Shown here: piece by piece, positions 1 to 64,000 of the stretch
Layout of the letters: each line of letters begins with the position of its first letter
How positions within the stretch are numbered: the first letter of the stretch is position 1
Source of the DNA: Candidatus Flemingiibacterium sp.
Lineage (GTDB): Bacteria > Bacillota > Clostridia > Oscillospirales > CAG-272
Length of the DNA: 64,000 nucleotides
Assembly: GCA_045586505.1 (NCBI GenBank)
Contig: JAZNAL010000026.1
Location: 11,345 to 75,344 of the forward strand
Direction of reading: 5' to 3'
Made by a program: the position numbers and the translations under genes
The notes under the pieces: model-generated
What the model was told of the DNA's origin: nothing
The model's database searches: none
The model's input: the letters and a program-made list of their open reading frames with translations, nothing else

Positions 1-1
1 C

Positions 2-1960
2 ATCTATTATTCTCGGCATTTCACACATGCCGCCAACCGCGAGCTTTATATCGAATACACCGACACCAATGAAGCGGGCGCAGTCACCAAGGTATCGTTT
101 GCCTCGTATTTTAACGGCAAGACGCTTGATTATGCCGTAGTTCCCGGAGTCGGCGAGGAAAAGGATTACGAAGGCATCGATGTCTCGGGCAAGTTAGTGC
201 TTGTCATGCGCGGAACCATCCCCTTCACCGAAAAAGCAAACATTGCCGCATCTCACGGTGCCCTTGGCATGATCGTTTACAACAACACCGAGGACGAGGC
301 GCTCCTTAATATGGAGCTTACCGGGGCAGAGATCCCCGCCATCGCCATCAGCATGAATGACGGTCTTACGCTTGCGGCTGAGTCCGATCGCAGGGTCAAC
401 TTTAACAAAAGCTACATATGGCGCGAGAACACCGAAGGTGCAGGACGTATCTCGGGCTTTTCCTCTTACGGCACCACACCCTCGCTTACCTTGAAGCCCG
501 ATATTTCCGCTATCGGAAGCAGTGTGCTCAGCACGATGGTAGGCGGTGGATACGGCTCGGTATCCGGCACCTCAATGGCGTCACCGCAGATTTCCGGAGC
601 CTGCGCACTGCTTGTTGAAAAGGCGAGAAAAAGTGGAATCACCGATAATGCCGCGATAGCAGTAAGTGTAAAGAACACGCTTATGAATACCGCCTCACCT
701 GTTATTCAGGAAAACGGTATTGAGTATTCTCCCCGCGCCGAGGGATCGGGACTTCTTAACCTTGACGAGGCGGTGAATCAGAAGCTGGAGCTCACTTACA
801 CTCCAACGGGCAGAGCCAAGGCAGAGCTGTTCGACAAGCTCACCGACATCACCGCCATTGATGTCACCTTGAAAAATCTCACCGACTCCACGCTCAATGT
901 GGCCCTTGATGTCACGCTGACAAACGATGGCTATACCCTGATTGAATTCGAGGGCAAGAAGGAATATTACAGCACTCTTACCGCCGAGGCGGACAAAGTA
1001 TCCCGCATCACCGTGGCAGAAAGCGGTAACCTCAACCGTTACGCCGAGGATCACGAGCCGCTGACACTTACCCTTGACGCAAACGAATCCCGTACGCTTA
1101 CGGTAAATATCCATTTTGACAATGCTTACCACCGCAAGCTTAGCAGCATCTTCACAAACGGTCACTTTGCAGAGGGATTTATCTTCTGTGAGGCGGAGGG
1201 TACAGCCGTGTCGCTTCCGTATATGGGCTATATCGGCGACTGGTGCGCCGCACCGGTGCTTGATGGTGACTCTTATAAAGGTGAAACCGAAATGTTCGAC
1301 GGTGCCAAATTCTATGTTATGGTTAACGGCAAATACGTTCCCGCCGGAGCGGACATTTTCACAGACCCATACACCTATGACCGAGACACCATTGCCTTCT
1401 CGCCCAACAATGATGGCTATGCGGACGATATAAATTTCGGCGCTACGGCTATACGCAACGCAAGAAGCTCAAAGATGACAATAACCGATCCCGTCGGCAA
1501 CACCGTGTACAGCTCCAAATTTCCGTATTTCAGCAAAACCGTGGGTATGAAGGAAGTCACTGTATTCCGCTTCAGTTGGGACGGCAGTGACGGCGTTTAC
1601 TCGCGCTACAAGCTACCAGACGGAAAATATACCGCAAGCCTCGAATATACACTCGACTATAGAGAGAATATTACGCAGACATATACCTATCCCGTAATAA
1701 TCGACACCAAGGATCCCACTTTAGAATCCGCCAAACTAAAAGGCAACAAGCTCACACTCACCGCTTCGGATGAAAACGGTGTGCGGGTCATAAGTATTTA
1801 CGAGAGCGACAGCGATGACGCATTTTTCAACCTTGAGCACGGTGACACAGCTGTATATGACATCAGCGGTTATACCTCAGATACGCTGTACTACGAAATA
1901 ATCGATAACGCCTATAATATCTCCGTCGGCAAGCTGACGCTTTCCGACCTTGCAGGCTGA
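2..1960 (+). CDS. S8 (subtilisin-family) cell-envelope serine peptidase, C-terminal part; 5' end lies outside the window
   Basis: The frame is open from base 2, with no stop before the GTG at 197 used by the ORF track. It has a PA-domain-like segment VLVMRGTIPFTEKANIAASHGALGMIVYNN. The canonical catalytic-Ser motif SGTSMASPQISGA is present (Ser codon 572-574). The FTNGHFAEGF...LPYMGYIGDW segment is typical of C5a-peptidase/lactocepin-type S8 enzymes. Confidence 0.85.
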   Translation: MYYSRHFTHAANRELYIEYTDTNEAGAVTKVSFASYFNGKTLDYAVVPGVGEEKDYEGIDVSGKLVLVMRGTIPFTEKANIAASHGALGMIVYNNTEDEALLNMELTGAEIPAIAISMNDGLTLAAESDRRVNFNKSYIWRENTEGAGRISGFSSYGTTPSLTLKPDISAIGSSVLSTMVGGGYGSVSGTSMASPQISGACALLVEKARKSGITDNAAIAVSVKNTLMNTASPVIQENGIEYSPRAEGSGLLNLDEAVNQKLELTYTPTGRAKAELFDKLTDITAIDVTLKNLTDSTLNVALDVTLTNDGYTLIEFEGKKEYYSTLTAEADKVSRITVAESGNLNRYAEDHEPLTLTLDANESRTLTVNIHFDNAYHRKLSSIFTNGHFAEGFIFCEAEGTAVSLPYMGYIGDWCAAPVLDGDSYKGETEMFDGAKFYVMVNGKYVPAGADIFTDPYTYDRDTIAFSPNNDGYADDINFGATAIRNARSSKMTITDPVGNTVYSSKFPYFSKTVGMKEVTVFRFSWDGSDGVYSRYKLPDGKYTASLEYTLDYRENITQTYTYPVIIDTKDPTLESAKLKGNKLTLTASDENGVRVISIYESDSDDAFFNLEHGDTAVYDISGYTSDTLYYEIIDNAYNISVGKLTLSDLAG

Positions 1961-1971
1961 GGAGAATAAAA

Positions 1972-4851
1972 ATGAAATTTAGAAAACTTGTAGCCTCCGC
2001 GCTGTTTTGCAGTCTTACACTGCAGCTCGCGCCCCTATCGGCGGCAGAGATGGTACCGGGCGCTGTTCCCGTGGACTCAGTAAAAAGCGGCGAGGATATG
2101 CTGATCGCTGTTCTCGACAATGGGTTTATACTTGAGCACGAGAGCTTTGTTATAACCGACACCACACCTGCACTGACAAAGGAAAAAAGCGATGCACTGC
2201 TTGCCTCCACCACTGTCGGCGCATCGGATAATGCGCCTGATAGTCTTTATGTAAGCGCAAAGATCCCCTTCGCCTACGACTACGGCGACGGGGACTCCGA
2301 TCTGACCGAGACACACTACTCATATCACGGCACCGCAATGATATCTATTGCGGCAGGAAACGGTGCTCTGCTGGAATCCAAAAACCCCGCCGCAACGGGA
2401 ATTGCTCCGGAGGCGCAGATACTTGCAATGAAGGTCTACTCGGATAAAAAGGAGACCGTAACCGAAGCCGCCATGGTTTCCGCTATTGAGGATGCCATAG
2501 TCCTCGGCGCCCATGTGATACTTATCCCCCTTACCGAGCACTGCGGTGTTTCATTTGATCCTGCCTCCGAGAGATTGATCGCCGCTGTAAAAAAGGCGGA
2601 TGAGGCGGGTATTATCGTGGTCTGCCCCGCAGGCGATGTTTTGGAATACGGCAAAGAAAGTGTATACGCACTCGAATACGAGACCACCGATCCGCCCGCA
2701 ACAAATCCCGATATCGGCACCATCGCCTGGCCCGGCACTCTCGATTCGGTGCTGACCGTAGGCTCCTCCGAGGGTAATACCGTAGAAACCGAGTTTTTTA
2801 CTCTTTCGGACGGCAAGAAGATCCCTTTTGGTGACTCCAACTACCTTTACACCACCATTACCGGCGGCAAGACCTTCGCCGAGTATTTTGACGGTCAGAG
2901 CTTAGAGTACGTTATCGTTGACGGTAGCGGCACCCTTGAAGATTTCACCGCGGCGGGAGATCTTACTGGGAAGCTCACCGTTGTGACACGCGGCACGCTC
3001 AGCTTCAACGAAAAAGCAAAAAACGCCGCAGCATGCGGTGCCATCGGCATGCTCGTCCTCGACAATCAGCCTGACAAGCATTCGGCATTACGTGTTAAGA
3101 TGGACATTTCGGAGTCCACTATACCGGTGGTGATTATTCCAACGGGACACATCAGCGCAATAAAGAATGCCGCAGATAGGCGCATAATGATAAAGGCAGG
3201 CGAGACTTATATCGCAACGATCCGAAGCACGCCCTCTCCCTCGTCTTACTCGGCACGCGGTACTACTCCGGAGCTTGGCTTAAAGCCGGATATAACCGTG
3301 GTCGGCTCTACCGTACAGTGCGCTGCGGTTAACGGCGGCTACGGTTACATGAGTTCCACCGAAGCCTCCGCTGCAAAAGTTGCCGGAATGTGTGCCATAC
3401 TCGTAAAGAAGCTGTCATGTGACTACCCAAACCTCACTTCAGGCGACCTATCCGCGAGGGTCAAGGCAAAGCTGGTAGGATCAGCGGAGCTTATGGTTCA
3501 GGAGCCCTCGGGGACTCCCTATTCTCCGCGGGTGCAGGGCGGCGGAAATGCAACGCTTGATGCTGCGCTTTCTGCTGAGCTGCTACTCACTTCAAACGGT
3601 GCGCATAAGATCGAGCTCGGCGACAATCACACCCGAATGCTCAGCTTTAAGGTGACCGCAGAAAACCTTTCAGACACCGCAAAAGAATGTACCCTTGACA
3701 CCACCTGCGGCTCGGACGATTTTGTCGCTTACACCTATGCTGAGCTGGATATCGAAAATCCCGACGATCCGCTCTATAAGCGGCTAGGTACCGAACCCAC
3801 CGACACTCTGGCATTTATCAGAGATTTTACTGCGCTGTCGGGGGCTAATGTTGTGATAAGCGGTACGTCGTATCAGCTTAATCCCACCGCCTGCGACTAC
3901 AAGCCCTACACCTTCATACTCGGCCCAGGTGAGTCACAGACATTTGACCTTGTTGTATGCTTAAATGATGACACATATACGGAGTACCGGAAGCACTTTA
4001 CAAACGGCTTTTTCATCGAGGGCTTTGTACGCCTCATAAGCAATGATCAGGCGGCTTCCATACCGTTCCTTGGCTATTCCGGAAGCTTTGGCGCAGCACC
4101 CTATCTCGATGCCGATATATACAGCGGCGCTCAGGCAATATATGATGAAATGTACTTGTACCGCCGAATCGATTACGCGGATGCTACGGACAACAAAAGA
4201 ATCATTCTCGGGGCAGATACTCATTCCGAGCCCACTGATTATACCGAATACAACAAGGGCGACATTGCATTTTCACCCATCATCGACCGCGCAAACGCCA
4301 AGGTGATGCTTAATTTCGCCCTGCTCCGTACTGTAAGCGATATATCTGTCACCGTCACCGACGCGATCGGAAATATTGTGGAGCAGAAGAATTACGGAAC
4401 TGTCCCGCGCACCTATGTGAGCAACTCAACCGGTATGCCTACTACCGCCTCACTGCCGCTTTGGAACGGCAGAGCCGACGATAATGTTTCCTACATTTAT
4501 CCCGACGGTTTATATACGGTCACGGTAAGCTACTCGAAGCCTATATCACTTGTCAGGGAAAGTTTTTCCTATGATATTTTCCTCGACACAACCGCACCGA
4601 CACTCGTTTCGGCGGAGTTTGTGACCGAGGATGAAAAACCTGTGCTTGTTGTCACCGCGGAGGATAATCACAGGATCATGCGCTGTACCGTAGTTGACAG
4701 CGATCGGGAGAACGCGTATACCCCCGATGATTGTAGATTTGATATTTCAAACCTCTTTGGCGAGTATATCTATGTGGACATATTTGACTACTCCGCAAAT
4801 TCGACAGTGGTACGGCTTGAAAACCCGCACTATGTCCCAGGCAACGACTGA
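1972..4851 (+). CDS. S8 peptidase paralogue with signal peptide and a degenerate active site (probable pseudo-protease)
   Basis: RBS GAGGAG lies about 8 nt upstream and there is an N-terminal signal peptide. It is colinear with the upstream gene (PA domain; FTNGFFIEGF...IPFLGYSGSF). Asp (AVLDNG, 2116-2118) and His (YHGTAM, 2326-2328) are kept. GTSMASP is replaced by SSTEASA, with Glu codon 3361-3363 at the Ser position. AGN is replaced by AGD (2635-2637). Confidence 0.8.
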   Translation: MKFRKLVASALFCSLTLQLAPLSAAEMVPGAVPVDSVKSGEDMLIAVLDNGFILEHESFVITDTTPALTKEKSDALLASTTVGASDNAPDSLYVSAKIPFAYDYGDGDSDLTETHYSYHGTAMISIAAGNGALLESKNPAATGIAPEAQILAMKVYSDKKETVTEAAMVSAIEDAIVLGAHVILIPLTEHCGVSFDPASERLIAAVKKADEAGIIVVCPAGDVLEYGKESVYALEYETTDPPATNPDIGTIAWPGTLDSVLTVGSSEGNTVETEFFTLSDGKKIPFGDSNYLYTTITGGKTFAEYFDGQSLEYVIVDGSGTLEDFTAAGDLTGKLTVVTRGTLSFNEKAKNAAACGAIGMLVLDNQPDKHSALRVKMDISESTIPVVIIPTGHISAIKNAADRRIMIKAGETYIATIRSTPSPSSYSARGTTPELGLKPDITVVGSTVQCAAVNGGYGYMSSTEASAAKVAGMCAILVKKLSCDYPNLTSGDLSARVKAKLVGSAELMVQEPSGTPYSPRVQGGGNATLDAALSAELLLTSNGAHKIELGDNHTRMLSFKVTAENLSDTAKECTLDTTCGSDDFVAYTYAELDIENPDDPLYKRLGTEPTDTLAFIRDFTALSGANVVISGTSYQLNPTACDYKPYTFILGPGESQTFDLVVCLNDDTYTEYRKHFTNGFFIEGFVRLISNDQAASIPFLGYSGSFGAAPYLDADIYSGAQAIYDEMYLYRRIDYADATDNKRIILGADTHSEPTDYTEYNKGDIAFSPIIDRANAKVMLNFALLRTVSDISVTVTDAIGNIVEQKNYGTVPRTYVSNSTGMPTTASLPLWNGRADDNVSYIYPDGLYTVTVSYSKPISLVRESFSYDIFLDTTAPTLVSAEFVTEDEKPVLVVTAEDNHRIMRCTVVDSDRENAYTPDDCRFDISNLFGEYIYVDIFDYSANSTVVRLENPHYVPGND

Positions 4852-5927
4852 TCACGCTTCCGTAAAACCGACAGGGTGATAGATAGCCCCACCGGCAGAA
4901 GTATCAGCCCCAAAAAGCCGAACAGCTTGCTTCCCACAAACATGGAAATAAGCGTCAGAAGTGGGTGAAGCCCTACCTCTTTGCCCACGATTTTCGGCTC
5001 GATTATATTTCGCACCACCGTAATGACCGCCCAAAGCACAAGCAAACCCACACCGGAACCGACATAACCTCGTATGAGCTCGACAAGCGCCCACGGTATC
5101 AAAACTGCACCGGTGCCAACCACAGGAAGCACATCCAGCAGGGCTATTATCAGCGCCAGTATCACCGCGTTCTCCGTACCCATGAGAATAAGCCCAAAAA
5201 ACAGCTCGGCGAAGGTAATAAGCATTATGAGTGCATATGAGCGAAGGTATTTTATCACGGTGGTAAAAAATTTATTTCTTAGCTCTGTAAGCATCCCGAC
5301 TGCCCGAGAAGGGAGTATGGATTTTGCAAATACCAGCAGTTTTTCATAGTCGATTATAAAGAAAAAGCTGGAGATCACCGCGAACAACAGCTCCACAACA
5401 AAGCGCGGCACCGCGGCTGCAAATCCCGACAGCCATGCAAGCACACGGACGGAGATATCCGATACCGCACCGCCCAGTGAGTTTTTAGCGGAGTTAAAGA
5501 GTCCCGTCAGCGTCTCGGCAAACGCGCTGTTTTCATGCCCGTCGAATTTTGAGAGCAGTCCGTTTACCGTATCAAATCCCTTGACCAGCGCCGGCTCAAC
5601 AATCTCCGACCATAGCGATGGCAGACGTCCCGAAAACTCACCGATCATTACCGTCAGCCGCACCGCAAGAACTGTGGCGAGCATTCCGATGGTAGCGTAA
5701 AAGAGAAGGAGAATAAGCAGCGCCGTGGGACGGCGCCTCATATCGAATCTTCTGCATAAAAATCTCACGGCGGGATTAAGTATTGCCGCAGTGGTGAAGC
5801 CTATAAGAAACGGCATTACGACAAATACGGCATATTTCAGAACAAGAAATACGATTGCGGCGATTGTGAGATAATACACCGCCGAAATAAGAAAGCGTTT
5901 CTTTTTTTCCACCGTTTCCTCCCGCAT
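4830..5927 (-). CDS. ytvI: AI-2E/PerM-family integral membrane protein, YtvI-like (sporulation integral membrane protein type)
   Basis: This is a polytopic membrane protein with the family-typical C-terminal block LDVLPVVGTGAVLIPWALVELIRG. The start is uncertain: ATG 5927 (MREETVEKKK) or GTG 5912 just behind GGGAGG. The track ATG at 5993 adds an unlikely leader. The 3' end overlaps the convergent S8 gene by 22 nt. Confidence 0.65.
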   Translation of the reverse strand: MREETVEKKKRFLISAVYYLTIAAIVFLVLKYAVFVVMPFLIGFTTAAILNPAVRFLCRRFDMRRRPTALLILLLFYATIGMLATVLAVRLTVMIGEFSGRLPSLWSEIVEPALVKGFDTVNGLLSKFDGHENSAFAETLTGLFNSAKNSLGGAVSDISVRVLAWLSGFAAAVPRFVVELLFAVISSFFFIIDYEKLLVFAKSILPSRAVGMLTELRNKFFTTVIKYLRSYALIMLITFAELFFGLILMGTENAVILALIIALLDVLPVVGTGAVLIPWALVELIRGYVGSGVGLLVLWAVITVVRNIIEPKIVGKEVGLHPLLTLISMFVGSKLFGFLGLILLPVGLSITLSVLRKRDQSLPGT

Positions 5928-6078
5928 ATACAAAAATAAGCCCTCACGCAATATTATTACACACAGCACGTTATGTATTCCGTATACGGGCACAAAAGCA
6001 AAATTTTCACAGCTTGTTCAAGTCTCACCCACAATAGTATGGTATCATTAAAGCATCACAATTACATGGAGGCAGTCA

Positions 6079-7527
6079 ATGTCACAGATCAAAGGCAGGC
6101 AGGATGCCGAGCGCGAAGAACACAGAAAAACCTTAAAAAAGTTGAGACGGATCACAGCAATAGTAACAGTTTCCGTTATCCTTATCATCTCACTTATCGC
6201 AGCCGTCGTGGTTGCGGTGTATAATCAAAAAATGGAAAGCGGAGCTTTTCTCAGAGAAAAAACAGCCGCTTCATCAAAAAACATTGACGTAAACGGCGCA
6301 GTCATGAATCTATATTACAGGGATATATATCTTACCTTTACCGATCACTACGGTGAAGCACTTAAATACCTGGGGTTTGACACAAACGTCTCTGCAAAGA
6401 AGCAGAGAATCAGCGACAGCGGAAGCTGGTTTGACTATTTCATTGACGCGGCAAAGAGTAATGTCACACGCTCACTCGCCCTCTGCGAAGCCGCAGCGGA
6501 GGAGGGAGTCAGTCTTACCGAAGCGGAGCTTGCGGCAATAAAGAAGCGCGCCTACAACACGGACGCGGTTATGTACGGGGACGGGATCAACAACGAGGAC
6601 ATATACACCGCTCGCTGTCTTGATGCTCTTGCATATAAGTATCAGCTTATAAAAGAGTCCGAATTCGCCCCCCAAAAAGCAGAAATCGATGCATACTGCG
6701 TCGAGAATCCGAAGGCGTTCCGGCTCGTCGATTACTATGCCTTCTCTCTGCATTACGGCACGGAAGCGGACGCTGAAAACACCTTAACCGAAGCCGAAAT
6801 CGCTACCCTGGTACAGGAGCTTGCGGCGCTTGATGATGCAGACGCCTTTGAAAACGCCATCGAAAAGCTCCTGCGCTCGTACGACGCGGATATCAGCGAC
6901 TCCGATTTGGCGGCAAAGATCTCCTCCCTGAAACTATCCGGCAGAACATACAGTGAAGGTGATGAGCTGTCGGACTGGGCGTTTATGGCGAAGGTCGGTG
7001 ACACGTTTGTCCAACACAACGCCGAAAAGGCAGTATATACGGTATATATGCTTGCCACAGAGCCTTATTACAGTGAATCCCCCACCGTTACGGTACGCCA
7101 TATTCTGCTTGCCGACAGCACCTACGGCAACCGCGATGATGCATACAAAATTGCCGAGGCACTGTTTGCACGCATCGAGGCAGAAAGTATGAGTCCCGAC
7201 GATTTTTCACTGCTCGTGCTTGAACATTCGGAAGATCAGGGCTCATATTACAGGGGCGGGATGTACTCAAATATAACCGAGGGACAGATGCCGGAAAGCT
7301 TTGATACTTGGTGCTTTGACCCCGCGAGAAAAGCGGGAGATGTGGGCATTGTCGAAACCGAATTCGGTGTCCATGTAATACTATTCGAAGCCCACGGCGA
7401 GGAGGAATGGAAGGCAGATGTAGCCAAGCACATTACCTCGGAGCGTTTTGAAGCCTATCTTGAATCAGCGATCACGGAATACACGGTCATATTCGATGAA
7501 ACGGTCATGGATATAATCCCCGGATAA
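6079..7527 (+). CDS. Membrane-anchored parvulin/PpiC-type peptidyl-prolyl isomerase (PrsA/SurA-like foldase)
   Basis: RBS GGAGG lies 7 nt upstream. An N-terminal TM anchor is present (ITAIVTVSVILIISLIAAVVVAVY). The C-terminal parvulin domain reads VTVRHILLA...GDVGIVETEFGVHVILF. It is a colinear paralogue of 26348-27709. Confidence 0.75.
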   Translation: MSQIKGRQDAEREEHRKTLKKLRRITAIVTVSVILIISLIAAVVVAVYNQKMESGAFLREKTAASSKNIDVNGAVMNLYYRDIYLTFTDHYGEALKYLGFDTNVSAKKQRISDSGSWFDYFIDAAKSNVTRSLALCEAAAEEGVSLTEAELAAIKKRAYNTDAVMYGDGINNEDIYTARCLDALAYKYQLIKESEFAPQKAEIDAYCVENPKAFRLVDYYAFSLHYGTEADAENTLTEAEIATLVQELAALDDADAFENAIEKLLRSYDADISDSDLAAKISSLKLSGRTYSEGDELSDWAFMAKVGDTFVQHNAEKAVYTVYMLATEPYYSESPTVTVRHILLADSTYGNRDDAYKIAEALFARIEAESMSPDDFSLLVLEHSEDQGSYYRGGMYSNITEGQMPESFDTWCFDPARKAGDVGIVETEFGVHVILFEAHGEEEWKADVAKHITSERFEAYLESAITEYTVIFDETVMDIIPG

Positions 7528-7576
7528 AAAATCGACCGCAGCAGATGCGTAGATCTGATGCGGTCATTTTTTGTTT
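7526..7576. terminator. Bidirectional intrinsic terminator between the PPIase (+) and the ABC exporter (-)
   Basis: A long imperfect hairpin GACCGCAGCAGAT-gcgtag-ATCTGATGCGGTC is flanked by an A-run on the 5' side and TTTTTTGTTTT on the 3' side. Confidence 0.8.
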
Positions 7577-7581
7577 TCTGG

Positions 7582-9501
7582 TTATTCAAGCTCGAATGCG
7601 CCTGTGTAGAGCTGATAATATGTGCCCTTTTCCTCGATGAGCTTGTCGTGATTGCCGCGCTCGATAATGCGGCCGTGGTCAAGCACCATGATGACATCGG
7701 AATTCATGACAGTGGAAAGGCGATGAGCGATAACAAAGACAGTTCTGCCTTCCATCAGCTTATCCATACCGCGCTGAACTATCGCCTCGGTGCGGGTATC
7801 GATACTTGAGGTCGCCTCATCCAGTATCATAACCGGCGGATCCGCAACCGCCGCTCTGGCGATTGCAATAAGCTGACGCTGACCCTGCGAAAGATTTGCG
7901 CCGTTGTTGGCAAGCTCGGTATTGTAACCGTTAGGCAAGCGGGTGATAAAATCATCCGCGCCCGCAAGCTTGGCGGCTTCGATGCACTCATCGTCCGTGG
8001 CGTCAAGACGTCCGTAGCGGATATTATCCATTACCGTTCCCGTGAACAGATTAGTCTCCTGCAGAACGATTCCAAGTGAGCGGCGCAGGTCAGACTTCTT
8101 TATCTTGTTGATATTGATGCCGTCATAGCGTATCTTTCCGTCGTCGATATCGTAGAAGCGATTGATAAGGTTAGTAATAGTGGTCTTGCCCGCGCCCGTT
8201 GCGCCCACAAACGCCACCTTCTGACCCGGCTCGGCATAAACCGAAACACCGTGAAGCACCAATTTATCATCCTCGTAGCCGAAATCCACCTCGTTCAGGC
8301 GGACATCACCGCGAAGCTCGGTATAGGTGAGCGTACCGTCGCTGTGGGGATGCTTCCATGCCCATTTGCCGGTATGCTCGGACGTTTCGGTGATATTGCC
8401 TTTTTCGTCGATCTTTGCGTTAACGAGCGTTACATATCCGTTGTCCGTCTCCGGCTCGCGATCCATAAGCTCAAGGATACGCTTTGCACCGGCGCCTGCC
8501 ATTGCGATGGAGTTGAACTGCTGGGAGAGCTGGTTGATATTGCCCGTAAACTGCTTGGTCATATTTAAGAACGGCACGATTATACTGATGCTGAACGCCA
8601 TTCCGGAGATGCTGATATTGGTGGCTCCCGAAAGAAGCAGAAGTGCGCCGACTGTTGCAAGCAACACATACAGCACGTTGCCGATATTTGCTATGATGGG
8701 ACCCATGGTATTCGCATAGGCGTGAGCGCGGTAGCTGTCCTCATAAAGTGCCTCGTTGATGCGGTCAAAATCCCCGTTGCTCTCATCCTCGTGGCAGAAC
8801 ACCTTGATGACCTTCTGACCGTTCATCATCTCCTGCACGAAGCCCTCGGTCTTACCCACAGCCATCTGCTGACGGATAAAATACTTAGCCGAGCCGCCGC
8901 CGATCTTCTTTGATACGAACAGCATGGCAAAAACTCCGAGCACCACTATAAACGCCAGCGGGATGCTGTACCACAGCATGATGGAGAACACCACCACGAC
9001 CACCACAGATGCCTGCATAAGCGTAGGCAGTGACTGCGATACGAGCTGCCTCAGCGTGTCGATGTCATTTGTATAGTGACTCATAATATCGCCGTGCTTG
9101 TTGGTGTCAAAATAACGGATGGGCAGATTCTGCATACCGTCGAACATTTTGATTCTCATCTTGCTGAGAAAGCCCTGGGTGATATACGCCATAAGCTGAT
9201 TGTACAGCGTGATGGATGCAAGGGACAGGATATAGAGTCCGATCATGACAAATATGAGCGGTAATATTTCCTCCTTGGCACTGTCCCAGTCCCGAAGTAT
9301 ATACCATTTTTCGATCGCCGCCAGCACTCTCTGCTGGAACAGCGACGGTATCGCCGCGACCACTGCCGAAAACAGGATGCAGATCGCGGTCAGCGGAACA
9401 AGCCGGGGATAGGATTTAAACAGCATCCTAATGACGCGTCCGAGGGTACGGAAATCGAGACTGCGCTTCGGCGGCTTCATATTATTCTGCGGCTTACTCA
9501 T
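7582..9501 (-). CDS. ABC exporter, fused permease/ATPase; the half-transporter carrying the canonical catalytic site
   Basis: Six-TM exporter domain plus an NBD. Walker A is GATGAGKTT and Walker B is VMILDEATS, with the catalytic Glu. The signature motif is degenerate (LSQGQ). The start MSKPQ at 9501 overlaps the upstream stop in ATGAGTAA. Confidence 0.9.
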   Translation of the reverse strand: MSKPQNNMKPPKRSLDFRTLGRVIRMLFKSYPRLVPLTAICILFSAVVAAIPSLFQQRVLAAIEKWYILRDWDSAKEEILPLIFVMIGLYILSLASITLYNQLMAYITQGFLSKMRIKMFDGMQNLPIRYFDTNKHGDIMSHYTNDIDTLRQLVSQSLPTLMQASVVVVVVFSIMLWYSIPLAFIVVLGVFAMLFVSKKIGGGSAKYFIRQQMAVGKTEGFVQEMMNGQKVIKVFCHEDESNGDFDRINEALYEDSYRAHAYANTMGPIIANIGNVLYVLLATVGALLLLSGATNISISGMAFSISIIVPFLNMTKQFTGNINQLSQQFNSIAMAGAGAKRILELMDREPETDNGYVTLVNAKIDEKGNITETSEHTGKWAWKHPHSDGTLTYTELRGDVRLNEVDFGYEDDKLVLHGVSVYAEPGQKVAFVGATGAGKTTITNLINRFYDIDDGKIRYDGININKIKKSDLRRSLGIVLQETNLFTGTVMDNIRYGRLDATDDECIEAAKLAGADDFITRLPNGYNTELANNGANLSQGQRQLIAIARAAVADPPVMILDEATSSIDTRTEAIVQRGMDKLMEGRTVFVIAHRLSTVMNSDVIMVLDHGRIIERGNHDKLIEEKGTYYQLYTGAFELE

Positions 9502-11245
9502 TTTCGTCACCTCCGTTTGTCTGCTGAGTGTACACCTCACGGTAGATCTCATTTGTGCGGAGCAGCTCGTCGTGAGTGCCCACCGCACAGATCTTGCCGT
9601 TATCCATAACGATTATCATGTCCGCGTCCTGTACAGATGCCACGCGCTGAGCAATGATGATCTTGGTGGTTTCCGGGATGTAACGCTTAAAGCCCTCGCG
9701 GATAAGCATATCGGTCTTGGTATCCACTGCGCTGGTGGAGTCGTCGAGGATGAGTATCTTCGGCTTCTTTAACAGTGCGCGCGCGATGCAGAGACGCTGC
9801 TTCTGACCGCCCGATACATTGGTACCACCCTGCTCGATCATAGTGTCGTAGCCGTCCGGGAAAGAACGTACAAACTCGTCCGCCTGTGCAAGACGGCACG
9901 CCTCGGCGATCTCCTCATCCGTAGCATCCTTGTTGCCCCACTTGAGATTTTCCCTGATAGTACCGGAGAACAGCAGATTCTTCTGAAGCACCATGGCAAC
10001 CGATCCGCGGAGCGTATCGAGATCATACTCCCGCACATCAACTCCGCCGACGCGGATGCTTCCCTCGGTAGCATCGTAAAGGCGGGGAATAAGCTGTACC
10101 AGCGTAGATTTACTGGATCCGGTACCGCCGAGGATACCTACGGTCATACCCGACTTTATGTGCAGATCAATATCCGCAAGGGCGTATTTTTCAGCCTTGG
10201 CGGAATATTTGAAGCTGACATCGTAAAAATCTATGGAGCCGTCACGCACTTCGGTAACTGCGTTCTTCGGATTTTTAAGCACAGGCTCCTCCGCAAGCAC
10301 CTCGCAGATACGCTTTACGGATTCCGCGGACATTGTCAGCATGACATAGATCATGGACAACATCATAAGCGACATGAGTATCTGCATACCGTAAGTGAGC
10401 ATCGCCGAAATCTGACCTACAAATATCTCGGTACCGCCGCTTGTAATGATCATCTTTGAGCCCACAAGCAGTACGAATATCATGTTGAAATACAGGCAGA
10501 CCTGCATAATGGGACCGTTCAGCGCCACAATACGCTCGGCTTTTGTAAAGTCGCGGCGGATATCGTCAGCCGCAGCGCCGAACTTCTGCTTCTCGTATTC
10601 CTCGCGGGAGAAGCCCTTGACAACTCGCATTGCGCGGACATTTTCCTCTATGGATTCGTTGAGCTTATCGTATTTGCGGAATACACTTCTGAATGCGGGC
10701 ATAGCCTTATGGCTGACAAACAGAAGTCCGCAGATTAGAAACGGCACCACTATAACAAAGGTAGTGGCAAGCGCTCCGCCCATAACATACGCCATGATTA
10801 TGGAGAAGATAAACATCAGCGGACTACGGATCGCCGTACGGATAATCATCATGTACGCCATCTGCACGTTTGTAACGTCCGTGGTCATTCGTGTAACGAG
10901 AGAAGTGGAAGAAAACTTGTCGACATTTTCAAAGGAATAGGTCTGAATGCGGCGGAAAATATCATGACGCAGATTCTTTGCAAATCCCGCTGATGCCTTA
11001 GCGCATGTAAAGCCCGCGACGCCGCCGCAGGTAAGCGACAGGCACGCCATCACAACAAGCAGTAAGCCTGTCTTGATGATCGAATCCATCTCTGCGCCGT
11101 CCTTGATACTGTTTACAAGGGCAACGGTAATAAACGGAATAAATGTCTCGATGACCGCCTCGCCAATTATGAAAATCAGCGTTAGTAAGGTCGGCAGCTT
11201 ATACTCTCTTATACAGCCCGCAAGCCGTTTTATCAAGTGTAACAC
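9494..11245 (-). CDS. ABC exporter, fused permease/ATPase; the half-transporter carrying the degenerate catalytic site
   Basis: Walker A is GGTGSSKST. Walker B is ILILDDSTS, with Asp where the catalytic Glu normally sits. The signature VSGGQ is intact. The pair matches the LmrCD/EfrCD/TM287-288 heterodimer pattern. The start is GTG 11245, or TTG 11236 if spacing to AGAGGTG is preferred. Confidence 0.9.
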   Translation of the reverse strand: MLHLIKRLAGCIREYKLPTLLTLIFIIGEAVIETFIPFITVALVNSIKDGAEMDSIIKTGLLLVVMACLSLTCGGVAGFTCAKASAGFAKNLRHDIFRRIQTYSFENVDKFSSTSLVTRMTTDVTNVQMAYMMIIRTAIRSPLMFIFSIIMAYVMGGALATTFVIVVPFLICGLLFVSHKAMPAFRSVFRKYDKLNESIEENVRAMRVVKGFSREEYEKQKFGAAADDIRRDFTKAERIVALNGPIMQVCLYFNMIFVLLVGSKMIITSGGTEIFVGQISAMLTYGMQILMSLMMLSMIYVMLTMSAESVKRICEVLAEEPVLKNPKNAVTEVRDGSIDFYDVSFKYSAKAEKYALADIDLHIKSGMTVGILGGTGSSKSTLVQLIPRLYDATEGSIRVGGVDVREYDLDTLRGSVAMVLQKNLLFSGTIRENLKWGNKDATDEEIAEACRLAQADEFVRSFPDGYDTMIEQGGTNVSGGQKQRLCIARALLKKPKILILDDSTSAVDTKTDMLIREGFKRYIPETTKIIIAQRVASVQDADMIIVMDNGKICAVGTHDELLRTNEIYREVYTQQTNGGDENE

Positions 11246-11274
11246 CTCTTTTTAGTAATAGTTATCCCATATTT

Positions 11275-11288
11275 GTTAGGAACCTAAC
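11275..11288. promoter_or_regulatory. Operator-like inverted repeat GTTAGG-AA-CCTAAC over the predicted transcription start of the ABC exporter
   Basis: The 6-bp arms are perfectly complementary with a 2-bp centre. The repeat begins 2 nt downstream of the -10 hexamer. Confidence 0.4.
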
Positions 11289-11289
11289 T

Positions 11290-11318
11290 ATTATACCCTA
11301 TAATCAGCTCCATTTCAA
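11290..11318 (-). promoter_or_regulatory. Sigma-A type promoter of the ABC exporter operon
   Basis: On the minus strand: TTGAAA (11318-11313), a 17-nt spacer, then TATAAT (11295-11290). Confidence 0.6.
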
Positions 11319-11567
11319 GATTTATAAGGCATATTTAACAATAATGTAACAATGTAATTAGTTAGTTTAAACAACTATTCTTTCTTTATGCCATACTGCG
11401 CCGATTTGAGCATTGCGCGAAAGGCTTTATGCACTATCTCCCTGGGAAAATCCTCCGCATCCTGTAGATTTTATTTTACACTTTATTCATACCAATACGA
11501 TAATAATTTGCTATACTTGTATTAACGATATAAAATATTTCTGTTATTTTATGAAAGGGGACGCCGA

Positions 11568-12338
11568 ATGCCAAGAATAATAAAGCCCGCCTTGATATTC
11601 TGCCTGCTTTTGAGCCTTTTTGCTGTAGGCTGCAGTGATAAGGATAAAACACAGGTACCGAATAATAACATCATATACGCTCCCGTGGATCCGAGTCTTG
11701 AAACGACGCCGGAGGACACGGAGACCGAGCCGCAGGATTCCGAATCTGCCGACGAAACGGCACACACAACTCAAACTCCGTCAATGGTCGATCCCGAGCC
11801 GACCCCGATACCCGTTCCCGATCCTGTACCCAATCCCACGCCGGAAACACCCACCCCCGACACAGCTGAGACCATAATAACCGACATTACCGGAACCGAT
11901 TCAAGTCCGGTTGATCTTACGGACGCCCTGCTGTCGAATGAAGCAATCTCAGGAAGACTTATCTCAGATCAGAGTGAGAAGCTTCGACTGGTGATTAACT
12001 ACGACTGCTCCATGAATTCCATGGGCTTTATCACGTTTATTTTTGACGTGGGGCTGGAATGCTACGACATAGACTGCGGTGCAAGAACCGATATGGGCGA
12101 GCTTACCATCAACGGCTCATCGCATAAATTCTCCACCGATCCGATTTCAAACTCTTCGGGGACAAAGATTTATGTGCCCTTCACCTCGTATACATATACC
12201 TGTGATGCGGAAGCAACCTCCTGTACTGTCGATGCATCCTGGGCTTTCAACGGAGTATACGGCGGTATCAAGATCGACAAGCTGACCGCAGGTGCGGTCT
12301 TCACCTGGGGCGAGCCGACAACCGTTCCCGTACCGTAA
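11568..12338 (+). CDS. Lipoprotein of unknown function with a Pro/Thr/Glu-rich linker
   Basis: RBS AAAGGGGA is present. The signal peptide has a lipobox, LFAVGC. A low-complexity linker (PEPTPIPVPDPVPNPTPETPTPD) is followed by a roughly 140-aa globular C-terminal part. I did not recognise a family. Confidence 0.6.
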   Translation: MPRIIKPALIFCLLLSLFAVGCSDKDKTQVPNNNIIYAPVDPSLETTPEDTETEPQDSESADETAHTTQTPSMVDPEPTPIPVPDPVPNPTPETPTPDTAETIITDITGTDSSPVDLTDALLSNEAISGRLISDQSEKLRLVINYDCSMNSMGFITFIFDVGLECYDIDCGARTDMGELTINGSSHKFSTDPISNSSGTKIYVPFTSYTYTCDAEATSCTVDASWAFNGVYGGIKIDKLTAGAVFTWGEPTTVPVP

Positions 12339-12365
12339 TATATCTTAGTACCGTAATATATCTTA
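12330..12365. repeat. Perfect 18-bp tandem duplication (GTACCGTAATATATCTTA x2) spanning the lipoprotein stop codon
   Basis: I read the two units directly, at 12330-12347 and 12348-12365. They are identical, and the first contains the TAA stop at 12336-12338. Confidence 0.9.
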
Positions 12366-12374
12366 AATATAAGA

Positions 12375-12426
12375 AAAACGACCACGCCGCGGATTTGATC
12401 CGTATGGCGTGGTCATTCTTTTTGTT
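12375..12426. terminator. Bidirectional intrinsic terminator (lipoprotein gene + / upp -)
   Basis: The stem is GACCACGCC (12380-12388) paired with GGCGTGGTC (12406-12414). It is preceded by AAAAA and followed by ATTCTTTTTGTTTT. Confidence 0.8.
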
Positions 12427-13056
12427 TTATTTGGTGCCGAAGATTCTGTCGCCTGCGTCACCGAGACCGGGCACGATGTAGCCGTTCTCATTGAGGCACT
12501 CATCAACGTTTGCACAGTAGATCTCTACATCAGGATGAGCCTTGGAGAGAGCTTCGATTCCTTCGGGAGCTGCGATGAGGCAGAGGAACTTGATATGTCT
12601 GCCGCCCTTTTCCTTGATCTGAGCGATAGCATCGCAAGCGGAACCGCCCGTTGCCAGCATGGGGTCTACAACTACGATCAGTCGCTCCTCAATATCAGCG
12701 GGGAGCTTGCAGTAGTAGGGGTGCGGCTGGAGGGTCTCCTCGTCGCGGTACATACCGATGTGACCGACCTTTGCCGATGGAACAAGGTTAAGAAGTCCGT
12801 TGACCATACCGAGTCCCGCACGCAGGATCGGAACGACCGCCAGCTTTTTGCCCTTGATCATCTTCTGAGTGGTCTTTTTGATGGGGGTTTCGATCTCCAC
12901 ATCCTCAAGGGGGAGATCGCGTAGTGCTTCATAGCACATGAGCATGGTGATCTCCTCAACGTTCTCACGGAACTCCTTGTTGGAGGTGGATGTCATACGC
13001 ATGATCGTAGTCTTATGCTGGATCAGCGGATGATCGAAGATTGTTACGTTTTTCAT
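12427..13056 (-). CDS. upp: Uracil phosphoribosyltransferase
   Basis: Full-length 209-aa Upp. The N-terminus reads [20 protein letters not shown]. The PRPP-binding loop is [12 protein letters not shown] and the C-terminus is [17 protein letters not shown]. Confidence 0.95.
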
Positions 13057-13077
13057 TAAAAATTCACCCTTTGAAAA

Positions 13078-14421
13078 TTACTGTTCCTTTGCTTTAGAAA
13101 CGATAACGTTTACGATAATACCGAGAATGAGTGCGCAAGCAACTGCGGTAATGGTGATCTGACCGAAGTTGAGAGTAAGACCGCCTATACCCGATATAAG
13201 TATTGTGGACACAACAAAGAGGTTCTTATTCTGGTTGAGATCAACTTTCTGAACCATCTTAAGACCGGATACTGCGATGAATCCGTAAAGTGCCATGCAC
13301 ACACCACCCATTACGCAGGAGGGGATGGAGTTTACGAATGCAACGAAGGGAGCGGTGAACGAGATGAGCATTGCCAAAATAGCAGCGGTAACGATGGTGT
13401 AAACGGAAGCGTTACCGGTGATAGCAACACATCCTACCGACTCGCCGTAGGTGGTGTTGGGGCATCCGCCGAAGAGTGCGCCTACCATGGAACCTACGCC
13501 GTCGCCGAGAAGTGTGCGGGAGAGACCGGGATCCTCGAGAAGATCGCTCTCGATGATGGTGGAGATGTTCTTGTGGTCTGCGATGTGCTCAGCGAACACA
13601 ACGAAAGCAACGGGAAGGTATGCAACTGCGAGAGTAGCTATGTACGCGCCGTCGATCTCCTTGATACCCTTTATTGCTTCAACAAAGGTGAAGCCGGGGA
13701 GAGTGAAGAAGGTTTCGAGGTTTACGCCGTTTGCCCAGAGGTTTGTTATGTGGGTGAAGTCGATAACCTTGAGTGCGTCGATGCCTGCAACATTACCGAT
13801 AACGGTGAGGATGGCAGCAAAGGCATAACCGCCGAGGATACCGAGAATGAAGGGGATCAGACGGGTCATCTTCTTGCCGTAGGTAGCGCAGAGGATAACA
13901 ATAATGAGGGTAATGAGACCTACGAGAACGCAAACAAGGGGATGTGCGGTACCAACGCCGCCCTTCTGAAGGTCGCCTACCGCATTGCCTGCGAGGGAGA
14001 GACCGATAATAGCAACGGTGGGACCGATAACGACTGCGGGCATAAGCTTGTTTATCCAGTTTACGCCTGCGATCTTAACGATGATTGCAATAACAACGTA
14101 CACAAGTCCGGCGAATATAGCACCGATGATAAGACCTGCGAAGCCGGCTGCAGTAGAAACTGCGCCTGCAAATGCAGCTGCCATAGAGCCGAGGAATGCG
14201 AAAGAGGAACCGAGGAATACGGGGCTTCTGAATTTGGTGAAAAGCAGATAAACGATGGTACCCATACCTGCACCGAAAAGTGCAGCCGCAGGGCTCATGC
14301 CGTTGCCGATAATTACCGGAACAACGAGAGTTGCTGCCATAATGGCAAGAAGCTGCTGGATCGCAAACACGATCAGCTGTCCGAATTTGGGCTTGTCCTT
14401 GACTCCGTAAATGAGTTTCAT
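13078..14421 (-). CDS. pyrP: Uracil/xanthine permease (NCS2/NAT family)
   Basis: A 447-aa polytopic protein, about 14 TM by eye, with the NAT-family motif region GCPNTTYGESVG. It lies immediately upstream of upp, separated by a 21-nt gap, so the two are probably an operon. Confidence 0.85.
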   Translation of the reverse strand: MKLIYGVKDKPKFGQLIVFAIQQLLAIMAATLVVPVIIGNGMSPAAALFGAGMGTIVYLLFTKFRSPVFLGSSFAFLGSMAAAFAGAVSTAAGFAGLIIGAIFAGLVYVVIAIIVKIAGVNWINKLMPAVVIGPTVAIIGLSLAGNAVGDLQKGGVGTAHPLVCVLVGLITLIIVILCATYGKKMTRLIPFILGILGGYAFAAILTVIGNVAGIDALKVIDFTHITNLWANGVNLETFFTLPGFTFVEAIKGIKEIDGAYIATLAVAYLPVAFVVFAEHIADHKNISTIIESDLLEDPGLSRTLLGDGVGSMVGALFGGCPNTTYGESVGCVAITGNASVYTIVTAAILAMLISFTAPFVAFVNSIPSCVMGGVCMALYGFIAVSGLKMVQKVDLNQNKNLFVVSTILISGIGGLTLNFGQITITAVACALILGIIVNVIVSKAKEQ

Positions 14422-14482
14422 TTGAGTTTACCTCCATGTAATAAATATTTTTTAGAGTCTGTGGCCGAGTCATGCTACATAT

Positions 14483-14511
14483 AATATACCACATTCGACG
14501 TATTTTGTCAA
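14483..14511 (-). promoter_or_regulatory. Sigma-A promoter of the pyrP-upp operon
   Basis: On the minus strand: TTGACA (14511-14506), a 17-nt spacer, then TATATT (14488-14483) with an extended TG. The leader to the GGAGG RBS is about 55 nt. Confidence 0.7.
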
Positions 14512-14636
14512 CACTTTCTTAATAAGTAATTAAAACCTTTCCGTTCATCTTTTTTTGACAAAAAACTTTGTTTGGAGCTTTTACTGTTCCTCACATAATT
14601 ATTTTTTGTTTTTTGCATATTTTCGTTTCAAAAGTG

Positions 14637-14665
14637 GTGACAAATTAAAATTTTTCTGATATAAT
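14637..14665 (+). promoter_or_regulatory. Sigma-A promoter of the DUF853 ATPase gene
   Basis: GTGACA (14637-14642), a 17-nt spacer, then TATAAT (14660-14665). Confidence 0.55.
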
Positions 14666-14707
14666 ATACCTATATATTGAAAAATCACCTCAGCAAGGAG
14701 TAATATC

Positions 14708-16198
14708 ATGTATCAGAAGGACACGCACAAGGTCTGGCTTGCAACTGGTACGAACCGTGTTTATCTTGAGCCGTCGATGGCAAACCGTCACGGTCTAATT
14801 GCGGGCGCTACCGGTACAGGTAAGACCGTTACATTAAAGGTACTCGCGGAATCGTTCAGTGACATGGGCGTTCCCGTGTTTGTTGCGGATATCAAGGGCG
14901 ACCTTTCGGGAATGTGCGAAGCCGGAAGCGAAAACAAGCACATCCGCCGCAGCATCGACACCATGGGCATCACCGATTTTAATTACACCTCCTATCCCGT
15001 ACAATTCTGGGATGTGTACGGAAAGCAGGGACTTCCCGTACGCACCACTATCTCCGAAATGGGTCCCGACCTGCTGGCACGTCTGCTTGGTCTCAACGAC
15101 ACACAAAGCGGCATTCTCCGCATAGTATTCCGCGTAGCGGATGATAAGGAAATGCTGTTAGTCGACCTGAAGGATCTGCGCGCTATGGTGCAGTTTGTAG
15201 GCGATAACGCAAAAGAGTACAAGCTCACCTACGGCAACATTTCCCCACAATCTGTAGGTGCTATACAGCGTGCACTGCTCACTTTGGAGGACGAGGGCGG
15301 CGAAATTTTCTTCGGCGAGCCCTCACTTGAGCTTGCCGATTGGGTCGACTGGGCCGATGACGGACGCGGTGTTATGAACATCCTCGAGTGCTCGGAGCTG
15401 TTCCAGCATCCGCTGCTTTACGGCACCTTCCTTCTGTGGATGCTTTCGGAGATTTACGAGATGCTTCCCGAAGCCGGCGACCTTGAAAAGCCCAAATTGG
15501 CATTCTTCTTTGATGAAGCGCACCTGCTTTTCGATGATGCTCCAAAGGCGCTGGTGGACAAGGTCGAGCAGGTAGTGCGCCTTATCCGTTCCAAGGGCGT
15601 CAGTGTATGGTTTATAACTCAAAACCCCACGGATATCCCCGACAACGTGCTGGGACAGATCGGTAACCGTGTGCAGCACGCTCTGCGCGCGTATACGCCA
15701 AACGATCAAAAGGCACTGAATGCCGCCGCTAAATCCTTCCGTGTCAACCCCGAATTTGACACCGCCGAGGCTATCATGTCCCTCGGTGTGGGTGAAGCGC
15801 TGGTCTCCGTTTTAGATGCTGACGGTGTGCCGTCGATCGTGGAGAGATGCAACATCCTGCCGCCAAGGAGCAGTATGAAGGCGGTAGATCCTATCCTGCT
15901 TCAAAGTGTAGTGCTGGCAAGCAGTCTGCGCGATAAATATGCCGCCGAGGAGGATCGTGAGTCCGCATACGAGCAGCTTTGTGAGGAGCGTGAGGAGGAA
16001 GCCAAGGCGGAAGCGAAGGCTAAAGAAAAAGCCGAAAAGGAAAAAGAAAAGGCTAAAGCCGAGAAAAAGGCAAAAACATCGTCCGGACGCAAAAAGACCT
16101 CCGTATTTGAAAAAGCGGTATCCAGCACCGCAAACACCATCGGTCGTGAGATCGGCAAAAAGATAGTCCGCGGCATTTTCGAAACCTTTCTTAAATAG
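14708..16198 (+). CDS. HerA-like / DUF853 (YjgR-type) P-loop ATPase with a Lys/Glu-rich tail
   Basis: RBS AAGGAG is present. Walker A is GATGTGKT. A Walker B-like [10 protein letters not shown] is followed by [12 protein letters not shown], as in YjgR/DUF853 proteins. The C-terminal roughly 70 aa are low complexity ([26 protein letters not shown]). Confidence 0.8.
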
Positions 16199-16323
16199 AG
16201 ATGTAAGCAAGCCCGAAGTGTTCGACGGCCTTGGTATAAATGTTAATCGGTCGCGATTTTAACAATTTTACGAAAAATCGCACAAATTTATTACGTTAAT
16301 TTGAAAAAATCTCACCCGAAATA

Positions 16324-16352
16324 TTGACATTGTAAAAAAAAAGATGTATACT
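16324..16352 (+). promoter_or_regulatory. Sigma-A promoter of the liv-type operon
   Basis: TTGACA (16324-16329), a 17-nt spacer, then TATACT (16347-16352). Confidence 0.7.
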
Positions 16353-16392
16353 GTATGTGTGAAATTATAAATCATTCATGGAGGTTATTATC

Positions 16393-17553
16393 ATGAAATT
16401 CACAAAAATTCTTGCACTCGTTCTTTGTGCCGTGCTCTGCTTCGGAATGGCAGCATGCGGCAGTGTAAACTATGCAGAAAACAATACCGAGTATGTGATC
16501 GGTGTTTCCGGTCCTCTTACCGGCGGTGCTGCTATGTACGGTATCGCAGTTGCAAATGCCGCTCAGCTCGCGGTTGATGAGATCAATGCAGCTGGTGGTC
16601 TCAACGGCGTTATGTTCAAGCTTGTCGCTCTTGACGATATGAACGATGCCACCAAGATATCCACCAACTACTCCTCTCTCTATGAGGGCGGTATGCAGGT
16701 ATCTCTCGGTACCGTTACCACTCAGCCCGGTCTTGAGTTCAAGAACCTTTCCGCTGACGATAACGTTTTCTTCCTCACTCCTTCCGCATCCGGCGATGCC
16801 ATTCCCGTAAACAAGAACGGCTATCAGATGTGCTTTGCGGACGGCAACCAGGGTAAGGTTGCGGCTGAATACGTAAACGCTAACTTTGCAGGTCAGACCA
16901 TCGGCGTATTCTATAAGTCCGATGAGGCTTATTCTAAGGGTATTTACGATCAGTTCAAGGCAAACCTTGACACCTCGGTTACTGTAGTTGAAACCACCTT
17001 CACCGATGCAAACGCAACCGACTTTTCGACTCAGATCGATACTCTGAAGGCTTGCAACTTCATCTTCATGCCCATCTACTATACTCCCGCTTCGCTCTTC
17101 TTGCAGCAGGCAAAGGACATCATGGCTGCTGATGCGGTCTACTACGGCTGCGACGGCTTCGACGGCATCGATAACATCGATGGCTTCGATATCACCTTGA
17201 TTCCTCAGGAAATCACCATGCTCTCCCACTTCAACTCCAAGGCTACGGACGGTCTTGCAAAGGAGTTTATCGACAAGTATGTTGACAAATTCGGTTCCGA
17301 GACCCTTAACCAGTTCGGTGCTTCTGCTTACGACTGCGTATATGCAATCTACGGCGCTATGAAGAAGGCTATCGACGAGGGCAAGGAAATCCCCGTTACC
17401 ATCAGCGCATCCGACCTCTGCGACATCCTTATGGCACAGTTCGAGGGCGGCTACTCTCTTGAAAAGGCTGTTACCGGCGAAAACATCACCTGGGAATCCA
17501 CCGGTTATGTAAACAAGGGCGCCATCAAGTACATTATCAAAGAAGCTAACTGA
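16393..17553 (+). CDS. Branched-chain amino-acid ABC transporter substrate-binding lipoprotein (LivJ/LivK family)
   Basis: GGAGG lies 9 nt upstream of ATG 16393, and the track start at 16378 overlaps that RBS. The signal peptide has a lipobox, GMAACG. The protein has a type-I periplasmic-binding fold and is followed by livHMGF-type genes. Confidence 0.85.
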   Translation: MKFTKILALVLCAVLCFGMAACGSVNYAENNTEYVIGVSGPLTGGAAMYGIAVANAAQLAVDEINAAGGLNGVMFKLVALDDMNDATKISTNYSSLYEGGMQVSLGTVTTQPGLEFKNLSADDNVFFLTPSASGDAIPVNKNGYQMCFADGNQGKVAAEYVNANFAGQTIGVFYKSDEAYSKGIYDQFKANLDTSVTVVETTFTDANATDFSTQIDTLKACNFIFMPIYYTPASLFLQQAKDIMAADAVYYGCDGFDGIDNIDGFDITLIPQEITMLSHFNSKATDGLAKEFIDKYVDKFGSETLNQFGASAYDCVYAIYGAMKKAIDEGKEIPVTISASDLCDILMAQFEGGYSLEKAVTGENITWESTGYVNKGAIKYIIKEAN

Positions 17554-17585
17554 TAGCTTTACGTTTTAAGAACGTTTTAAGAGAA

Positions 17586-17625
17586 TAACTGCATATACCG
17601 ACCGAAGGGTCGGTATATGCAGTTA
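17586..17625 (+). promoter_or_regulatory. Strong intercistronic stem-loop after the binding-protein gene, with no U-tract
   Basis: A perfect 17-18 bp stem (T)AACTGCATATACCGACC-GAAG-GGTCGGTATATGCAGTT(A). It is followed by TGGCTATAAAAGGA rather than a T-run. Confidence 0.75.
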
Positions 17626-17645
17626 TGGCTATAAAAGGAATTTAT

Positions 17646-18518
17646 ATGGAACTTATTTTATCAACCCTGATAAACGGTCTGAGCCTTGGCGGCATATATG
17701 CCATGATAGCACTTGGCTATACAATGGTTTACGGTATCGCCAAAATGCTCAACTTTGCCCACGGCGATATCATCATGGTCGGCGGATATGTTATATATGT
17801 GTTCATGGCACTTAAAAATCCCCTGCTCGCTATCGCTATGGCAGTTCTTTTCTGCGTCATGCTCGGTATTCTTATCGAAAAGGTGGCGTACAAACCCCTT
17901 CGTGGCGCATCCCCTCTGGCGGTGCTGATCACCGCCATCGGCGTAAGCTATCTTCTGCAGAGCCTTGCACAGATCGTGTTCGGCTCCGCTAACAAAATGG
18001 TCACCGTATACGATTTCGGCTCGGTCAGCTTCCTCGGAGTTACCGTACAGATCTCCGCTCTTGTTACTCTTGCCGTAACTGTTGTCGTAATGATCACGCT
18101 TACCCTTTTCATCAAATACACCCGCCTCGGACGCGCTATGATCGCGGTTTCCGAGGATAAGGGCGCGGCACAGCTCATGGGTATCAACGTTAACGGTATT
18201 ATTACTGTAACCTTCGCCATCGGCTCTGCACTTGCAGCGCTTGCGGGACTGTTCTATCTTCTGAAGGCTCCCAGCATTTCCAGCACTCTCGGCGCAATGC
18301 CCGGTATCAAAGCGTTTACCGCGGCAGTTATCGGCGGTATCGGCTCTATTCCCGGCGCCATGCTCGGCGGCATACTTCTCGGTATGGTTGAGTGCATCTC
18401 CTATAAGATCACCGCTATCGCTCCTTACACAGACGCTATCGAGTTCTCTATACTTATAATCATTCTTCTTGTACGTCCTACCGGATTCCTCGGTAAGAAA
18501 CGGAGGGAAAAGGTATGA
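17646..18518 (+). CDS. livH: Branched-chain amino-acid ABC permease (LivH type)
   Basis: AAGGA lies 7 nt upstream of ATG 17646. The N-terminus MELILSTLINGLSLGGIYAMIALG matches the typical LivH start. The track ATG at 17625 lies inside the hairpin. Confidence 0.9.
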   Translation: MELILSTLINGLSLGGIYAMIALGYTMVYGIAKMLNFAHGDIIMVGGYVIYVFMALKNPLLAIAMAVLFCVMLGILIEKVAYKPLRGASPLAVLITAIGVSYLLQSLAQIVFGSANKMVTVYDFGSVSFLGVTVQISALVTLAVTVVVMITLTLFIKYTRLGRAMIAVSEDKGAAQLMGINVNGIITVTFAIGSALAALAGLFYLLKAPSISSTLGAMPGIKAFTAAVIGGIGSIPGAMLGGILLGMVECISYKITAIAPYTDAIEFSILIIILLVRPTGFLGKKRREKV

Positions 18519-19660
18519 TGAAGGCACTTCGTAATTTCAAGTGGAACCACTACATAAACTATATCGTTATAGGTATACTGACCACAGTTCTCGGAGGAAT
18601 GGCTCTGGGCGGCTACAGATTTGACAGCTCCCTTCTGTTCCTTCTTGAAAAGATCGCTATAAGCATCATCCTTGCGGTATCGCTTTCACTTGTTGTAGGC
18701 TTCCTTGGCGAGCTATCTCTCGGACACGCCGGATTTATGTGCGTCGGTGCTTATCTCGGCGGTAAGATCGCGGCCGTTCTCGAGCCGACTCTCGGCAACG
18801 GACCTCTCGGATTTTTTATAGCTCTTGTGGTGGGCGGTGCAGCAGCGGCACTCTGCGGCGTTATCATCGGTATTCCCGCACTCCGACTTCGCGGAGACTA
18901 CCTTGCTATTGTGACCCTTGCGTTCGGCGAGATCGTAAAGTCCATTTTCCAGAACACCTCTACCGAATCCTTCGGCGGTGCTATCGGACTTCCCACTCCC
19001 CGTTACGATAAGAAATATCTTTTCATTTTTGCATTTATTCTCGTGCTTGTAACCCTTGCCGTGGTACAGAACTTTATCCGCTCAAAGCATGGCAGAGCCG
19101 TTACGGCGATCCGTGATAACGAGATCGCGGCACGTGCTACCGGTATAAACGTAACCAAGTACAAGCTGCTTGCCTTCACCCTGTCCGCAACATTTGCGGG
19201 CATTGCAGGCGTACTCTACAGCTTCAGCAATTACACCGTTCAAAGCGCGAAATTCGGGTACAACTATTCTATCGAGATCCTTGTAATGGTAGTTCTCGGC
19301 GGTATGGGAAGCGTTAACGGCTCCATTATCGCGGCGGCGCTCATAACTTTCCTTAACACCAAGCTGGCAACCGTGCTTACGGGTGATCTCGCCGTGCTTC
19401 AGAATCTTCTCTACGCGCTCATCCTTATCGTTATCGTTGTTTACAATAATGCTCCCGCATTAAAGAGCTTCCGCGACAGGTACAACTTTGGCGCACTTGC
19501 CAGAAAGCTTGCAAGACGCAAAAACGATCCCTCCCATATCAAGGATGACCAGGCGAAGTGGGACGTCGTTCCTACCAAGATAGAGATGAACGAGGTTCTC
19601 TCCATAGATCTGACACCCCAGGACAAGCAGGGATATGAGAAAAAAGGAGGAGATGAGTAA
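18515..19660 (+). CDS. livM: Branched-chain amino-acid ABC permease (LivM type)
   Basis: The start overlaps the livH stop in an ATGA. It is a polytopic permease with the LivM-type block GELSLGHAGFMCVGAY. Confidence 0.9.
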   Translation: MMKALRNFKWNHYINYIVIGILTTVLGGMALGGYRFDSSLLFLLEKIAISIILAVSLSLVVGFLGELSLGHAGFMCVGAYLGGKIAAVLEPTLGNGPLGFFIALVVGGAAAALCGVIIGIPALRLRGDYLAIVTLAFGEIVKSIFQNTSTESFGGAIGLPTPRYDKKYLFIFAFILVLVTLAVVQNFIRSKHGRAVTAIRDNEIAARATGINVTKYKLLAFTLSATFAGIAGVLYSFSNYTVQSAKFGYNYSIEILVMVVLGGMGSVNGSIIAAALITFLNTKLATVLTGDLAVLQNLLYALILIVIVVYNNAPALKSFRDRYNFGALARKLARRKNDPSHIKDDQAKWDVVPTKIEMNEVLSIDLTPQDKQGYEKKGGDE

Positions 19661-20430
19661 TGGCTGATTACATTCTTGAAACAAAGAATCTCGGTATCTC
19701 CTTCGGCGGTCTTAAAGCGGCACAGGATGTGAACATCCGCATAAAGAAGAATCAGATCTACGGTCTTATCGGTCCCAACGGTGCCGGAAAGACCACGATA
19801 TTCAATCTTCTCACAGGCGTTTACAAGCCCACAGCCGGTACATTCTACCTCGACGGCGAGGAGCTTAAGGGACTCGCTCAGGACAAGATAAACGGTAAGG
19901 GAATAGCACGCACGTTCCAGAACATCCGTCTTTTCAACAACATGACTGTAATCAGAAATGTTATGGTTGGTCTGCACAACCGCCCCGAATACAAGTGCAG
20001 TGTTGCAGAGACATTATTCCGTCTTCCCCGCCATTTCAAGGTTGAGAAGGCGATGCGTGAGAAGGCAAAGGAGCTGCTTCGCATCTTTGATCTTGAAGAG
20101 GAGCGCAACAATCTCGCCTGCAATCTGCCTTACGGTAAGCAGAGAAAATTGGAGATCGCACGAGCGCTTGCCACAAATCCGAAGCTGCTGCTCCTCGATG
20201 AGCCTGCAGCGGGCATGAATCCTCATGAAACCGAGGATCTTGTAAAGACCATACGCTTTATACGCGACAGCTTCAATATGACAATACTACTGATCGAGCA
20301 CGATATGAAGTTTGTGTCGGGACTCTGTGACGAGGTCACTGTGTTGAATTTCGGCACGGTGCTTGCGGAGGGCGACACCAAGACTGCCTTAAACGATCCC
20401 GAGGTCATTAAGGCATACATCGGAGGTTAA
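19660..20430 (+). CDS. livG: Branched-chain amino-acid ABC ATP-binding protein (LivG type)
   Basis: The start overlaps the livM stop in TAATG. Walker A is GPNGAGKTT, Walker B is LLLLDEPAAGM, and the protein carries a LivG-type C-terminal extension. Confidence 0.9.
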   Translation: MADYILETKNLGISFGGLKAAQDVNIRIKKNQIYGLIGPNGAGKTTIFNLLTGVYKPTAGTFYLDGEELKGLAQDKINGKGIARTFQNIRLFNNMTVIRNVMVGLHNRPEYKCSVAETLFRLPRHFKVEKAMREKAKELLRIFDLEEERNNLACNLPYGKQRKLEIARALATNPKLLLLDEPAAGMNPHETEDLVKTIRFIRDSFNMTILLIEHDMKFVSGLCDEVTVLNFGTVLAEGDTKTALNDPEVIKAYIGG

Positions 20431-20543
20431 AGTCTGAAAAACGGGGCGTTTTTCAGACAAGGAAGTCTTGTGCCTTTCGCATCTCTTATGCGATTTCCAT
20501 ATGGATACCGGCACAAAACCTCGCAATCGTTGGAAAGGAATGG
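20430..20543 (+). repeat. Intercistronic repeat element, copy A (between livG and livF)
   Basis: By eye it is about four-fifths identical, with one indel, to 39436-39550 in the same orientation. Both copies start aagYctgaaaaa and end gaaaggaatgg. Shared predicted hairpins are described in the findings. Confidence 0.8.
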
Positions 20544-20551
20544 CTATATCT

Positions 20552-21262
20552 ATGGCAATGCTTGAAGTAAAAGACCTTGAAGTCTACTACGGCGTGATCT
20601 GCGCGCTTAAGGGTATCAGCTTCGAGGTAAACGAGGGAGAGATCGTCACTCTCATCGGCGCAAACGGTGCGGGTAAAACCACCACCATGCAGAGTGTCGT
20701 CGGACTTATCCCCACAAGAGCGGGAAGCGTCACCTTTGACGGTCACGACATCACAAAGACTCCCTGCCACAAAATAGTGCATCTCGGTATGACACAGGTG
20801 CCCGAGGGAAGACGCATCTTCCAGGAGCTGACCGTTTACGAGAACCTCCTTATGGGTGCATACTCCATGAAGGATCAGTCGGGCTTTAAGGCGGACATCG
20901 ACGCGGTATATACCCGATTCCCACGCCTTGCGGAGAGACGCAACCAGATCGCGGGTACGCTTTCGGGCGGTGAGCAGCAGATGCTTGCTATGGGCAGAGC
21001 GATCATGAGTCATCCCAAGCTTTTAATGCTGGATGAGCCGTCAATGGGTCTGTCCCCTCTGCTTGTGGATCAGGTATTTGAGATCATCAAGGACATCAAC
21101 AAGGATGGCACCACCATTCTTCTGGTCGAGCAGAATGCGGGCAAGTCGCTTGCGATCTCCGACCGAGCATACGTGCTGGAAAACGGCAGGATCGTCCTCA
21201 CCGGTACAGGTACGGAGCTTGCCGCAAGCGAGATGGTCAAGAAGGCTTATCTCGGCGGCTGA
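20552..21262 (+). CDS. livF: Branched-chain amino-acid ABC ATP-binding protein (LivF type)
   Basis: MLEVKDLEVYYG... with Walker A GANGAGKTT and Walker B LLMLDEPSMGL. The start is ambiguous among ATG 20540, 20552 and 20558. The track start at 20468 reads through the non-coding repeat element. Confidence 0.85.
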   Translation: MAMLEVKDLEVYYGVICALKGISFEVNEGEIVTLIGANGAGKTTTMQSVVGLIPTRAGSVTFDGHDITKTPCHKIVHLGMTQVPEGRRIFQELTVYENLLMGAYSMKDQSGFKADIDAVYTRFPRLAERRNQIAGTLSGGEQQMLAMGRAIMSHPKLLMLDEPSMGLSPLLVDQVFEIIKDINKDGTTILLVEQNAGKSLAISDRAYVLENGRIVLTGTGTELAASEMVKKAYLGG

Positions 21263-21306
21263 GTTATAATGGAGCTTCGCACAAAACTTATCTGTAGTGA
21301 AAAATG

Positions 21307-21345
21307 GGGCTGATGCAGCTTGTAACTGCATCAGCCCTCTGTTTT
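21307..21345. terminator. Bidirectional intrinsic terminator (liv operon + / membrane protein gene -)
   Basis: A 12-bp perfect stem, GGGCTGATGCAG-cttgtaa-CTGCATCAGCCC, is flanked by GAAAAAT on the 5' side and TCTGTTTT on the 3' side. Confidence 0.85.
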
Positions 21346-21351
21346 ACAAAC

Positions 21352-22290
21352 TCAAAACAAATTCGGAATTATGTCTGCAATTAAATATCCCGACACAAAT
21401 GAAACTGCATTTGCAACAAACGCATACACCACACACATCGCTCTACTGGGCGGATCACTGCTGACGCGCTTTAAGCATACAGCATAGATCACAGCCTCCA
21501 AAATAAATACGATAAGTTCAAAAAAAATGTAAGCAGCAACATAAGCAAGGAATCCGGATCTGTAGCTAATAATATTAAGCGCCGTATTCAGTATCACCTG
21601 CGTCACCGTATTGACACCTATGATCAGCCGAAGCTCTTTTTTCTCTCTGAAACCAAATGCTAAAGCGATGCCTGATTCAATAAGTATGGTGATAATGATA
21701 CGTGCTGCCAACGTAATCAGCTCTACTTTATAATTATATGAGCGCTGCGCACAAAGCAGTGTGCTTGCAGTCACAGGCTCACTGTATGCCACACCGTGCT
21801 CCGTAAAAGACCCGTCGGGGATATCTACCGAAAAATAACTGTCAAAGGCATAGCGTTCATATATTCCGCTTGTCATGAACATATTATACTCGGGAAAATA
21901 CAGGAGGATCTTGAACGAATCCGGCGGATAATATGTCCATGCAAGCTCATTGTCCTCGCCGATCTCCCATGCCATCTGCAAGAAGTAGTAGCCGTCAGGA
22001 TCCTTGTAGTTCGCGAAAAGCTGCCATGTGTCGGGATCAAGCTCTGCGCCCTGATAATTCCCGGTGTGATACGCATATTTCTCATTGCCGTCCCAAACCG
22101 AATGCGGGCCGGTGGAATGGTCTTGACTCAAAAGTGTACCGTAGCACGCTGTATCCCCAAGTCCCGTGAATGTGATGCGTACAGATGGCTTTGGACCCAT
22201 GTCAGCGCTGACACTAAGAGAGAAAAACGCTGATAATATGATAATGCAAATAAAAATGCTTAGTATTCGGCGGTATTCTATTCCCTTCAT
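21352..22290 (-). CDS. Membrane protein of unknown function (secreted N-terminal domain plus a C-terminal multi-TM domain)
   Basis: AAGGAG lies 6 nt upstream of ATG 22290. The signal/anchor is ILSIFICIIILSAFFSLSVSA. A roughly 170-aa Tyr/Asp/Trp-rich extracytoplasmic domain is followed by about 4 TM helices. I recognised no motif. Confidence 0.55.
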   Translation of the reverse strand: MKGIEYRRILSIFICIIILSAFFSLSVSADMGPKPSVRITFTGLGDTACYGTLLSQDHSTGPHSVWDGNEKYAYHTGNYQGAELDPDTWQLFANYKDPDGYYFLQMAWEIGEDNELAWTYYPPDSFKILLYFPEYNMFMTSGIYERYAFDSYFSVDIPDGSFTEHGVAYSEPVTASTLLCAQRSYNYKVELITLAARIIITILIESGIALAFGFREKKELRLIIGVNTVTQVILNTALNIISYRSGFLAYVAAYIFFELIVFILEAVIYAVCLKRVSSDPPSRAMCVVYAFVANAVSFVSGYLIADIIPNLF

Positions 22291-22432
22291 GGCTTTCTCC
22301 TTATTAAAAATGATATGATAATAATCCATTTCCCATCCTGCTGATTTAGACGGCGATTATTCGTAAAAGTTCCGCTGAACACATTGTACAGATAAAAATG
22401 CCGTTTTGCGGCATCGTGCCGCTTCTAAAGCA

Positions 22433-22461
22433 TTGACAATTATAATCTTTTGTGATAAAAT
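22433..22461 (+). promoter_or_regulatory. Sigma-A promoter of the histidine phosphatase gene
   Basis: TTGACA (22433-22438), a 17-nt spacer, then TAAAAT (22456-22461) with an extended TG. Confidence 0.65.
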
Positions 22462-22491
22462 AATACCATCAAAGAATAAAAGAGGGATAGC

Positions 22492-23136
22492 ATGACACGC
22501 ATGATATTTGTTCGCCACGGCGAGAGTCTTGGCAATTTGACTCGCCGTTTCTACGGGCAGACCGATGGCGCACTTACCGATAAAGGCAGAGCGCAGGCAA
22601 AGCTGACCGCAGAGTATCTGAAAGGCACCCACATTGATGCAGCATACGCAAGCGATCTTATAAGAGCCTATGAAACCGGCAGTATTGTCGCCGCGCCCCA
22701 CGGACTTGTGCCGATTCCTGATAAAAATCTGCGTGAGATAAACGCCGGCAAGTGGGAGGATCTGCCATTTAGCGAGATCATCGAAAACTACCCCGACACC
22801 TTCGGTGTGTGGATGAATGATGTCGGCGCCTCACGCCCCGACGACGGCGAAAGCGTTGCCGAGCTGTATGAGCGTGTCACACGCGAAGTCTGGCGGATCG
22901 CCGAGGAAAACCCGGGCAAAACTCTTCTCATTGCCACCCATGCGACCCCAATCCGCGTGCTCACCTGCTACTGGAGCGGTAAGGGTGTCGCTGCGACAAA
23001 GGATTTCGGCTGGGTACCCAATGCCTCCGTATCTATAGTCGATTATGATACCGACACCCACACAGTCAAGGTTAACGTAATCGGTGACGTCTCTTTCATG
23101 GGCGACATAGTAACCGAGCTTCCCAAAAATGTTTAA
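22492..23136 (+). CDS. Histidine phosphatase family protein (phosphoglycerate-mutase-like, GpmB/CobC type)
   Basis: The RHG catalytic motif sits at the N-terminus (MIFVRHGESLGN). A second His lies in LLIATHATPIR. Confidence 0.8.
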   Translation: MTRMIFVRHGESLGNLTRRFYGQTDGALTDKGRAQAKLTAEYLKGTHIDAAYASDLIRAYETGSIVAAPHGLVPIPDKNLREINAGKWEDLPFSEIIENYPDTFGVWMNDVGASRPDDGESVAELYERVTREVWRIAEENPGKTLLIATHATPIRVLTCYWSGKGVAATKDFGWVPNASVSIVDYDTDTHTVKVNVIGDVSFMGDIVTELPKNV

Positions 23137-23168
23137 AAAAGGTTCACGCCGCGGCGTGAACCTTTTTT
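23136..23168. terminator. Bidirectional intrinsic terminator (phosphatase + / gdhA -)
   Basis: AAAAAA-GGTTCACGCC-GC-GGCGTGAACC-TTTTTT, a perfect GC-rich stem with an A-run and a T-run. Confidence 0.9.
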
Positions 23169-23180
23169 GTGTAAGCAATA

Positions 23181-24536
23181 TTAGTATGCAATACCCTGAG
23201 CCTTCATTGCATCTGCAACCTTAAGGAAGCCTGCGATGTTGGCACCTGCAACCAGGTCGCCTTCCATGCCATATTCCTTAGCCGCCTTAACGGAGCTGTC
23301 GTAGATGTTCTTCATGATCTGCTTCAGCTTAGCGTCAACCTCTTCAGCGGTCCAGCTGTAGCGCATGGAGTTCTGGCTCATTTCGAGACCGGAAACTGCA
23401 ACGCCGCCGGCGTTAACTGCCTTGGAAGGAGCAACGATCACGCCGTTTGCCTTGAGATATGCTACAGCCTCATTGGTGGTAGGCATATTTGCAACTTCAA
23501 CATAGTACTTAAGGCCGTTTGCAACCATAGCCTTTGCATCGTCGAGCTGAACCTCGTTCTGAGTTGCGCAAGGCATGATAACATCAACCTTCTCGCCCCA
23601 AGGCTTCTTGCCTGCGAAGAAGGGAACGCCGAACTTGTCTGCGTAGTCCTGAACCTTGTTGCGGCAGGATGCACGCATTTCAAGCATATATGCGATCTTT
23701 TCGGGGGTGTTTACGCCGTCCTTGTCGTAGATGTAGCCGTCAGGACCGGAGATGGTAACTACCTTACCGCCGAGCTCGGTGATCTTCTGAACGGTACCCC
23801 AAGCAACGTTACCGAAGCCGGATACTGCGAAGGTCTTGCCCTTAACCTCCTCGCCGTAGGTAGCGAGCATATTCTCAACATAGTAAACCGCGCCGAAACC
23901 GGTAGCCTCGGGACGGATGAGAGAGCCGCCGTAGGAGAAGCCCTTACCGGTGAGAACGCCGGTGAACTCGTTGCGAAGTCTCTTGTACTGACCGAAGAGG
24001 TAACCAACCTCACGTGCGCCAACGCCGATGTCACCTGCGGGAACGTCGGTATCTGCGCCGATGTGCTTAGCGAGCTCGGTCATGAAGCTCTGGCAGAAAC
24101 GCATAACCTCGCCGTCGGACTTGCCTGTGGGATCGAAGTCAGCACCGCCCTTACCGCCGCCCATAGGAAGACCGGGGAGGGAGTTCTTGAAGGTCTGCTC
24201 AAAACCGAGGAACTTCATGATGGAAGCGTTAACGGTGGGATGGAAACGAAGACCGCCCTTGTAAGGACCGATTGCGGAGTTGAACTGTACGCGGTAGCCG
24301 CGGTTAACCTGAACCTTACCGTTGTCATCAACCCAGCTTACTCTGAACTGGATCTGACGCTCGGGCTCTACCATACGCTCGAATACGCCTGCCTCGATAA
24401 GGTCGGGGCGCTTTTCGGCAACGGGCTCAAGGGATTCGAGAACCTCTTCTACAGTCTGGTGAAATTCTGTTTCACCGGGATTTCTCTTGCAAACTTTCTC
24501 ATATACGCTTGCAAGGTAAGCATTCTTCAGTGCCAT
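23181..24536 (-). CDS. gdhA: Glutamate dehydrogenase (GdhA type, probably NADP-specific)
   Basis: GAGGT lies 8 nt upstream of ATG 24536. The Glu/Leu/Phe/Val dehydrogenase signature region is LPMGGGKGGADFDP. The Rossmann motif is FAVSGFGNVAW. Confidence 0.92.
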   Translation of the reverse strand: MALKNAYLASVYEKVCKRNPGETEFHQTVEEVLESLEPVAEKRPDLIEAGVFERMVEPERQIQFRVSWVDDNGKVQVNRGYRVQFNSAIGPYKGGLRFHPTVNASIMKFLGFEQTFKNSLPGLPMGGGKGGADFDPTGKSDGEVMRFCQSFMTELAKHIGADTDVPAGDIGVGAREVGYLFGQYKRLRNEFTGVLTGKGFSYGGSLIRPEATGFGAVYYVENMLATYGEEVKGKTFAVSGFGNVAWGTVQKITELGGKVVTISGPDGYIYDKDGVNTPEKIAYMLEMRASCRNKVQDYADKFGVPFFAGKKPWGEKVDVIMPCATQNEVQLDDAKAMVANGLKYYVEVANMPTTNEAVAYLKANGVIVAPSKAVNAGGVAVSGLEMSQNSMRYSWTAEEVDAKLKQIMKNIYDSSVKAAKEYGMEGDLVAGANIAGFLKVADAMKAQGIAY

Positions 24537-24596
24537 GATACATACCTCATTTGTTATTAATTTCACGCATATTAACGTGTTAAATTATACCTTACC

Positions 24597-24625
24597 ATTA
24601 TACTACATTTTTCGGGCTTTTGCAA
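24597..24625 (-). promoter_or_regulatory. Sigma-A promoter of gdhA
   Basis: On the minus strand: TTGCAA (24625-24620), a 17-nt spacer, then TATAAT (24602-24597). Confidence 0.65.
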
Positions 24626-24769
24626 TATCTTTCTACAAATATTTGATAAAAAATATTGTTAATTTTTTGAAAATATAATATTTTATAGCATATGCACAAT
24701 CCACGGTTATGATTACGCCGCAAAATAAATATATATTACTAAAAAGCGTAATTTCACGGAGGATATAAA

Positions 24770-26314
24770 GTGCAAAAACTGCGGCGTTTTTTATTAAACG
24801 GGCTCATAATGAGTGCCACATCCCTGTTCCTGCGGGCGCTTGGAGTGGGCTTCAACGCCTTTGTTTCACGAAAACTCGGCGCCGACGGCATGGGCCTGTT
24901 TACTCTCATTATGAGTGTATATGGTCTGTCGGTCACCGCGGCGGCGGCAGGTGTTAATCTCGCCTCCACCCGTATGTGCGCCGAGGCGCTCGGTCGATGT
25001 GATAAGCGCGCACTTCGGGCATCCTTGAAAAAATGCTTCATATACGCCGTCGGATGCGGACTTGCGGCTTGTACGCTGCTATTATTCGGTGCTGAGTATG
25101 TCGCCGCCCAATGGCTGGGGGATGAGCGCTGTACGCAATCGCTTAAGTTGCTTGCACTCAGCCTACCGTTTATCTCCGCCTCCAACGTACTCCACGGATA
25201 TTTCACCGCGGTGAGAAAGGTTTCAAAAAGTGCCGCAACACAAATTTTCGAGCAAATTTTCAAGACATTTGTCACCGTGATCGCCCTTCTTTACATAGTC
25301 CCCGATGGGATCGAATACGCCTGCATGGCACTGGTGGGCGGCGGAGCACTTGCCGAGACCGCATCCTTTACAATGGCACTGGTGCTGTATCTTACCGATT
25401 GCCGCAATGTCAAAAATACAGGCCTTCCGCGTGAAAAAAGCAGGAAGCTGACCCGCGAATTACTTGGCATTACTCTTCCCGTTGCCGCGGCGGCATGTCT
25501 GCGCTCGGGACTTACCACGATCGAGCATATTCTTATACCGCGCGGACTGCAAAAGAATCCCCTCACCGCCAAAACCGCTCTCGCCGCGTACGGCGTGCTC
25601 TGCGGCATGGTGATGCCCGTGATAATGTTCCCCACCGCCCTGCTTTACTCCTTCACCGCCTTGCTTGTTCCCGAATTTGCCGAATCAGACGCCGCACGCG
25701 ACACCTCCCGCCTTAAGAGGATGGTCGCGCGCTCGCTTTCACTGACGCTGATATTTTCACAGGGATGTGCGGCGCTTATGTCAGTTTTTTCGGGTGAGCT
25801 TGGTATGCTGATCTATCAAAACTCCGATGCAGGCGAATTTATCCGCATAATGGCACCGCTTATCCCCATAATGTACCTTGACCACGCGGTGGATTCCATG
25901 CTGAAGGGGCTGGGTGAGCAGCTGTACTGCATGAAGATCAACATTCTCGACGCGGCGCTCTGTACTTTTCTCGTTTGGTTTCTCTGTCCGCGAATCGGCA
26001 TCTATGGCTATATTGTGACCTTGTATGCCGCCGAGGTGATGAACGCATCCCTCAGTCTTTATCGGCTGTATAAGGTCTGCCGATTCAAAGTAAGCGTGCT
26101 TGATTTATTTATTAAGCCCGCGCTCTGCGCTGTAGGCACATCGGCAATACTGCGTCTGTTATGCAGTGCCCTAAATGTGTGTGGATGGGCGGGACTTATC
26201 ATCGGCGGCGTTTTTGCGTCGGCGGTATATATACTCCTGCTGATGGGCATCGGCGTGGTATCTCCCGGCGATATCGGACTCGACAGGGCACATCGAATCA
26301 AGCAAAAGGCATAG
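24770..26314 (+). CDS. spoVB: MOP-superfamily polysaccharide/lipid-II flippase, SpoVB-like
   Basis: GTG start with GGAGG 7 nt upstream. The N-terminus LLNGLIMSATSLFLRALGVGFNAFVSRKLGADGMGLFTLIMSVYG is characteristic of stage V sporulation protein B. The protein has about 14 TM helices. Confidence 0.7.
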   Translation: MQKLRRFLLNGLIMSATSLFLRALGVGFNAFVSRKLGADGMGLFTLIMSVYGLSVTAAAAGVNLASTRMCAEALGRCDKRALRASLKKCFIYAVGCGLAACTLLLFGAEYVAAQWLGDERCTQSLKLLALSLPFISASNVLHGYFTAVRKVSKSAATQIFEQIFKTFVTVIALLYIVPDGIEYACMALVGGGALAETASFTMALVLYLTDCRNVKNTGLPREKSRKLTRELLGITLPVAAAACLRSGLTTIEHILIPRGLQKNPLTAKTALAAYGVLCGMVMPVIMFPTALLYSFTALLVPEFAESDAARDTSRLKRMVARSLSLTLIFSQGCAALMSVFSGELGMLIYQNSDAGEFIRIMAPLIPIMYLDHAVDSMLKGLGEQLYCMKINILDAALCTFLVWFLCPRIGIYGYIVTLYAAEVMNASLSLYRLYKVCRFKVSVLDLFIKPALCAVGTSAILRLLCSALNVCGWAGLIIGGVFASAVYILLLMGIGVVSPGDIGLDRAHRIKQKA

Positions 26315-26345
26315 AAAAGCGGATGCGCACGCGCATCCGCTTTTC
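26315..26345. terminator. Bidirectional intrinsic terminator (spoVB-like + / PPIase -)
   Basis: AAAA-GCGGATGCG-cacg-CGCATCCGC-TTTT. Confidence 0.85.
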
Positions 26346-26347
26346 TA

Positions 26348-27709
26348 TTATTCCGGGATGGAATTTATAATCTCATCATTAAAGGTAACGGGATACTTTG
26401 CGGAGATCTCACCGAAATAAGCAGCGAACGCTTCAGAGGATACAGAATCCGCCACACTTGTCTGCCACGCGGAAAGTCCCTCGCCCATGTAAAGCATCAG
26501 ATGCCAGCCGTAATCGGTCTCGATCACCTGGGCATCTCCCGCCTTCCGTGCAGGATCAAAGCACCAGTCATTAAACTCCGCAACAGTTCTTCCCTCGGCG
26601 AGATTTTCGTAGAGTCCGCCGTTATAGTAGGTGCTCTCATCGTCGGAGTATTCAAGCGCCATAAGCGCAAAATTTTCCGCAGTAGGATCGCCCTCGTACG
26701 CTTTTTGCAGCTCCTCCGCCTTGGATTTTGCCGCCTCGGAGCTTCCCCATACCTCCTCGGAAAGGAGTACATGGCGCACATTTACGGAAGCGGTCTCATC
26801 ATGATACGGCTCGGATGTGAGCATATACACGGTGTACATGGTCTCTGCAGGATTTGCCAGAATGAGCGTCTTCTTGGAATCATCTCCAAACGCCCACTCA
26901 GACACTTTGTCACCCTCGGTGTAAGATGCACCCACCGTTTCAAGCTTGTCGAGCCTAGATTTAATATCTTTATCGCTCATATCGGTGTCTTCGGTGACCA
27001 GTATCTTTTCGACGATCTTCTTGAATTCATCCTCACTTGCAGATCTGGCTAGCTCATCCGCATATTTGATCACCTGCGCCTCGGTGAAGGTCCCCTTGCT
27101 GTTTGAGCCTTCTGCGGCATAATAAATCGGGAAGGAGTAAAAATCCACATAGCTGTGGGCTTTTTCATCGGACTTCAGTACAGCATACATTTCGGACTCG
27201 GAGGGGACAAACTCCGCTTCCTTCATAAACTGATACTTATACGCCAGCGCTTCAAGCAGCTTTGCCTCGTAAATATCGTCGCGGTTGACACCGTCACCGT
27301 AAAGTCCCGTGTCGATCTTGTCAACTCGATTTGCCAGCGCTTTCTTCTCCCCATCGGACAGAGCAACACCGTTTTCGGTGGCGGCTTCGCAGAGCACCAA
27401 TATGTCCTCCGTCACAAGACGCGCGCCGCCCATGAAATAATCGTACCAGCTCTGACCGTCCTCCGCCTCCTGCTCACGCAGGGATTTTTCGGTATCGAGC
27501 CCGAAATATTTCACGTAGCTTCCGTAGTAGTTCACAAATGTATTGTATACGTCATGATAATAGTAGCTCATCATCGTTCCGGTGACTGTATAATTCTCCG
27601 TAGATGCCGCCGTACCCGCACGAAGTGCGGCACCGCCGTCAGAACAACCGCAGGCTGTACCAAGCACTACCGAACCAAGCAGAATGAGCGAAGCAATTCT
27701 TTTTTTCAT
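26348..27709 (-). CDS. Parvulin/PpiC-type peptidyl-prolyl isomerase lipoprotein (second PrsA/SurA-like foldase)
   Basis: AAGGA lies 9 nt upstream. The signal peptide has a Cys-containing lipobox region, VVLGTACGC. The parvulin domain reads VNVRHVLLS...GDAQVIETDYGWHLMLY. It is colinear with 6079-7527. Confidence 0.75.
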   Translation of the reverse strand: MKKRIASLILLGSVVLGTACGCSDGGAALRAGTAASTENYTVTGTMMSYYYHDVYNTFVNYYGSYVKYFGLDTEKSLREQEAEDGQSWYDYFMGGARLVTEDILVLCEAATENGVALSDGEKKALANRVDKIDTGLYGDGVNRDDIYEAKLLEALAYKYQFMKEAEFVPSESEMYAVLKSDEKAHSYVDFYSFPIYYAAEGSNSKGTFTEAQVIKYADELARSASEDEFKKIVEKILVTEDTDMSDKDIKSRLDKLETVGASYTEGDKVSEWAFGDDSKKTLILANPAETMYTVYMLTSEPYHDETASVNVRHVLLSEEVWGSSEAAKSKAEELQKAYEGDPTAENFALMALEYSDDESTYYNGGLYENLAEGRTVAEFNDWCFDPARKAGDAQVIETDYGWHLMLYMGEGLSAWQTSVADSVSSEAFAAYFGEISAKYPVTFNDEIINSIPE

Positions 27710-27744
27710 CGTATTTGTCCTTTCGGTTAAACAATAATATAGTA

Positions 27745-27773
27745 ATTATATCACGTTTACGGTGTTTTTGCAA
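27745..27773 (-). promoter_or_regulatory. Sigma-A promoter of the PPIase lipoprotein gene
   Basis: On the minus strand: TTGCAA (27773-27768), a 17-nt spacer, then TATAAT (27750-27745) with an extended TG. Confidence 0.65.
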
Positions 27774-27892
27774 GGCTTTGCCGAAACTTTTACAATTAGG
27801 CGACAAATCATGCACGTCTTCGGAGTGTGCCGCCACGATGTCGGATTCCGCATCATAGTACGAATATTTCCAAAAAAATTGTTTCATAAATA

Positions 27893-27921
27893 TAGACAAG
27901 CTCACTAAAATGTGGTATAAT
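27893..27921 (+). promoter_or_regulatory. Sigma-A promoter heading the MBL-gltX-glnS array
   Basis: TAGACA (27893-27898), a 17-nt spacer, then TATAAT (27916-27921) with an extended TG. A second TGGTATAAT lies 14 nt downstream. Confidence 0.55.
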
Positions 27922-27972
27922 GTAGAGTGGTATAATATTTTGTACACTAAAACTACGGTGGTATCTTTAATT

Positions 27973-28608
27973 ATGAAGGTCTTGGTCCTGCCGCTCGGTA
28001 GAATGAGCACAAACTGTCTTATAGTATACGATGAAGCCACCCATATCGGCGCGGTGGTCGATCCCGGAGGCGAGGATTCGTCGGAGAGGATCGTCAACCG
28101 CTGTCTGGCGGACGGCATCGAGATAAAATACATTCTCCTGACCCACGCCCATTTCGATCATATGCTCTCGCTGGAAGCCCTGCGCGAGATGACGGGCGCG
28201 CCTCTGGCATTGCACTGCCATGATGCGGAGTCACTTACCGACCCGAATCTCACTTACATGGCTCAGTTTGCCGGGATCAGCACAGGATGCAACCCCGCAG
28301 AAATACTGCTCTCCGACGGAGATGTGATCGAGCTTGGAGAGACAAAGCTCACGGTCATGCATACCCCCGGTCACACCATGGGATCGGTATGCTATATGAC
28401 GGACGGTATCATCCTGACGGGCGACACTCTCTTTTCCGGCTCCATCGGCAGATGCGATCTGTACGGCGGTGACGACATGACAATGGAGGATTCGCTAAAG
28501 CGGCTTGTACGCCTTCCCGGCGACTACAAACTCTACCCCGGTCACGGCTCCACCACCACCCTATCCCGTGAGCGCGCAAACAACGTCTATTTAAAACATT
28601 TTGTATAA
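27973..28608 (+). CDS. MBL-fold metallo-hydrolase (glyoxalase II-like)
   Basis: MKVLVLPLG... with the metallo-beta-lactamase motif LTHAHFDH and a later HTPGHT. The track start at 27910 adds 21 unlikely residues. Confidence 0.8.
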   Translation: MKVLVLPLGRMSTNCLIVYDEATHIGAVVDPGGEDSSERIVNRCLADGIEIKYILLTHAHFDHMLSLEALREMTGAPLALHCHDAESLTDPNLTYMAQFAGISTGCNPAEILLSDGDVIELGETKLTVMHTPGHTMGSVCYMTDGIILTGDTLFSGSIGRCDLYGGDDMTMEDSLKRLVRLPGDYKLYPGHGSTTTLSRERANNVYLKHFV

Positions 28609-28631
28609 AGGTTCATGAAAGGAAAATCATA

Positions 28632-30317
28632 ATGGACAACAACTATTTAGCCGATTTGCTCTTTCCAAATATCAAAACGCTTCCCGAGGATATGGAAGCT
28701 CGTTATCCGAGGCGACAGCTCCCCGAGGGAGCTAAGGTAACACGTTTTGCCCCCAGCCCCACGGGATTTGTACACTTCGGCGGTCTGTTCCCCTCCACCG
28801 TCGGCGAAAGACTCGCTCACCAGAGCGGTGGTGTATTCTACCTCCGCATCGAGGACACCGATGCCAAGCGCGAGGTCGAGGGTGCTGCAGAGGGACTTAT
28901 AAAGACACTCGCCACCTACGGCATCAACTTCGACGAGGGTGCAATACTTGATGAAAACGGAAATGTTTCCGATCACGGCATATACGGCCCCTACAAGCAA
29001 AGCCAGCGCGGCGAGATATATCAGACCTACGCTAAGCAGCTTATCCGTGAGGGCAAGGCTTACCCCTGCTTCACCACTGAGGAGGAGCTTGAGGAATTAG
29101 CTCAGGTCAACAAGAAGGAAGAGCTCAAAAACACCGATTGGCAGGCAGAGGCAGAATCACGCCGCGCCGAGATGCTGGCTCGCCGCAATTTCACCATCAA
29201 AGAGGTGGAAGAGCATCTGAGGGCAGGTCACCCCTTCGTGGTTCGCATCCTCGCCGACGGTGATCCCGAAAAGAAGACCAAATTTACCGACCTTATCAAG
29301 GGCAATATCGAGGTGCCCGAGAATGACGAGGACTTCGTGCTTCTCAAATCAGACGGAATCCCCACCTACCACTTCGCACACGCTGTGGATGATCATCTAA
29401 TGGGCACCACCCACGTCATCCGCGGCGAGGAATGGCTTCCCAGTTTAGCTAAGCACATCATGCTGTTCCGCTTCCTCGGCTTCAAGCTGCCGAAGTATAT
29501 GCACATCGCGCAGATCATGATGCTTGACGAATCGGGAAACAAGAAGAAGCTTTCAAAGCGCGATATGGGCGCAAACATGGACGACTACACCCGCATGGGC
29601 TACTGCCCCGAGGCAGTGTGCGAGTACATCATGACCCTCCTCAACTCCAACTACGAGGAGTGGCATGCACAGAACGCGGATAAGCCCTATACCGACTTCC
29701 CGTTCAACATCAAGAAGATGTCCACCTCCGGCTGTCTCTTTGATTTTGACAAGCTGAATGACGTATCGAAGAACGTCATCTCCCGCATGGACGCGAAGAC
29801 GGTAACCGAAAAGGTCACCGAGTGGGCGCTTGCGTTTGATCCGGAGTTCGGGAAAGCTCTTGCGGCTGATCCCGCATTTACAGAGAAGATCTTCGCCATC
29901 GGCAGGGGCGGTAAGAAGCCGAGAAAAGACCTTGCCACATGGGCGGATGCAAAGCCTTACATGGGCTTCTTCTACGATGAGTTCTACGCTCTCCAGGATA
30001 CCATCCCCGAGACCTTCGCAAAGGACGACATCAAGGCTACCCTCTCGAAGTTCCTTGAGACCTACGATGCCGCAAGCGACATGAACGTATGGTTCGACAA
30101 GGTTAAGGCAATTGCCGACGAGCTGGGTTACGCTTCCGACATGAAGGCATACAAGGCTGATCCCACTGCATTCAAGGGCAGCGTTGCCGACATCAGCATG
30201 TTCATACGCGTTGCAGTCACCGGCAAGATGAACGCCCCCGATCTGTATACGGTTATGCAGATTCTTGGCAAGGACAAGACTGCCGAGAGAATAAACAAAA
30301 CTATTGCGTCGCTTTAA
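28632..30317 (+). CDS. gltX: Glutamate--tRNA ligase (long, 561-aa form)
   Basis: Class-I aaRS. The HIGH-region variant is FAPSPTGFVHFGG and the KMSKS-type loop is KLSKRD. The IEDTD block is typical of GluRS. Confidence 0.85.
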   Translation: MDNNYLADLLFPNIKTLPEDMEARYPRRQLPEGAKVTRFAPSPTGFVHFGGLFPSTVGERLAHQSGGVFYLRIEDTDAKREVEGAAEGLIKTLATYGINFDEGAILDENGNVSDHGIYGPYKQSQRGEIYQTYAKQLIREGKAYPCFTTEEELEELAQVNKKEELKNTDWQAEAESRRAEMLARRNFTIKEVEEHLRAGHPFVVRILADGDPEKKTKFTDLIKGNIEVPENDEDFVLLKSDGIPTYHFAHAVDDHLMGTTHVIRGEEWLPSLAKHIMLFRFLGFKLPKYMHIAQIMMLDESGNKKKLSKRDMGANMDDYTRMGYCPEAVCEYIMTLLNSNYEEWHAQNADKPYTDFPFNIKKMSTSGCLFDFDKLNDVSKNVISRMDAKTVTEKVTEWALAFDPEFGKALAADPAFTEKIFAIGRGGKKPRKDLATWADAKPYMGFFYDEFYALQDTIPETFAKDDIKATLSKFLETYDAASDMNVWFDKVKAIADELGYASDMKAYKADPTAFKGSVADISMFIRVAVTGKMNAPDLYTVMQILGKDKTAERINKTIASL

Positions 30318-30344
30318 AATCAAGCAACCGAAAGGAATATAAAA

Positions 30345-31997
30345 ATGGCTATCGAAGCATCAAACTTTATTGAAGAATTTATAAACGAAGACCTCGCCGA
30401 GGGCAAGGTCAACACCGTCCACACACGTTTCCCGCCGGAGCCTAACGGCTACCTGCACATCGGTCACTGCAAGGCACTTGCAATCGACTTTGGCACCGCT
30501 AAGAAGTACGGTGGTATGTGCAATCTCCGTATGGACGATACCAACCCCGCAAAGGAAGACACTGAATACGTCGACGCCATCAAGGAGGATATCCACTGGC
30601 TGGGCTTTGACTGGGAGGATCGCTTCTTCTACGGCTCCGACTACTTTGACAAGGACTACGAGTTTGCAGTTGAGCTTATCAAAAAGGGACTCGCATACGT
30701 GTGCGAGCTGACCGCCGATCAGATGGACGAATACCGCGGCGACCTTCAGAACCCCGCAAAATCCCCCTGGCGTGATCGTCCCATTGAGGAAAGCCTTGAT
30801 TTGTTCGAGCGCATGAAAAACGGTGAATTCCCGGACGGCAAGTACACCCTGCGCGCCAAGATCGATCTCGCATCGGGCAACTTTTGGATGCGTGACCCCG
30901 TAATCTACAGAATCAAGCATATGCACCATCACCGCCACGGTGACAAGTGGTGCATCTACCCCACCTACGACTTCGCTCATCCTATCCAGGACGCACTTGA
31001 GGGCATCACTCACTCGCTCTGCTCGCTGGAGTTTGAGATCCACCGTCCGCTTTACAACTGGGTAATCGAAAACGTCAGCGTTCCGCACAAGCCCCGTCAG
31101 ATCGAGTTTGCACGTCTCAACATCACAAATACCGTGCTGTCCAAGCGCTTCCTGCGCGGACTCGTGGAAAGCGGCCAGGTAGACGGCTGGGACGACCCCC
31201 GTATGCCCACACTGTGCGGTCTGCGCCGCCGTGGCTATACCGGCGCTTCCATCGTGGACTTCTGCGGACGCATCGGCGTTGCAAAGGCGGACAGCCTTGT
31301 TGACCTCCGCCTGCTTGAGGCCTGCATCCGTGACGAGCTCAACGAGACCGCTCCCCGCCGTGTTGCGGTACTTGATCCCATCAAGGTCGTGATCGACAAC
31401 TATCCCGAGGACAAGGTTGAAGAGTTCGAGCTTCCCAATCATCCTCAGCACCCTGAAATGGGCACTCGAAAGGTCAAGTTCACCCGCGAGCTGTATATCG
31501 ACGCCGAGGACTTCGCCGAGGTTCCGCCTCCCAAGTTCTTCCGCCTTAAGCCCGACGGTGAGGTTCGCCTCATGGGCGCTTATATCATAAGGTGCGGCGA
31601 GATCGTAAAGAACGCCGACGGTACCATCAAGGAGATCCACGCTACCGCCGATCTCGAAACGGGCAACGGCAATCCCGTGGACGGAAGAAAGATCAAGGGC
31701 ACCATCCACTGGCTGTCCGCTGACAACACTATGGATGCGGAAGTTGTTCTCTACGAGAATCTTCTTACACTCGAGGACCCGTCCAAGCTCCCCGAGGATA
31801 AGCAGTACACCGATTATATCAACCCCAACTCCAAGACCGTCATCAAAACAGCGAAATTGGAGCCTTCACTCGGCACCGCAAAGCCGGGCGACAGATTCCA
31901 GTTCGTCCGTTGCGGTTACTTCTCCGTTGACACAAAGAATCCCGGTGTATTCAACCGCGTTGTGACCTTAAAAGACGGCTACAAGCCCGCAAAATAA
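30345..31997 (+). CDS. glnS: Glutamine--tRNA ligase
   Basis: RFPPEPNGYLHIGHCKA (HIGH), VLSKRF (KMSKS), and a GlnRS-type C-terminal beta-barrel region. The protein is 550 aa. Confidence 0.92.
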   Translation: MAIEASNFIEEFINEDLAEGKVNTVHTRFPPEPNGYLHIGHCKALAIDFGTAKKYGGMCNLRMDDTNPAKEDTEYVDAIKEDIHWLGFDWEDRFFYGSDYFDKDYEFAVELIKKGLAYVCELTADQMDEYRGDLQNPAKSPWRDRPIEESLDLFERMKNGEFPDGKYTLRAKIDLASGNFWMRDPVIYRIKHMHHHRHGDKWCIYPTYDFAHPIQDALEGITHSLCSLEFEIHRPLYNWVIENVSVPHKPRQIEFARLNITNTVLSKRFLRGLVESGQVDGWDDPRMPTLCGLRRRGYTGASIVDFCGRIGVAKADSLVDLRLLEACIRDELNETAPRRVAVLDPIKVVIDNYPEDKVEEFELPNHPQHPEMGTRKVKFTRELYIDAEDFAEVPPPKFFRLKPDGEVRLMGAYIIRCGEIVKNADGTIKEIHATADLETGNGNPVDGRKIKGTIHWLSADNTMDAEVVLYENLLTLEDPSKLPEDKQYTDYINPNSKTVIKTAKLEPSLGTAKPGDRFQFVRCGYFSVDTKNPGVFNRVVTLKDGYKPAK

Positions 31998-32024
31998 ACT
32001 CCAAGTATTAAAAGGAGAAAGATA

Positions 32025-33983
32025 ATGAAAAAATTAGCAGTATTATTATGCACAGCCCTTCTTCTTTCGATGATTCCTCTGTCTGCATCGTCATATCCGA
32101 GAGCATTCTGGAGTCTCAACGACAAATACATCGCCGCAATTAACGCAGGCGATGATGCCGGCGTTGTCACCTACGCTACCCAGATCTGCACACTGTTTGA
32201 TGGACGCACAGATGAGATCGCAGTCAACAATTTAGCTTGGAAATACTATGAACTCGCCAACTCCCATGACCGTCTCGGCAACTACGAGGCGTCCGGGGAG
32301 GCTTATGCAAAATGCATACCCTATCTTGAGCTGCTTTCAACCTATGGTCAAAATTGGAGCGAAAATATCAAGATCGCCTCAACAAAGGCAAAGCTCTACG
32401 AAAGCACGCTTGACCTCTACCGTACATCCTACGGCTATCAGACCTACTTCGGCGCTATCAACGAAAAGCGTATGGGCGTTCTCTACGGCGTCAACCACGA
32501 CGGCGGCACCCAGGATCAGCTGAAAAAGGATTCGCTGGTGCTGATCTATCAGAATTTCGGTGACACCGAGATCATTCCGTTCAATAAGATCCAGCTCAAA
32601 GCCGCCGAAGAGGACGGCTGTGCGGTGGAGTTTGCACTCAATCTCCCCGGTGAGGGCTCTCAGATCACACAGATACAGTCTCAGACCGATTACATCTTAA
32701 AGGTCATAGATATGCTCAATTCCGTTGACACTCCGATCTTCCTGCGCTTTGCTGCGGAGATGGATGTATGGTCTGTTCCCTGTGCTCCCGAGGACTATAT
32801 AAACGCTTTCAGATATGTGGCAGACCTTGTTCATGCCAACACCGATCACGTTGCAATGGTATGGAGTCCCACCTACGCTTCCGGCTGGAACATCAACAGA
32901 CACGATTTCTATCCCGGTGATGAGTATGTAGACTGGATCGGCGTTTCGCTGTATCTTCAGACCTATTTCAACGCCCGCGACAACTGGTCCACACAGGAAA
33001 AGATCGCACTCCCCTGCTACTTCGGCGGCGATGCGGCAAATCCCGTAAAGATAATGGACGATCTCATCTCCACCTACGGTGACCGCAAACCTTTTATCAT
33101 CTCCGAGTCGGGCGCATCCCACCTGTGGCGCAGGCTGAACGGTCAGTCTGCAAGCCAGGACACCACCTCCTGGGCAATCCACAGACTTACAATGCTTTAC
33201 AAGTATCTTCCCATGGCGTATCCGCAAATCAAGGCTATCGCCCATTTTGATAAGGTTATGCCCTCCGAGAACTGCGACTTCGCGCTCTCCTCTAATCCGT
33301 CGCTTCAGATGACATACCTGGACCTCGTCAAGGATGACGCGTTCATTCAGAACTCTTACAATGACGAAGCAAATTCCACCTATCAGAAGTTGGAGGATTA
33401 CTTCCTCGCCGAGCAGTGCATCACGGAATTCCGTACTCTTGCGATGTACTACGGTCACGATAATGTTACCGTCACCTACCTTATCGACGGCGTGCCCGCG
33501 GCATCCAGCGCTATGCTTCCCTACACGGTCAGCATAGACCTTTCAAATTATGCCGAGGGTAATCATACCGTCACTATCCGCGCCGAGGAAAACGGCGTGA
33601 TTCTGGGCGAGCACAGCTACACCATGGCACTCTCAAAGTCCTCCGCAATCTATGTAAACGGCGAGCTTCTGGAGCTTCCGCAGAAGCCTGTTACCGTTGA
33701 GGGCACCACCCTCGTTCCGCTTCGCGCCATCGTCGAGAAGCTTGGCGGCAATGTAGAATGGATCAACGAGATCCGTGAGATCATCATCACTGACGCCGAG
33801 ACCGAGATCAAGCTCCGTATCGGAAGCTACGATATGATCACAAACGGTGAAACCTCAACTCTTCTTGTTCCCGCGCGACTCGTCAACTCCTCCACCTATA
33901 TCCCCCTGCGCGCGGTCTCTGAGGCAATGAAGGCAACAGTCGCATGGCATGGCGAAACAAGGTCCATAACCATCGATAAATAA
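32025..33983 (+). CDS. Secreted GH26-like glycoside hydrolase domain protein with a C-terminal copper-amine-oxidase-N-type (stalk) domain
   Basis: It has a signal peptide. The central segment FLRFAAEMDVW ... VDWIGVSLY ... IISESGASH resembles the GH26 RxxHEMNG / xEFG blocks. The C-terminal LVPLRAIVEKLGGNVEW and YIPLRAVSEAMKATVAW are typical stalk-domain repeats. Confidence 0.45.
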   Translation: MKKLAVLLCTALLLSMIPLSASSYPRAFWSLNDKYIAAINAGDDAGVVTYATQICTLFDGRTDEIAVNNLAWKYYELANSHDRLGNYEASGEAYAKCIPYLELLSTYGQNWSENIKIASTKAKLYESTLDLYRTSYGYQTYFGAINEKRMGVLYGVNHDGGTQDQLKKDSLVLIYQNFGDTEIIPFNKIQLKAAEEDGCAVEFALNLPGEGSQITQIQSQTDYILKVIDMLNSVDTPIFLRFAAEMDVWSVPCAPEDYINAFRYVADLVHANTDHVAMVWSPTYASGWNINRHDFYPGDEYVDWIGVSLYLQTYFNARDNWSTQEKIALPCYFGGDAANPVKIMDDLISTYGDRKPFIISESGASHLWRRLNGQSASQDTTSWAIHRLTMLYKYLPMAYPQIKAIAHFDKVMPSENCDFALSSNPSLQMTYLDLVKDDAFIQNSYNDEANSTYQKLEDYFLAEQCITEFRTLAMYYGHDNVTVTYLIDGVPAASSAMLPYTVSIDLSNYAEGNHTVTIRAEENGVILGEHSYTMALSKSSAIYVNGELLELPQKPVTVEGTTLVPLRAIVEKLGGNVEWINEIREIIITDAETEIKLRIGSYDMITNGETSTLLVPARLVNSSTYIPLRAVSEAMKATVAWHGETRSITIDK

Positions 33984-34011
33984 CACCGATTTTTAAAAAG
34001 GAGCAATACCA

Positions 34012-35289
34012 ATGGCATATAAGATCAATACAAACTGCGTACAGGCAGGCTACACCCCTGCAAACGGCGAAGCTCGCGTGCTTCCCATCTACCAGTCTAC
34101 TACCTTCAAATACGAGTCAAGCGAGCAGATGGGACGTCTTTTCGACCTCTCCGAGAGCGGCTACTTCTACACCCGTCTGCAGAATCCCACCAACGACGCC
34201 GTAGCGGCAAAGATCGCCGCACTTGAGGGCGGCGTTGCGGCAATGCTTACCTCGTCGGGTCAGGCGGCAACCTTCTTCTCGCTGTTCACCATACTCGGTG
34301 CAGGCGATCATATCGTTGCATCCTCCGCGATCTACGGCGGTAGCTTCAACCTCATCGCCGTAACCATGAAGCGTATGGGAATCGAAGCGACCTTTGTACA
34401 TCCCGACATTTCCGAGGAAGAGCTTGCGGCAACATTCCGACCTAACACCAAGGCTGTATTTGCCGAGACTCTTGCAAATCCTGCGCTTATCGTGCTTGAT
34501 ATCGAAAAATTCGCAAACCAGGCGCACGCGCACGGTGTTCCGCTTATCATCGACAACACCTTCCCCACCCCCATCAACTGCAACCCCTTCAAGTTCGGTG
34601 CGGACATCGTTATCCACTCCACCACAAAATACATGGACGGTCACGCAACCGCAGTCGGCGGCGTTATCGTTGATTCCGGCAACTTTGACTGGCTGGCACA
34701 CGCTGATAAGTATCCCGGACTCTGCACCCCCGATGATTCCTACCACGGCGTCACCTACGCCAAGGACTTCGGCAAGGGCGGATATATCACCAAGGCTACC
34801 GCACAGTTAATGCGCGACCTCGGATCTATCCAGTCTCCCCAGAATGCGTTCCTCTTAAACCTCGGTCTGGAAACACTTCATCTGCGTGTTGAGCGTCACT
34901 GTCAGAACGCTCAGAAGGTTGCCGAGTATCTCGAAGCCTCTGATAAGGTCACCTGGGTAAATTACCCCGGGCTCAAGTCAAGCAAGTATTACGACCTTGC
35001 AAAGAAATATCTCCCGAACGGCTCCTCTGGCGTTATCTCCTTTGGTGTCAAGGGTGGACGCGAGGCGGCTACCAAGTTCATGGACAGCTTAAAGCTTGGC
35101 GCCATCGTAACACACGTTGCGGACGCTCGCACCTGTCTCCTCCATCCCGCAAGCACTACCCACCGTCAAATGACCGATGAACAGCTTGCCGAAGCAGGCG
35201 TTCTGCCGGATCTCATCCGTCTCTCTGTCGGTATCGAGGATGTGGAGGACATCATCGCAGACCTTGAGCAGGCGCTCGCACAAATGTAA
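34012..35289 (+). CDS. metY: O-acetylhomoserine sulfhydrylase (aminocarboxypropyltransferase), PLP-dependent
   Basis: Cys/Met-metabolism PLP family. The N-terminus reads PIYQSTTFKYES. The PLP-Lys region is HSTTKYMDGH. The C-terminus reads LIRLSVGIEDVEDIIADLEQAL. Confidence 0.9.
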   Translation: MAYKINTNCVQAGYTPANGEARVLPIYQSTTFKYESSEQMGRLFDLSESGYFYTRLQNPTNDAVAAKIAALEGGVAAMLTSSGQAATFFSLFTILGAGDHIVASSAIYGGSFNLIAVTMKRMGIEATFVHPDISEEELAATFRPNTKAVFAETLANPALIVLDIEKFANQAHAHGVPLIIDNTFPTPINCNPFKFGADIVIHSTTKYMDGHATAVGGVIVDSGNFDWLAHADKYPGLCTPDDSYHGVTYAKDFGKGGYITKATAQLMRDLGSIQSPQNAFLLNLGLETLHLRVERHCQNAQKVAEYLEASDKVTWVNYPGLKSSKYYDLAKKYLPNGSSGVISFGVKGGREAATKFMDSLKLGAIVTHVADARTCLLHPASTTHRQMTDEQLAEAGVLPDLIRLSVGIEDVEDIIADLEQALAQM

Positions 35290-35290
35290 C

Positions 35291-35584
35291 ATGAAGGAAT
35301 TAAACTGCCTCCGATGCGGGGAAAAGATGCAGTTCCTGTCGCAGGAAAAGCTGCAGCTCGGAAAAACCGGCTGGGTGCTCGGCGACCTTCCGAATCTGCT
35401 GGCGGGTGCGCTTGATGTATGTATTCTTGTGTGTCCGTGCTGTAAAAAGCTCGAGTTTTACTACGCCAACGATGACGACATCGCCGCGGACTCACTCCCG
35501 CAGAAGATATGTCCGAACTGCGGCACCGAGCATGATTTCGATTATCCCAAATGCCCCAAATGCAAGCACGATTATTATAAATAA
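35291..35584 (+). CDS. Small (97 aa) double zinc-ribbon-like protein of unknown function
   Basis: The ATG lies 1 nt after the metY stop, with no separate SD, so it is probably translationally coupled. There are four Cys pairs: CLRC, CPCC, CPNC and CPKC. The track ORF at 35177 is an out-of-context 5' extension overlapping metY. Confidence 0.55.
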   Translation: MKELNCLRCGEKMQFLSQEKLQLGKTGWVLGDLPNLLAGALDVCILVCPCCKKLEFYYANDDDIAADSLPQKICPNCGTEHDFDYPKCPKCKHDYYK

Positions 35585-35620
35585 TAAATCTCGGAGCGAA
35601 TCAACGCCCTTGATCTATGC

Positions 35621-35656
35621 AAAAAATGCGACCTCATATTGTAAGGTCGCATTTTT
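35621..35656. terminator. Bidirectional intrinsic terminator (zinc-ribbon ORF + / kinase-fusion gene -)
   Basis: AAAAAA-TGCGACC-tcatattgtaa-GGTCGCA-TTTTT. The hairpin includes the last codons and the stop of the minus-strand gene. Confidence 0.8.
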
Positions 35657-36710
35657 CTCTTATTCCGAATGTATCAAAGTATCGCTCCTCCATCGGGATC
35701 CATTCGTTTTTGAAACGGCTCAGCATATACTCACCGTTTCGCGCAAGAATACGCCGGCACTGCTCGTCTGTGTCCACATCCGAGAAGATCGCCATATCGT
35801 AATATTTCCCGAATGAGGGATGAAGTGAGTATGAGCCCTCGCAGATGATGAGCTTTGAAGGTGCAATATACCGCGGCTTGTCGGCATAGGTGAAGGTGGA
35901 GCACTCAAACGCACGGTATGAAAACCCGCCCAAATCCCGAAGATGAGGAAGCACCTCCGAGGCAAACCGCTCACGGTGCAGATTGCCACCTACCTCCGAA
36001 AGCCGCTGGGGATTACGCAATTCGGGTGGCAGAAAGAAATCGTCCATTCGCACGGTTTCGGCGCCGAAAATATCAGATATAAGCGCCGCAGCGGTGGATT
36101 TGCCCGATGCACAGCGTCCGTCAATAGCAAGCACGGTACGCTCCGCCCCTCGAATCAGCTCCGCGAGCCTTACAAGGCATGGTATCAGCCGCACATAATG
36201 GCTGTCGATCACACGATATGTAGGTGCATACGCTTCACGGTATGTGTCGCTGTGACTTACCGCAGGGCATCCTGCCGAGCGGTACTTGTTTATATACTCG
36301 GCAAGCTCGCAAGGCGTAAACGAAAAATACCCCTCCGCCGTAGCTTCGCTGAGTATGCAAAGCCGCTCATAGAATTTCCGCCGCGACTTCTCATCGGCAT
36401 CCGTATATCCCCGCGCATAGCGCCCTGCAGAAGCGCAGAACATCCGCGCGATCAGCTCAAGCTCCGTAGCGGACAGCTCACAGTCAAGATATACCCGCGA
36501 GGTGTCACCAAGTGTCTCCACGTGGAGTTTACCTCTGCTGTGCTTTGCGGCAGAATATTCAGAAACAATGCGTCGATGCGCCTCCTCGGCATCGGTAATC
36601 ATATGCCCGCCGCCAAAGGTCGCCTGATAGACGAGCTTTACCGCATCGCAGGGCTGCATAAGCGGATATGCGTCGGCGTGGGAGGCAAGAATGCTTTTAA
36701 ACCCGATCAT
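35634..36710 (-). CDS. Fusion protein: unknown N-terminal domain (about 180 aa) plus a uridine-kinase-family P-loop nucleoside/nucleotide kinase domain
   Basis: AAAGGA lies 7 nt upstream. The P-loop is AIDGRCASGKST, followed by MDDFFLP and LIICEGSY, as in Udk/NRK-type kinases. I did not recognise the N-terminal part (PLMQPCDAVKLVYQATFGGGH). Confidence 0.6.
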   Translation of the reverse strand: MIGFKSILASHADAYPLMQPCDAVKLVYQATFGGGHMITDAEEAHRRIVSEYSAAKHSRGKLHVETLGDTSRVYLDCELSATELELIARMFCASAGRYARGYTDADEKSRRKFYERLCILSEATAEGYFSFTPCELAEYINKYRSAGCPAVSHSDTYREAYAPTYRVIDSHYVRLIPCLVRLAELIRGAERTVLAIDGRCASGKSTAAALISDIFGAETVRMDDFFLPPELRNPQRLSEVGGNLHRERFASEVLPHLRDLGGFSYRAFECSTFTYADKPRYIAPSKLIICEGSYSLHPSFGKYYDMAIFSDVDTDEQCRRILARNGEYMLSRFKNEWIPMEERYFDTFGIREKCDLTI

Positions 36711-36720
36711 ATAAATCCTT

Positions 36721-36852
36721 TCAGTTATCCGCGATCAGCTTTGCCGTTTGAGCGCAATCACGATCAGCGGTATCAGTCCACTCACGCAGTACGGCGATAA
36801 GCTTTGCTCCTATCCTGCCGCCCTGACCGTCGATTATAACTGTCTTCTTCAT
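36721..36852 (-). CDS. 43-codon ORF resembling only the N-terminus of DUF3842-type proteins (possible gene remnant)
   Basis: The ATG overlaps the amidohydrolase stop in TAATG. MKKTVIIDGQGGRIGAKLIAVLRE resembles, from memory, the M-x-I-x-VIDGQGGGIG start of DUF3842 proteins, which are about 120-140 aa. Here the ORF stops after 43 codons. Confidence 0.35.
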   Translation of the reverse strand: MKKTVIIDGQGGRIGAKLIAVLREWTDTADRDCAQTAKLIADN

Positions 36853-37652
36853 TATTTATTCCCCAACAGCTTTATGGCATTTTCGCTACAGATTTTCTTC
36901 ATCAGCTCATCGGATAGTCCGAGGGATTCAACATACTCGTGGCCAAGATTCATTCCATACCACGGGAAGTCGCTGCCGAACAGTATTTTCTCGGGATCGT
37001 GATTGTTAAGCATCCGCGCATATTTGACAGGCTCAAGCCCGAACATCGGTGCAAGAGAGGTCTCGATCCACAGATTCTTTCCGATAAGCAGTCGCTCCGC
37101 CTCATCCCACTGCTTGCAGGCGCCCATATGCGCCGCGATAAATCTCAGCTCGGGGAATTTTTTCAGCACGTTAAGTATCCGCTCAGGCGTGCAGTGAATG
37201 AGATCGGGGGAGATAAAATCCCAGCCGGAATGAGTGATCAGAAACAGATCGTTTTCGATGCAAGCCTTGTATATGGGATCAAATTTCGCATCGTCCACAA
37301 GTACGCCCATGTAGTCGGGATGTATCTTGATGCCGCGGATACCGGCATCCGCAAGACGTCGCGCCTCCTCTGCGATATTATCGCTGTCGGGGTTAAGCGA
37401 GCCCAGCGCGTACAGTCGGTCATAGTTGGAATTGACCTCGATGGCGAAATTGTTGACATTTGTCTGCTGCTTTGGATTTGTGGCAATATTAAGTATGACC
37501 GCGCGGTCGATTCCCCACTCATCCATGCGGGAAATGAGGCTTGATACAGTACCGTCACCGTATGCTTCGATTCCGCCGATGCCCGCGAGCTTGGGGATCG
37601 CCTTTTCGGCGACCTTATCGGGAAATGCGTGGGTATGAAAATCTATTATCAT
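36852..37652 (-). CDS. Amidohydrolase-2 family TIM-barrel metal-dependent hydrolase
   Basis: The N-terminus MIIDFHTHAFP supplies the metal-binding HxH. Later conserved His/Asp residues lie in GIKIHPDY, ITHSG and FGSDFPW. Confidence 0.8.
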   Translation of the reverse strand: MIIDFHTHAFPDKVAEKAIPKLAGIGGIEAYGDGTVSSLISRMDEWGIDRAVILNIATNPKQQTNVNNFAIEVNSNYDRLYALGSLNPDSDNIAEEARRLADAGIRGIKIHPDYMGVLVDDAKFDPIYKACIENDLFLITHSGWDFISPDLIHCTPERILNVLKKFPELRFIAAHMGACKQWDEAERLLIGKNLWIETSLAPMFGLEPVKYARMLNNHDPEKILFGSDFPWYGMNLGHEYVESLGLSDELMKKICSENAIKLLGNK

Positions 37653-37796
37653 GGCAATAATCCTCGTTTATACGTTTTCTATATTGTACCACGGTTTCGG
37701 TGCGGAATAAACCCGATTTTGTAAACATTATCCGGCTATTGGTCAAAAAAGCATATACTTATATGAAAAATCAATGTAAAAAAAGCAAATTGCATA

Positions 37797-37825
37797 TTGC
37801 AAAATTCGAGATTTTGGTTTATAAT
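37797..37825 (+). promoter_or_regulatory. Sigma-A promoter of the decarboxylase cluster
   Basis: TTGCAA (37797-37802), a 17-nt spacer, then TATAAT (37820-37825). It leaves a roughly 105-nt leader. Confidence 0.65.
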
Positions 37826-37937
37826 ATATTTATAATGGGGGAGAATGGTATTTATGTGTCAAAATGTGATGTTCTTGACATAGTAACACCGCGATTCTCC
37901 GGAAAATAACAAGACTTTTCAACTTGGAGGTAAATAA

Positions 37938-39422
37938 ATGGAGAACAAAACGCAAAACAGTATGCCGAATGTTATCTCGGCTGCAGAGCTGCGTGCGATC
38001 GCCGAGAGTGAAGCATCCACCGCAAAAAGCCGCATCACAGCACTTTTTGACGCAGGAACCTTCGCTGAGACAAGTGCTTTCGCGCACAAGCTTGCCGCAG
38101 AATTCGGCGGTAGCGACAACGGCGAGCTTGAAGGCGTAGTTACCGGCTACGGTGCTATCGACGGCAGACTCGTATTCGCTTTCGTTCAGGATTTTTCCAG
38201 AATGAAGGGCGCAGTAGGCGCTATGCACGCAAAGAAGATCTGCGCGCTTTACGACCTCGCTGTGAAGAACGGCGCACCCGTGATCGGTATTTTCGACAGC
38301 GCAGGTGCTTATGTTATGGAGGGCGTTGAGGCTCTCGCAGGCTACGGTAAGATCATGAAAAAGGTATCCGATGCTTCCGGCGTGATTCCTCAGATTGCAG
38401 TTATTGCAGGCAACTGCGGCGGTGCTATGGCTACTGTGGCATCCATGTTCGATATCACCGTCGGCGCCAAGACCGGTGCTTTCTATGTAAATCCCCCCTT
38501 CGTATTAAACGAGCTTGACAAGAAGGCTGAGCTCGGTAAGATCGAGACCGCGGCAAAGAGCGGTCAGATAAGCGTAGTATGCGACACCGACACCGATGCG
38601 CTTGCATACGTAAGAAAGCTCCTTTCCTACATTCCTCAGAACAACGCGGACGGTACCGCTTACTCGGCTACCACCGACGAGATCAACCGTCTCACCCCCG
38701 ATGTTGCATCCATTATTGCATCCGAGGGCTACAAGATGGCAGACGTCATCTCCGCAATCTCCGATGACGCCGCATTCCTCGAGCTTTCGGAAGAGTATGC
38801 AAAGTCCATGCTCACCGGCTTTATTACGTTAAACGGCATGGTAGTCGGAATCGTCGCAAACAATCCCGCACACATCGGCGGCAAGATCTGCGGCGGTGCG
38901 GCTAAGAAGGCGGCAAGATTCGTTTCCTTCTGCGACTGCTATAAGATCCCGCTTCTCACACTCGTTGACACCGAGGGCTACGAGGTATCCGTTGAGGCTG
39001 AAAAGGCTCAGTACGGTGCAGCTCTTGCAAAGCTCGCTTCCGCATACGCATCAAGCGACAACGCGAAGGTTACCGTAGTGCTGGGCAAGGCTTACGGCGC
39101 GGCTTACACCCTCATGGGCTCTAAATCCATCGGCGCGGATATCGCACTTGCTTGCGAGACCGCCAAGATCAGCGCAATGCCCACAGCGAGCGCAGTCGCT
39201 TTCGCTTGGAACGACAAGGTCACCGACAACGCAAAGCGCGGTGAAGTCGAGGCACAGTGGGACAGCGTAATGGCATCTCCCGTCGTTGCCGCAAAAGCAG
39301 GAGAGATCGACGACATCATTTCTCTTGATGAGCTTCGTCAGCGCGCATCCGCCGCATTTGAAATGCTCGGCGCAAAGAACGCACTTTGCCAAAAGAAGCT
39401 CCACAACAACCTTCCTTTATAA
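37938..39422 (+). CDS. Acyl-CoA carboxyltransferase subunit (MmdA/GcdA/PccB family; divergent)
   Basis: GGAGG lies 7 nt upstream. It has two carboxyltransferase half-domains: GAVGAMHAKKICALYDLAVKNGAPVIGIFDSAGAYVMEGV and PLLTLVDTEGYEV...GKAYGAAY. The usual DSGGARIQEG block reads DSAGAYVMEG. Confidence 0.8.
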   Translation: MENKTQNSMPNVISAAELRAIAESEASTAKSRITALFDAGTFAETSAFAHKLAAEFGGSDNGELEGVVTGYGAIDGRLVFAFVQDFSRMKGAVGAMHAKKICALYDLAVKNGAPVIGIFDSAGAYVMEGVEALAGYGKIMKKVSDASGVIPQIAVIAGNCGGAMATVASMFDITVGAKTGAFYVNPPFVLNELDKKAELGKIETAAKSGQISVVCDTDTDALAYVRKLLSYIPQNNADGTAYSATTDEINRLTPDVASIIASEGYKMADVISAISDDAAFLELSEEYAKSMLTGFITLNGMVVGIVANNPAHIGGKICGGAAKKAARFVSFCDCYKIPLLTLVDTEGYEVSVEAEKAQYGAALAKLASAYASSDNAKVTVVLGKAYGAAYTLMGSKSIGADIALACETAKISAMPTASAVAFAWNDKVTDNAKRGEVEAQWDSVMASPVVAAKAGEIDDIISLDELRQRASAAFEMLGAKNALCQKKLHNNLPL

Positions 39423-39435
39423 TCGGGAGGGCATA

Positions 39436-39550
39436 AAGCCTGAAAAATGGATCATTTTTCAGACAATTAAGTTTTGTGCCTTTTGCATCTTCCATGCGAA
39501 TTTCCAAACGGAAACCACCACAAAACTTCATATTCGTTAGAAAGGAATGG
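39436..39550 (+). repeat. Intercistronic repeat element, copy B (between the carboxyltransferase and gamma-subunit genes)
   Basis: It is homologous to 20430-20543 in the same orientation, with the same hairpin layout and the same GAAAGGAATGG end. Confidence 0.8.
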
Positions 39551-39921
39551 TCATAAAAATGACTATAAATCCGCTTTTCCTTACCGAAGTCATCAAATAT
39601 GATGAACCTATGAGCTTTGCTGACGCCATCCCCTTTGGTCTTGAGACCGTGATTCTCGGCATGGGCGTAATTTTCTCGGTACTCATCATTCTTTGGGCTG
39701 TGCTTTCGGTGTTCAAGCTTGTATTCTACAAAAAGCCTTCCGATGTCTCTGAAGCTCCGGCACCCGCTCCCGCCCCTGCAGCAACTGCTAAGCCAGAGCC
39801 TGCCACCGCAGCCGATGACGCGGAGCTTGTAGCTGTCATCACCGCCGCCATCGCTGCTATGATGGACGCTCCCCAGACATCCTTCAGAGTCGTATCCTTC
39901 AGACGTACGGCAAAAAAATAA
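39547..39921 (+). CDS. Na+-decarboxylase small membrane subunit (OadG/MmdD type)
   Basis: A single TM helix (LETVILGMGVIFSVLIILWAVLSVF) is followed by an Ala/Pro-rich linker, and the gene lies in a decarboxylase operon. The start is ATG 39547 or ATG 39559 (MTINPLF). Confidence 0.7.
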   Translation: MVIKMTINPLFLTEVIKYDEPMSFADAIPFGLETVILGMGVIFSVLIILWAVLSVFKLVFYKKPSDVSEAPAPAPAPAATAKPEPATAADDAELVAVITAAIAAMMDAPQTSFRVVSFRRTAKK

Positions 39922-39943
39922 AATTATAAAGGAGAATTTTACA

Positions 39944-40321
39944 ATGAGAAGATTCAGTGTAACCGTTAACGGTAATGTATATGATGTAGAAGTTGAAGAG
40001 CTCGGCGCAGGCGTATCTGCTCCCGTCGCAGCTCCCGCTGCAGCTGCACCCGCTCCCAAGGCAGCTCCCGCTGCTCCCAAGGCTGCCGCTCCCGCAGGCA
40101 CTGCAGGCGCTGTAACCGTTTCCGCTCCCATGCCCGGCAACATCCTCAAGGTTAATGTTACCGTTGGTCAGACCGTAAAGAGCGGAGACGTTCTCTGTGT
40201 ACTTGAGGCTATGAAGATGGTAAACGATATTCCCGCTCCCAAGGATGGCACCATCGCATCTATCAACGTTCAGAAGGGCGCTTCCGTCAACTCCGGCGAC
40301 GTTCTCATTACCATGAACTGA
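39944..40321 (+). CDS. Biotin carboxyl carrier protein (MmdC / 1.3S-type)
   Basis: AAGGAG is the RBS. An Ala/Pro linker is followed by a biotinyl domain carrying LEAMKMVNDI (biotin-Lys in AMKM). Confidence 0.9.
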   Translation: MRRFSVTVNGNVYDVEVEELGAGVSAPVAAPAAAAPAPKAAPAAPKAAAPAGTAGAVTVSAPMPGNILKVNVTVGQTVKSGDVLCVLEAMKMVNDIPAPKDGTIASINVQKGASVNSGDVLITMN

Positions 40322-40350
40322 TACCTCGCAAAGTTTAAAGAGGTGCTGTC

Positions 40351-41619
40351 ATGTTAGAAACCATATACAACTTTCTTGAAACCACAGGCGTTGCCAGGCT
40401 CTTCACAGACGCAAACGGCAATGCACTTGCACCCGATTTCTGGTGGAAGACCATTGTCATGTGGTGCATCGCATTTACGCTCATCTATCTTGCGGTAGTC
40501 AAGAAGTTTGAGCCCCTGCTCCTGCTTCCCATCGCAACAGGTATGCTCCTCGCAAATCTCCCCGGTGCAAACCTTATTCACACCGACTTTTTCTTCGATG
40601 ATTACTACATCGAAAACGCACTTATTTCAGCCGAGCAATTAGCAGCAAACGACGGTCATGTCCCGCTCTCCATGATGCTCAAAGAGGTATTCAACAAGGG
40701 CGGTCTCATCGATATCCTCTACCTTGGAGTAAAGCTTGGCATCTATCCTTCGCTCATCTTCATGGGCGTCGGCGCGATGACCGACTTCACCTCGCTTATC
40801 GCTAATCCCAAAAGTCTTCTCATGGGTGCCGGCGCACAGCTTGGTGTATTCGTGGCATTCTTCGGCGCACTGCTCCTCGGCTTTACGCCCATGGAAGCAG
40901 GCTCAATCGGTATCATCGGCGGCGCGGACGGTCCCACGGCTATCCTTGTCACAAAGACCCTGGCGCCCCACCTCCTCGGAGCTATCGCTATCGCAGCATA
41001 CTCCTACATGGCGCTGATCCCGATCATTCAGCCTCCCTTCATGAAGCTGCTTACCACCAAGAAGGAGCGCGAGATCGTTATGACCGCACTCCGCCCGGTT
41101 AGTAGGACCGAGCTCATCATATTCCCCATCGTTGTTACCGTAGTCGTTGCCATCATCGTCCCCGATGCGGCTCCCCTGATCGGCTTCCTCATGTTCGGTA
41201 ACCTCATGAACGTCTGCGGCGTTACCGACAGAATTTCAAAGACGGCGCAGAACGAGCTTATGAACATCATGACCATCTTCCTCGGCGTATCCGTAGGTGC
41301 TACCGCAAATGCAGAGAACTTCCTCGCCGTTCAGACTCTCATGATCATCGCTCTCGGTCTTACCGCATTCTGCATCTCCACCTGCGGCGGACTTATCACT
41401 GGTAAGATCATGTGCTTTGTCACCAGGGGCAAGATCAACCCTCTCATTGGTTCCGCAGGCGTTTCCGCTGTTCCCATGGCGGCGCGTGTTGCTCAGGCAG
41501 AGGGTCAGAAGGCAAATCCCGCGAACTTCCTGCTTATGCACGCAATGGGTCCGAACGTCGCAGGCGTTATCGGCTCCGCTGTTGCGGCAGGCGTATTCCT
41601 TTCGATGTTCGCGAAATAA
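40351..41619 (+). CDS. Sodium-ion-translocating decarboxylase beta subunit (OadB/MmdB/GcdB)
   Basis: GAGGTG is the RBS. It is a polytopic membrane protein with the family block GIIGGADGPTAI and a conserved C-terminal region, GSAGVSAVPMAARV. Confidence 0.9.
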   Translation: MLETIYNFLETTGVARLFTDANGNALAPDFWWKTIVMWCIAFTLIYLAVVKKFEPLLLLPIATGMLLANLPGANLIHTDFFFDDYYIENALISAEQLAANDGHVPLSMMLKEVFNKGGLIDILYLGVKLGIYPSLIFMGVGAMTDFTSLIANPKSLLMGAGAQLGVFVAFFGALLLGFTPMEAGSIGIIGGADGPTAILVTKTLAPHLLGAIAIAAYSYMALIPIIQPPFMKLLTTKKEREIVMTALRPVSRTELIIFPIVVTVVVAIIVPDAAPLIGFLMFGNLMNVCGVTDRISKTAQNELMNIMTIFLGVSVGATANAENFLAVQTLMIIALGLTAFCISTCGGLITGKIMCFVTRGKINPLIGSAGVSAVPMAARVAQAEGQKANPANFLLMHAMGPNVAGVIGSAVAAGVFLSMFAK

Positions 41620-41659
41620 CTCCCTTTACATAAATCCGATATAATGGAGGAAAACATAA

Positions 41660-43057
41660 ATGGCTAAAGTAAAAATTACAGAAACCGTCCTGCGTGACTC
41701 GCACCAGTCTCTTGTTGCGACCCGTATGACGACTGAAGAAATGCTTCCCATTCTCGAAAAGATGGATGCCATCGGCTACCATTCTCTCGAAGCATGGGGC
41801 GGCGCTACCTTCGACTCCTGCATGAGATTCCTTAACGAGGATCCCTGGGAAAGACTCAGAAGGATCCGTGACAAGGTTAAGAACACCAAGCTCCAGATGC
41901 TGTTCCGCGGTCAGAACATCCTCGGATACCGCCACTATGCGGACGACGTTGTTGAATACTTCGTACAGAAGTCCATCGCAAACGGCATCGACATTCTCCG
42001 TATTTTCGACGCACTGAACGATCCCAGAAACTTAAAGACCGCGATAAACGCAACCAAGAAGGAAGGCGGTCATGTTCAGGCGGCTATTTCTTACACCACC
42101 GGTCCCGTTTACGACACCGAATATTACACCAAATACGCACGTCAGCTTGAAGAGATGGGCGCAGATTCCATCTGTATCAAGGACATGGCAGGTCTTCTCA
42201 AGCCCTACGATGCGTACGATCTCGTAAAGGCTATCAAGGAAACCGTCAAGGTTCCGATCCAGCTTCACACCCACTACACCGCAGGTGTTGCTTCCATGAC
42301 CCTTATCAAGGCTATCGAAGCAGGCGTTGACGTAGTGGACACCGCAATCTCCCCCATGGCTATGGGTACCTCCCAGCCTCCCACAGAGCCGCTGGTAGCA
42401 TCCCTTGCAGGCACCGAGTACGACACCGGTCTCGACCTTGCAAAGCTCGATGAGATCTCCAAGCACTTCATGCCTCTGCGCGAGAAGTACATGGAAAGCG
42501 GTCTTCTCGACCCCAAGGTGCTGAAGGTAGACGTAAACGCACTCCTCTATCAGGTACCCGGCGGAATGCTCAGTAACCTGGTTTCTCAGCTTAAGCAGGC
42601 AGGTAAGTCCGACAAGTTCATCGAGGTTCTTGAGGAAGTACCGCGCGTAAGAGCAGACGCAGGTTATCCTCCGCTTGTAACCCCCTCCAGCCAGATCGTT
42701 GGTACTCAGGCAGTATTCAACGTTATCATGGGCGAGCGCTACAAGAACGTTACCAAGGAATTCAAGGGTCTGGTTCGCGGTGAGTACGGTAAGTCTCCCA
42801 TGCCCATAAAGCCCGAGTTCCAGAAGCAGATCATCGGCGACGCAAAGCCTATTACCTACCGTCCCGCAGACGATCTGAAGCCTGAGCTTGATGATCTCCG
42901 CGAAAAGGTTAAGCCCTGGGCAATCCAGGACGAGGATGTACTCTCCTACGCACTCTTTGAGCAGGTAGCAACCAAGTTCTTTGAGTGGAGAAAGAATCAG
43001 CAGTACGGCATCGACGCAGATCATGCTGATGCCGAAAATAAGATCCACACTGTTTAA
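41660..43057 (+). CDS. Oxaloacetate/pyruvate carboxyltransferase (OadA N-terminal / transcarboxylase 5S / PycB type) lacking its own biotin domain
   Basis: GGAGG is the RBS. ITETVLRDSHQSL...LEAWGGATFD...LQMLFRGQN is the HMGL-like TIM barrel of OadA/PycB. The protein ends at 465 aa with no AMKM motif. Confidence 0.88.
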   Translation: MAKVKITETVLRDSHQSLVATRMTTEEMLPILEKMDAIGYHSLEAWGGATFDSCMRFLNEDPWERLRRIRDKVKNTKLQMLFRGQNILGYRHYADDVVEYFVQKSIANGIDILRIFDALNDPRNLKTAINATKKEGGHVQAAISYTTGPVYDTEYYTKYARQLEEMGADSICIKDMAGLLKPYDAYDLVKAIKETVKVPIQLHTHYTAGVASMTLIKAIEAGVDVVDTAISPMAMGTSQPPTEPLVASLAGTEYDTGLDLAKLDEISKHFMPLREKYMESGLLDPKVLKVDVNALLYQVPGGMLSNLVSQLKQAGKSDKFIEVLEEVPRVRADAGYPPLVTPSSQIVGTQAVFNVIMGERYKNVTKEFKGLVRGEYGKSPMPIKPEFQKQIIGDAKPITYRPADDLKPELDDLREKVKPWAIQDEDVLSYALFEQVATKFFEWRKNQQYGIDADHADAENKIHTV

Positions 43058-43069
43058 TTAAGACAAAAC

Positions 43070-43103
43070 CGAGGCGACGCTTATGGCGCCGCCTCGCGTT
43101 TTA
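43070..43103 (+). terminator. Intrinsic terminator of the decarboxylase operon
   Basis: A GC-rich hairpin, CGAGGCG...CGCCTCG, is followed by CGTTTTATGTACTTTTGTT. Confidence 0.7.
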
Positions 43104-43227
43104 TGTACTTTTGTTGAATAAAAATGGGGCTAACACAAAGTGAAAACATAATTGGTATCATGCCAATAAACAAGCTTGCTCTAATCTCCGACAACAGTAT
43201 ATTTCCTATGGTGTAACCCCATTAAAG

Positions 43228-43266
43228 CAAAAAATCTCGGTGTGACCTCGCGGTCACACCGATTTT
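43228..43266. terminator. Intrinsic terminator of the pepF-lipoprotein operon (minus strand; symmetric)
   Basis: An 11-bp perfect stem, TCGGTGTGACC-tcgc-GGTCACACCGA. On the minus strand it is followed by GATTTTTTGCTTT. Confidence 0.85.
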
Positions 43267-43267
43267 C

Positions 43268-43702
43268 TTATTTGCCGTACTGGGACTTGACCCATTCGGT
43301 CACATCCACAAACTGACGGTAATCATTCTCTGCGGGATATTTCACATAGATCACCGAAAAGGTCTCAGTGCTTGAATATATCTCACAGCCGTCGCACATC
43401 TGTGCGGTGGTAAGCTCCTCAGTGGGAACTCGGTTGGGATCCTCTCCCTCGGTACTGCCCGAGTATTCAAAGCCCGCGGGAAGCTCGTCGGTGAGGAGCT
43501 GTCCGTCCTGCAGATAGTCGTAGAAATCATAGCCGTACACACAGCCGTTATAATACACCAGCGCTCGCTGGATCTCGCCACTGGGATACCCCGTTTCGGT
43601 ACGCTGTACATCGGTTGTCTCACTGCCGTTCACAAATCTGCCGCAGGAAGCAGCCGTGAGGCATAAAACAGTGAGCAGTAATGCCATCAAACGTCTTTTC
43701 AT
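43268..43702 (-). CDS. Small lipoprotein of unknown function
   Basis: The signal peptide has a lipobox, LTAASC. The ATG lies 1 nt after the pepF stop. The protein is 144 aa and I recognised no family. Confidence 0.6.
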   Translation of the reverse strand: MKRRLMALLLTVLCLTAASCGRFVNGSETTDVQRTETGYPSGEIQRALVYYNGCVYGYDFYDYLQDGQLLTDELPAGFEYSGSTEGEDPNRVPTEELTTAQMCDGCEIYSSTETFSVIYVKYPAENDYRQFVDVTEWVKSQYGK

Positions 43703-43703
43703 A

Positions 43704-45383
43704 TCACTTCAAATACTCCGCTGCAGTCTCGCAGATCGACTTCAGTGCGCCGTCCTCGAAGGGTACGATAATATCAGCACGCTCGCAGAGTCCCACGAAG
43801 GTCTTTTTGCCGCCCTCCAAGACAAACTTGTAGTAGCGCTCCCACGCATCGGCGTAATCCTTCTGAGACATACTCCAGAATTCGAGAGATACCGTCTGTG
43901 CAAGGCAGTAGTCGATATAGTAGAAGGGATAGTGGTAGATGTGAAGCTGTCTCTGCCAGCCTCTGCCGCCTGCGTAGAAGTCCACGTCGCCGAACTGCAT
44001 ATACGGACGGTACATTGCCTCAAGTTTCAGCCACTCCTCATGACGCTGTGCCGGAGTAAGCTCAGGATTGTCGTACACGATATGCTGGAAATGATCCACC
44101 ATACAGCCGTAGGGAATGAAGATCAGCGCGGACTCGAGGTGCATATACTTTGCTCTCGGCGTATCGTCGCCGTAGAACAGATGCAGCCATTTCCACGCGA
44201 AAAATTCCATGGACATGGAATGACATTCACAGGACTCCATTGTGGGCTGAGCATTTTCCATGAACTCGAAATTGCGTGTGGTATATGCGGCAAATGCGTG
44301 ACCCGCCTCGTGGGTGAGAACGTCAACATCTCCCGATGTGCCGTTGAAGTTGGAGAAGATAAACGGTGCCTTATATTCAGGGAATTCGGTGCAGTAGCCG
44401 CCTACCGCCTTGCCTTCCTTGGCAAGTACATCAAGCAACTCGTTTTCGTACATAAAGTTAATGAATTCACCCGTCTGGGGGGACATTTCCTCGTACATCT
44501 GCTTACCCGCCGCCATAATATCATCGGGTGTACCCATAGGCTTGGGATTGCCCTCCTTGAAGCTGAACGGATCATCGTAGATACGCATCTCATCCGGAGT
44601 AAGCCCGATGCGCTCCGCCTGACGGCGCTTTAACTCCTTTACGATGGGCACGAGATCGGTAACCACCTGACGGCGGAAGTTTGCCACCATTTCGGGGTCG
44701 TAGCAGTTGCGCGTGCGGCGCATATACGCAAGCTCGGTAAAGCTCTTGAAGCCAAGCTTGTGAGCGATCTCTGTGCGAACCTTTACAAGCTCGTCAAAAA
44801 TGCCGTCAAGCTCCTCGGCGTGGGACATATAGAAGCCGCTTTCCGCTTTATATGCACCGTAGCGCACCTCGCGGTCGGGATTCTCCTTATACGCCGCAAG
44901 CTGTGAGATATTGAGAGTCTTACCGTCAAAATCGATCTTCGCGGATGCGATCAGCTTCTGATAGTCGGAAACCAGCTTGTTTTCGCGGCCGAGGAGGTCG
45001 ATGACCTCGGGAGAGAAGGTCTTAAGCTCCATCTCCATATTCTTGAACAAAAGCTCACCCGCAACATCGGAAACCGCACTTCTGTAGGGCGACTCCAGAA
45101 TCGCCAGCATCAGATTCTGCGAATGCTCCTGGAAAGCAGGCAATGCCATATCGTAAAACTCCTGCTCCGCCTCGTAAAACTTATCGCGTGTGTCGATGGA
45201 ATTGCGTACAGACGCGATGGAGATCATAGTCTGTGCATGAACGCTTAATTTTTCCTGCTGACGGAACGCTTCAAGGACAGTCGCGCCATCCTTTGCATTT
45301 TTGACCTTTTCGGTGAGCTTGTCCATCTCGGCGCCAAGCGCTTCGAGATCCACACGCTCATAGGGCATATCGCCAAATTTCAT
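43704..45383 (-). CDS. pepF: M3-family oligoendopeptidase F
   Basis: GGAGGT lies 9 nt upstream of ATG 45383. The zinc motif is LTHEAGHAF (HExxH). Size and layout fit PepF-type M3B peptidases. Confidence 0.88.
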   Translation of the reverse strand: MKFGDMPYERVDLEALGAEMDKLTEKVKNAKDGATVLEAFRQQEKLSVHAQTMISIASVRNSIDTRDKFYEAEQEFYDMALPAFQEHSQNLMLAILESPYRSAVSDVAGELLFKNMEMELKTFSPEVIDLLGRENKLVSDYQKLIASAKIDFDGKTLNISQLAAYKENPDREVRYGAYKAESGFYMSHAEELDGIFDELVKVRTEIAHKLGFKSFTELAYMRRTRNCYDPEMVANFRRQVVTDLVPIVKELKRRQAERIGLTPDEMRIYDDPFSFKEGNPKPMGTPDDIMAAGKQMYEEMSPQTGEFINFMYENELLDVLAKEGKAVGGYCTEFPEYKAPFIFSNFNGTSGDVDVLTHEAGHAFAAYTTRNFEFMENAQPTMESCECHSMSMEFFAWKWLHLFYGDDTPRAKYMHLESALIFIPYGCMVDHFQHIVYDNPELTPAQRHEEWLKLEAMYRPYMQFGDVDFYAGGRGWQRQLHIYHYPFYYIDYCLAQTVSLEFWSMSQKDYADAWERYYKFVLEGGKKTFVGLCERADIIVPFEDGALKSICETAAEYLK

Positions 45384-45418
45384 GTAAGTATACCTCCGAT
45401 TTTTTATTGTTTGTAGAA

Positions 45419-46696
45419 TTACTTTTCCCATTCCCACGTGGCACCGTTATCGCGAGAAATATAGTTTCTTGCCGCATCACCGTATATTATCGGAATAACG
45501 ACGCATCCATCCCGAGAATATGCCATATCGGCATATGCGCCGGAATCGGAAACGCCCTTCGGCGGAACGATATCCATAAGATCCCAATTGTGTCCGCCGT
45601 CGCGGGTGATGTACACATTGGGATTCTTTCCTTCGCGGGCGATGAATGAGATAAAGCCAAGCTCGTCGTCAATAAGCCCTCCGGCGTGGAGTCCATCTGT
45701 GCGATAATTGAGCAGCTTAAAGTTACGCCGCTTCTCCCAGGTCACACCGCCGTCCTCCGTAACATAGAAGAACACCTCACAGCGCGGCGTGGAAAGTATC
45801 ACGGAGCCTCGCGTATCATTGATCATGTTAAGCTCCAGTGAGGTCGGCTCATAAACGAGAGCGGTAGTAGTCGGTGTATAGTCAAGCGAAAAGGATGTCC
45901 ATGTTATACCGCCGTCCTTTGATGCGTAAGCAAGCGCATCTATCCAGTCTCCGTCGACATACTCGCCGTTATTTTCCCGTATCACCAGTACGATGCTGTC
46001 GCCGTCAATATAAAAGTCGCACAGATCGCTGAATCCGGTTAAATCGTAGCAGAACATCGCAGGAGTCGCTATAACAGGCTCTCCCGCTTTGACAAGCTGA
46101 ATATACCCGCGTGTATCAACAGTCGCCGTATACTCCGAAAAATCGTTGCCGGAAGGTTCACTGCGGCTGTGGAGATAGGTATCTCCGACAAACGGTCTTG
46201 GCGCAAAGCCCACACCGCTTGCAGCATCGTAGCTGAAGAAGAAGTTGCAGCCGCCGCAGACGGTATTATCATTTCTGCCGCTTTCAAGCGATACATACGA
46301 ATGGTATTCTGCGAGCACTGTGACAACACCGCGTCCGTCTGCATAATCACCGTGATCGACCATATCAGTTATACAGATCACCAGCGGTTCACCATACAAC
46401 CCGGTGTAGTATTCCGCAAGATAAGAAGCAAACGCTTCAATATCAAGAGCACCGTCAAGGGTGTATCTGTTAATATACGGCGCGGTCAGTATGACAGAAC
46501 ACGGTTCAGGGTCAGGTGCCTGCGTTTCCACAGGCGGAACGGTCTCATTTTGTGCTTCGGGGGGTGTCACGGTGTTTACCAAAAACAGCGGTGCGCTGTC
46601 GGTATCGGTGTCCACCTCATCATTAACAGTGCGGCATGATGCTATAAGGGGGCAAAGTATGCAGACAAGCAGTACCAATGCAAAATGCTTTTTCAT
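45419..46696 (-). CDS. BNR/Asp-box repeat lipoprotein (sialidase-fold or Ycf48-like beta-propeller)
   Basis: GAGGAGG lies upstream of ATG 46696. The lipobox is PLIASC. There are four Asp-box repeats (SxDxGxTW): SKDGGITW, TEDGGVTW, TRDGGHNW and SRDNGATW. Confidence 0.7.
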   Translation of the reverse strand: MKKHFALVLLVCILCPLIASCRTVNDEVDTDTDSAPLFLVNTVTPPEAQNETVPPVETQAPDPEPCSVILTAPYINRYTLDGALDIEAFASYLAEYYTGLYGEPLVICITDMVDHGDYADGRGVVTVLAEYHSYVSLESGRNDNTVCGGCNFFFSYDAASGVGFAPRPFVGDTYLHSRSEPSGNDFSEYTATVDTRGYIQLVKAGEPVIATPAMFCYDLTGFSDLCDFYIDGDSIVLVIRENNGEYVDGDWIDALAYASKDGGITWTSFSLDYTPTTTALVYEPTSLELNMINDTRGSVILSTPRCEVFFYVTEDGGVTWEKRRNFKLLNYRTDGLHAGGLIDDELGFISFIAREGKNPNVYITRDGGHNWDLMDIVPPKGVSDSGAYADMAYSRDGCVVIPIIYGDAARNYISRDNGATWEWEK

Positions 46697-46951
46697 AATG
46701 TATAACCTCCTCACGGAATCTTTTACACTGTGTTTGACGAAAAAGCACTCAAAAAGTTCCGTTGCTTTCACATTGTTTTCCATTACAGTTATATCTGCAT
46801 ATATCAGGGAATGCGTTTGCAGGGATACAACCGGCACCTTTAAACAGCACGAGATCTTCCCTGCAGGTTATATAATCACCGACGTTTCAGGCGGCAATTC
46901 CCGCCCTATATCCGCTGTACGCCATAGCTCGTTTTTCTTGTACAAGCTGTA

Positions 46952-49243
46952 TCAGTTGCCTGCCTTGTAGTAGTTGATAAGACAGCCGCAGAGGATAATA
47001 GTGCGCTCGTCATCGGTAAGCTCGCCCATCTTCAGGGTGATCGCCTTGACGGAGCCGTCGCTCTTTATGATATATGCGGGGAACTCATACTTCGCCGCTT
47101 CAACAGCCCCACGGATATCCGGTACATAGATGTGATCGCCTACCGCAAAAACGTCTGCACTTTCGTAGAGGAACGGAAGCATACCCCAGTTGATAAGGTT
47201 GGAGCGATAGCGCTTGGTTGCGTATTCGACAGCGATGTTAGCCCAGCCTCCGAGCACCTTCTGGCAGGATGCCGCCTGCTCACGCGCGGAGCCGTCACCG
47301 GGCTTGTTGGCGTATACCACGCTTCCGATGCCCACATTCTTCGAATCAACCCCAGGCTTGATCTCACGGAGCTTTGCAAATACAGGAGCAAGCTCGCCCG
47401 CGTCGGTATTCTCGCCGTTCTGTCTTGCCTTCTCGAAGGTCTGCACCGCCTTGGCACGTCCAACATAGGCAGGATCCTTTCGGGAGAGTGCGAACTCGGA
47501 CAGCTTTAAGGGATTGGAGCGATAGGACGATGTCTCACCCGAGGGGATAAGCTCGTCGGTGGTAGTTACGGGGTCAGTGATGACCGATGCCACGCGAAGG
47601 AGCAGATCCTCAGTCAGCTCGGACATTACAGGCCAGTCGGCGATGTTGGGACCGATCACAAGGTCTGCCGCTGTATCCGCCTTTCCGTAGCCCTTGTACA
47701 CGCGGTGATCGTATACGGTAGAATCAAATTTATAATTGGGTGTGGTGTATTCCACCTCGATCTCGGTTGCGGGAGTGAGGATACCACCGTTACGCGCGGT
47801 TGCCGCGATGGAACGCGCATCCATAAGCGCTACTGCCGCGATCTGACCGTTTCCGGGCTTTGAGCCCTCGCGGTTGGGGAAGTTTCTGGTAGAATGACGG
47901 ATGGAGAGACCGCCATTCGCGGGAACGTCACCCGCACCGAAGCAGGGACCGCAGAATGCGGTTCTGAGCGTCACGCCCGCTTCCATCAACTTCGCCGCCG
48001 AGCCGTTTCTGACAAGCTCAATATATGCGGGCTGGCTTGCGGGATATGCGGAAAGGTTAAACGCACCGCATCCGGTGGACTGCCCCGCCAGAATATCCGC
48101 CGCCGCAACAAGGTTATCAAACGTACCGCCGGCACAGCCTGCGATAACGCCCTGATCCACCTTTACGCCGTCCTTTGTGATCTTATCGGTAAGCGAGAGC
48201 TTGATGTTCGGATTGTCGAGCTGTTCAGCTACACTGAGTTCTACCTCGCGGAGAATATCCGCCGCATTGTCGATAAGATTTCTTACGGTATAGGTGTTTG
48301 ACGGATGGAACGGAAGCGCAATCATAGGCTCAACGCTCGAAAGATCCACCTTTACCACGCCGTCATAGTATGCAAGCGAGCCGGGAGCCAGCTTCTTGTA
48401 ATCGTCGGATCTGCCGTGGAGATCAAAATAGCGCTTGGTCTCTTCATCGGTCACCCAGATCGATGAGAGGCAGGTTGTCTCGGTAGTCATAACATCGATT
48501 CCGTTACGGAATTCGATGGGCAGGCTTGCAATACCGTCACCCACAAATTCCAGCACCTTGTTTTTAACAAAGCCGTTCTTGAATACCGCGCCGATTATCG
48601 CCAGCGCCACGTCCTGCGGACCGACACCGATCTTGGGCTTGCCGGTCATATGCACCGCGATCACCTCGGGGCGCTTAATGTCGTAGGTGCGGCAGAGGAG
48701 CTGCTTTACAAGCTCGGGACCGCCCTCACCGATCGCCATGGTACCAAGTGCACCGTAGCGGGTATGGGAGTGGGAGCCGAGGATCATGCGTCCGCACCCG
48801 CTCATCATCTCACGCATATAGGAATGGATGACCGCGATATGTGCGGGAACGTAGATGCCGCCGTACTTCTTCGCCGCGGACAAACCGAATACATGGTCGT
48901 CCTCGTTGATGGTACCGCCGACAGCGCAGAGGCTGTTATGGCAGTTGGTCAGAACATAGGGAATCGGGAATTTTTCAAGTCCGCTTGCACGAGCGGTCTG
49001 AATGATGCCGACATAGGTTATATCATGAGATGCCATCGCGTCGAATCTGATGCGAAGATCCTCGTCGTTCTTACCTGTATTGTGAGCGGTAAGTATCTCG
49101 TACGCCATAGTGTTTTTCGCGGCTTCTTCCTTGGAAATGCCGTCCTTGCCCAGCGCCGCAAGCTGTGATGCGGCATTGGCGTCGTCTTCGATGATCGTAT
49201 TGCCGTATGCGAGATATGCGCCGCCGTGTATGAGTTCTACCAT
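46952..49243 (-). CDS. Aconitase-family Fe-S hydro-lyase (aconitate hydratase)
   Basis: GGAGG lies 9 nt upstream. Aconitase-type blocks are [12 protein letters not shown] (DSHT-like), CGPCFGAGD (cluster Cys pair), [15 protein letters not shown], and [10 protein letters not shown] in the swivel domain. Confidence 0.8.
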
Positions 49244-49269
49244 GTTAATTGTCCTCCAAAATGGAATTT

Positions 49270-49292
49270 TATCATATTACTATAATATGATA
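49270..49292. promoter_or_regulatory. Perfect 10-bp inverted repeat (TATCATATTA-CTA-TAATATGATA) overlapping the aconitase -10 and start site
   Basis: I read the arms directly at 49270-49279 and 49283-49292, and they are exact reverse complements. The minus-strand -10 TATCAT is at 49292-49287. Confidence 0.6.
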
Positions 49293-49315
49293 CCACGAAA
49301 ATATGAATATTTCAA
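49287..49315 (-). promoter_or_regulatory. Sigma-A promoter of the aconitase gene
   Basis: On the minus strand: TTGAAA (49315-49310), a 17-nt spacer, then TATCAT (49292-49287) with an extended TG. Confidence 0.6.
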
Positions 49316-49456
49316 TATATTATTGATAGGTTTCCGCATCTTGCACGAAAAAAATCACAATTTGGCAAAGAAATTTACAAAAGAGCCTTTATATTTGCTC
49401 CGACATATGATAAAATATTAGTAATGAATATTATTATCACTACATCGGAGGACAAA

Positions 49457-49831
49457 ATGGCAAAATACAGACGCGGCAGAATAAACGAAGAAATGGCAAA
49501 AGAGCTCTCGAACATTCTGCGTGAAATAAAAGACCCCCGCGTGTCGGACGCTTTTGTAAGCGTCACAGCGGCGGATGTTACACCCGATCTTAAATTCGCA
49601 AAGATCTACTATTCCGTGATGAGCGGTGACTCTAAGGAGGTCGGCAAGGGCTTGAAAAGCGCTTCCGGTTATATCCGTAAGCGACTCGCTGAGACTCTGA
49701 ATCTCCGTCAGACTCCAGAGCTTTCCTTCATCACCGACGATTCAATAGCATACGGAGCACATATCAACTCGCTGCTTAACAAGATCGAATTTACCGATAT
49801 TTCCGAGGATGAGGAGCAGGAAGATGAGTGA
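49457..49831 (+). CDS. rbfA: Ribosome-binding factor A
   Basis: GGAGG lies 6 nt upstream of ATG 49457. MAKYRRGRINEEMAKELSNILREIKDPRV is a typical RbfA N-terminus. The protein has an acidic C-terminal tail. Confidence 0.9.
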   Translation: MAKYRRGRINEEMAKELSNILREIKDPRVSDAFVSVTAADVTPDLKFAKIYYSVMSGDSKEVGKGLKSASGYIRKRLAETLNLRQTPELSFITDDSIAYGAHINSLLNKIEFTDISEDEEQEDE

Positions 49832-50864
49832 GCTTTCAAACATCACTTTTTCCGAGGTATGCGACCGGCTTGAAGCGGCGCAGAATGTACTCATTCTCAC
49901 CCATATGCGCCCCGACGGAGATACTCTCGGATGCGCGTTTGCACTGCGCACACTGCTCCGCTCCCTCGGCAAGCGTGCCGAGGTCATAAACCCGGATGAA
50001 GCCGTTCCGAAACGGATCAACTTCATCTTCGGCGTGGATTCATTGCGTCCGGAAACTCTTCCCGCGGATTTCACCCCCGAATACATTCTTTCCGTAGACG
50101 TTTCCACCTCCAAGCTACTCGATAACTTAGAGGCGGAATACGGCGACAAGGTAGACCTTGCTATCGACCATCACGAGCTGGGCGTGCCCTTTGCAAAGGA
50201 AACCTACGTTGGCGATACCGGTGCCTGCGGCGAGATCATCGTCGACATTTTTAATGAGTTCAGATCCCGCGGGTACGACCTGCTTGATCGCGGGGCAGCC
50301 ACCGCGCTCTGGGCGGCGATCTGTACCGATACGGGCAGCTTCAAATACGAAGCTGTAACCTCTGAGACTCATATGCGAATTGCGGAGCTTCACCGTGTGG
50401 GCATAAACCATTCCGAGATCGCACGCCGTATCTACGATTCCCGTCCCATCTCCCAGATACGTGCCACCCGTGCGGCTTTGAATGCTCTGCATTTTTACAA
50501 CAACAGCCGCGTGGCTGTCATCAACTTCACCCACGCGATGATGATCGAAAACGATGTGTCGCGGGAGGACATTGAGGATATCATCTCCATCACCCGCGGA
50601 ATTGAGGGAGTGGAAATCGGAATGACCATCAAGCAAAGTCCCGAGCATCCTACGCTTTACAAGGTCTCCATGCGTTCAAACCGCGTGGCTGACGTGGCAA
50701 AGCTCTGCGCTGTATTTGGCGGGGGCGGTCACAAGCGCGCGGCGGGCTGTACGCTGAACGCCGAAAACGAAAAGCTCGCCGAGGCGGCGCTTATGGAGGT
50801 TATCGAGCGCGAGCTTTCCCAGCTTGACGCGGCGGGAGCCTTTGAAGGAGCGGATGCGCTATGA
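49824..50864 (+). CDS. nrnA: DHH/DHHA1 phosphoesterase (NrnA-type oligoribonuclease / pAp phosphatase)
   Basis: The start overlaps the rbfA stop in ATGAGTGA. DHH-family motifs are present: THMRPDGDTLG, DHH in AIDHHE, and GGGH in FGGGGHKRAAG. Confidence 0.85.
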   Translation: MSELSNITFSEVCDRLEAAQNVLILTHMRPDGDTLGCAFALRTLLRSLGKRAEVINPDEAVPKRINFIFGVDSLRPETLPADFTPEYILSVDVSTSKLLDNLEAEYGDKVDLAIDHHELGVPFAKETYVGDTGACGEIIVDIFNEFRSRGYDLLDRGAATALWAAICTDTGSFKYEAVTSETHMRIAELHRVGINHSEIARRIYDSRPISQIRATRAALNALHFYNNSRVAVINFTHAMMIENDVSREDIEDIISITRGIEGVEIGMTIKQSPEHPTLYKVSMRSNRVADVAKLCAVFGGGGHKRAAGCTLNAENEKLAEAALMEVIERELSQLDAAGAFEGADAL

Positions 50865-51763
50865 CCGAGCCTTCGGGAGTTATACTTTTAAACAAGCCCG
50901 AAGGGCTTACATCCCACGACTGCGTCATGCGTATGCGCCGACTGTTCGGCACCAAAAAGGTTGGCCACACGGGCACGCTTGACCCTATGGCCACCGGCGT
51001 TCTGCCCATTCTCATCGGCAGAGCTACCAAAGCCGCCGATCTGCTGGTTTCCGACAGCAAAAAATACCGCGCCGGACTGCGACTCGGCATCACCACCGAT
51101 ACCGAGGATACCTCAGGTGAGGTACTGACCAAGGCCGATTGCGTTCCGCCGGCGGAGGAAGTATTCCGCGTCTGCCGCGGGTTTACGGGCGACATCATGC
51201 AGGTACCGCCTATGTATTCGGCGCTGAAGGTCGACGGGCAGAAGCTTGTGGACCTTGCACGACGCGGCGTCAGCATCGAGCGGGAAGCACGTCCCGTGAC
51301 GGTACATTCGCTGGATGTCACGGAAGGTTCTACCGAACGGAATTATATTCTGACAGTTCACTGCTCCAAGGGTACATACATCCGCACGCTCTGCGCCGAT
51401 ATCGGAGCCGCGCTCGGATGCGGCGGCGCCATGAGTTCCCTTACCCGTCTCGCAAGCGGCAATTTTGAGCTTGACGCCTGCACCACGCTTGATACGCTGG
51501 ATGATATGAGCATGGATGAACGGTATTCATTGCTTTTACCCATTGAATCGCTGTTTTCAGATCTGCCGTCTGTAAAGCTTCCGCCATTCTTCGAAAAGTT
51601 GTCCCGCGACGGCAATGAGATATATCAGAAAAAGATAGGCACAAAATATTCCCAGGGTACACGTCTGCGTCTTATCGGCAAGAACGGCTTCTATGCTCTT
51701 GCCGAGGTACGCGACTATCAAGACGGCTCGGCTATCAAGGTTATAAAGCTGTTCTCTTTGTGA
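50861..51763 (+). CDS. truB: tRNA pseudouridine(55) synthase
   Basis: The start overlaps the upstream stop in an ATGA. GVILLNKPEGLTSHD...KVGHTGTLDPMATGVLPI contains the catalytic Asp motif. Confidence 0.93.
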   Translation: MTEPSGVILLNKPEGLTSHDCVMRMRRLFGTKKVGHTGTLDPMATGVLPILIGRATKAADLLVSDSKKYRAGLRLGITTDTEDTSGEVLTKADCVPPAEEVFRVCRGFTGDIMQVPPMYSALKVDGQKLVDLARRGVSIEREARPVTVHSLDVTEGSTERNYILTVHCSKGTYIRTLCADIGAALGCGGAMSSLTRLASGNFELDACTTLDTLDDMSMDERYSLLLPIESLFSDLPSVKLPPFFEKLSRDGNEIYQKKIGTKYSQGTRLRLIGKNGFYALAEVRDYQDGSAIKVIKLFSL

Positions 51764-51770
51764 GGTAACG

Positions 51771-52571
51771 ATGGCATTTAAGCTCATTACCGCCGACAAC
51801 GGCGTAAAATACTTAAGCTCCGACAAGATCAAAGCCGCACACGGCTTTGCCACCCGCATAGGCGGTATCAGCCGCGAGGCGCACACCGAATCGCTCAACC
51901 TCGCCTTCGGGCGCGGTGATGCTGATGACACGGTGCTTGAAAACCTCCATCTGTTCGGGCAAGCGCTTGATATCCCGCCGGAGAGTATCATCAGTCGGCA
52001 TCAGGTACACTCTGCTCGTGTGGTTTACGCCGACAAGTCCATGTGCGGCGAAGGATATTTTAAAGACACCACCGAAGAATGCGACGGATACGTCACCGAT
52101 GTACCCGGTATCGCCCTCGGGGTCAAGACCGCCGACTGTGTTCCGATACTGTTCTGCGACTTTGACGCAGGGGTTATTGGAGCGGTACACGCAGGCTGGC
52201 GCGGCACCGCGTCCGGTATTGCGGCAGAATGTGTCAAAAAAATGTGCGCACTCGGTGCAGACGCCAAAAGCATCTGCGCGGCGATCGGTGCGGCGATACA
52301 TTTCTGCTGTTATGAAGTAGGCGAGGATTTCCGTGAGTCGGTTACCCGACTTGCGGGTGCCGATTTGACGCATGAATTTATCAAAGAGCACAACGGCACG
52401 CTTCACGCGGATGTCGTAGGTATGAACCGCCACCTTCTGCTGGAAGCGAGTATCTGTGCCCAGAATATCGACATTTCGGAGTTGTGCACCTGCTGTCATC
52501 CGGAGCTGTTTTTCTCACATCGCTATTCACACGGAAAACGCGGCACCATGCTTTCTGTGATCTCGCTTTAG
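51771..52571 (+). CDS. pgeF: PgeF/YfiH (DUF152, laccase-domain) peptidoglycan editing factor family protein
   Basis: The family blocks are all present: HGFATRIGGIS, QVHSARVV, ADCVPILF, VHAGWRGT and CTCCHPELFFSHR. Confidence 0.85.
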   Translation: MAFKLITADNGVKYLSSDKIKAAHGFATRIGGISREAHTESLNLAFGRGDADDTVLENLHLFGQALDIPPESIISRHQVHSARVVYADKSMCGEGYFKDTTEECDGYVTDVPGIALGVKTADCVPILFCDFDAGVIGAVHAGWRGTASGIAAECVKKMCALGADAKSICAAIGAAIHFCCYEVGEDFRESVTRLAGADLTHEFIKEHNGTLHADVVGMNRHLLLEASICAQNIDISELCTCCHPELFFSHRYSHGKRGTMLSVISL

Positions 52572-52708
52572 CCGTAGCATTTTGCCTGTGTGTGACAGCT
52601 TTGTGAAATTTTCAGTATTAAAGTGACGGTTAGCGGAAACTTTTCCGATTTATTATGTCAGCGACGCGATTGTTCAAGATTTATTCAAATAATTATGGTA
52701 TACTTTTG

Positions 52709-52742
52709 TCGTGCCTTTACAAGGCACGATGGCTTTTTGTTT
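52709..52742 (+). terminator. Intrinsic terminator downstream of rbfA-nrnA-truB-pgeF
   Basis: TCGTGCC-tttacaa-GGCACGA is followed by TGGCTTTTTGTTT. It lies about 140 nt after the pgeF stop. Confidence 0.6.
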
Positions 52743-52786
52743 GGCATTGTCATAAATAACACCAAAATATATGGGGGGAAAAACCA

Positions 52787-53806
52787 ATGATAGAAGTTAA
52801 AAACCTGGTCAAACGGTTTGGAAGCAAATACGCCGTCGATGACATCACATTCTCCATCGGCAAGGGCGAAATAGTGGGCTTCCTCGGACCGAACGGTGCG
52901 GGAAAATCCACCACCATGAATATCATTACAGGATATATGTCATCCACTCTCGGCACCGCTGAGATCGGCGGTATCAACATTTTAGAGAATCCGATGGAAG
53001 CAAAAAAGCTCATCGGCTATCTGCCCGAGCAGCCGCCGCTTTACCTTGACATGACCGTCCGCGAGTACCTTAATTTCGTGTACGATCTCAAGAGCTGCCG
53101 TCTGAACCGCAAGAAGCATCTTGAGGAGATCTGCCGCGTTGTCAAGATAATCGATGATTACAACAAAAACCGTCTTATTAAAAACCTTTCCAAGGGCTAT
53201 AGACAGCGTGTGGGCATCGCACAGTCACTGGTTGGCAATCCCGCAGTCATCATTCTGGACGAGCCTACCGTTGGTCTCGACCCGAAGGAGATCATCGAGA
53301 TCCGTTCGCTCATTAGAACACTGGGTGAGACTCACACCGTTATCCTCTCCACACATATTCTTACCGAGGTACAGGCAGTCTGTGACCGAATACTTATTAT
53401 AAACTCCGGCAAGCTGATTGCCGACGAAAAGACTGAAAGCATCATAAATATGCTGGAGGGCAGTCTCCGTCTCAACGCACGCATCTGCGGTCCTCAGCGT
53501 GACATTCTGCGCGAGCTTCGTGCACTTCCCGAGGTCACCCGTGCTGAGGCGGTAGGAGAACGCGAAAACGACAGCTTTATTTACGCCATCGAAAGCAGTG
53601 CGGGCGTGGATATCAGAAAGCCGCTGTTCTTCATGCTGGCTAAAAACAACTGGCCGCTTATCGGTCTTGAATCTCAGGGTACCAACCTTGAGGATATCTT
53701 CATCTCGCTTGTGGACAAGAAGGAGCAGGCTCCCAAAAAATCCCGCGAGGTACCGCAGTTTGATATCAAGCTGCCCGAATCTGAAAATAAGGAGGAAGAA
53801 AACTGA
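52787..53806 (+). CDS. ABC transporter ATP-binding protein (ABC-2/GldA-like subfamily) with a C-terminal extension
   Basis: GGGGGG/GGAAAA is the RBS. Walker A is GPNGAGKST, the signature is LSKGYRQR, and Walker B is VIILDEPTVGLD. The acidic tail ends ESENKEEEN. Confidence 0.88.
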   Translation: MIEVKNLVKRFGSKYAVDDITFSIGKGEIVGFLGPNGAGKSTTMNIITGYMSSTLGTAEIGGINILENPMEAKKLIGYLPEQPPLYLDMTVREYLNFVYDLKSCRLNRKKHLEEICRVVKIIDDYNKNRLIKNLSKGYRQRVGIAQSLVGNPAVIILDEPTVGLDPKEIIEIRSLIRTLGETHTVILSTHILTEVQAVCDRILIINSGKLIADEKTESIINMLEGSLRLNARICGPQRDILRELRALPEVTRAEAVGERENDSFIYAIESSAGVDIRKPLFFMLAKNNWPLIGLESQGTNLEDIFISLVDKKEQAPKKSREVPQFDIKLPESENKEEEN

Positions 53807-54516
53807 TGTTAGCTATATACAAGCGTGAGATGCAGGCGTATTTCACCTCACCCGTCGGTTATGTATTTATGGCTATGTTCCTTGCGGTCAACGCGTTTAT
53901 TTTCGCATTCTGCACCCTCCTTATGGGCACTGGCAGCAGTGTATCAACTTATTTTACCTTCGTTATGTGGGCATTTATTGTACTTGTTCCCATACTTACC
54001 ATGAAGCTCTTCTCCGAGGAGCGCAGAACGCGCACCGAACAGCTCTTACTCACCTCCCCCATCAGTCTTATGGGTATGGTAGCCGGCAAATTCTTTGCCG
54101 CATTCACCATGTTTGCAGGCACCTTCGTGGTAGGAAGTCTCATCAACTTCTCTCTGCTGTACAAGTACGGCACCCCCAACACCGCAACACTTATATCAAA
54201 CTCCGTGGGCATTCTGCTTATCGGTGCGGCATTTATCGCCATCGGTCTTTTTATCTCGGCGCTGACCGAGAATCAGATCGTAGCCGCTGTGGGCACCATC
54301 GGTATCATTCTCTTCATGCTGGTCGTGGGCTTCCTCTCCAGCTTTATCGATGTATATGCCATCAGAGTAGCCCTTACCTGGATTTCCGTATTCAGCCGCT
54401 ACAGCAATTTCAGCTACGGCATACTTGATATAGCATCACTGCTCTACTACTTCTCAATTTGCTTCATTTTCATGTTCCTCACCGTGCGCGTCTACGAAAA
54501 GCGCCGCTGGTCGTGA
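53806..54516 (+). CDS. ABC-2 type permease (GldF-like)
   Basis: The start overlaps the upstream stop in TGATG. The protein has six predicted TM helices and starts MLAIYKREMQAYFTSPVGYVF, as is typical of ABC-2 permeases. Confidence 0.8.
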   Translation: MLAIYKREMQAYFTSPVGYVFMAMFLAVNAFIFAFCTLLMGTGSSVSTYFTFVMWAFIVLVPILTMKLFSEERRTRTEQLLLTSPISLMGMVAGKFFAAFTMFAGTFVVGSLINFSLLYKYGTPNTATLISNSVGILLIGAAFIAIGLFISALTENQIVAAVGTIGIILFMLVVGFLSSFIDVYAIRVALTWISVFSRYSNFSYGILDIASLLYYFSICFIFMFLTVRVYEKRRWS

Positions 54517-54537
54517 TACGGAAGGGAGGAATTTTTA

Positions 54538-56007
54538 ATGAATAAAAGCCAGAAAGCCCTTGAAGTGGGCAAGAAAGTCAAGCACGGCTCCTTATCCATA
54601 CTGCTTACTGTGGTGGTTATCGCCGCCGTGGTCATCGTAAACGTAATTTTCTCGGCGCTGGCATACAAGAAAAACTGGTATGTCGACCTCACCACCGAGG
54701 GCATCTACGGTCTCTCCGATGCCGGACGCGCGATGCTGGATGAAATACAAGCGGACATAAAGATCCACTTCTGCGCCCCCTATGATACGCTTGAATCAAA
54801 TGCCCCACAGAAGATGGTATTCGAGCTTGTTAAGGAAATGGCGTCCGAGTACGACAACATCACCTACGACACACTCGATCCCGTAAAGAATCCCTCCTCG
54901 GTCATCAAGTACAAAAACTCCGTGTCGGATTCCATCAACTCGCAGACCGTCATTGTTGAAAGCGGCTCCGAGTTCCGCGTATTCGCACTGGAAGCGCTGT
55001 TTATGTTAGATACCGACACCTCTACTGTATGGGCGTTCAACGGCGAAAAGAAGCTGATAACCGCTATGGTACAGTGCACTCAGGCCGAGACCCCCATCGC
55101 GTACTTCACCCACACTCACGGTGAGTCCATCTCCAGTACCATGTACCAACTGTTCTATGATGCGGGCTACGAGCTTCGCACCATCGACCTCACCAAGGAG
55201 GAGTTCCATGAGGACGGCAGACTGCTGGTCATCTCCAACCCTCTCTATGACTTCGAGGGCATTTCCGAAGCAACCGCAGGCAGAAAGTCCGAGATCGAAA
55301 AGATCGACGATTTCCTTGACGGCTTCGGCAACCTGATGGTATTCATGGATCCCGACACCGAGCACCTTCCCGAGCTTGAGGCGTTTCTTGTGGAATGGGG
55401 TATCGAATTTGACGATTCCGTGCTGAGAGATCCCTCGAACTCCATCGACACCAATCACTACGCGCTGTCCGGTCAGTATTCTCTCGAGGAGGATTCCCTC
55501 GGTGCTTCGCTTGTCAGCGATATCATCTCCGTGGGCACCGTTCCCAAGACAATCGTAAACTACGCAAGCCCCATCAATCTGCTTTGGGACTACAACAACA
55601 ACCGTCAAACCTCCACCGCTATCTACACCTCTGACAAAGCACAGAAATATGTGGACGGCAAGGTCGTCGAGGAGGGACGGTTCCCGCTGGTTGCACTCAG
55701 CTGCGAGACTCGCTATATTGACAACACCCCCCATCACTCCTATGTATTCGCCATCGGCTCCAAATACTTCACCGCCGACATCTTCCTCAGCCCCACATAC
55801 GCAAACAGCGATATCATCTACACGATGATGCGCGCTATGGGTAAGGTACAGGTGCCGATCGACCTTAATTTCAAGGTGTTCGAGGATGAATCCCTTGATA
55901 TACTCGAATCCGAGGCAGGCGCATGGACTTGGGCACTTGCTGTCGCTGTTCCCGCGGTTGTTTTTGGCACCGGTATAATTATCTGGATCAGGAGAAAACA
56001 CGCATGA
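54538..56007 (+). CDS. GldG-like ABC-transporter auxiliary protein
   Basis: GGGAGG is the RBS. N- and C-terminal TM anchors flank a large extracytoplasmic domain. Its position directly after the ABC-2 ATPase/permease pair matches GldG-family synteny. Confidence 0.65.
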   Translation: MNKSQKALEVGKKVKHGSLSILLTVVVIAAVVIVNVIFSALAYKKNWYVDLTTEGIYGLSDAGRAMLDEIQADIKIHFCAPYDTLESNAPQKMVFELVKEMASEYDNITYDTLDPVKNPSSVIKYKNSVSDSINSQTVIVESGSEFRVFALEALFMLDTDTSTVWAFNGEKKLITAMVQCTQAETPIAYFTHTHGESISSTMYQLFYDAGYELRTIDLTKEEFHEDGRLLVISNPLYDFEGISEATAGRKSEIEKIDDFLDGFGNLMVFMDPDTEHLPELEAFLVEWGIEFDDSVLRDPSNSIDTNHYALSGQYSLEEDSLGASLVSDIISVGTVPKTIVNYASPINLLWDYNNNRQTSTAIYTSDKAQKYVDGKVVEEGRFPLVALSCETRYIDNTPHHSYVFAIGSKYFTADIFLSPTYANSDIIYTMMRAMGKVQVPIDLNFKVFEDESLDILESEAGAWTWALAVAVPAVVFGTGIIIWIRRKHA

Positions 56008-57611
56008 CAGAACAGGAAAAAAACGAGCTTCAGAACGGAAACGCCACAGAAGCGGAGCAGTCCACCATATTCTCCGCCCCCGAGATCCCCGAACCTACGC
56101 TCAATCAAAAAAGACGCGCAAGCGCACTTAAAAAGCAAGGACGCCTGATACTTATCATGACGATCATCGTCGCAGTCGCTATCTGTGCGTACTTCTTTGC
56201 GGTGCTTCCCATCGTCAACTATGTTGAGGAAGTAACCAAGGAGACCGTGGAGCTGCTTGACGGCGAGCTGCTGGGTACCAATGACCGAATCCTCCTATTC
56301 GAGCACTATGATCGCAAGGATATTCAGTCCATTGATATCCATAACGAGTACGGTGAGTACGGATTCTATTACGATGAGACCGAAGAAGCATTCCAAGTGA
56401 AGGACCATCCCGGCGCACCTTACGATAAGGAGCTTTTCTCCTCGCTGGTAGTAAGCACGAGCTACGCGCTCTCCATGGAGCGAATAACGATGGACTGTGA
56501 GGATTTGTCCGAGTACGGACTTGCGGAGGAGCAGAACCCCGCGTGGTTCACACTCACCACCCGCGATGGTAAAACGAACACGGTATACATTGGCGATCTT
56601 ATCCCCAGCGGCGCCGGCTACTACGTCCGCCATGAGGCCAGAAATGCGGTTTATGTCCTTGACAACACTATCGGTAATACAGTGCTCAAGCCCATTGAAA
56701 ACATGATCACCGCAATGCTGACCCTTCCTATGAATGCCAACGACTACTTCACCATCCAGAATTTCGCGGTAATGCAGGGCAAGGATGTAAACGTCATGCT
56801 CACCTACTTTGATGAAACAGCTAAAGAAGCCGCAGCAGCCACTAGCGCATATCAGATGGTCTATCCGTCAGGCTATGCGGTAAATACATCAAACTACACC
56901 GTCGTCCTCGAGCTGCTTTCCGAGTTCTCAGGCGCCTCCACCTTAGCATATGCCCCCACCAAGGAGGAGCTTGACGAATACGGTCTTCTTGAGCCTGCAT
57001 TCAGCATCTACTACGAATATCAGGAAATCGAACAGCATGTATTTTTCAGTGCGAAGAATGAAAACGGCAATTACTACGCTTATTCGCCGCTGTTTGATCT
57101 TGTCACCGAGCTTGACGGTGCCACAATGGCATGGCTTGAATGGGATCTTATCAAATGGGTCGACACCCCTGTCTTTCTGATGAACATCAACGATGTTGCC
57201 ACTGTCACCGTTAAGAGTGATACCGCAACACGCATCTATGATCTTGCAGGCGAGGGGCAGGAGCTTATAGTCACCGAGCGCGAGACCGGCTTCAAGCCTG
57301 AGGTCCATAACTTCCGTAATTTCTACAAATCCCTCCTCTCCATCTATTTGCAGGGCTACGCCACCGATGATATCACCGAAGAGGAAATTACCGCTCTCAA
57401 AGCGGGTGAGGCATATCTGACGCTGACCATCGAGACCCGCGCAGGAAGGATCACCGAATACAAATTCTACCCCTACTCCACCAGACGTGCATATTACACG
57501 GTAGACGGCGAAGGACGGTTCTACATCCTCCGCGACATGGCAACCAAGATAATATCCGACTGCGAGAAGGTCATGACCAACACCGAAGTCGATTCGGATG
57601 CACACAGCTAA
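56004..57611 (+). CDS. Membrane-anchored DUF4340-like protein (fourth gene of the ABC-2/GldG cluster)
   Basis: The start overlaps the upstream stop in an ATGA. It has one N-terminal TM helix (LILIMTIIVAVAICAYFFAVLPIV) followed by a large beta-rich domain. The DUF4340 assignment rests mainly on remembered synteny with GldG. Confidence 0.5.
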   Translation: MTEQEKNELQNGNATEAEQSTIFSAPEIPEPTLNQKRRASALKKQGRLILIMTIIVAVAICAYFFAVLPIVNYVEEVTKETVELLDGELLGTNDRILLFEHYDRKDIQSIDIHNEYGEYGFYYDETEEAFQVKDHPGAPYDKELFSSLVVSTSYALSMERITMDCEDLSEYGLAEEQNPAWFTLTTRDGKTNTVYIGDLIPSGAGYYVRHEARNAVYVLDNTIGNTVLKPIENMITAMLTLPMNANDYFTIQNFAVMQGKDVNVMLTYFDETAKEAAAATSAYQMVYPSGYAVNTSNYTVVLELLSEFSGASTLAYAPTKEELDEYGLLEPAFSIYYEYQEIEQHVFFSAKNENGNYYAYSPLFDLVTELDGATMAWLEWDLIKWVDTPVFLMNINDVATVTVKSDTATRIYDLAGEGQELIVTERETGFKPEVHNFRNFYKSLLSIYLQGYATDDITEEEITALKAGEAYLTLTIETRAGRITEYKFYPYSTRRAYYTVDGEGRFYILRDMATKIISDCEKVMTNTEVDSDAHS

Positions 57612-57612
57612 C

Positions 57613-57643
57613 AAAAAAACGGGCCAAAACAGCCCGTTTTTTC
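57613..57643. terminator. Bidirectional intrinsic terminator (ABC-2 cluster + / aroF -)
   Basis: AAAAAAA-CGGGC-caaaaca-GCCCG-TTTTTT. Confidence 0.85.
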
Positions 57644-57653
57644 TATTCGTTAT

Positions 57654-58673
57654 TTAGCCGAGATTCTTTCCCATAGCGGCGAGAATGCTCTTGATCTTAC
57701 CCATAACTCCGTCAAACTCATCGGGAGTCAAGGACTGCTTGCCGTCGGACAGCGCCTTTGCCGGATTGTTGTGAACCTCTATCATAATACCGTCTGCGCC
57801 TGCAGCAACAGCGGCAAGTGCCAGAGGCTCAACCAGCCAACTGGTACCGCCCGCATGGCTGGGGTCAGCAACTACCGGCAGATGCGACAACTTCTTGAGC
57901 ACGGGGATTGCCGATACGTCGAAGGTGTTGCGGGTAGTTGTCTCGAAGGTGCGGATACCGCGCTCGCAGAGGATAACGTTCTCGTTACCGCCCGCCATGA
58001 TGTACTCAGCGCTCATTAAAAGCTCCTCGATTGTATTCGCAAGACCGCGCTTCAGAAGGATAGGCTTGCGTGTGTGACCAAGTTCCTTTAAAAGCTCGAA
58101 GTTCTGCATATTTCTCGCGCCGACCTGAATGATGTCCACGTTTTCAAACAGCGGAAGATGTGCCGCATCCATGATCTCGGTAACGATGGGCAGACCGGTC
58201 GCCTTCTTGGCTTCAAGAAGCAGCTCGATTCCCTCGGCTTTAAGTCCCTGGAACGCATAAGGAGAGGTGCGCGGCTTGAACGCGCCGCCGCGAAGTATTG
58301 TGGAGCCTGCGGCATCCACACGGCGCGCGATCTCACAGATCTGCTCCTCGCACTCTACAGAGCAAGGACCGCTGATGACCTGAAAATGTCCTCCGCCGAT
58401 CTTGATTCCGTTTCCGATATCCACAATCGTATCATCGGGATGGAACTTACGGTTAGCGTTCTTGTAGGGCTCCTGCACACGCTTGACTTCTTCAACGATA
58501 TCGATTGTACGCAGGTTATCTATGTCGATCTTGGCGGTATCGCCTACAAGACCGATGATCGTGGTATGCAGACCGTCAACCAGATGTGCCTGCAGACCGG
58601 GAGTTTTTTCAAGATCAGCCACAAAGCTCGACACGAGCTCTTTTTTTGTGTTTGGTTTTATAATTATGATCAT
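57654..58673 (-). CDS. aroF: 3-deoxy-7-phosphoheptulonate (DAHP) synthase, type I-beta, with an N-terminal ferredoxin-like regulatory domain
   Basis: A 339-aa protein with a roughly 70-aa N-terminal extension. The catalytic barrel carries GPCSVE, LRGGAFKPRTSPY and ADPSH motifs, as in Thermotoga-type DAHPS. Confidence 0.88.
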   Translation of the reverse strand: MIIIIKPNTKKELVSSFVADLEKTPGLQAHLVDGLHTTIIGLVGDTAKIDIDNLRTIDIVEEVKRVQEPYKNANRKFHPDDTIVDIGNGIKIGGGHFQVISGPCSVECEEQICEIARRVDAAGSTILRGGAFKPRTSPYAFQGLKAEGIELLLEAKKATGLPIVTEIMDAAHLPLFENVDIIQVGARNMQNFELLKELGHTRKPILLKRGLANTIEELLMSAEYIMAGGNENVILCERGIRTFETTTRNTFDVSAIPVLKKLSHLPVVADPSHAGGTSWLVEPLALAAVAAGADGIMIEVHNNPAKALSDGKQSLTPDEFDGVMGKIKSILAAMGKNLG

Positions 58674-58729
58674 TGGTTTATATATTCCTCACTATCATTT
58701 TAGGTAATTAAAATTTTAATACATTATAT

Positions 58730-58758
58730 ATTTTATCACGTTAATACAAAAATTGCAA
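58730..58758 (-). promoter_or_regulatory. Sigma-A promoter of aroF
   Basis: On the minus strand: TTGCAA (58758-58753), a 17-nt spacer, then TAAAAT (58735-58730) with an extended TG. Confidence 0.6.
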
Positions 58759-58828
58759 GAGGAATATAAAAAGTTGACATTCTTCTAACATTTTATGTAA
58801 AAAATATTCTTATTCTTCCGTTTTTTGC

Positions 58829-59023
58829 TTAAAGCTCTTCCGGCGTTACGAGCTCCGGAAGTGTCCTCGGAACCCGCTTCAAAGGGTCATATATAAATTT
58901 GCGGCAGACGTACTCTTTATCAACCACACCGCGATGTGTACAAAGCATATCCTCGGTCGCTTTTATCTCCGTCGCAAAGCGGCAAAATTCGCATATACGT
59001 GGAATATCGAAATCTTTTTTCAT
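58829..59023 (-). CDS. Small (64 aa) Cys-containing protein of unknown function
   Basis: AAAGGA/GGAG is the RBS, and the gene has its own near-consensus promoter. It has four Cys residues (CEFC ... C ... C), which suggests a small metal-binding fold. Confidence 0.55.
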   Translation of the reverse strand: MKKDFDIPRICEFCRFATEIKATEDMLCTHRGVVDKEYVCRKFIYDPLKRVPRTLPELVTPEEL

Positions 59024-59053
59024 GGGCTCCGTCCTTTCACTTGGGATATTACT

Positions 59054-59082
59054 ATTGTACCATGGGCAGTTGAAATTGTCAA
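59054..59082 (-). promoter_or_regulatory. Near-consensus sigma-A promoter of the small Cys-protein gene
   Basis: On the minus strand: TTGACA (59082-59077), a 17-nt spacer, then TACAAT (59059-59054) with an extended TG. Confidence 0.7.
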
Positions 59083-59221
59083 GAAAAAGTTAGAGAAGGC
59101 AGGCTTCTATCCGATCAACGTAGTTATGGTGCTTTCATCAGCAGAAAGCTTGATAAAGCGCAGTTTCAGCGCCCATGGTATCAGATTTTTTAAAAAAAGT
59201 CAACTTTTTTTAAAAAAGGGG

Positions 59222-59250
59222 TTGCAATTCATAAAAAGTTGTGATATACT
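59222..59250 (+). promoter_or_regulatory. Sigma-A promoter of the rimP-nusA-infB operon
   Basis: TTGCAA (59222-59227), a 17-nt spacer, then TATACT (59245-59250) with an extended TG. An A/T-tract, TTTTTTAAAAAAAGTCAACTTTTTTTAAAAAA, lies just upstream and looks like an UP element. Confidence 0.7.
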
Positions 59251-59279
59251 GTTAGTGTAAGTTAGAATTTAATAAAAGG

Positions 59280-59310
59280 AGAGTGGGTCATCGGCCCACT
59301 CTTAATTTAT
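59280..59310 (+). promoter_or_regulatory. Leader hairpin with an interrupted U-tract (candidate attenuator) upstream of rimP
   Basis: AGAGTGGG-tcatcgg-CCCACTCT (an 8-bp stem) is followed by TAATTTAT. It lies between the predicted start site and the rimP GTG. Confidence 0.4.
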
Positions 59311-59346
59311 GCCGCGGAGCATTTCCGCAGTATTGGAGTGTAACAA

Positions 59347-59829
59347 GTGAAACCGAAGAAACCGACAAAAAACATTGTCGGTACCGTAACCGAGGCACTG
59401 AAGCCCGTGATAAACGAGCTCGGCTACTCGGTCTGGGACATTGAATATGTCAAGGAAGGTGCCGACTATTTCCTGCGCTTCACCATCGACCGCGAGGACG
59501 GCATCAACATCGAGGACTGCGAAAAGGTGCACCGCACCATCGATCCTCTGCTTGATGAGCTCGATCCCATCGAGGACGCATATCACCTTGAAGTATCCTC
59601 TCCCGGAGTTGAGCGTGATATCAAGTACGACTGGCACTACGAGGTGCTGATCGGAGAAAAGGTGGAGCTTCGTCTTTTCGCCCCCATCGAAGCTTACCCC
59701 GGCAAAAAGGCATTTGTGGGTATCCTCAAAGCATATGAGGAAGGAATAATCACCCTTGACTTAGACGGTGCCGACTACGTAATCCCGCACACATCGGTCT
59801 CAAAAGCGAGAACCGTGTTTGATTTCTAA
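59347..59829 (+). CDS. rimP: Ribosome maturation factor RimP
   Basis: GTG start with GGAG 9 nt upstream. ...LGYSVWDIEYVKEGADYFLRFTIDREDGINIEDCEKVHRTIDPLLD...LEVSSPGVERD is typical RimP. Confidence 0.9.
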   Translation: MKPKKPTKNIVGTVTEALKPVINELGYSVWDIEYVKEGADYFLRFTIDREDGINIEDCEKVHRTIDPLLDELDPIEDAYHLEVSSPGVERDIKYDWHYEVLIGEKVELRLFAPIEAYPGKKAFVGILKAYEEGIITLDLDGADYVIPHTSVSKARTVFDF

Positions 59830-59860
59830 ATAATATTCAGAAAGGTTTGGTTTTAGAAAA

Positions 59861-60970
59861 ATGAATTCCGAATTGTTTGAAGCGCTTGAACTTCTCGAAA
59901 AAGAGAAGGGCATAGCAGTCGATTATATGCTTGAGCGTGTGGAAGCAGCTCTCATCAGTGCATACAAGCGTGACAGAGGCGGTCTTGCAAACGTGCGCGT
60001 TGAGATCAACAAGAACAAGAAGAGCATCCGTATGTTTGAACAGAAGGCAATCGTTGAGGAAGTGCTTGATCCCGAGCAGGAGATCAGCCTTGAGGAAGCC
60101 ATCAAGGTAAACAAAAAGTACACCCTCGGCGGTGTCTGCGAGACCGAGCTCAAGCCCAAGAATTTCCGCCGTCTTTCGGCGCAGACCGCAAAGCAGGTCA
60201 TCATTCAGGGCATCCGCGAGGCTGAGCGCTCTATGATGATCAAGGAATATGAAAGCAAAAAGGAAGAGATCATCACCGCTATCGTCGACAAGGTGGATCC
60301 CGAGAACGAGGATGTACTGGTCGATACCGGCACAAGCAAGGTATACCTCAAGAAGCAGGATCAGATCCCCGGCGAAAAGTTTAATGTGGGCGACCGCATC
60401 AAGGTATTCATTACCGAGGTTATGAAAGAGACCCTCCGCGGTCCGCTGGTATCCCTCTCCCGTACTGCTCCGGGGCTTGTAAAGCGTCTTTTCGAGCTTG
60501 AGATCCCCGAGATCCAGGACGGTACCGTAGTAATCATGAGCGTCACCCGTGAGGCAGGCTCCCGCACCAAGATGGCAGTCATGAGCCGCGACCCCAACGT
60601 AGATCCCATCGGCTCCTGTATCGGTAATCGCGGAATGCGTATCCAGAATATCGTCAATGAGCTTCGCGGTGAAAAGATCGACATAGTCAAATACAGCGAG
60701 GATCCCGTAGAATATATCAGTGCGGCACTTTCTCCCGCTGTTGTCAAGGACGTTGTCCTGGATTCCGAAAAATCCTGCCGTGTTGTGGTAGACGCAGATC
60801 AGCTCTCCCTCGCAATCGGTAAGGAGGGTCAGAACGCCCGCCTTGCCGCACGTCTTACCGGCTTCAAGATTGATATCAAGACCAAATCGGCGCTTGAAGA
60901 AGAGGAAGCCGCAAAAAAGGCATTTATCGACGCCGCTGACTACGATACCGAAGCAGACGAACAGATCTGA
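59861..60970 (+). CDS. nusA: Transcription termination/antitermination factor NusA
   Basis: The N-terminus reads MNSELFEALELLEKEKGI. It has an S1 domain and two KH domains (CIGNRGMRIQNIVNEL; AIGKEGQNARLAARLTG). Confidence 0.95.
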   Translation: MNSELFEALELLEKEKGIAVDYMLERVEAALISAYKRDRGGLANVRVEINKNKKSIRMFEQKAIVEEVLDPEQEISLEEAIKVNKKYTLGGVCETELKPKNFRRLSAQTAKQVIIQGIREAERSMMIKEYESKKEEIITAIVDKVDPENEDVLVDTGTSKVYLKKQDQIPGEKFNVGDRIKVFITEVMKETLRGPLVSLSRTAPGLVKRLFELEIPEIQDGTVVIMSVTREAGSRTKMAVMSRDPNVDPIGSCIGNRGMRIQNIVNELRGEKIDIVKYSEDPVEYISAALSPAVVKDVVLDSEKSCRVVVDADQLSLAIGKEGQNARLAARLTGFKIDIKTKSALEEEEAAKKAFIDAADYDTEADEQI

Positions 60971-61070
60971 CCATGGAAAAACAGCTCAGAGTAAAACCAA
61001 GATAACGGCTCCGGTGCAATATATCAAAGTGTATCGGAACCTAACATAAAATACGGGAGGAATTCGTATT

Positions 61071-61361
61071 TTGCAGGAAACGACCAAGGTAAGTCCAAAG
61101 AAAAAGATACCCGAGCGCAAATGCCTCGGATGCGGCGAATCAAAGCCCAAAATGACGCTTGCGAGAGTGGTGCGTTGCCCCGACGGTACCGTATCCCTCG
61201 ATCTGACCGGTAAAAAATCCGGCCGCGGCGCGTATGTATGCCGAAATGTTGGCTGCCTCAAAAAATGCAGAAAGCGCAGAGCTATTGAGCGCAGTCTTGA
61301 GGTAGAGATACCCGACGAGGTATACGACGCTATTGAAAAGGAGCTTGCAGACAGTGAATAA
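61071..61361 (+). CDS. ylxR: YlxR/RnpM (DUF448) RNA-binding protein
   Basis: TTG start with GGGAGG 10 nt upstream. RKCLGCGESKPK...GRGAYVC matches the DUF448 signature, and the gene sits in the canonical position after nusA. Confidence 0.85.
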   Translation: MQETTKVSPKKKIPERKCLGCGESKPKMTLARVVRCPDGTVSLDLTGKKSGRGAYVCRNVGCLKKCRKRRAIERSLEVEIPDEVYDAIEKELADSE

Positions 61362-61737
61362 CACCGAAACAAGAAACGGCTCCGAAAAGCATGAGGGCAT
61401 ACACGTCATAAGTACGAGCGGCAAGAAGAAGCTGCTCGGTCTTTTGGGATTTGCCGCCCGTGCACGCAGAATTGTGTGCGGTACAGATTTTTGCCGTGAT
61501 GAGATAAGACGCGGCAGACTGCCCCTTGCACTGGTTGCCTCCGATGCATCGGCAAATACCTTCAAGCGCATCGCCGACGCCTGCAGATATTACGGCACAG
61601 ACCTCTGCCGTATCCCGCTTACAGCCGATGAGCTGTCAGCGCGTATAGGAAAGACCGCGAACATAACGGTCGTCGGTATCACCGACACAAATTTCGTCGC
61701 CGGTATTACCGCGCTGATCGATGACTCCGAACACTGA
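61354..61737 (+). CDS. ylxQ: L7Ae/L30e-family RNA-binding protein (YlxQ type)
   Basis: KLLGLLGFAARARRIVCG...LALVASDASANTFKRI resembles YlxQ. The start is uncertain: GTG 61354 overlaps the ylxR stop (GTGAATAA), whereas the track ATG is at 61333. Confidence 0.75.
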   Translation: MNNTETRNGSEKHEGIHVISTSGKKKLLGLLGFAARARRIVCGTDFCRDEIRRGRLPLALVASDASANTFKRIADACRYYGTDLCRIPLTADELSARIGKTANITVVGITDTNFVAGITALIDDSEH

Positions 61738-61769
61738 TATTACCGTACCGAAAGGATGATTGATACAAT

Positions 61770-64000
61770 ATGGCAGAAACCAAGAAAAATCAGACTAAAA
61801 TAAGCAGTCTCGCAAAGGATCTCGGCCTCAAGAACAAGGATCTTTTGGAGGTACTGTCCGCAAGCGGCATTGACAGCAAGTCACATTCCGCCTCCCTTGA
61901 CCCCGAAGAATTCAATCTCGTGATGAACGCACTCACCGAGCGCGCTCAGATAGACAATATCGGCGATTATCTTGACGGCAAGGCTAAGATAATCGTTGAA
62001 TCCCCCAAGCCCAAAGAACCTAAGAAGGAAGCTCTGACAGCTGAGGAGCCTAAGAAGGAAGCGCCCAAAGCCGAGGAGCCCAAGAAGGAAGCTGCCAACA
62101 TCGAAGAAGCCAAAAAGCCTGCTCCCAAGGCTGAGGAACCTAAGAAAGAATTCCCCAAGCGCGATGATAACCGTCCGCAAGGTACGCAGCCCCGCGATAA
62201 CCGTAGCGGTAACCGTCCCCAGGGTGGATTCCAGCCCCGCGATAACCGCGACGGTAACCGTCCCCAGGGTGGCTTCCAGCCCCGCGATAACCGCGACGGC
62301 AACCGTCCTCAGGGTGGATTCCAGCCCCGCGATAACCGCGACGGCAACCGTCCTCAGGGTGGATTCCAGCCCCGTGATAACCGCGACGGCAACCGTCCTC
62401 AGGGTGGATTCCAGCCCCGTGATAACCGCGGTGGCAACCGTCCCCAGGGTGGCTTCCAGTCTCGCGACAACCGCTCTCAGGGAGGCTTCGGCGGCGGATT
62501 CAAAGATAAGGATTCCGGAGGCGAGCGTCGCAGCAACAAGACCCGCGAGCCGATACACACCTATACCCGCGGTCAGAATGCCGGCAAGAATACCGGTGAG
62601 AGCCGCATAGTCGATATGCGCACCACCACCGTCGATCTCGACAAGTACGACGAGCGCCTTGAAAATCTCGCTACCGAGACCGGCAAGAACGAGCGCGGCG
62701 AAAAGCAGAAGCTCAAGAAGCAGAACAACCGCGACGGACACAGCCAGCGTGAAAAAGAGCGCATGGCTATGGAAAAGCTTCGCAAGCAGGGCATCGAGAA
62801 GGCTAAGAAGCAGCCGCTTCAGATCACCGTTCCCGATGAGATCTCCGTCGGCGAGCTGGCATCCCGCCTCAAAGTCACCGCGGCAGAGGTCATCAAGCGC
62901 CTCATGCTCCTCGGTGTTATGGCAACCGTTAATGAAGTCATCGACTACGACACCGCATACCTTGTTGCCGATGAGCTTGGTGCAAAGGTGACAAAGGAAG
63001 TCGTTATCACTATAGAAGAGCGTCTCTTTGACGAGGCAGAGGATAAGGAAGACGATCTCATTCCCCGCAGTCCCGTTGTCTGCGTAATGGGTCACGTTGA
63101 CCACGGCAAGACCTCCCTGCTTGACGCTATCCGCCATACCAATGTTACATCAGGCGAAGCAGGCGGTATTACCCAGGCAATCGGTGCATATCGCGTACGT
63201 CTCAACGATCGCGACATCACCTTCCTTGACACCCCAGGTCACGAAGCGTTCACCTCCATGCGTGCACGCGGCGCTAAGTCCACCGATATCGCGATCCTCG
63301 TTGTAGCGGCAGACGACGGCATCATGCCCCAGACCGTTGAGGCGATCAACCACGCTAAGGCGGCAGGCATTGATATAGTAGTTGCAATCAACAAGATGGA
63401 TAAGCCCGAGGCAAACCCCGATGTGGTTAAGCAGGAGCTTACCAAATATGAGCTTGTTCCCGAGGAATGGGGCGGCGATGTCATCTGTGTTCCCGTATCG
63501 GCGCTCACCGGTATGGGTATCGATGACCTCTTGGAGAATCTTCTCCTCGTTGCGGACATGAAGGAGCTCAAGGCGAACCCCAACCGTCGCGCAAAGGGTC
63601 TTGTACTTGAGGCAAAGCTCGACAGGGGACGCGGTCCCGTTGCAACCGTGCTCGTTCAGAACGGTACGCTCAATACGGGCGATATCGTGATCGCCGGTAC
63701 CGCCGTAGGTCGTGTCCGCGCAATGACTGACGATAAGGGCAGAACCGTTAAGAATGCAGGACCTTCCGTGCCTGTTGAGATCATCGGTCTCTCCGAGGTT
63801 CCCGAATCCGGTGACGAGTTTGCGGCAGTCGAAGACGAGCGTATGGCTCGTGAGCTTGCCGAGCAGAGACGCGAAAAGGCGAAGAATGAGCAGTTCAAGG
63901 CTAACGCCAAGGTCAACCTTAACGACCTGTTCGCTCAGATCTCCGAGGGCATCAAGGACCTTAATATCATCGTCAAGGCAGACGTGGGCGGCTCCGCTGA
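61770..64000 (+). CDS. infB: Translation initiation factor IF-2 (3' end beyond the window)
   Basis: The ORF runs from ATG 61770 to the window end. It is absent from the ORF track because no stop falls in the window. The G-domain is [17 protein letters not shown] (G1), DTPGHEAF (G3) and NKMDK (G4). The N-terminal region is repetitive. Confidence 0.93.
62187..62489 (+). repeat. In-frame 45-bp tandem repeats within infB (six near-identical units plus one degenerate unit)
   Basis: The units start at 62187, 62232, 62277, 62322, 62367 and 62412. Each encodes QPRDNR(D/S/G)GNRPQGGF, and neighbouring units differ by only a few bases. A degenerate unit follows at 62457-62489. Confidence 0.9.

Follow-up and report, generated by a model that had tools for sequence, protein, structure and literature searches.

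The repeats closest in layout to the element described here are the REP2 (CREN) sequences of Neisseria and the IR-A and IR-B repeats of Borrelia plasmids, which are 120-150 bp long, lack terminal inverted repeats (TIRs) and carry internal stem-loops towards their 5' side (Delihas, 2011; PMC3184786). Both lie immediately upstream of open reading frames and in the same orientation, and their origin and spread are unsettled (Delihas, 2011; PMC3184786). The pneumococcal BOX, RUP and SPRITE repeats, by comparison, accumulate where genes converge (PMC3049150).

Here we describe an element that occurs twice in the window, that is, the whole 64-kb stretch of DNA that was analysed, and that resides in uncultured gut Clostridia, in Oscillospiraceae-like MAGs. 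On balance, we consider it probable that this element is a non-autonomous mobile cassette of about 119 nt aimed at translation-initiation regions, with Neisseria REP2 and the Borrelia IR repeats as its nearest described counterparts.

Results

Two copies of one element in unrelated spacers

The first-pass annotation of this DNA had singled out the spacer between livG and livF and the spacer between a carboxyltransferase gene and the gene of a gamma subunit as homologous, about four-fifths identical with one indel, and identically oriented between unrelated genes. The two copies, here called A and B, are indeed 78-81% identical with a single 1-nt indel and run in parallel orientation (MAFFT alignment and repeat search), and the flanking genes are those named (Pfam; OadG). 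The limits given for the spacers are correct, but the repeated unit itself is displaced from them, as follows.

20422..20426, + strand: native Shine-Dalgarno sequence (SD) of livF, GGAGG within the last livG codons, now about 125 nt before the start codon
20432..20550, + strand: copy A of the element, about 119 nt with ends placed to within 2 nt by empty-site alignment, between the livG stop codon (20428-20430) and the livF ATG
20552..21262, + strand: livF, 236 aa from the native start, Pfam ABC_tran
39425..39431, + strand: native SD of oadG, GGGAGGG, now split from its ATG, with empty sites in relatives
39438..39557, + strand: copy B of the element, about 120 nt with ends placed to within 2 nt, in the carboxyltransferase/oadG spacer, covariance model score 143.7 bits
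39559..39921, + strand: oadG, gamma subunit of a Na+-translocating decarboxylase, 120 aa from the native start, Pfam OAD_gamma

Copy A is recovered with E=8e-36 by nhmmer and with 123.8 bits by the covariance model, and a 20-base pattern taken from its 5' hairpin has no expected chance match in the window. The family to date has six members, five of them full-length and one truncated, which precede six unrelated genes and are spread over three genomes or more, with pairwise identities of 76-89% (divergence 11-24%) and a GC content of 36-45%, compared with 51% for the 64-kb window. The element begins with GTCTGAAAAA and ends with ATGGTCATAA, termini that are not mutually complementary. A conserved small open reading frame within it was considered and rejected, as the ATG of the first hairpin's loop region is missing in copies A and L012; the frame of the ATG near the 3' end (uATG, below) is open for just four codons, and the element is a single structured unit devoid of a conserved reading frame.

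Occupied and empty alleles of the same sites

In relatives whose flanking proteins are 81-99% identical, these sites are empty. The livG/livF gap is 4 nt in relatives (LivG 89-95% identical), with empty sites aligned from L001, L002, L005 and L007; the site in relatives reads GGAGGCTAAAGTTATG, that is, GGAGG, 8 nt and ATG, uninterrupted by the insert. Started at position 20552, LivF matches its relatives in length and N-terminus (MAMLEVK...), and the comparison of occupied with empty livF sites reveals no duplicated bases. The oadG spacer of relatives that lack the element is 15-16 nt long (OadG 68-81% identical), with empty sites reading TAATTGGGGGGACATAAAAATG in L024, TCGGAGGGACTAAATATG in L025 and GAGGGAGGACCAACAATG in L027. 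One OadG homologue, P0121, is 100% identical over 120 aa; the homologues start with MT(I/L)NP, and the extension M-V-I-K that the upstream ATG would add is absent among the 120 homologues listed. An apparent duplication of CATAAA at oadG coincides with the conserved 3' end of the element itself.

The proposal that relatives be searched for further copies was borne out in related Clostridia MAGs by four more copies, three of them full and the fourth truncated, located upstream of an AEC transporter gene, a TauE half-gene, lexA and a gene following an amidohydrolase gene. The lexA site, at which the insertion boundary is ambiguous to within 2 nt, is empty in relatives with LexA proteins 92% and 99% identical. 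The amidohydrolase locus shows the reciprocal arrangement, with the element present in L024 and absent from this window, where the empty site is found.

36840..36865, - strand: empty site in the window, occupied in L024; overlap of the Amidohydro_2 stop codon with the start of the next gene, GGGGAATAAATAATG

Its occupied counterpart, L024:37-1(-), reads GGGGGATAAA followed by GTCTGAAAAATGGGTCATTTTTTAGAC... and is cut by the contig end, so that this copy is 3'-truncated (covariance model E=1e-4). Presence/absence polymorphism is therefore seen at all four testable sites (livF, oadG, lexA and the amidohydrolase locus). These comparisons indicate that both spacers of the window contain recent insertions, and the element is hence no ancestral regulatory component of either operon.

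This strain-level presence and absence also bears on the idea that the copies are neutral debris, namely what is left of an insertion sequence that decayed down to its left end, comprising the 5' UTR, SD and start of a lost transposase gene. The 3' end of the element does resemble a gene start (an SD-like sequence and ATG GTC ATA...), and an origin from 5' UTRs has been proposed for REP2-type repeats (PMC3184786). Polymorphism of this kind, however, signifies recent movement, the unit of about 119 nt is discrete, with identical ends at five loci and a matching 5' end in the truncated sixth copy, and its substitutions follow a non-random pattern that signifies constraint (below). Debris is already disfavoured on these grounds, and we regard it as highly improbable.

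A low-copy and narrowly distributed family

When 185,579 species genomes and the JGI metagenomes were scanned with exact patterns, only three new loci emerged. By these scans, which demanded 20 exact bases and so give copy counts that are lower bounds, the element is low-copy and narrowly distributed, which is atypical of a burst of miniature transposable elements (MITEs). An nhmmer profile and the covariance model, run on the window and on about 430 kb of DNA from relatives, added nothing to the five full copies and the truncated one; blastn against plasmid and phage collections gave no match to the element, and four patterns run against IMG/VR gave chance matches only, limited to the pattern itself. 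Four of the six copies are located inside operons, and in L012 and L021 a promoter sits upstream of the element.

The suggestion of a small dispersed repeat of the REP/BIME kind thus proved half right. Further loci, further species and empty sites in relatives speak for dispersal. REP/BIME sequences are GC-rich, imperfect palindromes of about 20-40 nt that occur in many copies, mostly 3' of genes or between convergent ones, and often cluster in alternating orientation. The REP/BIME assignment itself was rejected on length, GC content, copy number and position: 119 nt is not a short GC-rich palindrome, and the copies number two per 64 kb, share one orientation, lie upstream of a start codon and form no clusters. 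A classical MITE was rejected as well, there being neither TIR nor target-site duplication (TSD).

A predicted conserved fold

Both copies fold into a 12-bp hairpin followed by a three-way junction, as obtained by single-sequence folding and by RNAalifold on five copies, and all of the helices drawn on paper in the first-pass annotation were recovered by these two approaches.

20432-20443 / 20447-20458, + strand: P1 of copy A, 12-bp A/U-rich hairpin, GTCTGAAAAACG / CGTTTTTCAGAC, 3-nt loop
20463-20474 / 20510-20521, + strand: P2 of copy A, closing helix of the three-way junction (20463..20521)
20477-20482 / 20488-20493, + strand: P3 of copy A, inner helix of the three-way junction
20494-20498 / 20503-20507, + strand: P4 of copy A, inner helix of the three-way junction
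20473-20478, + strand: J2/3 junction strand of copy A, CCUUUC, complementary to the element's SD as seen in the sequence
39438-39449 / 39453-39464, + strand: P1 hairpin of copy B
39469-39478 / 39519-39528, + strand: P2 helix of copy B
39483-39488 / 39494-39499, + strand: P3 helix of copy B
39501-39505 / 39510-39514, + strand: P4 helix of copy B

The linker between P1 and P2 is ACAAUNAAG. Two further hairpins of 5 bp each, P5 and P6, lie at the 3' end and are unrelated in sequence to P1, which is perfect over its 12 bp; in P5, the variable N of GAAAGGNAUG forms U-A, C-G or G.U in four of five copies (RNAalifold consensus).

Two pairs show compensatory double changes in the five-copy alignment. 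The loop-closing pair of P1 (alignment columns 27-33) switches between C-G and U-A, with two copies on one side and three on the other, and in L019 a P3 pair (columns 66-74) is G-C in place of A-U. The alignment also bears out, besides the P1 switch, the replacement of C-G by U.G in P3 that had been read by eye. Paired cells amount to 95% in the model and to 30-48% after sliding the partner columns, and, as had been noted for copies A and B, substitutions fall mostly outside the stems, with 12 of 68 paired columns variable versus 27 of 50 unpaired (Fisher p=5.7e-5). From this pattern we infer that the stems are under purifying selection, and therefore that the fold matters, whether for propagation of the element or for expression of the host gene. 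The covariation, with two compensatory pairs among five sequences and a score matched by 9 of 500 shuffles, is suggestive and falls short of statistical decisiveness.

Folding z-scores on the + strand are -2.9 and -3.4 for the two copies (single-sequence folding), but copy A folds more strongly on the - strand (z = -5.5), and folding energy by itself therefore leaves the strand undecided. Where only one side of a pair has changed, the + strand mostly shows C.A, four such cases being G.U-compatible on the - strand versus two on the +; as this lean to the - strand is slight and not significant, the fold may be selected on either strand.

The annotation's statements that the element is not a terminator and matches no recognised riboswitch or leader both stand. 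No intrinsic terminator was detected at either copy on either strand, the A/U-rich P1 being followed by AAU or AAG; a consensus scan found no sigma-70-like promoter in or around either copy, and ARAGORN found no tRNA or tmRNA in the window. Rfam 15 gave no match at gathering thresholds across the whole window, and the best hits in E-value mode, both on the - strand, belong to different families and lie far below threshold (atoC at 19.5 bits for copy A, TD-2 at 20.8 bits for copy B).

A conserved three-way junction with compensatory changes would nonetheless suit a leader acting in cis, either a riboswitch or a structure bound by a protein or sRNA, that responds to a common signal through the junction core, with CCUUUC masking GAAAGG as a pseudoknot in one state. 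The SD of every copy has its complement in the J2/3 sequence CCUUU(C/U), the location is that of translational riboswitch platforms, and five of the six downstream or flanking genes are membrane-transport or bioenergetic genes (LivF, OadG, AEC, TauE). Yet the same genes lack the element in sister genomes, even where the proteins are 99% identical, and so do not need it. Moreover, the downstream genes are unrelated in function (lexA, livF, oadG and others), the 76-89% identity extends over linkers and loops, as in young repeats and unlike an old aptamer class, Rfam offers no match, and the SD:anti-SD pairing is invariant and hence devoid of covariation. A leader of this kind is, in our judgement, decidedly unlikely.

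Insertion between the Shine-Dalgarno sequence and the start codon

All six copies have the orientation of the downstream gene. The 5' end of every copy lies 4-7 nt past a native SD-like GGAG or AGGTG, directly after an A-rich (T)AA(A), and the 3' end of the five complete copies lies 0-2 nt short of the native ATG, the native gap between SD and start codon that receives the element being 5-9 nt. TIRs are absent, the inverted repeats of the element being internal (P1-P4), and none of the target-duplication or TIR models considered (TA, CT, CATAAA) is valid across the livF, oadG and lexA sites. With neither TIRs nor TSDs, no known transposition chemistry is implied. A Pfam scan of about 50 open reading frames in the window, all housekeeping or metabolic, identified no transposase, integrase or reverse transcriptase, and no autonomous parent element was found.

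Some of these features would be expected of a derivative of an IS200/IS605-type (HUH/Y1) sequence resembling the PATEs, whose hairpins would be single-stranded DNA signals for a transposase acting in trans and whose SD would be incidental or harm-reducing. Insertion would take place 3' of a short, A-rich motif with no duplication; the element has no TIR or TSD, the left flank is always (T/A)(A/T/C)AA with a similar ATAA or ATAT at the element's 3' end, the left-end hairpin is perfect, the orientation is strictly one-stranded, and the slight lean of wobble-type departures to the - strand is compatible with a fold at the DNA level. The divergence among copies is, in addition, far above the age of the sole dated insertion, that at lexA (99% identical LexA), and therefore fits active source lineages selected for mobility. 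The left flanks of the six copies (TAAA, TAAA, AAAA, ATAA, ACAA and TAAA) are A-rich without being fixed, a trait that SD-ATG spacers show in any case. However, the hairpins at the two ends are dissimilar, P1 having no 3' counterpart. IS608-type ends use a 5' 'guide' tetranucleotide, for which there is no space here, as P1 begins at the first base of the element. A-rich targets of 4 nt are ubiquitous, yet all six copies lie 4-7 nt past an SD and the five complete ones end at an ATG. The 64-kb window contains no tnpA (Y1_Tnp). We consider such a derivative unlikely.

The exclusive location and orientation could also arise with no targeting enzyme, if short-homology (illegitimate or homology-facilitated) recombination between initiation regions of the form GGAGG...A-rich...ATG replaced a few bases with a block of SD, cassette and ATG and required no dedicated machinery, a route that would fit the low copy number too. 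Matching sequences of the appropriate kind are present: the native TAAAGT at copy A matches the AAGT found before or at the start of the element elsewhere in the family, the native CATAAAAATG at copy B is identical to the element's 3' end and flank, the native lexA sequence is TATAGTTATG versus CATAATTATG, and the 5' flank ATCGGGAG is common to copies B and L012, with ATCGGAGG at copy A. Homologies of 5-10 nt are, however, very short for repeated independent events across lineages, the bases directly 5' of the element in A, B and lexA are native rather than donor-derived, and the conserved stems are left unexplained. This route is conceivable, though we think it rather improbable.

Putative initiation signals carried by the element

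At its 3' end, the element carries the following signals.

20533..20538, + strand: element-borne SD-like GAAAGG of copy A, 13 nt before the native livF ATG, in the loop of P5 (RNAalifold consensus)
20540..20542, + strand: element-borne upstream ATG (uATG) of copy A, 1 nt past the SD, in frame with livF, in the 3' arm of P5
39540-39545, + strand: element-borne SD GAAAGG of copy B
39547-39549, + strand: element-borne uATG of copy B

The first-pass annotation had described this end as an SD followed by two ATGs; all are present, but only the first ATG (20540; 39547) is borne by the repeat, the second (20552; 39559) being the native start. Neither this nor the splitting of an earlier SD-ATG pair by the element had been recognised there. 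GAAAGG is invariant in four full copies and is GAAAAGG in L012, and the pattern GAAAGG(N)ATGG is kept in the five full copies. In each of these five, 13-14 nt separate the element's SD from the native AUG downstream, which is equivalent to GGAGG plus about 10 nt, compared with 7-9 nt for most neighbouring genes. The uATG precedes the native ATG by 12 nt, in frame, in four of five copies; the distance is 13 nt in L012, where the uATG frame ends with TAG immediately before the ATG of the gene.

Within reach of the displaced start codon, the element's SD-like sequence is the only one, and to this extent the earlier idea of a translation module for the downstream cistron holds, although as a recent insertion rather than an ancestral regulator of the operon. 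We infer, rather than report as a result, that translation of the downstream gene from the element's SD is preserved, because the predicted unpaired probability of the SD varies inconsistently across copies (0.27-0.79) and the native AUG is predicted to be mostly paired (unpaired probability 0.05-0.25). SD accessibility as support for a translational enhancer was set aside owing to the same inconsistency between copies.

Discussion

If the element is a mobile cassette aimed at initiation regions, its insertion in one orientation between SD and start codon would displace the native SD by about 125 nt, and the cassette's GAAAGG, 13-14 nt before the native AUG, would substitute for it. Since the cassette brings its own GAAAGG, the downstream gene would stay translatable, from a new, self-contained initiation region. 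Once transcribed, the cassette would fold into the 12-bp hairpin, the three-way junction and the two small 3' hairpins, with the SD displayed in the loop of the first and the AUG weakly paired in the second. The fold might serve propagation of the element or continued expression of the host gene; in the latter case it might insulate the new start from upstream translation and structure, and would perhaps be a determinant of intercistronic processing or stability.

A bolder and rather doubtful extension is that the element represents a class of selfish elements homing to translation-initiation regions by recognition of SD...AUG, with a novel insertion route and a self-supplied ribosome-binding site. 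Recognition would possibly proceed via the anti-SD-like CCUUUC of the element together with its 3' GYCAU, which pairs with AUGRC, and insertion would use a mechanism that no known family of transposases covers, perhaps with a structured RNA or a single-stranded molecule as intermediate, the replacement ribosome-binding site offsetting the element's own cost. If true, the element would be a portable, self-propagating module of translational control.

Small bacterial repeats are usually tolerated downstream of genes, where they do least harm, and the element occupies the highly sensitive gap between SD and start codon, with recurrent insertions in one orientation in genes of an essential type (lexA, an ABC ATPase, a Na+ pump subunit). 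Were insertion targeted, the element would exemplify a target specificity new to mobile DNA, as well as a naturally occurring 'plug-in' initiation region that is self-contained, with a bearing on the evolution of expression ratios inside operons and potential as a synthetic-biology part for Clostridia. Nearly identical genomes differ in whether a site is occupied or empty, and the effect on expression is therefore directly testable. For repeats of the REP2 type, whose origin and spread have been a standing question since 2000, the empty sites provide the first clear evidence of this kind for mobility.

Comparison with known systems

The element has in common with mobile repeats in general that orthologous sites are polymorphic and that six copies lie at unrelated loci. 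Like REP/BIME, ERIC, Correia (NEMIS), BOX, RUP and SPRITE sequences, it is a structured non-coding repeat of less than 200 bp that would be co-transcribed with its flanking genes, as these are, and repeats of this sort can alter mRNA processing, stability or expression. Those families, in contrast, possess TIRs and/or TSDs or are short GC-rich palindromes, and they occur in tens to hundreds of copies in both orientations, with enrichment 3' of genes or between convergent ones (PMC3049150), whereas the element is low-copy, in one orientation, and confined to SD-ATG gaps. Mycobacterial interspersed repetitive units (MIRU), reportedly described by Supply and colleagues in 1997, are said to be intercistronic in operons and co-oriented with the genes, with translation of the downstream cistron maintained; they differ as tandem direct repeats of 40-100 bp containing small reading frames that overlap the adjacent genes at their stop and start codons, the element being a single structured unit. 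The PATEs, derived from IS200/IS605, share with it the lack of TIRs and TSDs, an end hairpin and the use of one strand, and insert 3' of a short motif, as the element may do, but the ends of the element are unlike each other, the hairpin leaves no space on its 5' side for a guide, and its target context goes far beyond tetranucleotide specificity.

The REP2 and IR repeats come closest. With about 119 nt, no TIR, P1 at the 5' end followed by P2-P4, and an RBS-like sequence with ATG at the 3' end, co-oriented just upstream of a reading frame, the element repeats their arrangement. It differs from both in that they carry a promoter, of which a consensus scan detected none in the element, in that it splits an existing SD-ATG pair, and in having a three-way junction instead of two simple hairpins, in a different phylum; the ATG of REP2 is fused to the reading frame as its start, while the element keeps the native ATG 12-13 nt downstream. 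The resemblance thus appears to be one of architecture, homology across phyla being unlikely.

Homologous spacers and further copies of the element

The spacers that follow livG and the carboxyltransferase gene align end to end in the same orientation, with 78% identity over 116 columns and a single 1-nt indel in a pairwise alignment, in agreement with the homology proposed in the first-pass annotation; for a pattern of 20 bases taken from the hairpin region, the number of matches expected by chance in the window is 0.00. The two operons, with gene calls confirmed by Pfam, and the copies of the ca. 119-nt element within them are:

16378-21262: livJ-H-M-G-F operon
20432-20550: copy A, between livG and livF
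37938-43057: Na+-translocating decarboxylase operon (carboxyltransferase, OAD_gamma, biotinyl carrier, OAD_beta, OADA-type subunit)
39438-39557: copy B, before oadG

When 185,579 species, each represented by a single genome, were scanned by pattern, nine matches were obtained, two of which are genuine full-length copies (L012 and L019); a metagenome scan added a third locus (L021), and an improved profile with a covariance model added a sixth, truncated copy (L024).

L012 (Clostridia MAG28): within the 5' UTR of a gene for an AEC-family transporter, with a TTGACT-17-TATACT promoter upstream
L019 (Ca. Flemingiibacterium): flanked by two half-size TauE genes
L021: 5' UTR of lexA; the promoter upstream has a Cheo-box-like site
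L024: contig edge, directly after an Amidohydro_2 gene

In L019, a terminator-like hairpin (AAAAACCGATAACATCGGTTTT; 5525-5550, - strand) separates the first TauE half-gene from the element, which may therefore follow a transcript end instead of occupying an operon-internal position. No match to the element was found in the plasmid and phage collections searched.

Empty sites

LivG homologues of 89-95% identity are numerous in Clostridia/Oscillospiraceae MAGs, and at every locus fetched the livG-livF gap is 3-4 nt and LivF has 236 residues. The empty site in these relatives reads GGAGGCTAAAGT directly followed by TATGGCAATG, compared with GGAGGTTAAAGT, 117-119 nt and then TATGGCAATG in the window, so that the second ATG (20552) is the native livF start and GGAGG within the last codons of livG is its native Shine-Dalgarno (SD) sequence. 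Similarly, the N-terminus is MT(I/L)NP in all 120 OadG homologues listed, and a database protein 100% identical to OadG has 120 residues and is thus called from the second ATG (39559). The oadG spacer in relatives is 15-16 nt, for example TAATTGGGGGGACATAAAA immediately before ATG in L024. Judged by these alleles, copies A and B are both insertions.

The lexA site lacks the element where LexA is 92% identical (L029-31) and also where it is 99% identical (L048). The site occupied in L024 is empty in the window, where it reads GGGGAATAAATAATG with stop and start overlapping, and copy B is absent from L024, forming a reciprocal pair. Presence/absence polymorphism was therefore seen at all four testable sites, one of them between near-identical genomes; the element has moved recently. 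Since the copies differ among themselves by 11-24% and at least the lexA insertion is younger than the strain divergence, these differences probably arose in the source lineages before insertion, which would imply a larger family, so far unsampled, with a fold under selection.

Two of these sites preserve details of the event. In the lexA promoter, a conserved Cheo-box-like CGAACAACCGTTTG just upstream of the extended -10 (TGGTATAAT) is kept in occupied (L021:12300-12340, - strand) and empty (L029, L048) alleles alike, so the insertion fell downstream of an intact SOS operator. In L024 (30-40, - strand), insertion deleted the TAA of the Amidohydro_2 gene, which belonged to a TAATG stop/start overlap; the reading frame now runs to a TGA in the element's first bases (GTCTGA), the protein's C-terminus changing from ...GNK to ...GDKV.

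Insertion anatomy and possible routes of movement

In all six copies the orientation matches that of the downstream gene and the 5' end is GY-CTGAAAAA, preceded immediately by an A-rich (T)AA(A) located 4-7 nt past an SD-like motif (GGAGG, GGGAG or AGGTG). In the five complete copies the 3' end is ...GAAAGG-N-ATGG-YY-ATA-(1-3 nt), with the gene's ATG following at once. As a rough estimate, SD-ATG spacers make up well below a tenth of intergenic DNA, so that tolerance alone cannot account for six sense-oriented SD-ATG positions out of six; ordinary parasitic repeats (BOX, RUP, SPRITE) are biased the other way and favour the space between convergent genes (PMC3049150).

Neither terminal inverted repeats nor a consistent target duplication was found at the element copies, an absence that fits an IS200/IS605-like single-strand mechanism, as do the A-rich 5' flank with a similar tetranucleotide at the element's 3' end and the terminal hairpin; this mechanism remains a candidate, although the element's two ends are unlike and the insertion context is over-specific for it. 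The boundaries are defined to about +/-2 nt, since the element ends share microhomology with the A-rich spacers native to each site: TAAAGT at livF, CATAAAAATG at oadG, and TATAGTTATG versus CATAATTATG at lexA. Spread by short-homology recombination between initiation regions also remains a candidate, matching both these junctions and the low copy number. No transposase, integrase or reverse transcriptase was found among the ca. 50 ORFs of the window; the third remaining candidate is a putative trans-acting enzyme specific for translation-initiation regions.

Fold and constraint

Each copy folds into a 12-bp A/U-rich hairpin (P1) and a three-way junction formed by a closing helix (P2) and inner hairpins P3 and P4, with + strand folding z-scores of -2.9 and -3.4 for the window's two copies, bearing out the fold claimed for both. 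This fold is constrained. Across the alignment of five copies, 95% of cells in the four helices are paired, versus 30-48% with partners slid by 1-3 columns, and variable columns number 12/68 in stems, including four from compensatory pairs, versus 27/50 in unpaired regions (Fisher p=5.7e-5). Covariation comes from five sequences, a number that does not allow formal testing, with clean double changes at P1 pair 27-33 (two copies C-G, three U-A) and P3 pair 66-74 (A-U to G-C in L019). The strand is left undecided by the wobble-type departures, of which two fit the + strand and four the - strand.

RNAalifold adds a small hairpin, P5, with GAAAGG in its loop; in 4/5 copies the sole base of GAAAGGNAUG that varies is paired there (U-A, C-G or G.U). 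In single-sequence folds the element's terminal GYYAU recurrently pairs with the native AUG and two further bases, and predicted SD accessibility ranges from 0.27 to 0.79 among copies. In copy A only, T-to-C changes at 20465 and 20520 convert P2 pairs to C.A mismatches on the + strand (G.U on the - strand) and create AACCUC, complementary to the displaced native SD (GGAGGUU), and the two pair in the copy A MFE fold, a single case.

A proposed replacement Shine-Dalgarno sequence

Insertion places ca. 125 nt between the native SD and AUG, and leaves a single SD-like sequence in range, the GAAAGG of the element, which lies 13-14 nt before the native AUG. The 3' end of Firmicute 16S rRNA is ...CCUCCUUUCU-3', with the extreme end of which GAAAGG pairs by established knowledge. 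Its spacing of 13 nt is equivalent to GGAGG plus about 10 nt, most neighbouring genes having slightly shorter spacings of 7-9 nt. The downstream gene would thus use its native AUG with the element's SD, at a rate that is probably altered and likely reduced, and coupling to translation of the upstream cistron would be lost. The element-borne ATG, 1 nt past the SD, is unlikely to initiate and may be conserved as part of P5. The junction strand CCUUUC, complementary to the SD, could sequester it; being invariant, it neither supports nor opposes this. By analogy with REP and ERIC sequences, P1 directly behind the upstream stop codon and the compact junction may also serve as processing or stability determinants.

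In four of the complete copies the element ATG is in frame with the gene. In L012 (846-865) its distance to the gene's ATG is 13 nt instead of 12, which puts it out of frame, and the short frame ends with TAG one base before that ATG (ATGGTTATATAGTATG); this may be coincidence, or it may hint at occasional reading of the upstream ATG.

Other features of the window

197-4851 (+): two adjacent paralogous subtilase genes (Peptidase_S8 and PA domain), with an 85-nt stretch in common at 73% identity (201-285 and 2981-3065)
9589-10159 and 10941-11567: ca. 600 nt each lacking an ORF of at least 90 aa in the greedy gene set, with no Rfam match
10446-10940 and 11568-12338: neighbouring ORFs with no Pfam match
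61764-64000 (+): infB (IF-2), after rimP (59347-59829) and nusA (59861-60970), running past the window end
61998-62093: 30-nt tandem unit, three times (10-residue peptide), infB N-terminal region
62142-62501: 45-nt tandem unit, ca. 6-8 repeats (15-residue peptide), same region
61881-63137 (-): 418-aa ORF, a shadow of infB

Comparison with known elements

The first-pass annotation was correct in its observation and partly right in its interpretation. The element fails the defining tests of REP/BIME repeats, as it does those of a classical MITE, an IS200/IS605 PATE, a terminator and any Rfam family. The annotation's view that no terminator and no recognised riboswitch or leader is present held: neither a sigma-70-like promoter nor an intrinsic terminator was detected on either strand, and the suggested Rfam comparison (Rfam 15, gathering thresholds, entire window) gave no match. 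Permissive Rfam scans of both copies returned disagreeing families, far below threshold and mostly on the minus strand, and no tRNA or tmRNA was found in the window.

In this six-copy sample, the element is a structured cassette, low in copy number and recently mobile, which targets the gap between SD and start codon and carries a replacement SD. The target is unusual, and the availability of occupied and empty alleles makes the element testable. The closest described kind is represented by Neisseria REP2 and Borrelia IR-A/B, which are 120-150 bp long, lack terminal inverted repeats, place their stem-loops near the 5' end, bear an RBS and ATG at the 3' end, lie immediately upstream of ORFs, and are of unknown origin and mode of spread (PMC3184786). 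The overall architecture is common to both; however, compared with these repeats the element has no detectable promoter, contains a three-way junction, keeps the native ATG, is operon-internal in four of six cases and is demonstrably an insertion splitting an SD-ATG pair. It is classed with the REP2-like/MITE-like small repeats, as a variant in uncultured gut Clostridia.

Follow-up and report, generated by a model that had tools for sequence, protein, structure and literature searches.

A five-gene operon combining a predicted oxaloacetate decarboxylase Na+ pump with a divergent acyl-CoA carboxyltransferase

Why are one biotin carrier and one Na+ pump subunit encoded between two different carboxyltransferases (CTs)? 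The question is raised by a 64-kb stretch of DNA from Flemingiibacterium, a gut member of the Clostridia, referred to here in its entirety as the window, for which an earlier note had listed three options: two decarboxylases sharing carrier and pump, a membrane-tethered transcarboxylase, or a switchable complex. Its premise, that each known Na+ decarboxylase has one CT and that the 12S, 5S and 1.3S combination occurs in a soluble transcarboxylase, was borne out by the literature consulted (PMC8085960).

Operon layout and flanking signals

The five open reading frames lie on the plus strand between 37938 and 43057, exactly at the coordinates and in the order that had been claimed: a divergent 12S/PccB-type CT, an OadG-like anchor, a BCCP, OadB and a split OadA/5S-type CT (Table 1). 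A survey of this gene order, as the note had proposed, found it in 29 fetched loci from about 10 lineages. As these loci are independent, the arrangement is not a product of chance; two of them, L036 and L039, are counted in with a canonical MmdA-like CT. Purifying selection acts on all five operon genes. The carriers comprise many uncultured relatives, and no published description of the five-gene arrangement was found in the literature searched.

Table 1. Features of the operon and its surroundings in window coordinates.
Feature	Position	Strand	Details
Amidohydro_2 gene (PF04909)	36852..37652	-	266 aa; Pfam 118 bits; divergently transcribed
Sigma-70-type promoter-like site, TTGCAA-17-TATAAT	37797..37825	+	10/12 consensus matches in scan
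Conserved element TATAATGGGGGAGAATGGTATTTAT	37831..37855	+	at or just past the predicted transcription start
Divergent 12S/PccB-type acyl-CoA CT	37938..39422	+	494 aa; PF01039 Carboxyl_trans, E 2e-95
OadG/MmdD-like membrane anchor	39547..39921	+	124 aa; PF04277 OAD_gamma, E 1e-18; TIGR01195 49.3 (cutoff 36.05)
BCCP	39944..40321	+	125 aa; PF00364, E 4e-22; EAMKM at residue 88
OadB/MmdB-type beta	40351..41619	+	422 aa; PF03977 OAD_beta, E 3e-155; TIGR01109 475.7 (cutoff 190.6)
Split OadA/5S-type oxaloacetate-pyruvate CT	41660..43057	+	465 aa; HMGL-like and PYC_OADA domains only
GC-rich hairpin (43070-43096) with T-run	43070..43104	+	13 nt past stop; one A-C mismatch in the plus-strand stem
Perfect 11-bp hairpin (43237-43262)	43237..43272	both	T-runs on both strands

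A conserved promoter and leader element, overlooked by the earlier note, accompanies the operon. Both promoter hexamers are kept in an upstream alignment of 22 loci, and TATAATGGGGGAGAATGGTATTTAT, matched once in the window (0.06 expected), precedes the CT gene unaltered in 15 loci; L029, L030, L037 and L114 have it with one mismatch at most. For most loci, MFE folds pair the element with a downstream arm that varies; RNAalifold returned no consensus structure for the region, and Rfam no match. The element could serve as an operator or form the 5' side of a hairpin at the 5' terminus of the mRNA. A ribosome-binding site, GGAGG, lies 8 nt before the CT gene. For the gamma gene, the second ATG (39559) has a well-spaced AAAGGA and orthologue alignments start at residue 4-5, so that 39559 is likely the true start, a minor change from the tabulated one. 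The first hairpin downstream of the operon is its probable terminator, and the second is a bidirectional terminator common to the operon and a convergent gene (43268-43702, minus strand).

The note had also passed over a conserved divergent neighbor. In 16 of 17 Flemingiibacterium loci, and likewise in L029, L030/L113, L037, L114 and L117, the Amidohydro_2 gene lies next to the CT gene and points away from it. Its product shows the same HxH/H/H/D ligands in all of 21 homologues, and its AF2 model (pLDDT 94.7) finds LigW, DHBA decarboxylases, IDCase, ACMSD and LigJ as the best PDB folds. The protein belongs to a metal-dependent (de)carboxylase/hydratase fold family, and its gene is possibly a sixth, functionally linked gene.

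A predicted Na+ pump and a divergent carboxyltransferase

Genes 2-5 are predicted to encode, by themselves, a complete split Firmicute-type oxaloacetate decarboxylase (OAD) Na+ pump, a point the earlier note had overlooked; OadA (split form), OadB and OadG exceed curated cutoffs and the BCCP carries AMKM. The four parts match OadA, OadD, OadB and OadH/OadG of the split OADs (EC 7.2.4.2), from which the window differs in having a 12S-type acyl-CoA CT as first gene and no citrate-lyase or citrate-transport context around the operon. Alignment of beta to Salmonella OadB (6iva) showed that all mutagenesis-defined residues for Na+ binding or activity are kept (E40, D203, Y229, R304, N311, N373, G377, S382, R389, N412 and S419), consistent with a Na+-translocating carboxybiotin decarboxylase. 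The anchor has a single transmembrane helix at its N terminus and an amphipathic segment at its C terminus, joined by a Pro/Ala linker. The BCCP, whose best NCBIfam model is MmdC (128 bits, under the cutoff of 200), begins with a MRRFSVTVNGNVYDVEVEE assembly segment, which we take to resemble the 1.3S assembly peptide and which an Ala/Pro linker connects to the biotinyl domain.

As the note had stated, the gene 5 product lacks a biotin domain of its own. It scores 802.5 on the 'oxaloacetate decarboxylase subunit alpha' model NF008985 (cutoff 718) and 606.7 on the 5S model (cutoff 827), and its PDB matches are PycB (5ks8, 536 bits), OadA (2nx9, 522 bits) and 5S (1rqb, 501 bits). It carries the metal and carbamyl-lysine motifs LRDSHQS, IKDMAG and HTHYT, and its dN/dS is 0.014-0.067.

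The gene 1 CT is most similar in the PDB to PccB, 12S and their relatives (272-317 bits; 36-39% identity to solved 12S/PccB structures). We rejected it as an MmdA equivalog, as it scores 374.5 bits on the TIGR01117 mmdA model (cutoff 998.8) compared with 955 for a true Mmd (L119), and as GcdA, to which its matches reach 48-75 bits. The divergent motif on which the note had based its doubt about the substrate, DSAGAYVMEG instead of DSGGARIQEG, is present at residues 120-129, and two further active-site blocks proved non-canonical. One reads GNCGGAMATVAS in place of GPCAGGAVYSPA; the other reads KAYGAAYTLM, which 45 of 120 homologues share exactly, in place of KAYGGAY[D/I/C]VM. The GGAR arginine, kept in acetyl-CoA- and propionyl-CoA-specific CTs alike, is missing, and Ala occupies both oxyanion-hole Gly positions, implying that the substrate, and even the activity, may differ. 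The variant motifs are kept throughout the clade, among lineages 43-95% identical, many scaffold positions of the CoA and biotin sites are invariant, and dN/dS (0.05-0.13) is comparable to that of beta (0.07-0.13). The protein belongs to a distinct clade marked by these variant motifs, and it is under strong purifying selection. This combination suggests a functional enzyme whose chemistry has changed, not one in decay.

The earlier note did not mention that a canonical MmdA-like CT can occur in this architecture: in L036 and L039, a near-canonical MmdA (903 bits on TIGR01117) is combined with beta and 5S.

Linkage of the two carboxyltransferases and related systems

Within the divergent CT clade (the window and 27 fetched loci), a 5S-type CT always follows. 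Among the related loci carrying a 5S-type CT, 28 of 29 keep beta. In the metagenomic locus L034, which lies inside the window's CT clade, a Uma2 gene stands in place of beta and the CT, gamma, BCCP and 5S genes are retained; beta is present in L118, its sister at 77% identity. Mutase, epimerase, MeaB and CoA-transferase genes were found in the flanks of none of the 29 five-gene loci and nowhere in the window, whereas methylmalonyl-CoA pathway genes adjoin 20 of 23 plain CT...BCCP-beta (Mmd-type) loci, including that of the cultured Tepidibacter hydrothermalis (L119).

The methylmalonyl-CoA decarboxylase pump (MmdA/D/C/B; EC 7.2.4.3) shares with the window the order CT, small anchor, BCCP and beta, as well as the TIGR01109 beta family. 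The window differs from it in the low mmdA score and non-canonical motifs of its CT, in its additional OadA-type CT, and in the absence of epimerase, mutase or CoA-transferase linkage at the five-gene loci. The Propionibacterium transcarboxylase (12S, 5S and 1.3S; EC 2.1.3.1) has the same pair of CT folds on one small biotin carrier and, like the window cluster, no biotin carboxylase. Unlike the window, it is soluble, lacks gamma and beta, and has the gene order 12S-5S-1.3S (seen in L105); the window's 5S-type protein stays below the cutoff of the 5S model, and its 12S-type CT is only 36-39% identical to solved 12S/PccB structures.

Close parallels in gene order are Clo1313_1523-1526 of Clostridium thermocellum and B5X54_RS07175-07190 of Caldicellulosiruptor bescii, in which a carboxyl transferase, a gamma-like or hypothetical small protein, a BCCP and an OadA-type CT are encoded without the OadB that the window has between BCCP and OadA. 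By this analogy, the C. thermocellum 'ODC' cluster and the FapR-regulated C. bescii unit would be beta-less versions of the window operon, a form whose earlier discussion in these two species the note had missed. Their CTs may fall in the canonical L120/L036 subclade rather than the window's clade. Oxaloacetate decarboxylase activity was not detected for the C. thermocellum 'putative ODC' (Clo1313_1526-1523), and a genome-scale model treats the cluster as the malonyl-CoA-forming transcarboxylase because a standard ACC is missing (PMC5414155, PMC8303734, PMC5887222). In C. bescii, deletion of fapR derepresses the four-gene unit, which has a predicted FapR site, along with the fab genes, and the unit has been assigned to malonyl-CoA biosynthesis (PMC7071700). 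One organism with the five-gene cluster (L113) has accC, accD, accA and acpP 4 kb from it, indicating that the cluster there is not an ACC substitute.

Possible fates of the carboxyl group

The remoteness of the gene 1 CT from MmdA and GcdA, the absence of methylmalonyl-CoA pathway genes, and the obligate 5S linkage favor functional coupling of the two CTs. Of the three options proposed at the outset, a transcarboxylase-like or 'switchable' complex thereby gains, and two independent decarboxylases lose ground. Our preferred reading, whose chances we put somewhat short of even, is an oxaloacetate-fed, membrane-bound carboxyl hub whose carboxybiotin passes either to beta, with Na+ pumping, or to an acyl-CoA, probably acetyl-CoA.

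The main competitor, which we consider unlikely but worth serious attention, is a pair of decarboxylases on one pump, handling oxaloacetate through the OadA-type CT and a carboxy-acyl-CoA (methylmalonyl-, malonyl- or other) through the 12S-type CT; both substrates would drive Na+ export, and net transcarboxylation would be incidental. The intact and conserved beta and gamma, the identical CT-anchor-BCCP-beta order of plain Mmd-type clusters and the resemblance of L036/L039 to an Mmd with OadA added are all consistent with it, and since carboxyl transfer is reversible, the sequences do not fix its direction. However, the pathway genes typical of Mmd loci are absent from five-gene loci, the CT is far from MmdA and GcdA, a source of malonyl- or methylmalonyl-CoA is evident only via ATP-consuming carboxylation, and independent decarboxylases would not be expected to stay together even after beta loss, as the divergent CT and its 5S-type partner do.

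In another alternative, the complex would run in reverse or switch direction, with the Na+ gradient driving beta backwards so that biotin is carboxylated from CO2 and the CTs form oxaloacetate and/or malonyl-CoA from pyruvate and acetyl-CoA without ATP, the direction being set by Na+ motive force and oxaloacetate supply. Both OAD and Mmd were reportedly reversed by a Na+ gradient in vitro (Dimroth and Hilpert, 1984), beta is nearly always kept, and two carboxyl acceptors share one carrier although the cluster lacks a biotin carboxylase. Conversely, the window showed no generator of a Na+ gradient, and beta-less relatives (L034, L120 and C. thermocellum) do without such input; we regard this scheme as distinctly improbable. 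We give very little credence to a non-catalytic 12S-type protein, a hexameric core arranging OadA dimers and BCCP in what would be an ordinary oxaloacetate decarboxylase, one of whose subunits is inactive. The three changed blocks, the lost arginine and the two Ala replacements would suit such a scaffold, as would the lack of ODC activity in C. thermocellum extracts, which concerns the beta-less form and has no bearing on CT activity. Against it stand the strong retention of the altered motifs, the invariant CoA- and biotin-site positions and a dN/dS equal to that of beta; moreover, since oxyanion holes are formed by backbone amides, catalysis could survive a change from Gly to Ala. The split OADs of lactic acid bacteria (E. 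faecalis OadA/B/D/H) are not known to need a 12S-type subunit.

For the oxaloacetate-fed hub, we infer a single membrane-bound, biotin-dependent complex of the five proteins, as well as which way the carboxyl group flows and which acyl-CoA takes part. The 5S/OadA-type subunit would move the carboxyl group of oxaloacetate onto the biotin carried by the separate BCCP, the OadG-like protein would tether the soluble part to the membrane, and OadB would decarboxylate carboxybiotin with export of Na+. Through the divergent 12S-type CT, this carboxybiotin could also deliver its carboxyl group to an acyl-CoA, which would make the complex decarboxylase and transcarboxylase at once: the bulk of the oxaloacetate flux would yield pyruvate and a Na+ gradient, and a smaller branch would carboxylate the acyl-CoA without ATP. 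If C. thermocellum and C. bescii, with their beta-less clusters, are a guide, the acceptor is most plausibly acetyl-CoA and the product malonyl-CoA; the classical transcarboxylase converts acetyl-CoA and oxaloacetate to malonyl-CoA and pyruvate (PMC8085960). Beta could, however, consume carboxybiotin before the CT receives any. If the hub reading is true, one biotin carrier could either expel Na+ or hand CO2 to an acyl-CoA.

The operon and its predicted sodium pump

Profile searches and an ORF check confirmed the five co-directional open reading frames that the earlier note had placed at 37938-43057. A promoter-like sequence lies ahead of them, and hairpin terminators were found downstream of the final gene. 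The gamma gene probably starts at the second ATG (39559), which is better placed relative to the Shine-Dalgarno sequence than 39547, where no spacing remains; orthologue alignments of gamma begin in agreement with this start. In the rest of the 64-kb window, we found no pathway genes accounting for the operon, the other content being housekeeping genes, among them those for tRNA synthetases, ABC transporters, glutamate dehydrogenase, aconitase, and NusA. The aconitase, which belongs to another oxaloacetate-linked route, the citrate branch, adjoins the cluster in two Flemingiibacterium loci, L003 and L004. A 652-aa protein elsewhere in the window is likely a cell-surface glycoside hydrolase.

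Features of the operon and its surroundings in the window
Feature	Coordinates	Strand	Evidence or remarks
Gene 1, carboxyltransferase (CT)	37938-39422	+	PF01039 carboxyl transferase, E 2e-95
Gene 2, gamma	39547-39921	+	PF04277 OAD_gamma, E 1.4e-18; TIGR01195 49.3 vs cutoff 36.05
Gene 3, BCCP	39944-40321	+	125 aa; PF00364, E 4e-22; EAMKM at residue 88
Gene 4, beta	40351-41619	+	PF03977 OAD_beta; TIGR01109 475.7 vs cutoff 190.6
Gene 5, 5S/OadA-type CT	41660-43057	+	465 aa; HMGL-like + PYC_OADA; NF008985 802.5 vs cutoff 718
Amidohydro_2 (PF04909) gene	36852-37652	-	divergently adjoins the CT gene in nearly all divergent-clade loci
Promoter-like sequence	37797-37825		TTGCAA-17-TATAAT
25-nt conserved element TATAATGGGGNAGAATRGTRTTT	within 37797-37855, with promoter	+	shared intergenic region; predicted transcription start
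Tandem GluRS-like and GlnRS genes	28632-31997	+	561 aa and 550 aa
652-aa protein	32025-33983	+	weak GH26 (mannanase-type) and C-terminal Cu_amine_oxidN1 domain
Aconitase	46952-49243	-	763 aa; 4 kb downstream, opposite strand

Genes 2-5 are predicted to encode a complete split oxaloacetate decarboxylase (OAD) Na+ pump. From work on Enterococcus faecalis OadA/B/D/H, the Firmicute split OAD reportedly combines OadA and beta with a stand-alone BCCP and a single-helix anchor, and the window supplies all of these parts. Gene 5 exceeds the cutoff of NF008985, the curated model 'oxaloacetate decarboxylase subunit alpha', which outscores the 5S model on this protein. The metal and carbamyl-lysine motifs are kept (LRDSHQS at residue 11, IKDMAG at 173, HTHYT at 203), and profile searches detected no biotin domain in the gene-5 protein. 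Its scores against solved structures are about equal (PycB 536, OadA 522, and 5S, 1rqb, 501 bits). In the alignment to Salmonella OadB (6iva), beta keeps E40, D203, R304, N311, S382, and N412, and also Y229, N373, G377, R389, and S419, the residues found necessary by cryo-EM and mutagenesis of the Salmonella protein (PMC7274780). Against twelve Flemingiibacterium orthologues, dN/dS was 0.07-0.13 for beta, 0.014-0.067 for the 5S-type CT, 0.06-0.19 for BCCP, and 0.11-0.5 for gamma.

A divergent carboxyltransferase in a recurrent gene order

By its sequence, gene 1 clearly encodes a carboxyltransferase of the 12S/PccB-type hexameric family, aligning end to end with solved PccB, 12S, and archaeal 'MmdA' structures at 272-317 bits (12S structure 1on3, 272; PccB, 317). 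The DSAGAYVMEG block that the earlier note had read in the acyl-CoA subunit is indeed present, at residues 120-129, where it replaces the hallmark DSGGARIQEG with loss of the arginine. Two further hallmarks are altered, GPCAGGAVYSPA to GNCGGAMATVAS and KAYGGAY(D/I/C)VM to KAYGAAYTLM. In Streptomyces PccB numbering, gene 1 has Ala in place of the oxyanion-hole residues G183 and G419, and Thr in place of the specificity residue D422. The same variants were found again through the 120 closest homologues, down to ~47% identity, and beyond them in a broader spread of non-canonical CTs from representative database sequences; many scaffold positions are invariant, and dN/dS against the twelve Flemingiibacterium orthologues was 0.05-0.13. 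The recurrence, the invariant scaffold positions, and the low dN/dS indicate that the motif changes are not decay. A pseudogene or decaying CT was ruled out by the dN/dS values together with the clade-conserved motifs. With conserved substitutions at family-hallmark residues, the divergent CT clade constitutes a defined target for enzymology.

A survey of the gene order CT-gamma-BCCP-beta-5S, which the earlier note had advised, yielded 29 five-gene loci from roughly ten lineages. The closest are Candidatus Flemingiibacterium MAGs from gut and rumen (Clostridia incertae sedis), the best being 95% identical in gene 1. All 17 Flemingiibacterium loci have the order, with CTs 72-95% and 5S-type CTs 89-99% identical to those of the window. 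It also occurs in unrelated uncultured Clostridia (L028, L029, L030, L032, L037, L114, L117, and L118), whose CTs are only 43-58% identical to the window CT, in L036 and L039 with a canonical MmdA-like CT (DSGGARIQEG; 903 bits with the mmdA model), and in L042 with a third CT type. As a step towards the phylogenetic placement also advised, a neighbour-joining tree of the CTs from the window and the collected loci parts the divergent clade, comprising the window and these Clostridia loci, from the canonical clade. Within the latter, L120, L036, and L039 form a small 5S-linked subclade, sister to Firmicute methylmalonyl-CoA decarboxylase (Mmd) enzymes. The five-gene architecture is therefore recurrent.

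Public records name its parts piecemeal, as 'carboxyl transferase', 'methylmalonyl-CoA carboxyltransferase', or 'hypothetical protein'. A metagenome survey added few new members of the divergent clade; based on generic automatic peptide patterns, it returned canonical PccB/MmdA loci in 75 of 80 cases, and these served as a control set.

Linkage, neighbours, and a conserved leader element

In the window and in all 27 fetched loci of the divergent clade, a 5S-type CT gene comes after the divergent CT gene. L034, a beta-less relative in the CT clade of the window, has lost beta and carries a Uma2-family endonuclease gene (6301-6852) in its slot, keeping CT-gamma-BCCP-5S, while beta is still present in its 77%-identical sister L118. 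L120 consists of CT-BCCP-5S, without gamma or beta. The patterns in L034 and L120 imply that the constant core across loci is the trio defining transcarboxylase and that beta is optional. With the L034 CT as the query, the only matches were from uncultured Oscillospiraceae and Tepidibacter (a true Mmd). The slot between the BCCP and OadA-type genes is variable; in L118, an Ion_trans gene (11761-12501) lies between beta and the OadA-type gene.

Genes for methylmalonyl-CoA mutase, MeaB, epimerase, and succinate CoA-transferase were found in the flanks of 0/29 five-gene loci and nowhere in the 64-kb window, versus beside 20/23 plain CT...BCCP-beta loci, counts that are not phylogenetically independent, as the five-gene loci represent only about ten lineages. 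Classical 12S-5S loci, for example L105 and L053, are also flanked by methylmalonyl-CoA pathway genes. The contrast is stark despite the non-independence and speaks against methylmalonyl-CoA as the acyl substrate.

The Amidohydro_2 gene stays beside the CT gene where other neighbours vary (L001-L017, L029, L030/L113, L037, L114, and L117), at CT identities from 95% down to 46%. Its metal ligands are invariant. The AF2 model built for it has a pLDDT of 94.7 and shares the fold of the non-oxidative decarboxylase/hydratase group represented by LigW, DHBA-decarboxylase, IDCase, ACMSD, and LigJ. One Amidohydro_2 homologue, L116, occurs without the cluster, and the same tandem GluRS-like and GlnRS pair as in the window lies near it (1553-4903); this hints that the cluster was lost or relocated in L116.

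The conserved element lies upstream of the CT gene in L001-L017, L028-L030, L037, and L114. Its consensus, TATAATGGGGnAGAATrGTrTTT after TTGCAA-17-TATAAT, stays highly conserved even in loci where protein identity drops to ~50%. The five-gene loci with a canonical CT, L036 and L039, are without it, as are L034 and L120. Its role could be that of an operator or of one arm of a hairpin in the 5' mRNA. In single-sequence MFE folds of most loci, its RNA form base-pairs with a variable arm further downstream, giving a recurrent 5'-terminal hairpin with modest z-scores. RNAalifold gave no consensus structure over 16 leaders, and Rfam gave no gathering-threshold match over the whole window, with chance-level matches only at E<=10 in 37650-37960. 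A riboswitch or known RNA was dropped on these grounds.

Related systems and the proposed fate of carboxybiotin

The operon is not a plain Mmd or glutaconyl-CoA decarboxylase (Gcd). Anchor, biotin carrier, and beta subunits are present as in Mmd. The window CT departs from the canonical form of all three motifs, DSGGARIQEG, GPCAGGAVYSPA, and KAYGGAY. Gene 1 failed the MmdA equivalog test (TIGR01117, 374.5 vs cutoff 998.8), a model on which the controls L119, a true Mmd from Tepidibacter hydrothermalis, and L036 scored 954.9 and 903.1, respectively; in L119, genes for CoA-transferase, mutase, MeaB, and epimerase precede the CT gene. The window proteins also fell under the cutoffs of the MmdC (128 vs 200) and MmdD (36.7 vs 150) equivalog models. 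Both the mmdA score and the absence of linked pathway genes speak against a plain Mmd. For Gcd, the GcdA structures 3gf3 and 1pix gave 74.5 and 47.9 bits in partial alignments, versus 317 for PccB.

Like the transcarboxylase (12S/5S/1.3S), the window operon pairs a 12S-type and a 5S-type CT with one small biotin carrier and is without a biotin carboxylase. Transcarboxylase is soluble, however, whereas the operon includes the membrane subunits OadB and OadG, and gene 5 fails the 5S equivalog NF008984 (606.7 vs cutoff 827 bits). As read from the sequence, the operon is a real, conserved variant within the known biotin-dependent machinery, a split OAD sodium pump with a second CT of a distinct clade, acquired or retained.

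By analogy, the enigmatic cluster of C. thermocellum has its beta-containing equivalent in this operon. The four-gene clusters of C. thermocellum and C. bescii have the same order, CT-gamma-BCCP-OadA, into which beta is inserted in the window. ODC activity was not detected in C. thermocellum (PMC8303734, PMC5414155), and because this species is without a standard acetyl-CoA carboxylase, the iCth446 model uses Clo1313_1523-1526 as a putative malonyl-CoA-making transcarboxylase (PMC8303734/PMC5414155). The C. bescii genes, of which B5X54_RS07175 is the CT, carry the annotations methylmalonyl-CoA carboxyl transferase, hypothetical protein, BCCP, and oxaloacetate decarboxylase, and are derepressed along with the fab operon upon fapR deletion; the unit has a predicted FapR site and was named a malonyl-CoA biosynthesis unit (PMC7071700). 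No correspondence was made between the operator-like element of the window and the FapR box. A full-text literature search found no paper on a beta-containing cluster with two carboxyltransferases.

We tentatively favour an oxaloacetate-fed mechanism, in which the OadA-type subunit would transfer the carboxyl group of oxaloacetate to BCCP-biotin. The carboxybiotin would then have two fates: decarboxylation by beta with Na+ export, or passage of the carboxyl by the divergent CT to an acyl-CoA, most plausibly acetyl-CoA. A review covers only single-substrate Na+ decarboxylases and mentions that transcarboxylase takes acetyl-CoA and oxaloacetate (PMC8085960). Counted against this mechanism are accC, accD, accA, and acpP, which lie ~4 kb downstream of the cluster (19195-21533) in the five-gene organism L113, so that ACC and the five-gene cluster can coexist, and the divergent active site, which is without the arginine kept by both acetyl- and propionyl-specific CTs.

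Two decarboxylases with one shared pump are a rival reading that we regard as doubtful. A three-way 'carboxyl hub' is just as doubtful: one membrane-tethered biotin carrier would visit the oxaloacetate/pyruvate, acyl-CoA, and Na+-coupled beta sites. The gamma anchor would tether this carrier, the acyl-CoA site would lie on a previously unrecognised 12S-type clade with a remodelled active site, and the Amidohydro_2 neighbour, with its (de)carboxylase fold, would belong to the same pathway. The cell could then split or reverse carboxyl flow by Na+ motive force, and the synthesis of malonyl-CoA or another carboxy-acyl-CoA, independent of ATP, would be tied to the ion gradient. Carboxylation driven by the Na+ gradient, or a switchable direction, is quite improbable, and a non-catalytic scaffold role for the gene-1 protein is the least probable of these readings.

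The Na+-pumping decarboxylases characterised so far all work with a single substrate-specific carboxyltransferase, to which this operon adds a second. The only known 12S-type and 5S-type pairing is soluble, and the operon unites pump and pairing. If both CTs share the carrier, as in the oxaloacetate-fed mechanism, gut Clostridia would have an ATP-independent route from oxaloacetate to malonyl-CoA or some other carboxylated acyl-CoA, and surplus carboxyl flux would feed a sodium gradient. If true, this would account for an 'oxaloacetate decarboxylase' cluster without decarboxylase activity in C. thermocellum, a cluster relevant to engineering this species for biofuels. Among uncultured Oscillospirales-type bacteria of gut and rumen, the operon is common and therefore bears on their energy conservation and lipid building.

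Follow-up and report, generated by a model that had tools for sequence, protein, structure and literature searches.

Between the carboxyltransferase gene and oadG of a decarboxylase operon, and again between livG and livF, the DNA analysed here contains a copy of one repeated sequence of about 120 nt, which in both places runs up to the start of the downstream gene. What kind of sequence is this, what would it do to the translation of the gene that it precedes, and how might it have arrived there? The window (the whole 64 kb stretch of DNA that was analysed) holds exactly two copies of this ~120-nt element, copy A at 20430–20551 and copy B at 39436–39558 (window coordinates are on the + strand unless marked otherwise); they are 78% identical across an alignment of ~125 nt, and each sits after an upstream stop codon and before the next gene. 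Both are full length by alignment and score 128 bits (copy A) and 145 bits (copy B) with covariance model R1, which was built on five long copies, and with its filters off the model found no third copy in the 64 kb. Conserved sub-patterns of 25–32 nt (≤3 mismatches) match only copies A and B, and none is expected from 100 shuffles. Since CATAAA stands on either side of copy B, its left edge is uncertain by ~3 nt and its right edge by ~6 nt; copy A is the most divergent copy of the family, with ~78% identity to each other copy. A weak match of the model at 17561–17654, in the gap between a periplasmic-binding-protein gene and livH, is an ordinary long hairpin and not a member; its perfect arms (AATAACTGCATATACCGACC / GGTCGGTATATGCAGTTAT, 17575–17625) look like an ordinary intra-operon attenuator or stabiliser. 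Repeats of another sort are found at 61998–62501, where 30- and 45-nt tandem units would encode a Glu/Pro/Lys-rich (EPKKEA-like) stretch.

The coordinates that a sequence-only reading of this DNA had given for copy B were all correct on re-reading: the carboxyltransferase stop TAA is 39420–39422, similarity to copy A begins at 39434–39436, and the terminus shared by the two copies (AGAAAGGAATGG, 39539–39550) contains ATG 39547. For copy A the livG stop TAA is 20428–20430 and the shared terminus is GGAAAGGAATGG at 20532–20543, containing ATG 20540. That reading had also remarked that the livF reading frame extends back through the element to 20468, which is indeed where the six-frame ORF starts (with TTG), and that a second in-frame ATG follows the first after 12 nt in both operons, which it does (39559 for copy B and 20552 for copy A). 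One refinement is that the element reaches ~8 nt beyond the end coordinate given there, and its tail, ATGGTYATAW, is also conserved, to 1–2 nt before the true start codon.

Comparison with homologues indicates which ATG begins each gene. All 20 of the OadG homologues compared begin at the residue encoded by 39559 (MTINP...), and no homologue has the 4 extra residues that ATG 39547 would add; LivF is 236 aa long in 114 of 120 homologues among the matches listed, the length obtained from a start at 20552, and an element-free allele of livF (below) starts ATGGCAATGCTTGAAG. Thus oadG (OAD_gamma, PF04277) occupies 39559–39921 and livF (ABC ATPase) 20552–21262. The ATGs within the element (39547–39549, GGAATGG, in copy B, where it abuts the Shine–Dalgarno sequence (SD), and 20540–20542 in copy A) lie only 0–1 nt after the SD; in copy C the corresponding ATG, in another frame, begins an ORF of 3 codons, and copies D and G do not have it. 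Judged by these alignments, ATGs 39547 and 20540 are decoys, and the earlier idea that each operon has two alternative starts does not survive the comparison. The suspicion that the element distorts start-codon calling was well founded, since the public annotation of the 80,071-bp source contig (NCBI) gives livF 240 aa (P0245, start at the decoy, 20540) versus 236 aa in almost all listed homologues, and the 236-aa form is missing from the protein collection; the oadG call on that contig is correct (120 aa, P0001). Of the proposal that the element supplies both an SD and a start, the first half stands, with the SD present in 7 of 7 complete copies, and the second half falls, the ATG being 0–1 nt from the SD and the homologues starting later. 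That the element carries a translation-initiation region with it was nevertheless a sound observation: besides the SD, ATGG is found in 5 of 7 complete tails as a candidate ATG, and the region is absent from orthologues that have no element.

Those orthologues define the insertion. At oadG the window carries the element and L001, L002/L003 and L004/L005 do not; their carboxyltransferase–oadG spacers are 15–16 nt long and their junctions read TTTATAATTGGGGGGACATAAAAATGACC, ...TCGGAGGGACTAAATATG and ...GAGGGAGGACCAACAATG. Both flanks recur in the window, TTTATAATCGGGAGGGCATAAA on the left and CATAAAAATGACT on the right, but ~117 nt apart. Because both flanks match the element-free orthologues, GGGAGGG at 39425–39431, which is collinear with the orthologues' SDs (TTGGGGGGACATAAAAATG, TCGGAGGGACTAAATATG and GAGGGAGGACCAACAATG), is the native SD of oadG, now stranded ~128 nt from the start codon. 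At livF, too, the window carries the element; the site is empty in L064–L068, where LivF is 97% identical and the livG–livF gap is 4 nt. There the junction reads GGAGGCTAAAGTT-ATGGCAATGCTTGAAG, and in the window it reads GGAGGTTAAAGT, then the element, then TATGGCAATGCTTGAAG; the native SD of livF, GGAGG at 20422–20426 within the last livG codons (GGAGGCTAAAGTTATGGCAATG in the empty allele), is stranded 5' of the element. An empty site is also present in the window, between the stop of an Amidohydro_2 gene and the start of the next gene (GGGGAATAAATAATG, 36850–36866, − strand), and it is filled in the relative L001, in which a copy cut off at the contig end (L001:37-1(-), GGGGGATAAAG-TCTGAAAAATGGGTCATTTTTTAGAC..., 31 bits with R1) follows the Amidohydro_2 gene. 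With oadG and livF filled in the window and the Amidohydro_2 site filled in L001, the element is therefore polymorphic in both directions between relatives. This L001 sequence, a Logan contig of the closest oadG relative, stops 37 nt into the element copy (L001:1-37), an apparent assembly break at a repeat that suggests several copies in that genome.

Orthologous operons lacking the element had been named as the comparison that could expose the shared end as a coincidence. With the 4 nt and 15–16 nt spacers, GAAAGGAATGG is missing too, from every one of the empty alleles, and the shared end is therefore part of the insertion. The position of the native SD had been missed by the sequence-only reading; since the native SD is stranded just 5' of the element, this is an insertion into the SD-to-ATG spacer and something beyond a mere intercistronic spacer element. 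The closest homologues of the OAD_gamma protein downstream of copy B are from uncultured Clostridia and Oscillospiraceae MAGs. In one of the element-free relatives an integrase / VapE-like / HTH cluster (L004:3340-6732, a prophage-like or island remnant) lies just 5' of the decarboxylase operon, and the window has no equivalent.

The family is a small one, known from 8 sites in 4 genomes, the two in the window and six in three other uncultured Clostridia genomes; these six were located with DNA patterns containing no gene information. A scan of one genome per GTDB species with 20 bases that run from the end of the first hairpin of the element (P1) into its second stem (P2) yielded a further three copies, two of them in 'uncultured Clostridia MAG28' (CAJGCT01) and one in a Ca. 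Flemingiibacterium MAG (JAZNUF01). A hairpin-only metagenome scan gave 21 loci, 16 of them unrelated hairpins and 5 true, the latter all from MAG28's metagenome; it re-found earlier copies and added two short forms. The genome and metagenome scans detect only copies that keep the exact P1-region pattern. Two pattern scans of viral contigs returned 34 loci, among which the covariance model recognised no family member, and BLAST against plasmids and phages in distant mode gave no match to the element. The five long copies, from three genomes, are 78–89% identical and score 128–151 bits with R1, the short copies score 47–61 bits and the cut-off L001 copy 31 bits. Measured to the start codon the element is 122–126 nt long (the long form is ~120 bp and the deletion forms are ~60 bp). 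The short forms (~60 nt, L009:3056-3124 and L014:11190-11128, 5' of aroQ-like and DJ-1-like genes) retain P1 and the SD tail and lack the three-way junction described below; one of them looks like the product of a deletion between ACAA repeats. The repeat family is real and has no entry in Rfam 15, which at gathering threshold gave 0 matches in the 64 kb on both strands. It occurs in a narrow group of uncultured gut Clostridia and was previously uncatalogued.

Across these sites the position and orientation of the element are fixed, and what varies at orthologous sites is its presence or absence. It has the same orientation as the downstream gene at 8 of 8 sites, and at all eight an SD-like purine run (GGAGG, GGGAG, GGGGG or similar) ends 3–9 nt before the hairpin; at all three sites with an empty allele this run is the gene's native SD. 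On the other side, the start codon of a real ORF follows the AAGG of the tail by 12–14 nt in each of the seven complete copies. The genes that follow the element are of unrelated kinds (LivF, OadG, an AEC-type transporter, a RumA-like methyltransferase, a TauE-like protein, AroQ and a DJ-1-like protein). Operon-internal sites make up at least four of the eight (A, B, F and H), and in each of them an upstream same-strand ORF ends at or just before the element; sites E and G have a same-strand ORF 35–40 nt upstream (at E across a terminator-like hairpin), and sites C and D have a promoter or terminator region upstream. At two sites the upstream ORF now terminates at a TGA within the element's GUCUGA.

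Each copy is predicted to fold into the P1 hairpin, then a three-way junction, then a mostly single-stranded tail, and on the + strand folding is stronger than in shuffled sequences (z = −3.4 for copy A and −4.3 for copy B). P1 of copy B is predicted as a perfect 12-bp hairpin with a 3-nt loop (CCUGAAAAAUG / CAUUUUUCAGA, 39438–39464), and P1 of copy A lies at 20432–20458; the arms common to the copies are CUGAAAAA.../...UUUUUCAG. The three-way junction of copy B (39469–39528) has P2 (AAGUUUUGUG / CACAAAACUU) around P3 (39484–39498) and P4 (39501–39514), and in that of copy A (20463–20521) P2 has two A/C mismatches. Consensus stems are AAGUYUUGUG/CACAAAACYU for P2, GCAUC/GAUGC for P3 and UUUCC/GGAAA for P4, and 96% of cells over five copies are paired. 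Covariation is thin, with double changes in 2 of 33 pairs among 5 near-identical copies: one P1 pair is C-G in three copies and U-A in two, and P3 has a single A-U to G-C double change, in L008. A strand preference deduced from wobble/mismatch asymmetry has 2 cases each way. The tail reads ...UCGUUAGAAAGGAAUGGUCAUAAA, with ATGG directly after the SD; the element's SD is AGAAAGGA at 39539–39546 in copy B, 12 nt 5' of the true start, and by alignment of the copies GGAAAGGA at 20532–20539 in copy A. Within the tail there is an 8-nt match to the anti-SD end of the 16S rRNA, taken as the usual Bacillota 16S 3' end. No reading frame is open across all copies, and we set aside a coding role for the element. 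A consensus-only scan, to which weak promoters could be invisible, found no sigma-70-like promoter and no terminator-like site inside either window copy, and P1 is not followed by a U-run, so we also set aside a promoter or terminator role.

We consider it quite probable that the element is a small, non-coding, non-autonomous dispersed repeat which sits in-sense after the SD and ahead of the start codon of its host gene and whose tail supplies a replacement SD. Insertion between SD and ATG displaces the native SD ~120 nt upstream, and the tail (AGAAAGGA-ATGGTYATAW) gives a substitute SD 12–14 nt ahead of the native ATG, which is left untouched. The 5' two-thirds of the element would be transcribed within the mRNA, where its predicted self-folding would leave the new SD mostly single-stranded, and translation of the downstream gene would then rely on the element's SD. 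The distance from stop to start grows from 4–16 nt to ~120–136 nt, and termination–reinitiation coupling should therefore weaken. Because the replacement site has an AAGGA core at long spacing to the ATG, it could be a weak one. The hairpin domain may in addition affect mRNA processing or stability. The element might also, as the sequence-only reading proposed, set the stoichiometry of the downstream subunit; computed opening energies of the ribosome-binding site do not differ systematically between filled and empty alleles and so point to neither a rise nor a fall in output. Initiation regions might be chosen as the target, or copies might be retained there by selection. The stronger form of the first option, that this is mobile DNA which targets translation-initiation regions, entering 1–2 nt before start codons, after the SD and in-sense, and survives by virtue of the substitute SD, is possible, but on balance we doubt it.

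The ends of the element, AAGTCTGAAAAA on the left and GGAATGGTCATAA on the right, are not complementary, terminal inverted repeats are absent, and target duplication is inconsistent: copy A shows none when filled and empty alleles are compared, and copy B is flanked by CATAAA on either side. A MITE identity is ruled out by the lack of terminal inverted repeats and of a fixed-length target-site duplication, and a precise target-site duplication by junctions that differ between sites. Of the features expected of IS200/IS605 or REP/RAYT units, a left hairpin is present, AA precedes every left junction and there is a weak right hairpin; among the loci that were fetched no transposase turned up. 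With no inverted termini, consistent duplication or transposase partner, mobility is read from the filled and empty alleles only. Candidate routes are a hairpin-recognising single-strand transposase acting in trans and microhomology-mediated copying. Upstream of copy G (L014:11128-11207, − strand) lies a near-copy of its own tail, with 16 of 17 nt the same (AAAGGAAGGGTCATAAG versus the tail's AAAGGAAGGATCATAAG), and this arrangement may reflect serial insertion beside the tail of an older, degraded copy.

A second, different insert of ~117 nt is present at the same livG–livF junction in another lineage (L069:9899-10015, L070:7012-7131, L071, L072, L073:9655-9771 and L074–L076). It is predicted to form three hairpins (z = −3.0), ends GGAATGGAGGAAAAGACA-ATG (also given as GGAATGGAGGAAAAG), and goes with LivF calls lengthened to 241 or 251 aa (by 5 or 15 codons); it is unrecognised by R1 and was seen at this one site only. 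Its presence hints that inserts which replace a ribosome-binding site (RBS) could be a recurrent class in these Clostridia.

Could the element instead be the relic or miniature of an HUH (IS200-IS605) or REP/RAYT-type transposon, mobilised in trans through recognition of P1 and found at ribosome-binding sites because a short A-rich target combines with selection? The perfect hairpin beside a left end that always follows ...AA, the uniform orientation and the absence of terminal inverted repeats and of a regular target duplication all suit such an origin, as does the finding that copies B and E, from different genomes, are 87% identical, above the 78% of copies A and B within one genome; a published review describes IS200/IS605-end hairpins that persist as independent intergenic units in Borrelia. 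Yet the fetched loci contain neither a transposase gene nor a longer element that shares the hairpin, the hairpin-only metagenome scan gave just the short and long forms of the element plus chance matches, and the right end has no strong hairpin, only a weak 4–5-bp CAT/ATG one. A target motif of 2–3 nt, moreover, cannot by itself explain why 8 of 8 sites, with 7 complete copies, fall between an SD-like run and a start. We regard this origin as rather unlikely; it concerns the mode of spread only and is compatible with the explanation by RBS replacement. Another rival is a cis-regulatory RNA (a riboswitch, thermosensor or protein-binding leader), in which the three-way junction would sense a signal and toggle the tail SD through CCUUUC/GAAAGG pairing. 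The junction strand CCUUUC of the long copies is complementary to the tail SD (in copy B it is CCUUUU, and pairs via G-U), the minimum-energy fold of copy E in its genomic context pairs this strand with the SD in place of P2, the junction sequences are highly conserved, and TD-1, a weakly similar spirochaete motif in Rfam, is described as usually 5' regulatory. Recent common descent (78–89% identity) accounts for the conservation, however, the downstream genes share no function or pathway, and the same genes in relatives manage without the element. Computed SD opening energies are low and inconsistent (0.2–4.6 kcal/mol), and the 2 of 33 covarying pairs fall short of what marks a riboswitch. 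A switch is conceivable but disfavoured, and in our estimation improbable, because the two short copies without a three-way junction still hold the hairpin and SD tail at gene starts and the genes downstream are functionally unrelated.

A small RNA from the opposite strand, as has been proposed for Rfam TD-2, would make the antisense product the functional one, and there are signs of it in copy A, whose minus strand folds better than its plus strand (z = −5.6 versus −3.4) and whose two A/C mismatches in P2 become G-U there; TD-2 also gives weak antisense matches to copies B (20.8 bits) and E (20.4 bits). These scores are far under the 48.7-bit gathering threshold (E is ~0.6 although only 241 nt were searched), Rfam searches by E-value on copies A, B, C and E brought up nothing besides these two TD-2 matches, with none for A or C, two wobble pairs (one in P3 of copy B, the other in P1 of the L001 copy) favour the plus strand, and neither strand has a promoter-like or terminator-like site within the copies. 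An antisense RNA would also leave the fixed sense orientation and the SD/ATG geometry unexplained, and we think it very improbable. That the two window copies are alike by chance, or through ordinary conservation of similar ribosome-binding regions, has a negligible probability: their flanks are indeed both SD-like and A-rich, and ATCGGAGG, for example, precedes each copy and is native at both places, but 78% identity over 125 nt has no match in shuffled sequence, related copies elsewhere score 128–151 bits, and orthologues have empty alleles, which together refute it.

The replacement-SD repeat that we favour has relatives by kind, of which Neisseria REP2 and Borrelia IR-A appear nearest by analogy, with the MIRUs also close. 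REP2 (CREN) is 120–150 bp long, has no terminal inverted repeats and has 5' stem-loops; it carries a 3' ribosome-binding site and ATG immediately 5' of unrelated ORFs, occurs in a few dozen copies or fewer per genome, and also carries a promoter, serving as a 5' regulatory cassette for contact-induced genes (Delihas 2011, PMC3184786). By description, then, our element resembles REP2 in being multi-copy, 122–126 nt long and without terminal inverted repeats, and in having P1 and a three-way junction followed by AGAAAGGA-ATGG at the 3' end. It differs in having no promoter-like site, in being operon-internal at at least four of eight sites, and in being wedged between an existing SD and ATG, so that the gene keeps its own ATG. 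Borrelia IR-A shares the same plan (a 120–150-bp repeat whose termini are not inverted, with stem-loops at the 5' side and an RBS and ATG at the 3' side, directly before ORFs); IR-A and IR-B, again compared by description, are unlike the element in being plasmid-borne and containing a promoter. MIRUs are 40–100-bp units that lie in operons and are co-transcribed with the polycistronic mRNA, with filled and empty sites between species and with ends that touch the flanking stop and start codons. Small ORFs within them form a bridge between the genes on either side, and they are arranged in tandem with short direct repeats, whereas our element has no frame open in all copies, stands as one unit per site and carries an SD.

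The Rfam motifs TD-2 and TD-1 of Treponema denticola (RF03162, clan CL00124), to which no function has been assigned, are like the element in being multi-copy and confined to one lineage; TD-1, which TD-2 overlaps in antisense, is like it also in its usual position directly 5' of genes that are unrelated. From one end to the other, the TD-2 consensus can be aligned with the antisense strand of copies B and E, the stems CUGAAAA/UUUUCAG and GUUUUG/CAAAAC being common to both, and the element differs in having a three-way junction in place of a simple hairpin. Given the sub-threshold scores above, we take the resemblance as a lead to a distant relationship or to convergence, short of membership. 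Enterobacterial repeats of the REP/BIME and ERIC type are transcribed as hairpins between cistrons and can alter the relative expression of their neighbours. They lie after stop codons, and are not known to have a positional tie to the next start or to supply an SD.

For those who work with these genomes the element is a practical matter, since it misleads gene callers (livF of the source genome is called 4 codons too long) and interrupts short-read assembly (one contig stops within a copy). It also constitutes a natural experiment, in which a gene within an operon has had its ribosome-binding site swapped and its distance from the upstream stop codon stretched, and for which element-free alleles exist in close relatives. 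If targeting and not selection accounts for its position, it would be a mobile element able to home to initiation regions and to make up for its own damage, a strategy of which Neisseria REP2 and Borrelia IR-A are only loose forerunners. Should the target indeed be the initiation region, these Clostridia would harbour a selfish element with a built-in 'RBS patch', one that could rewire the translational coupling of their operons.
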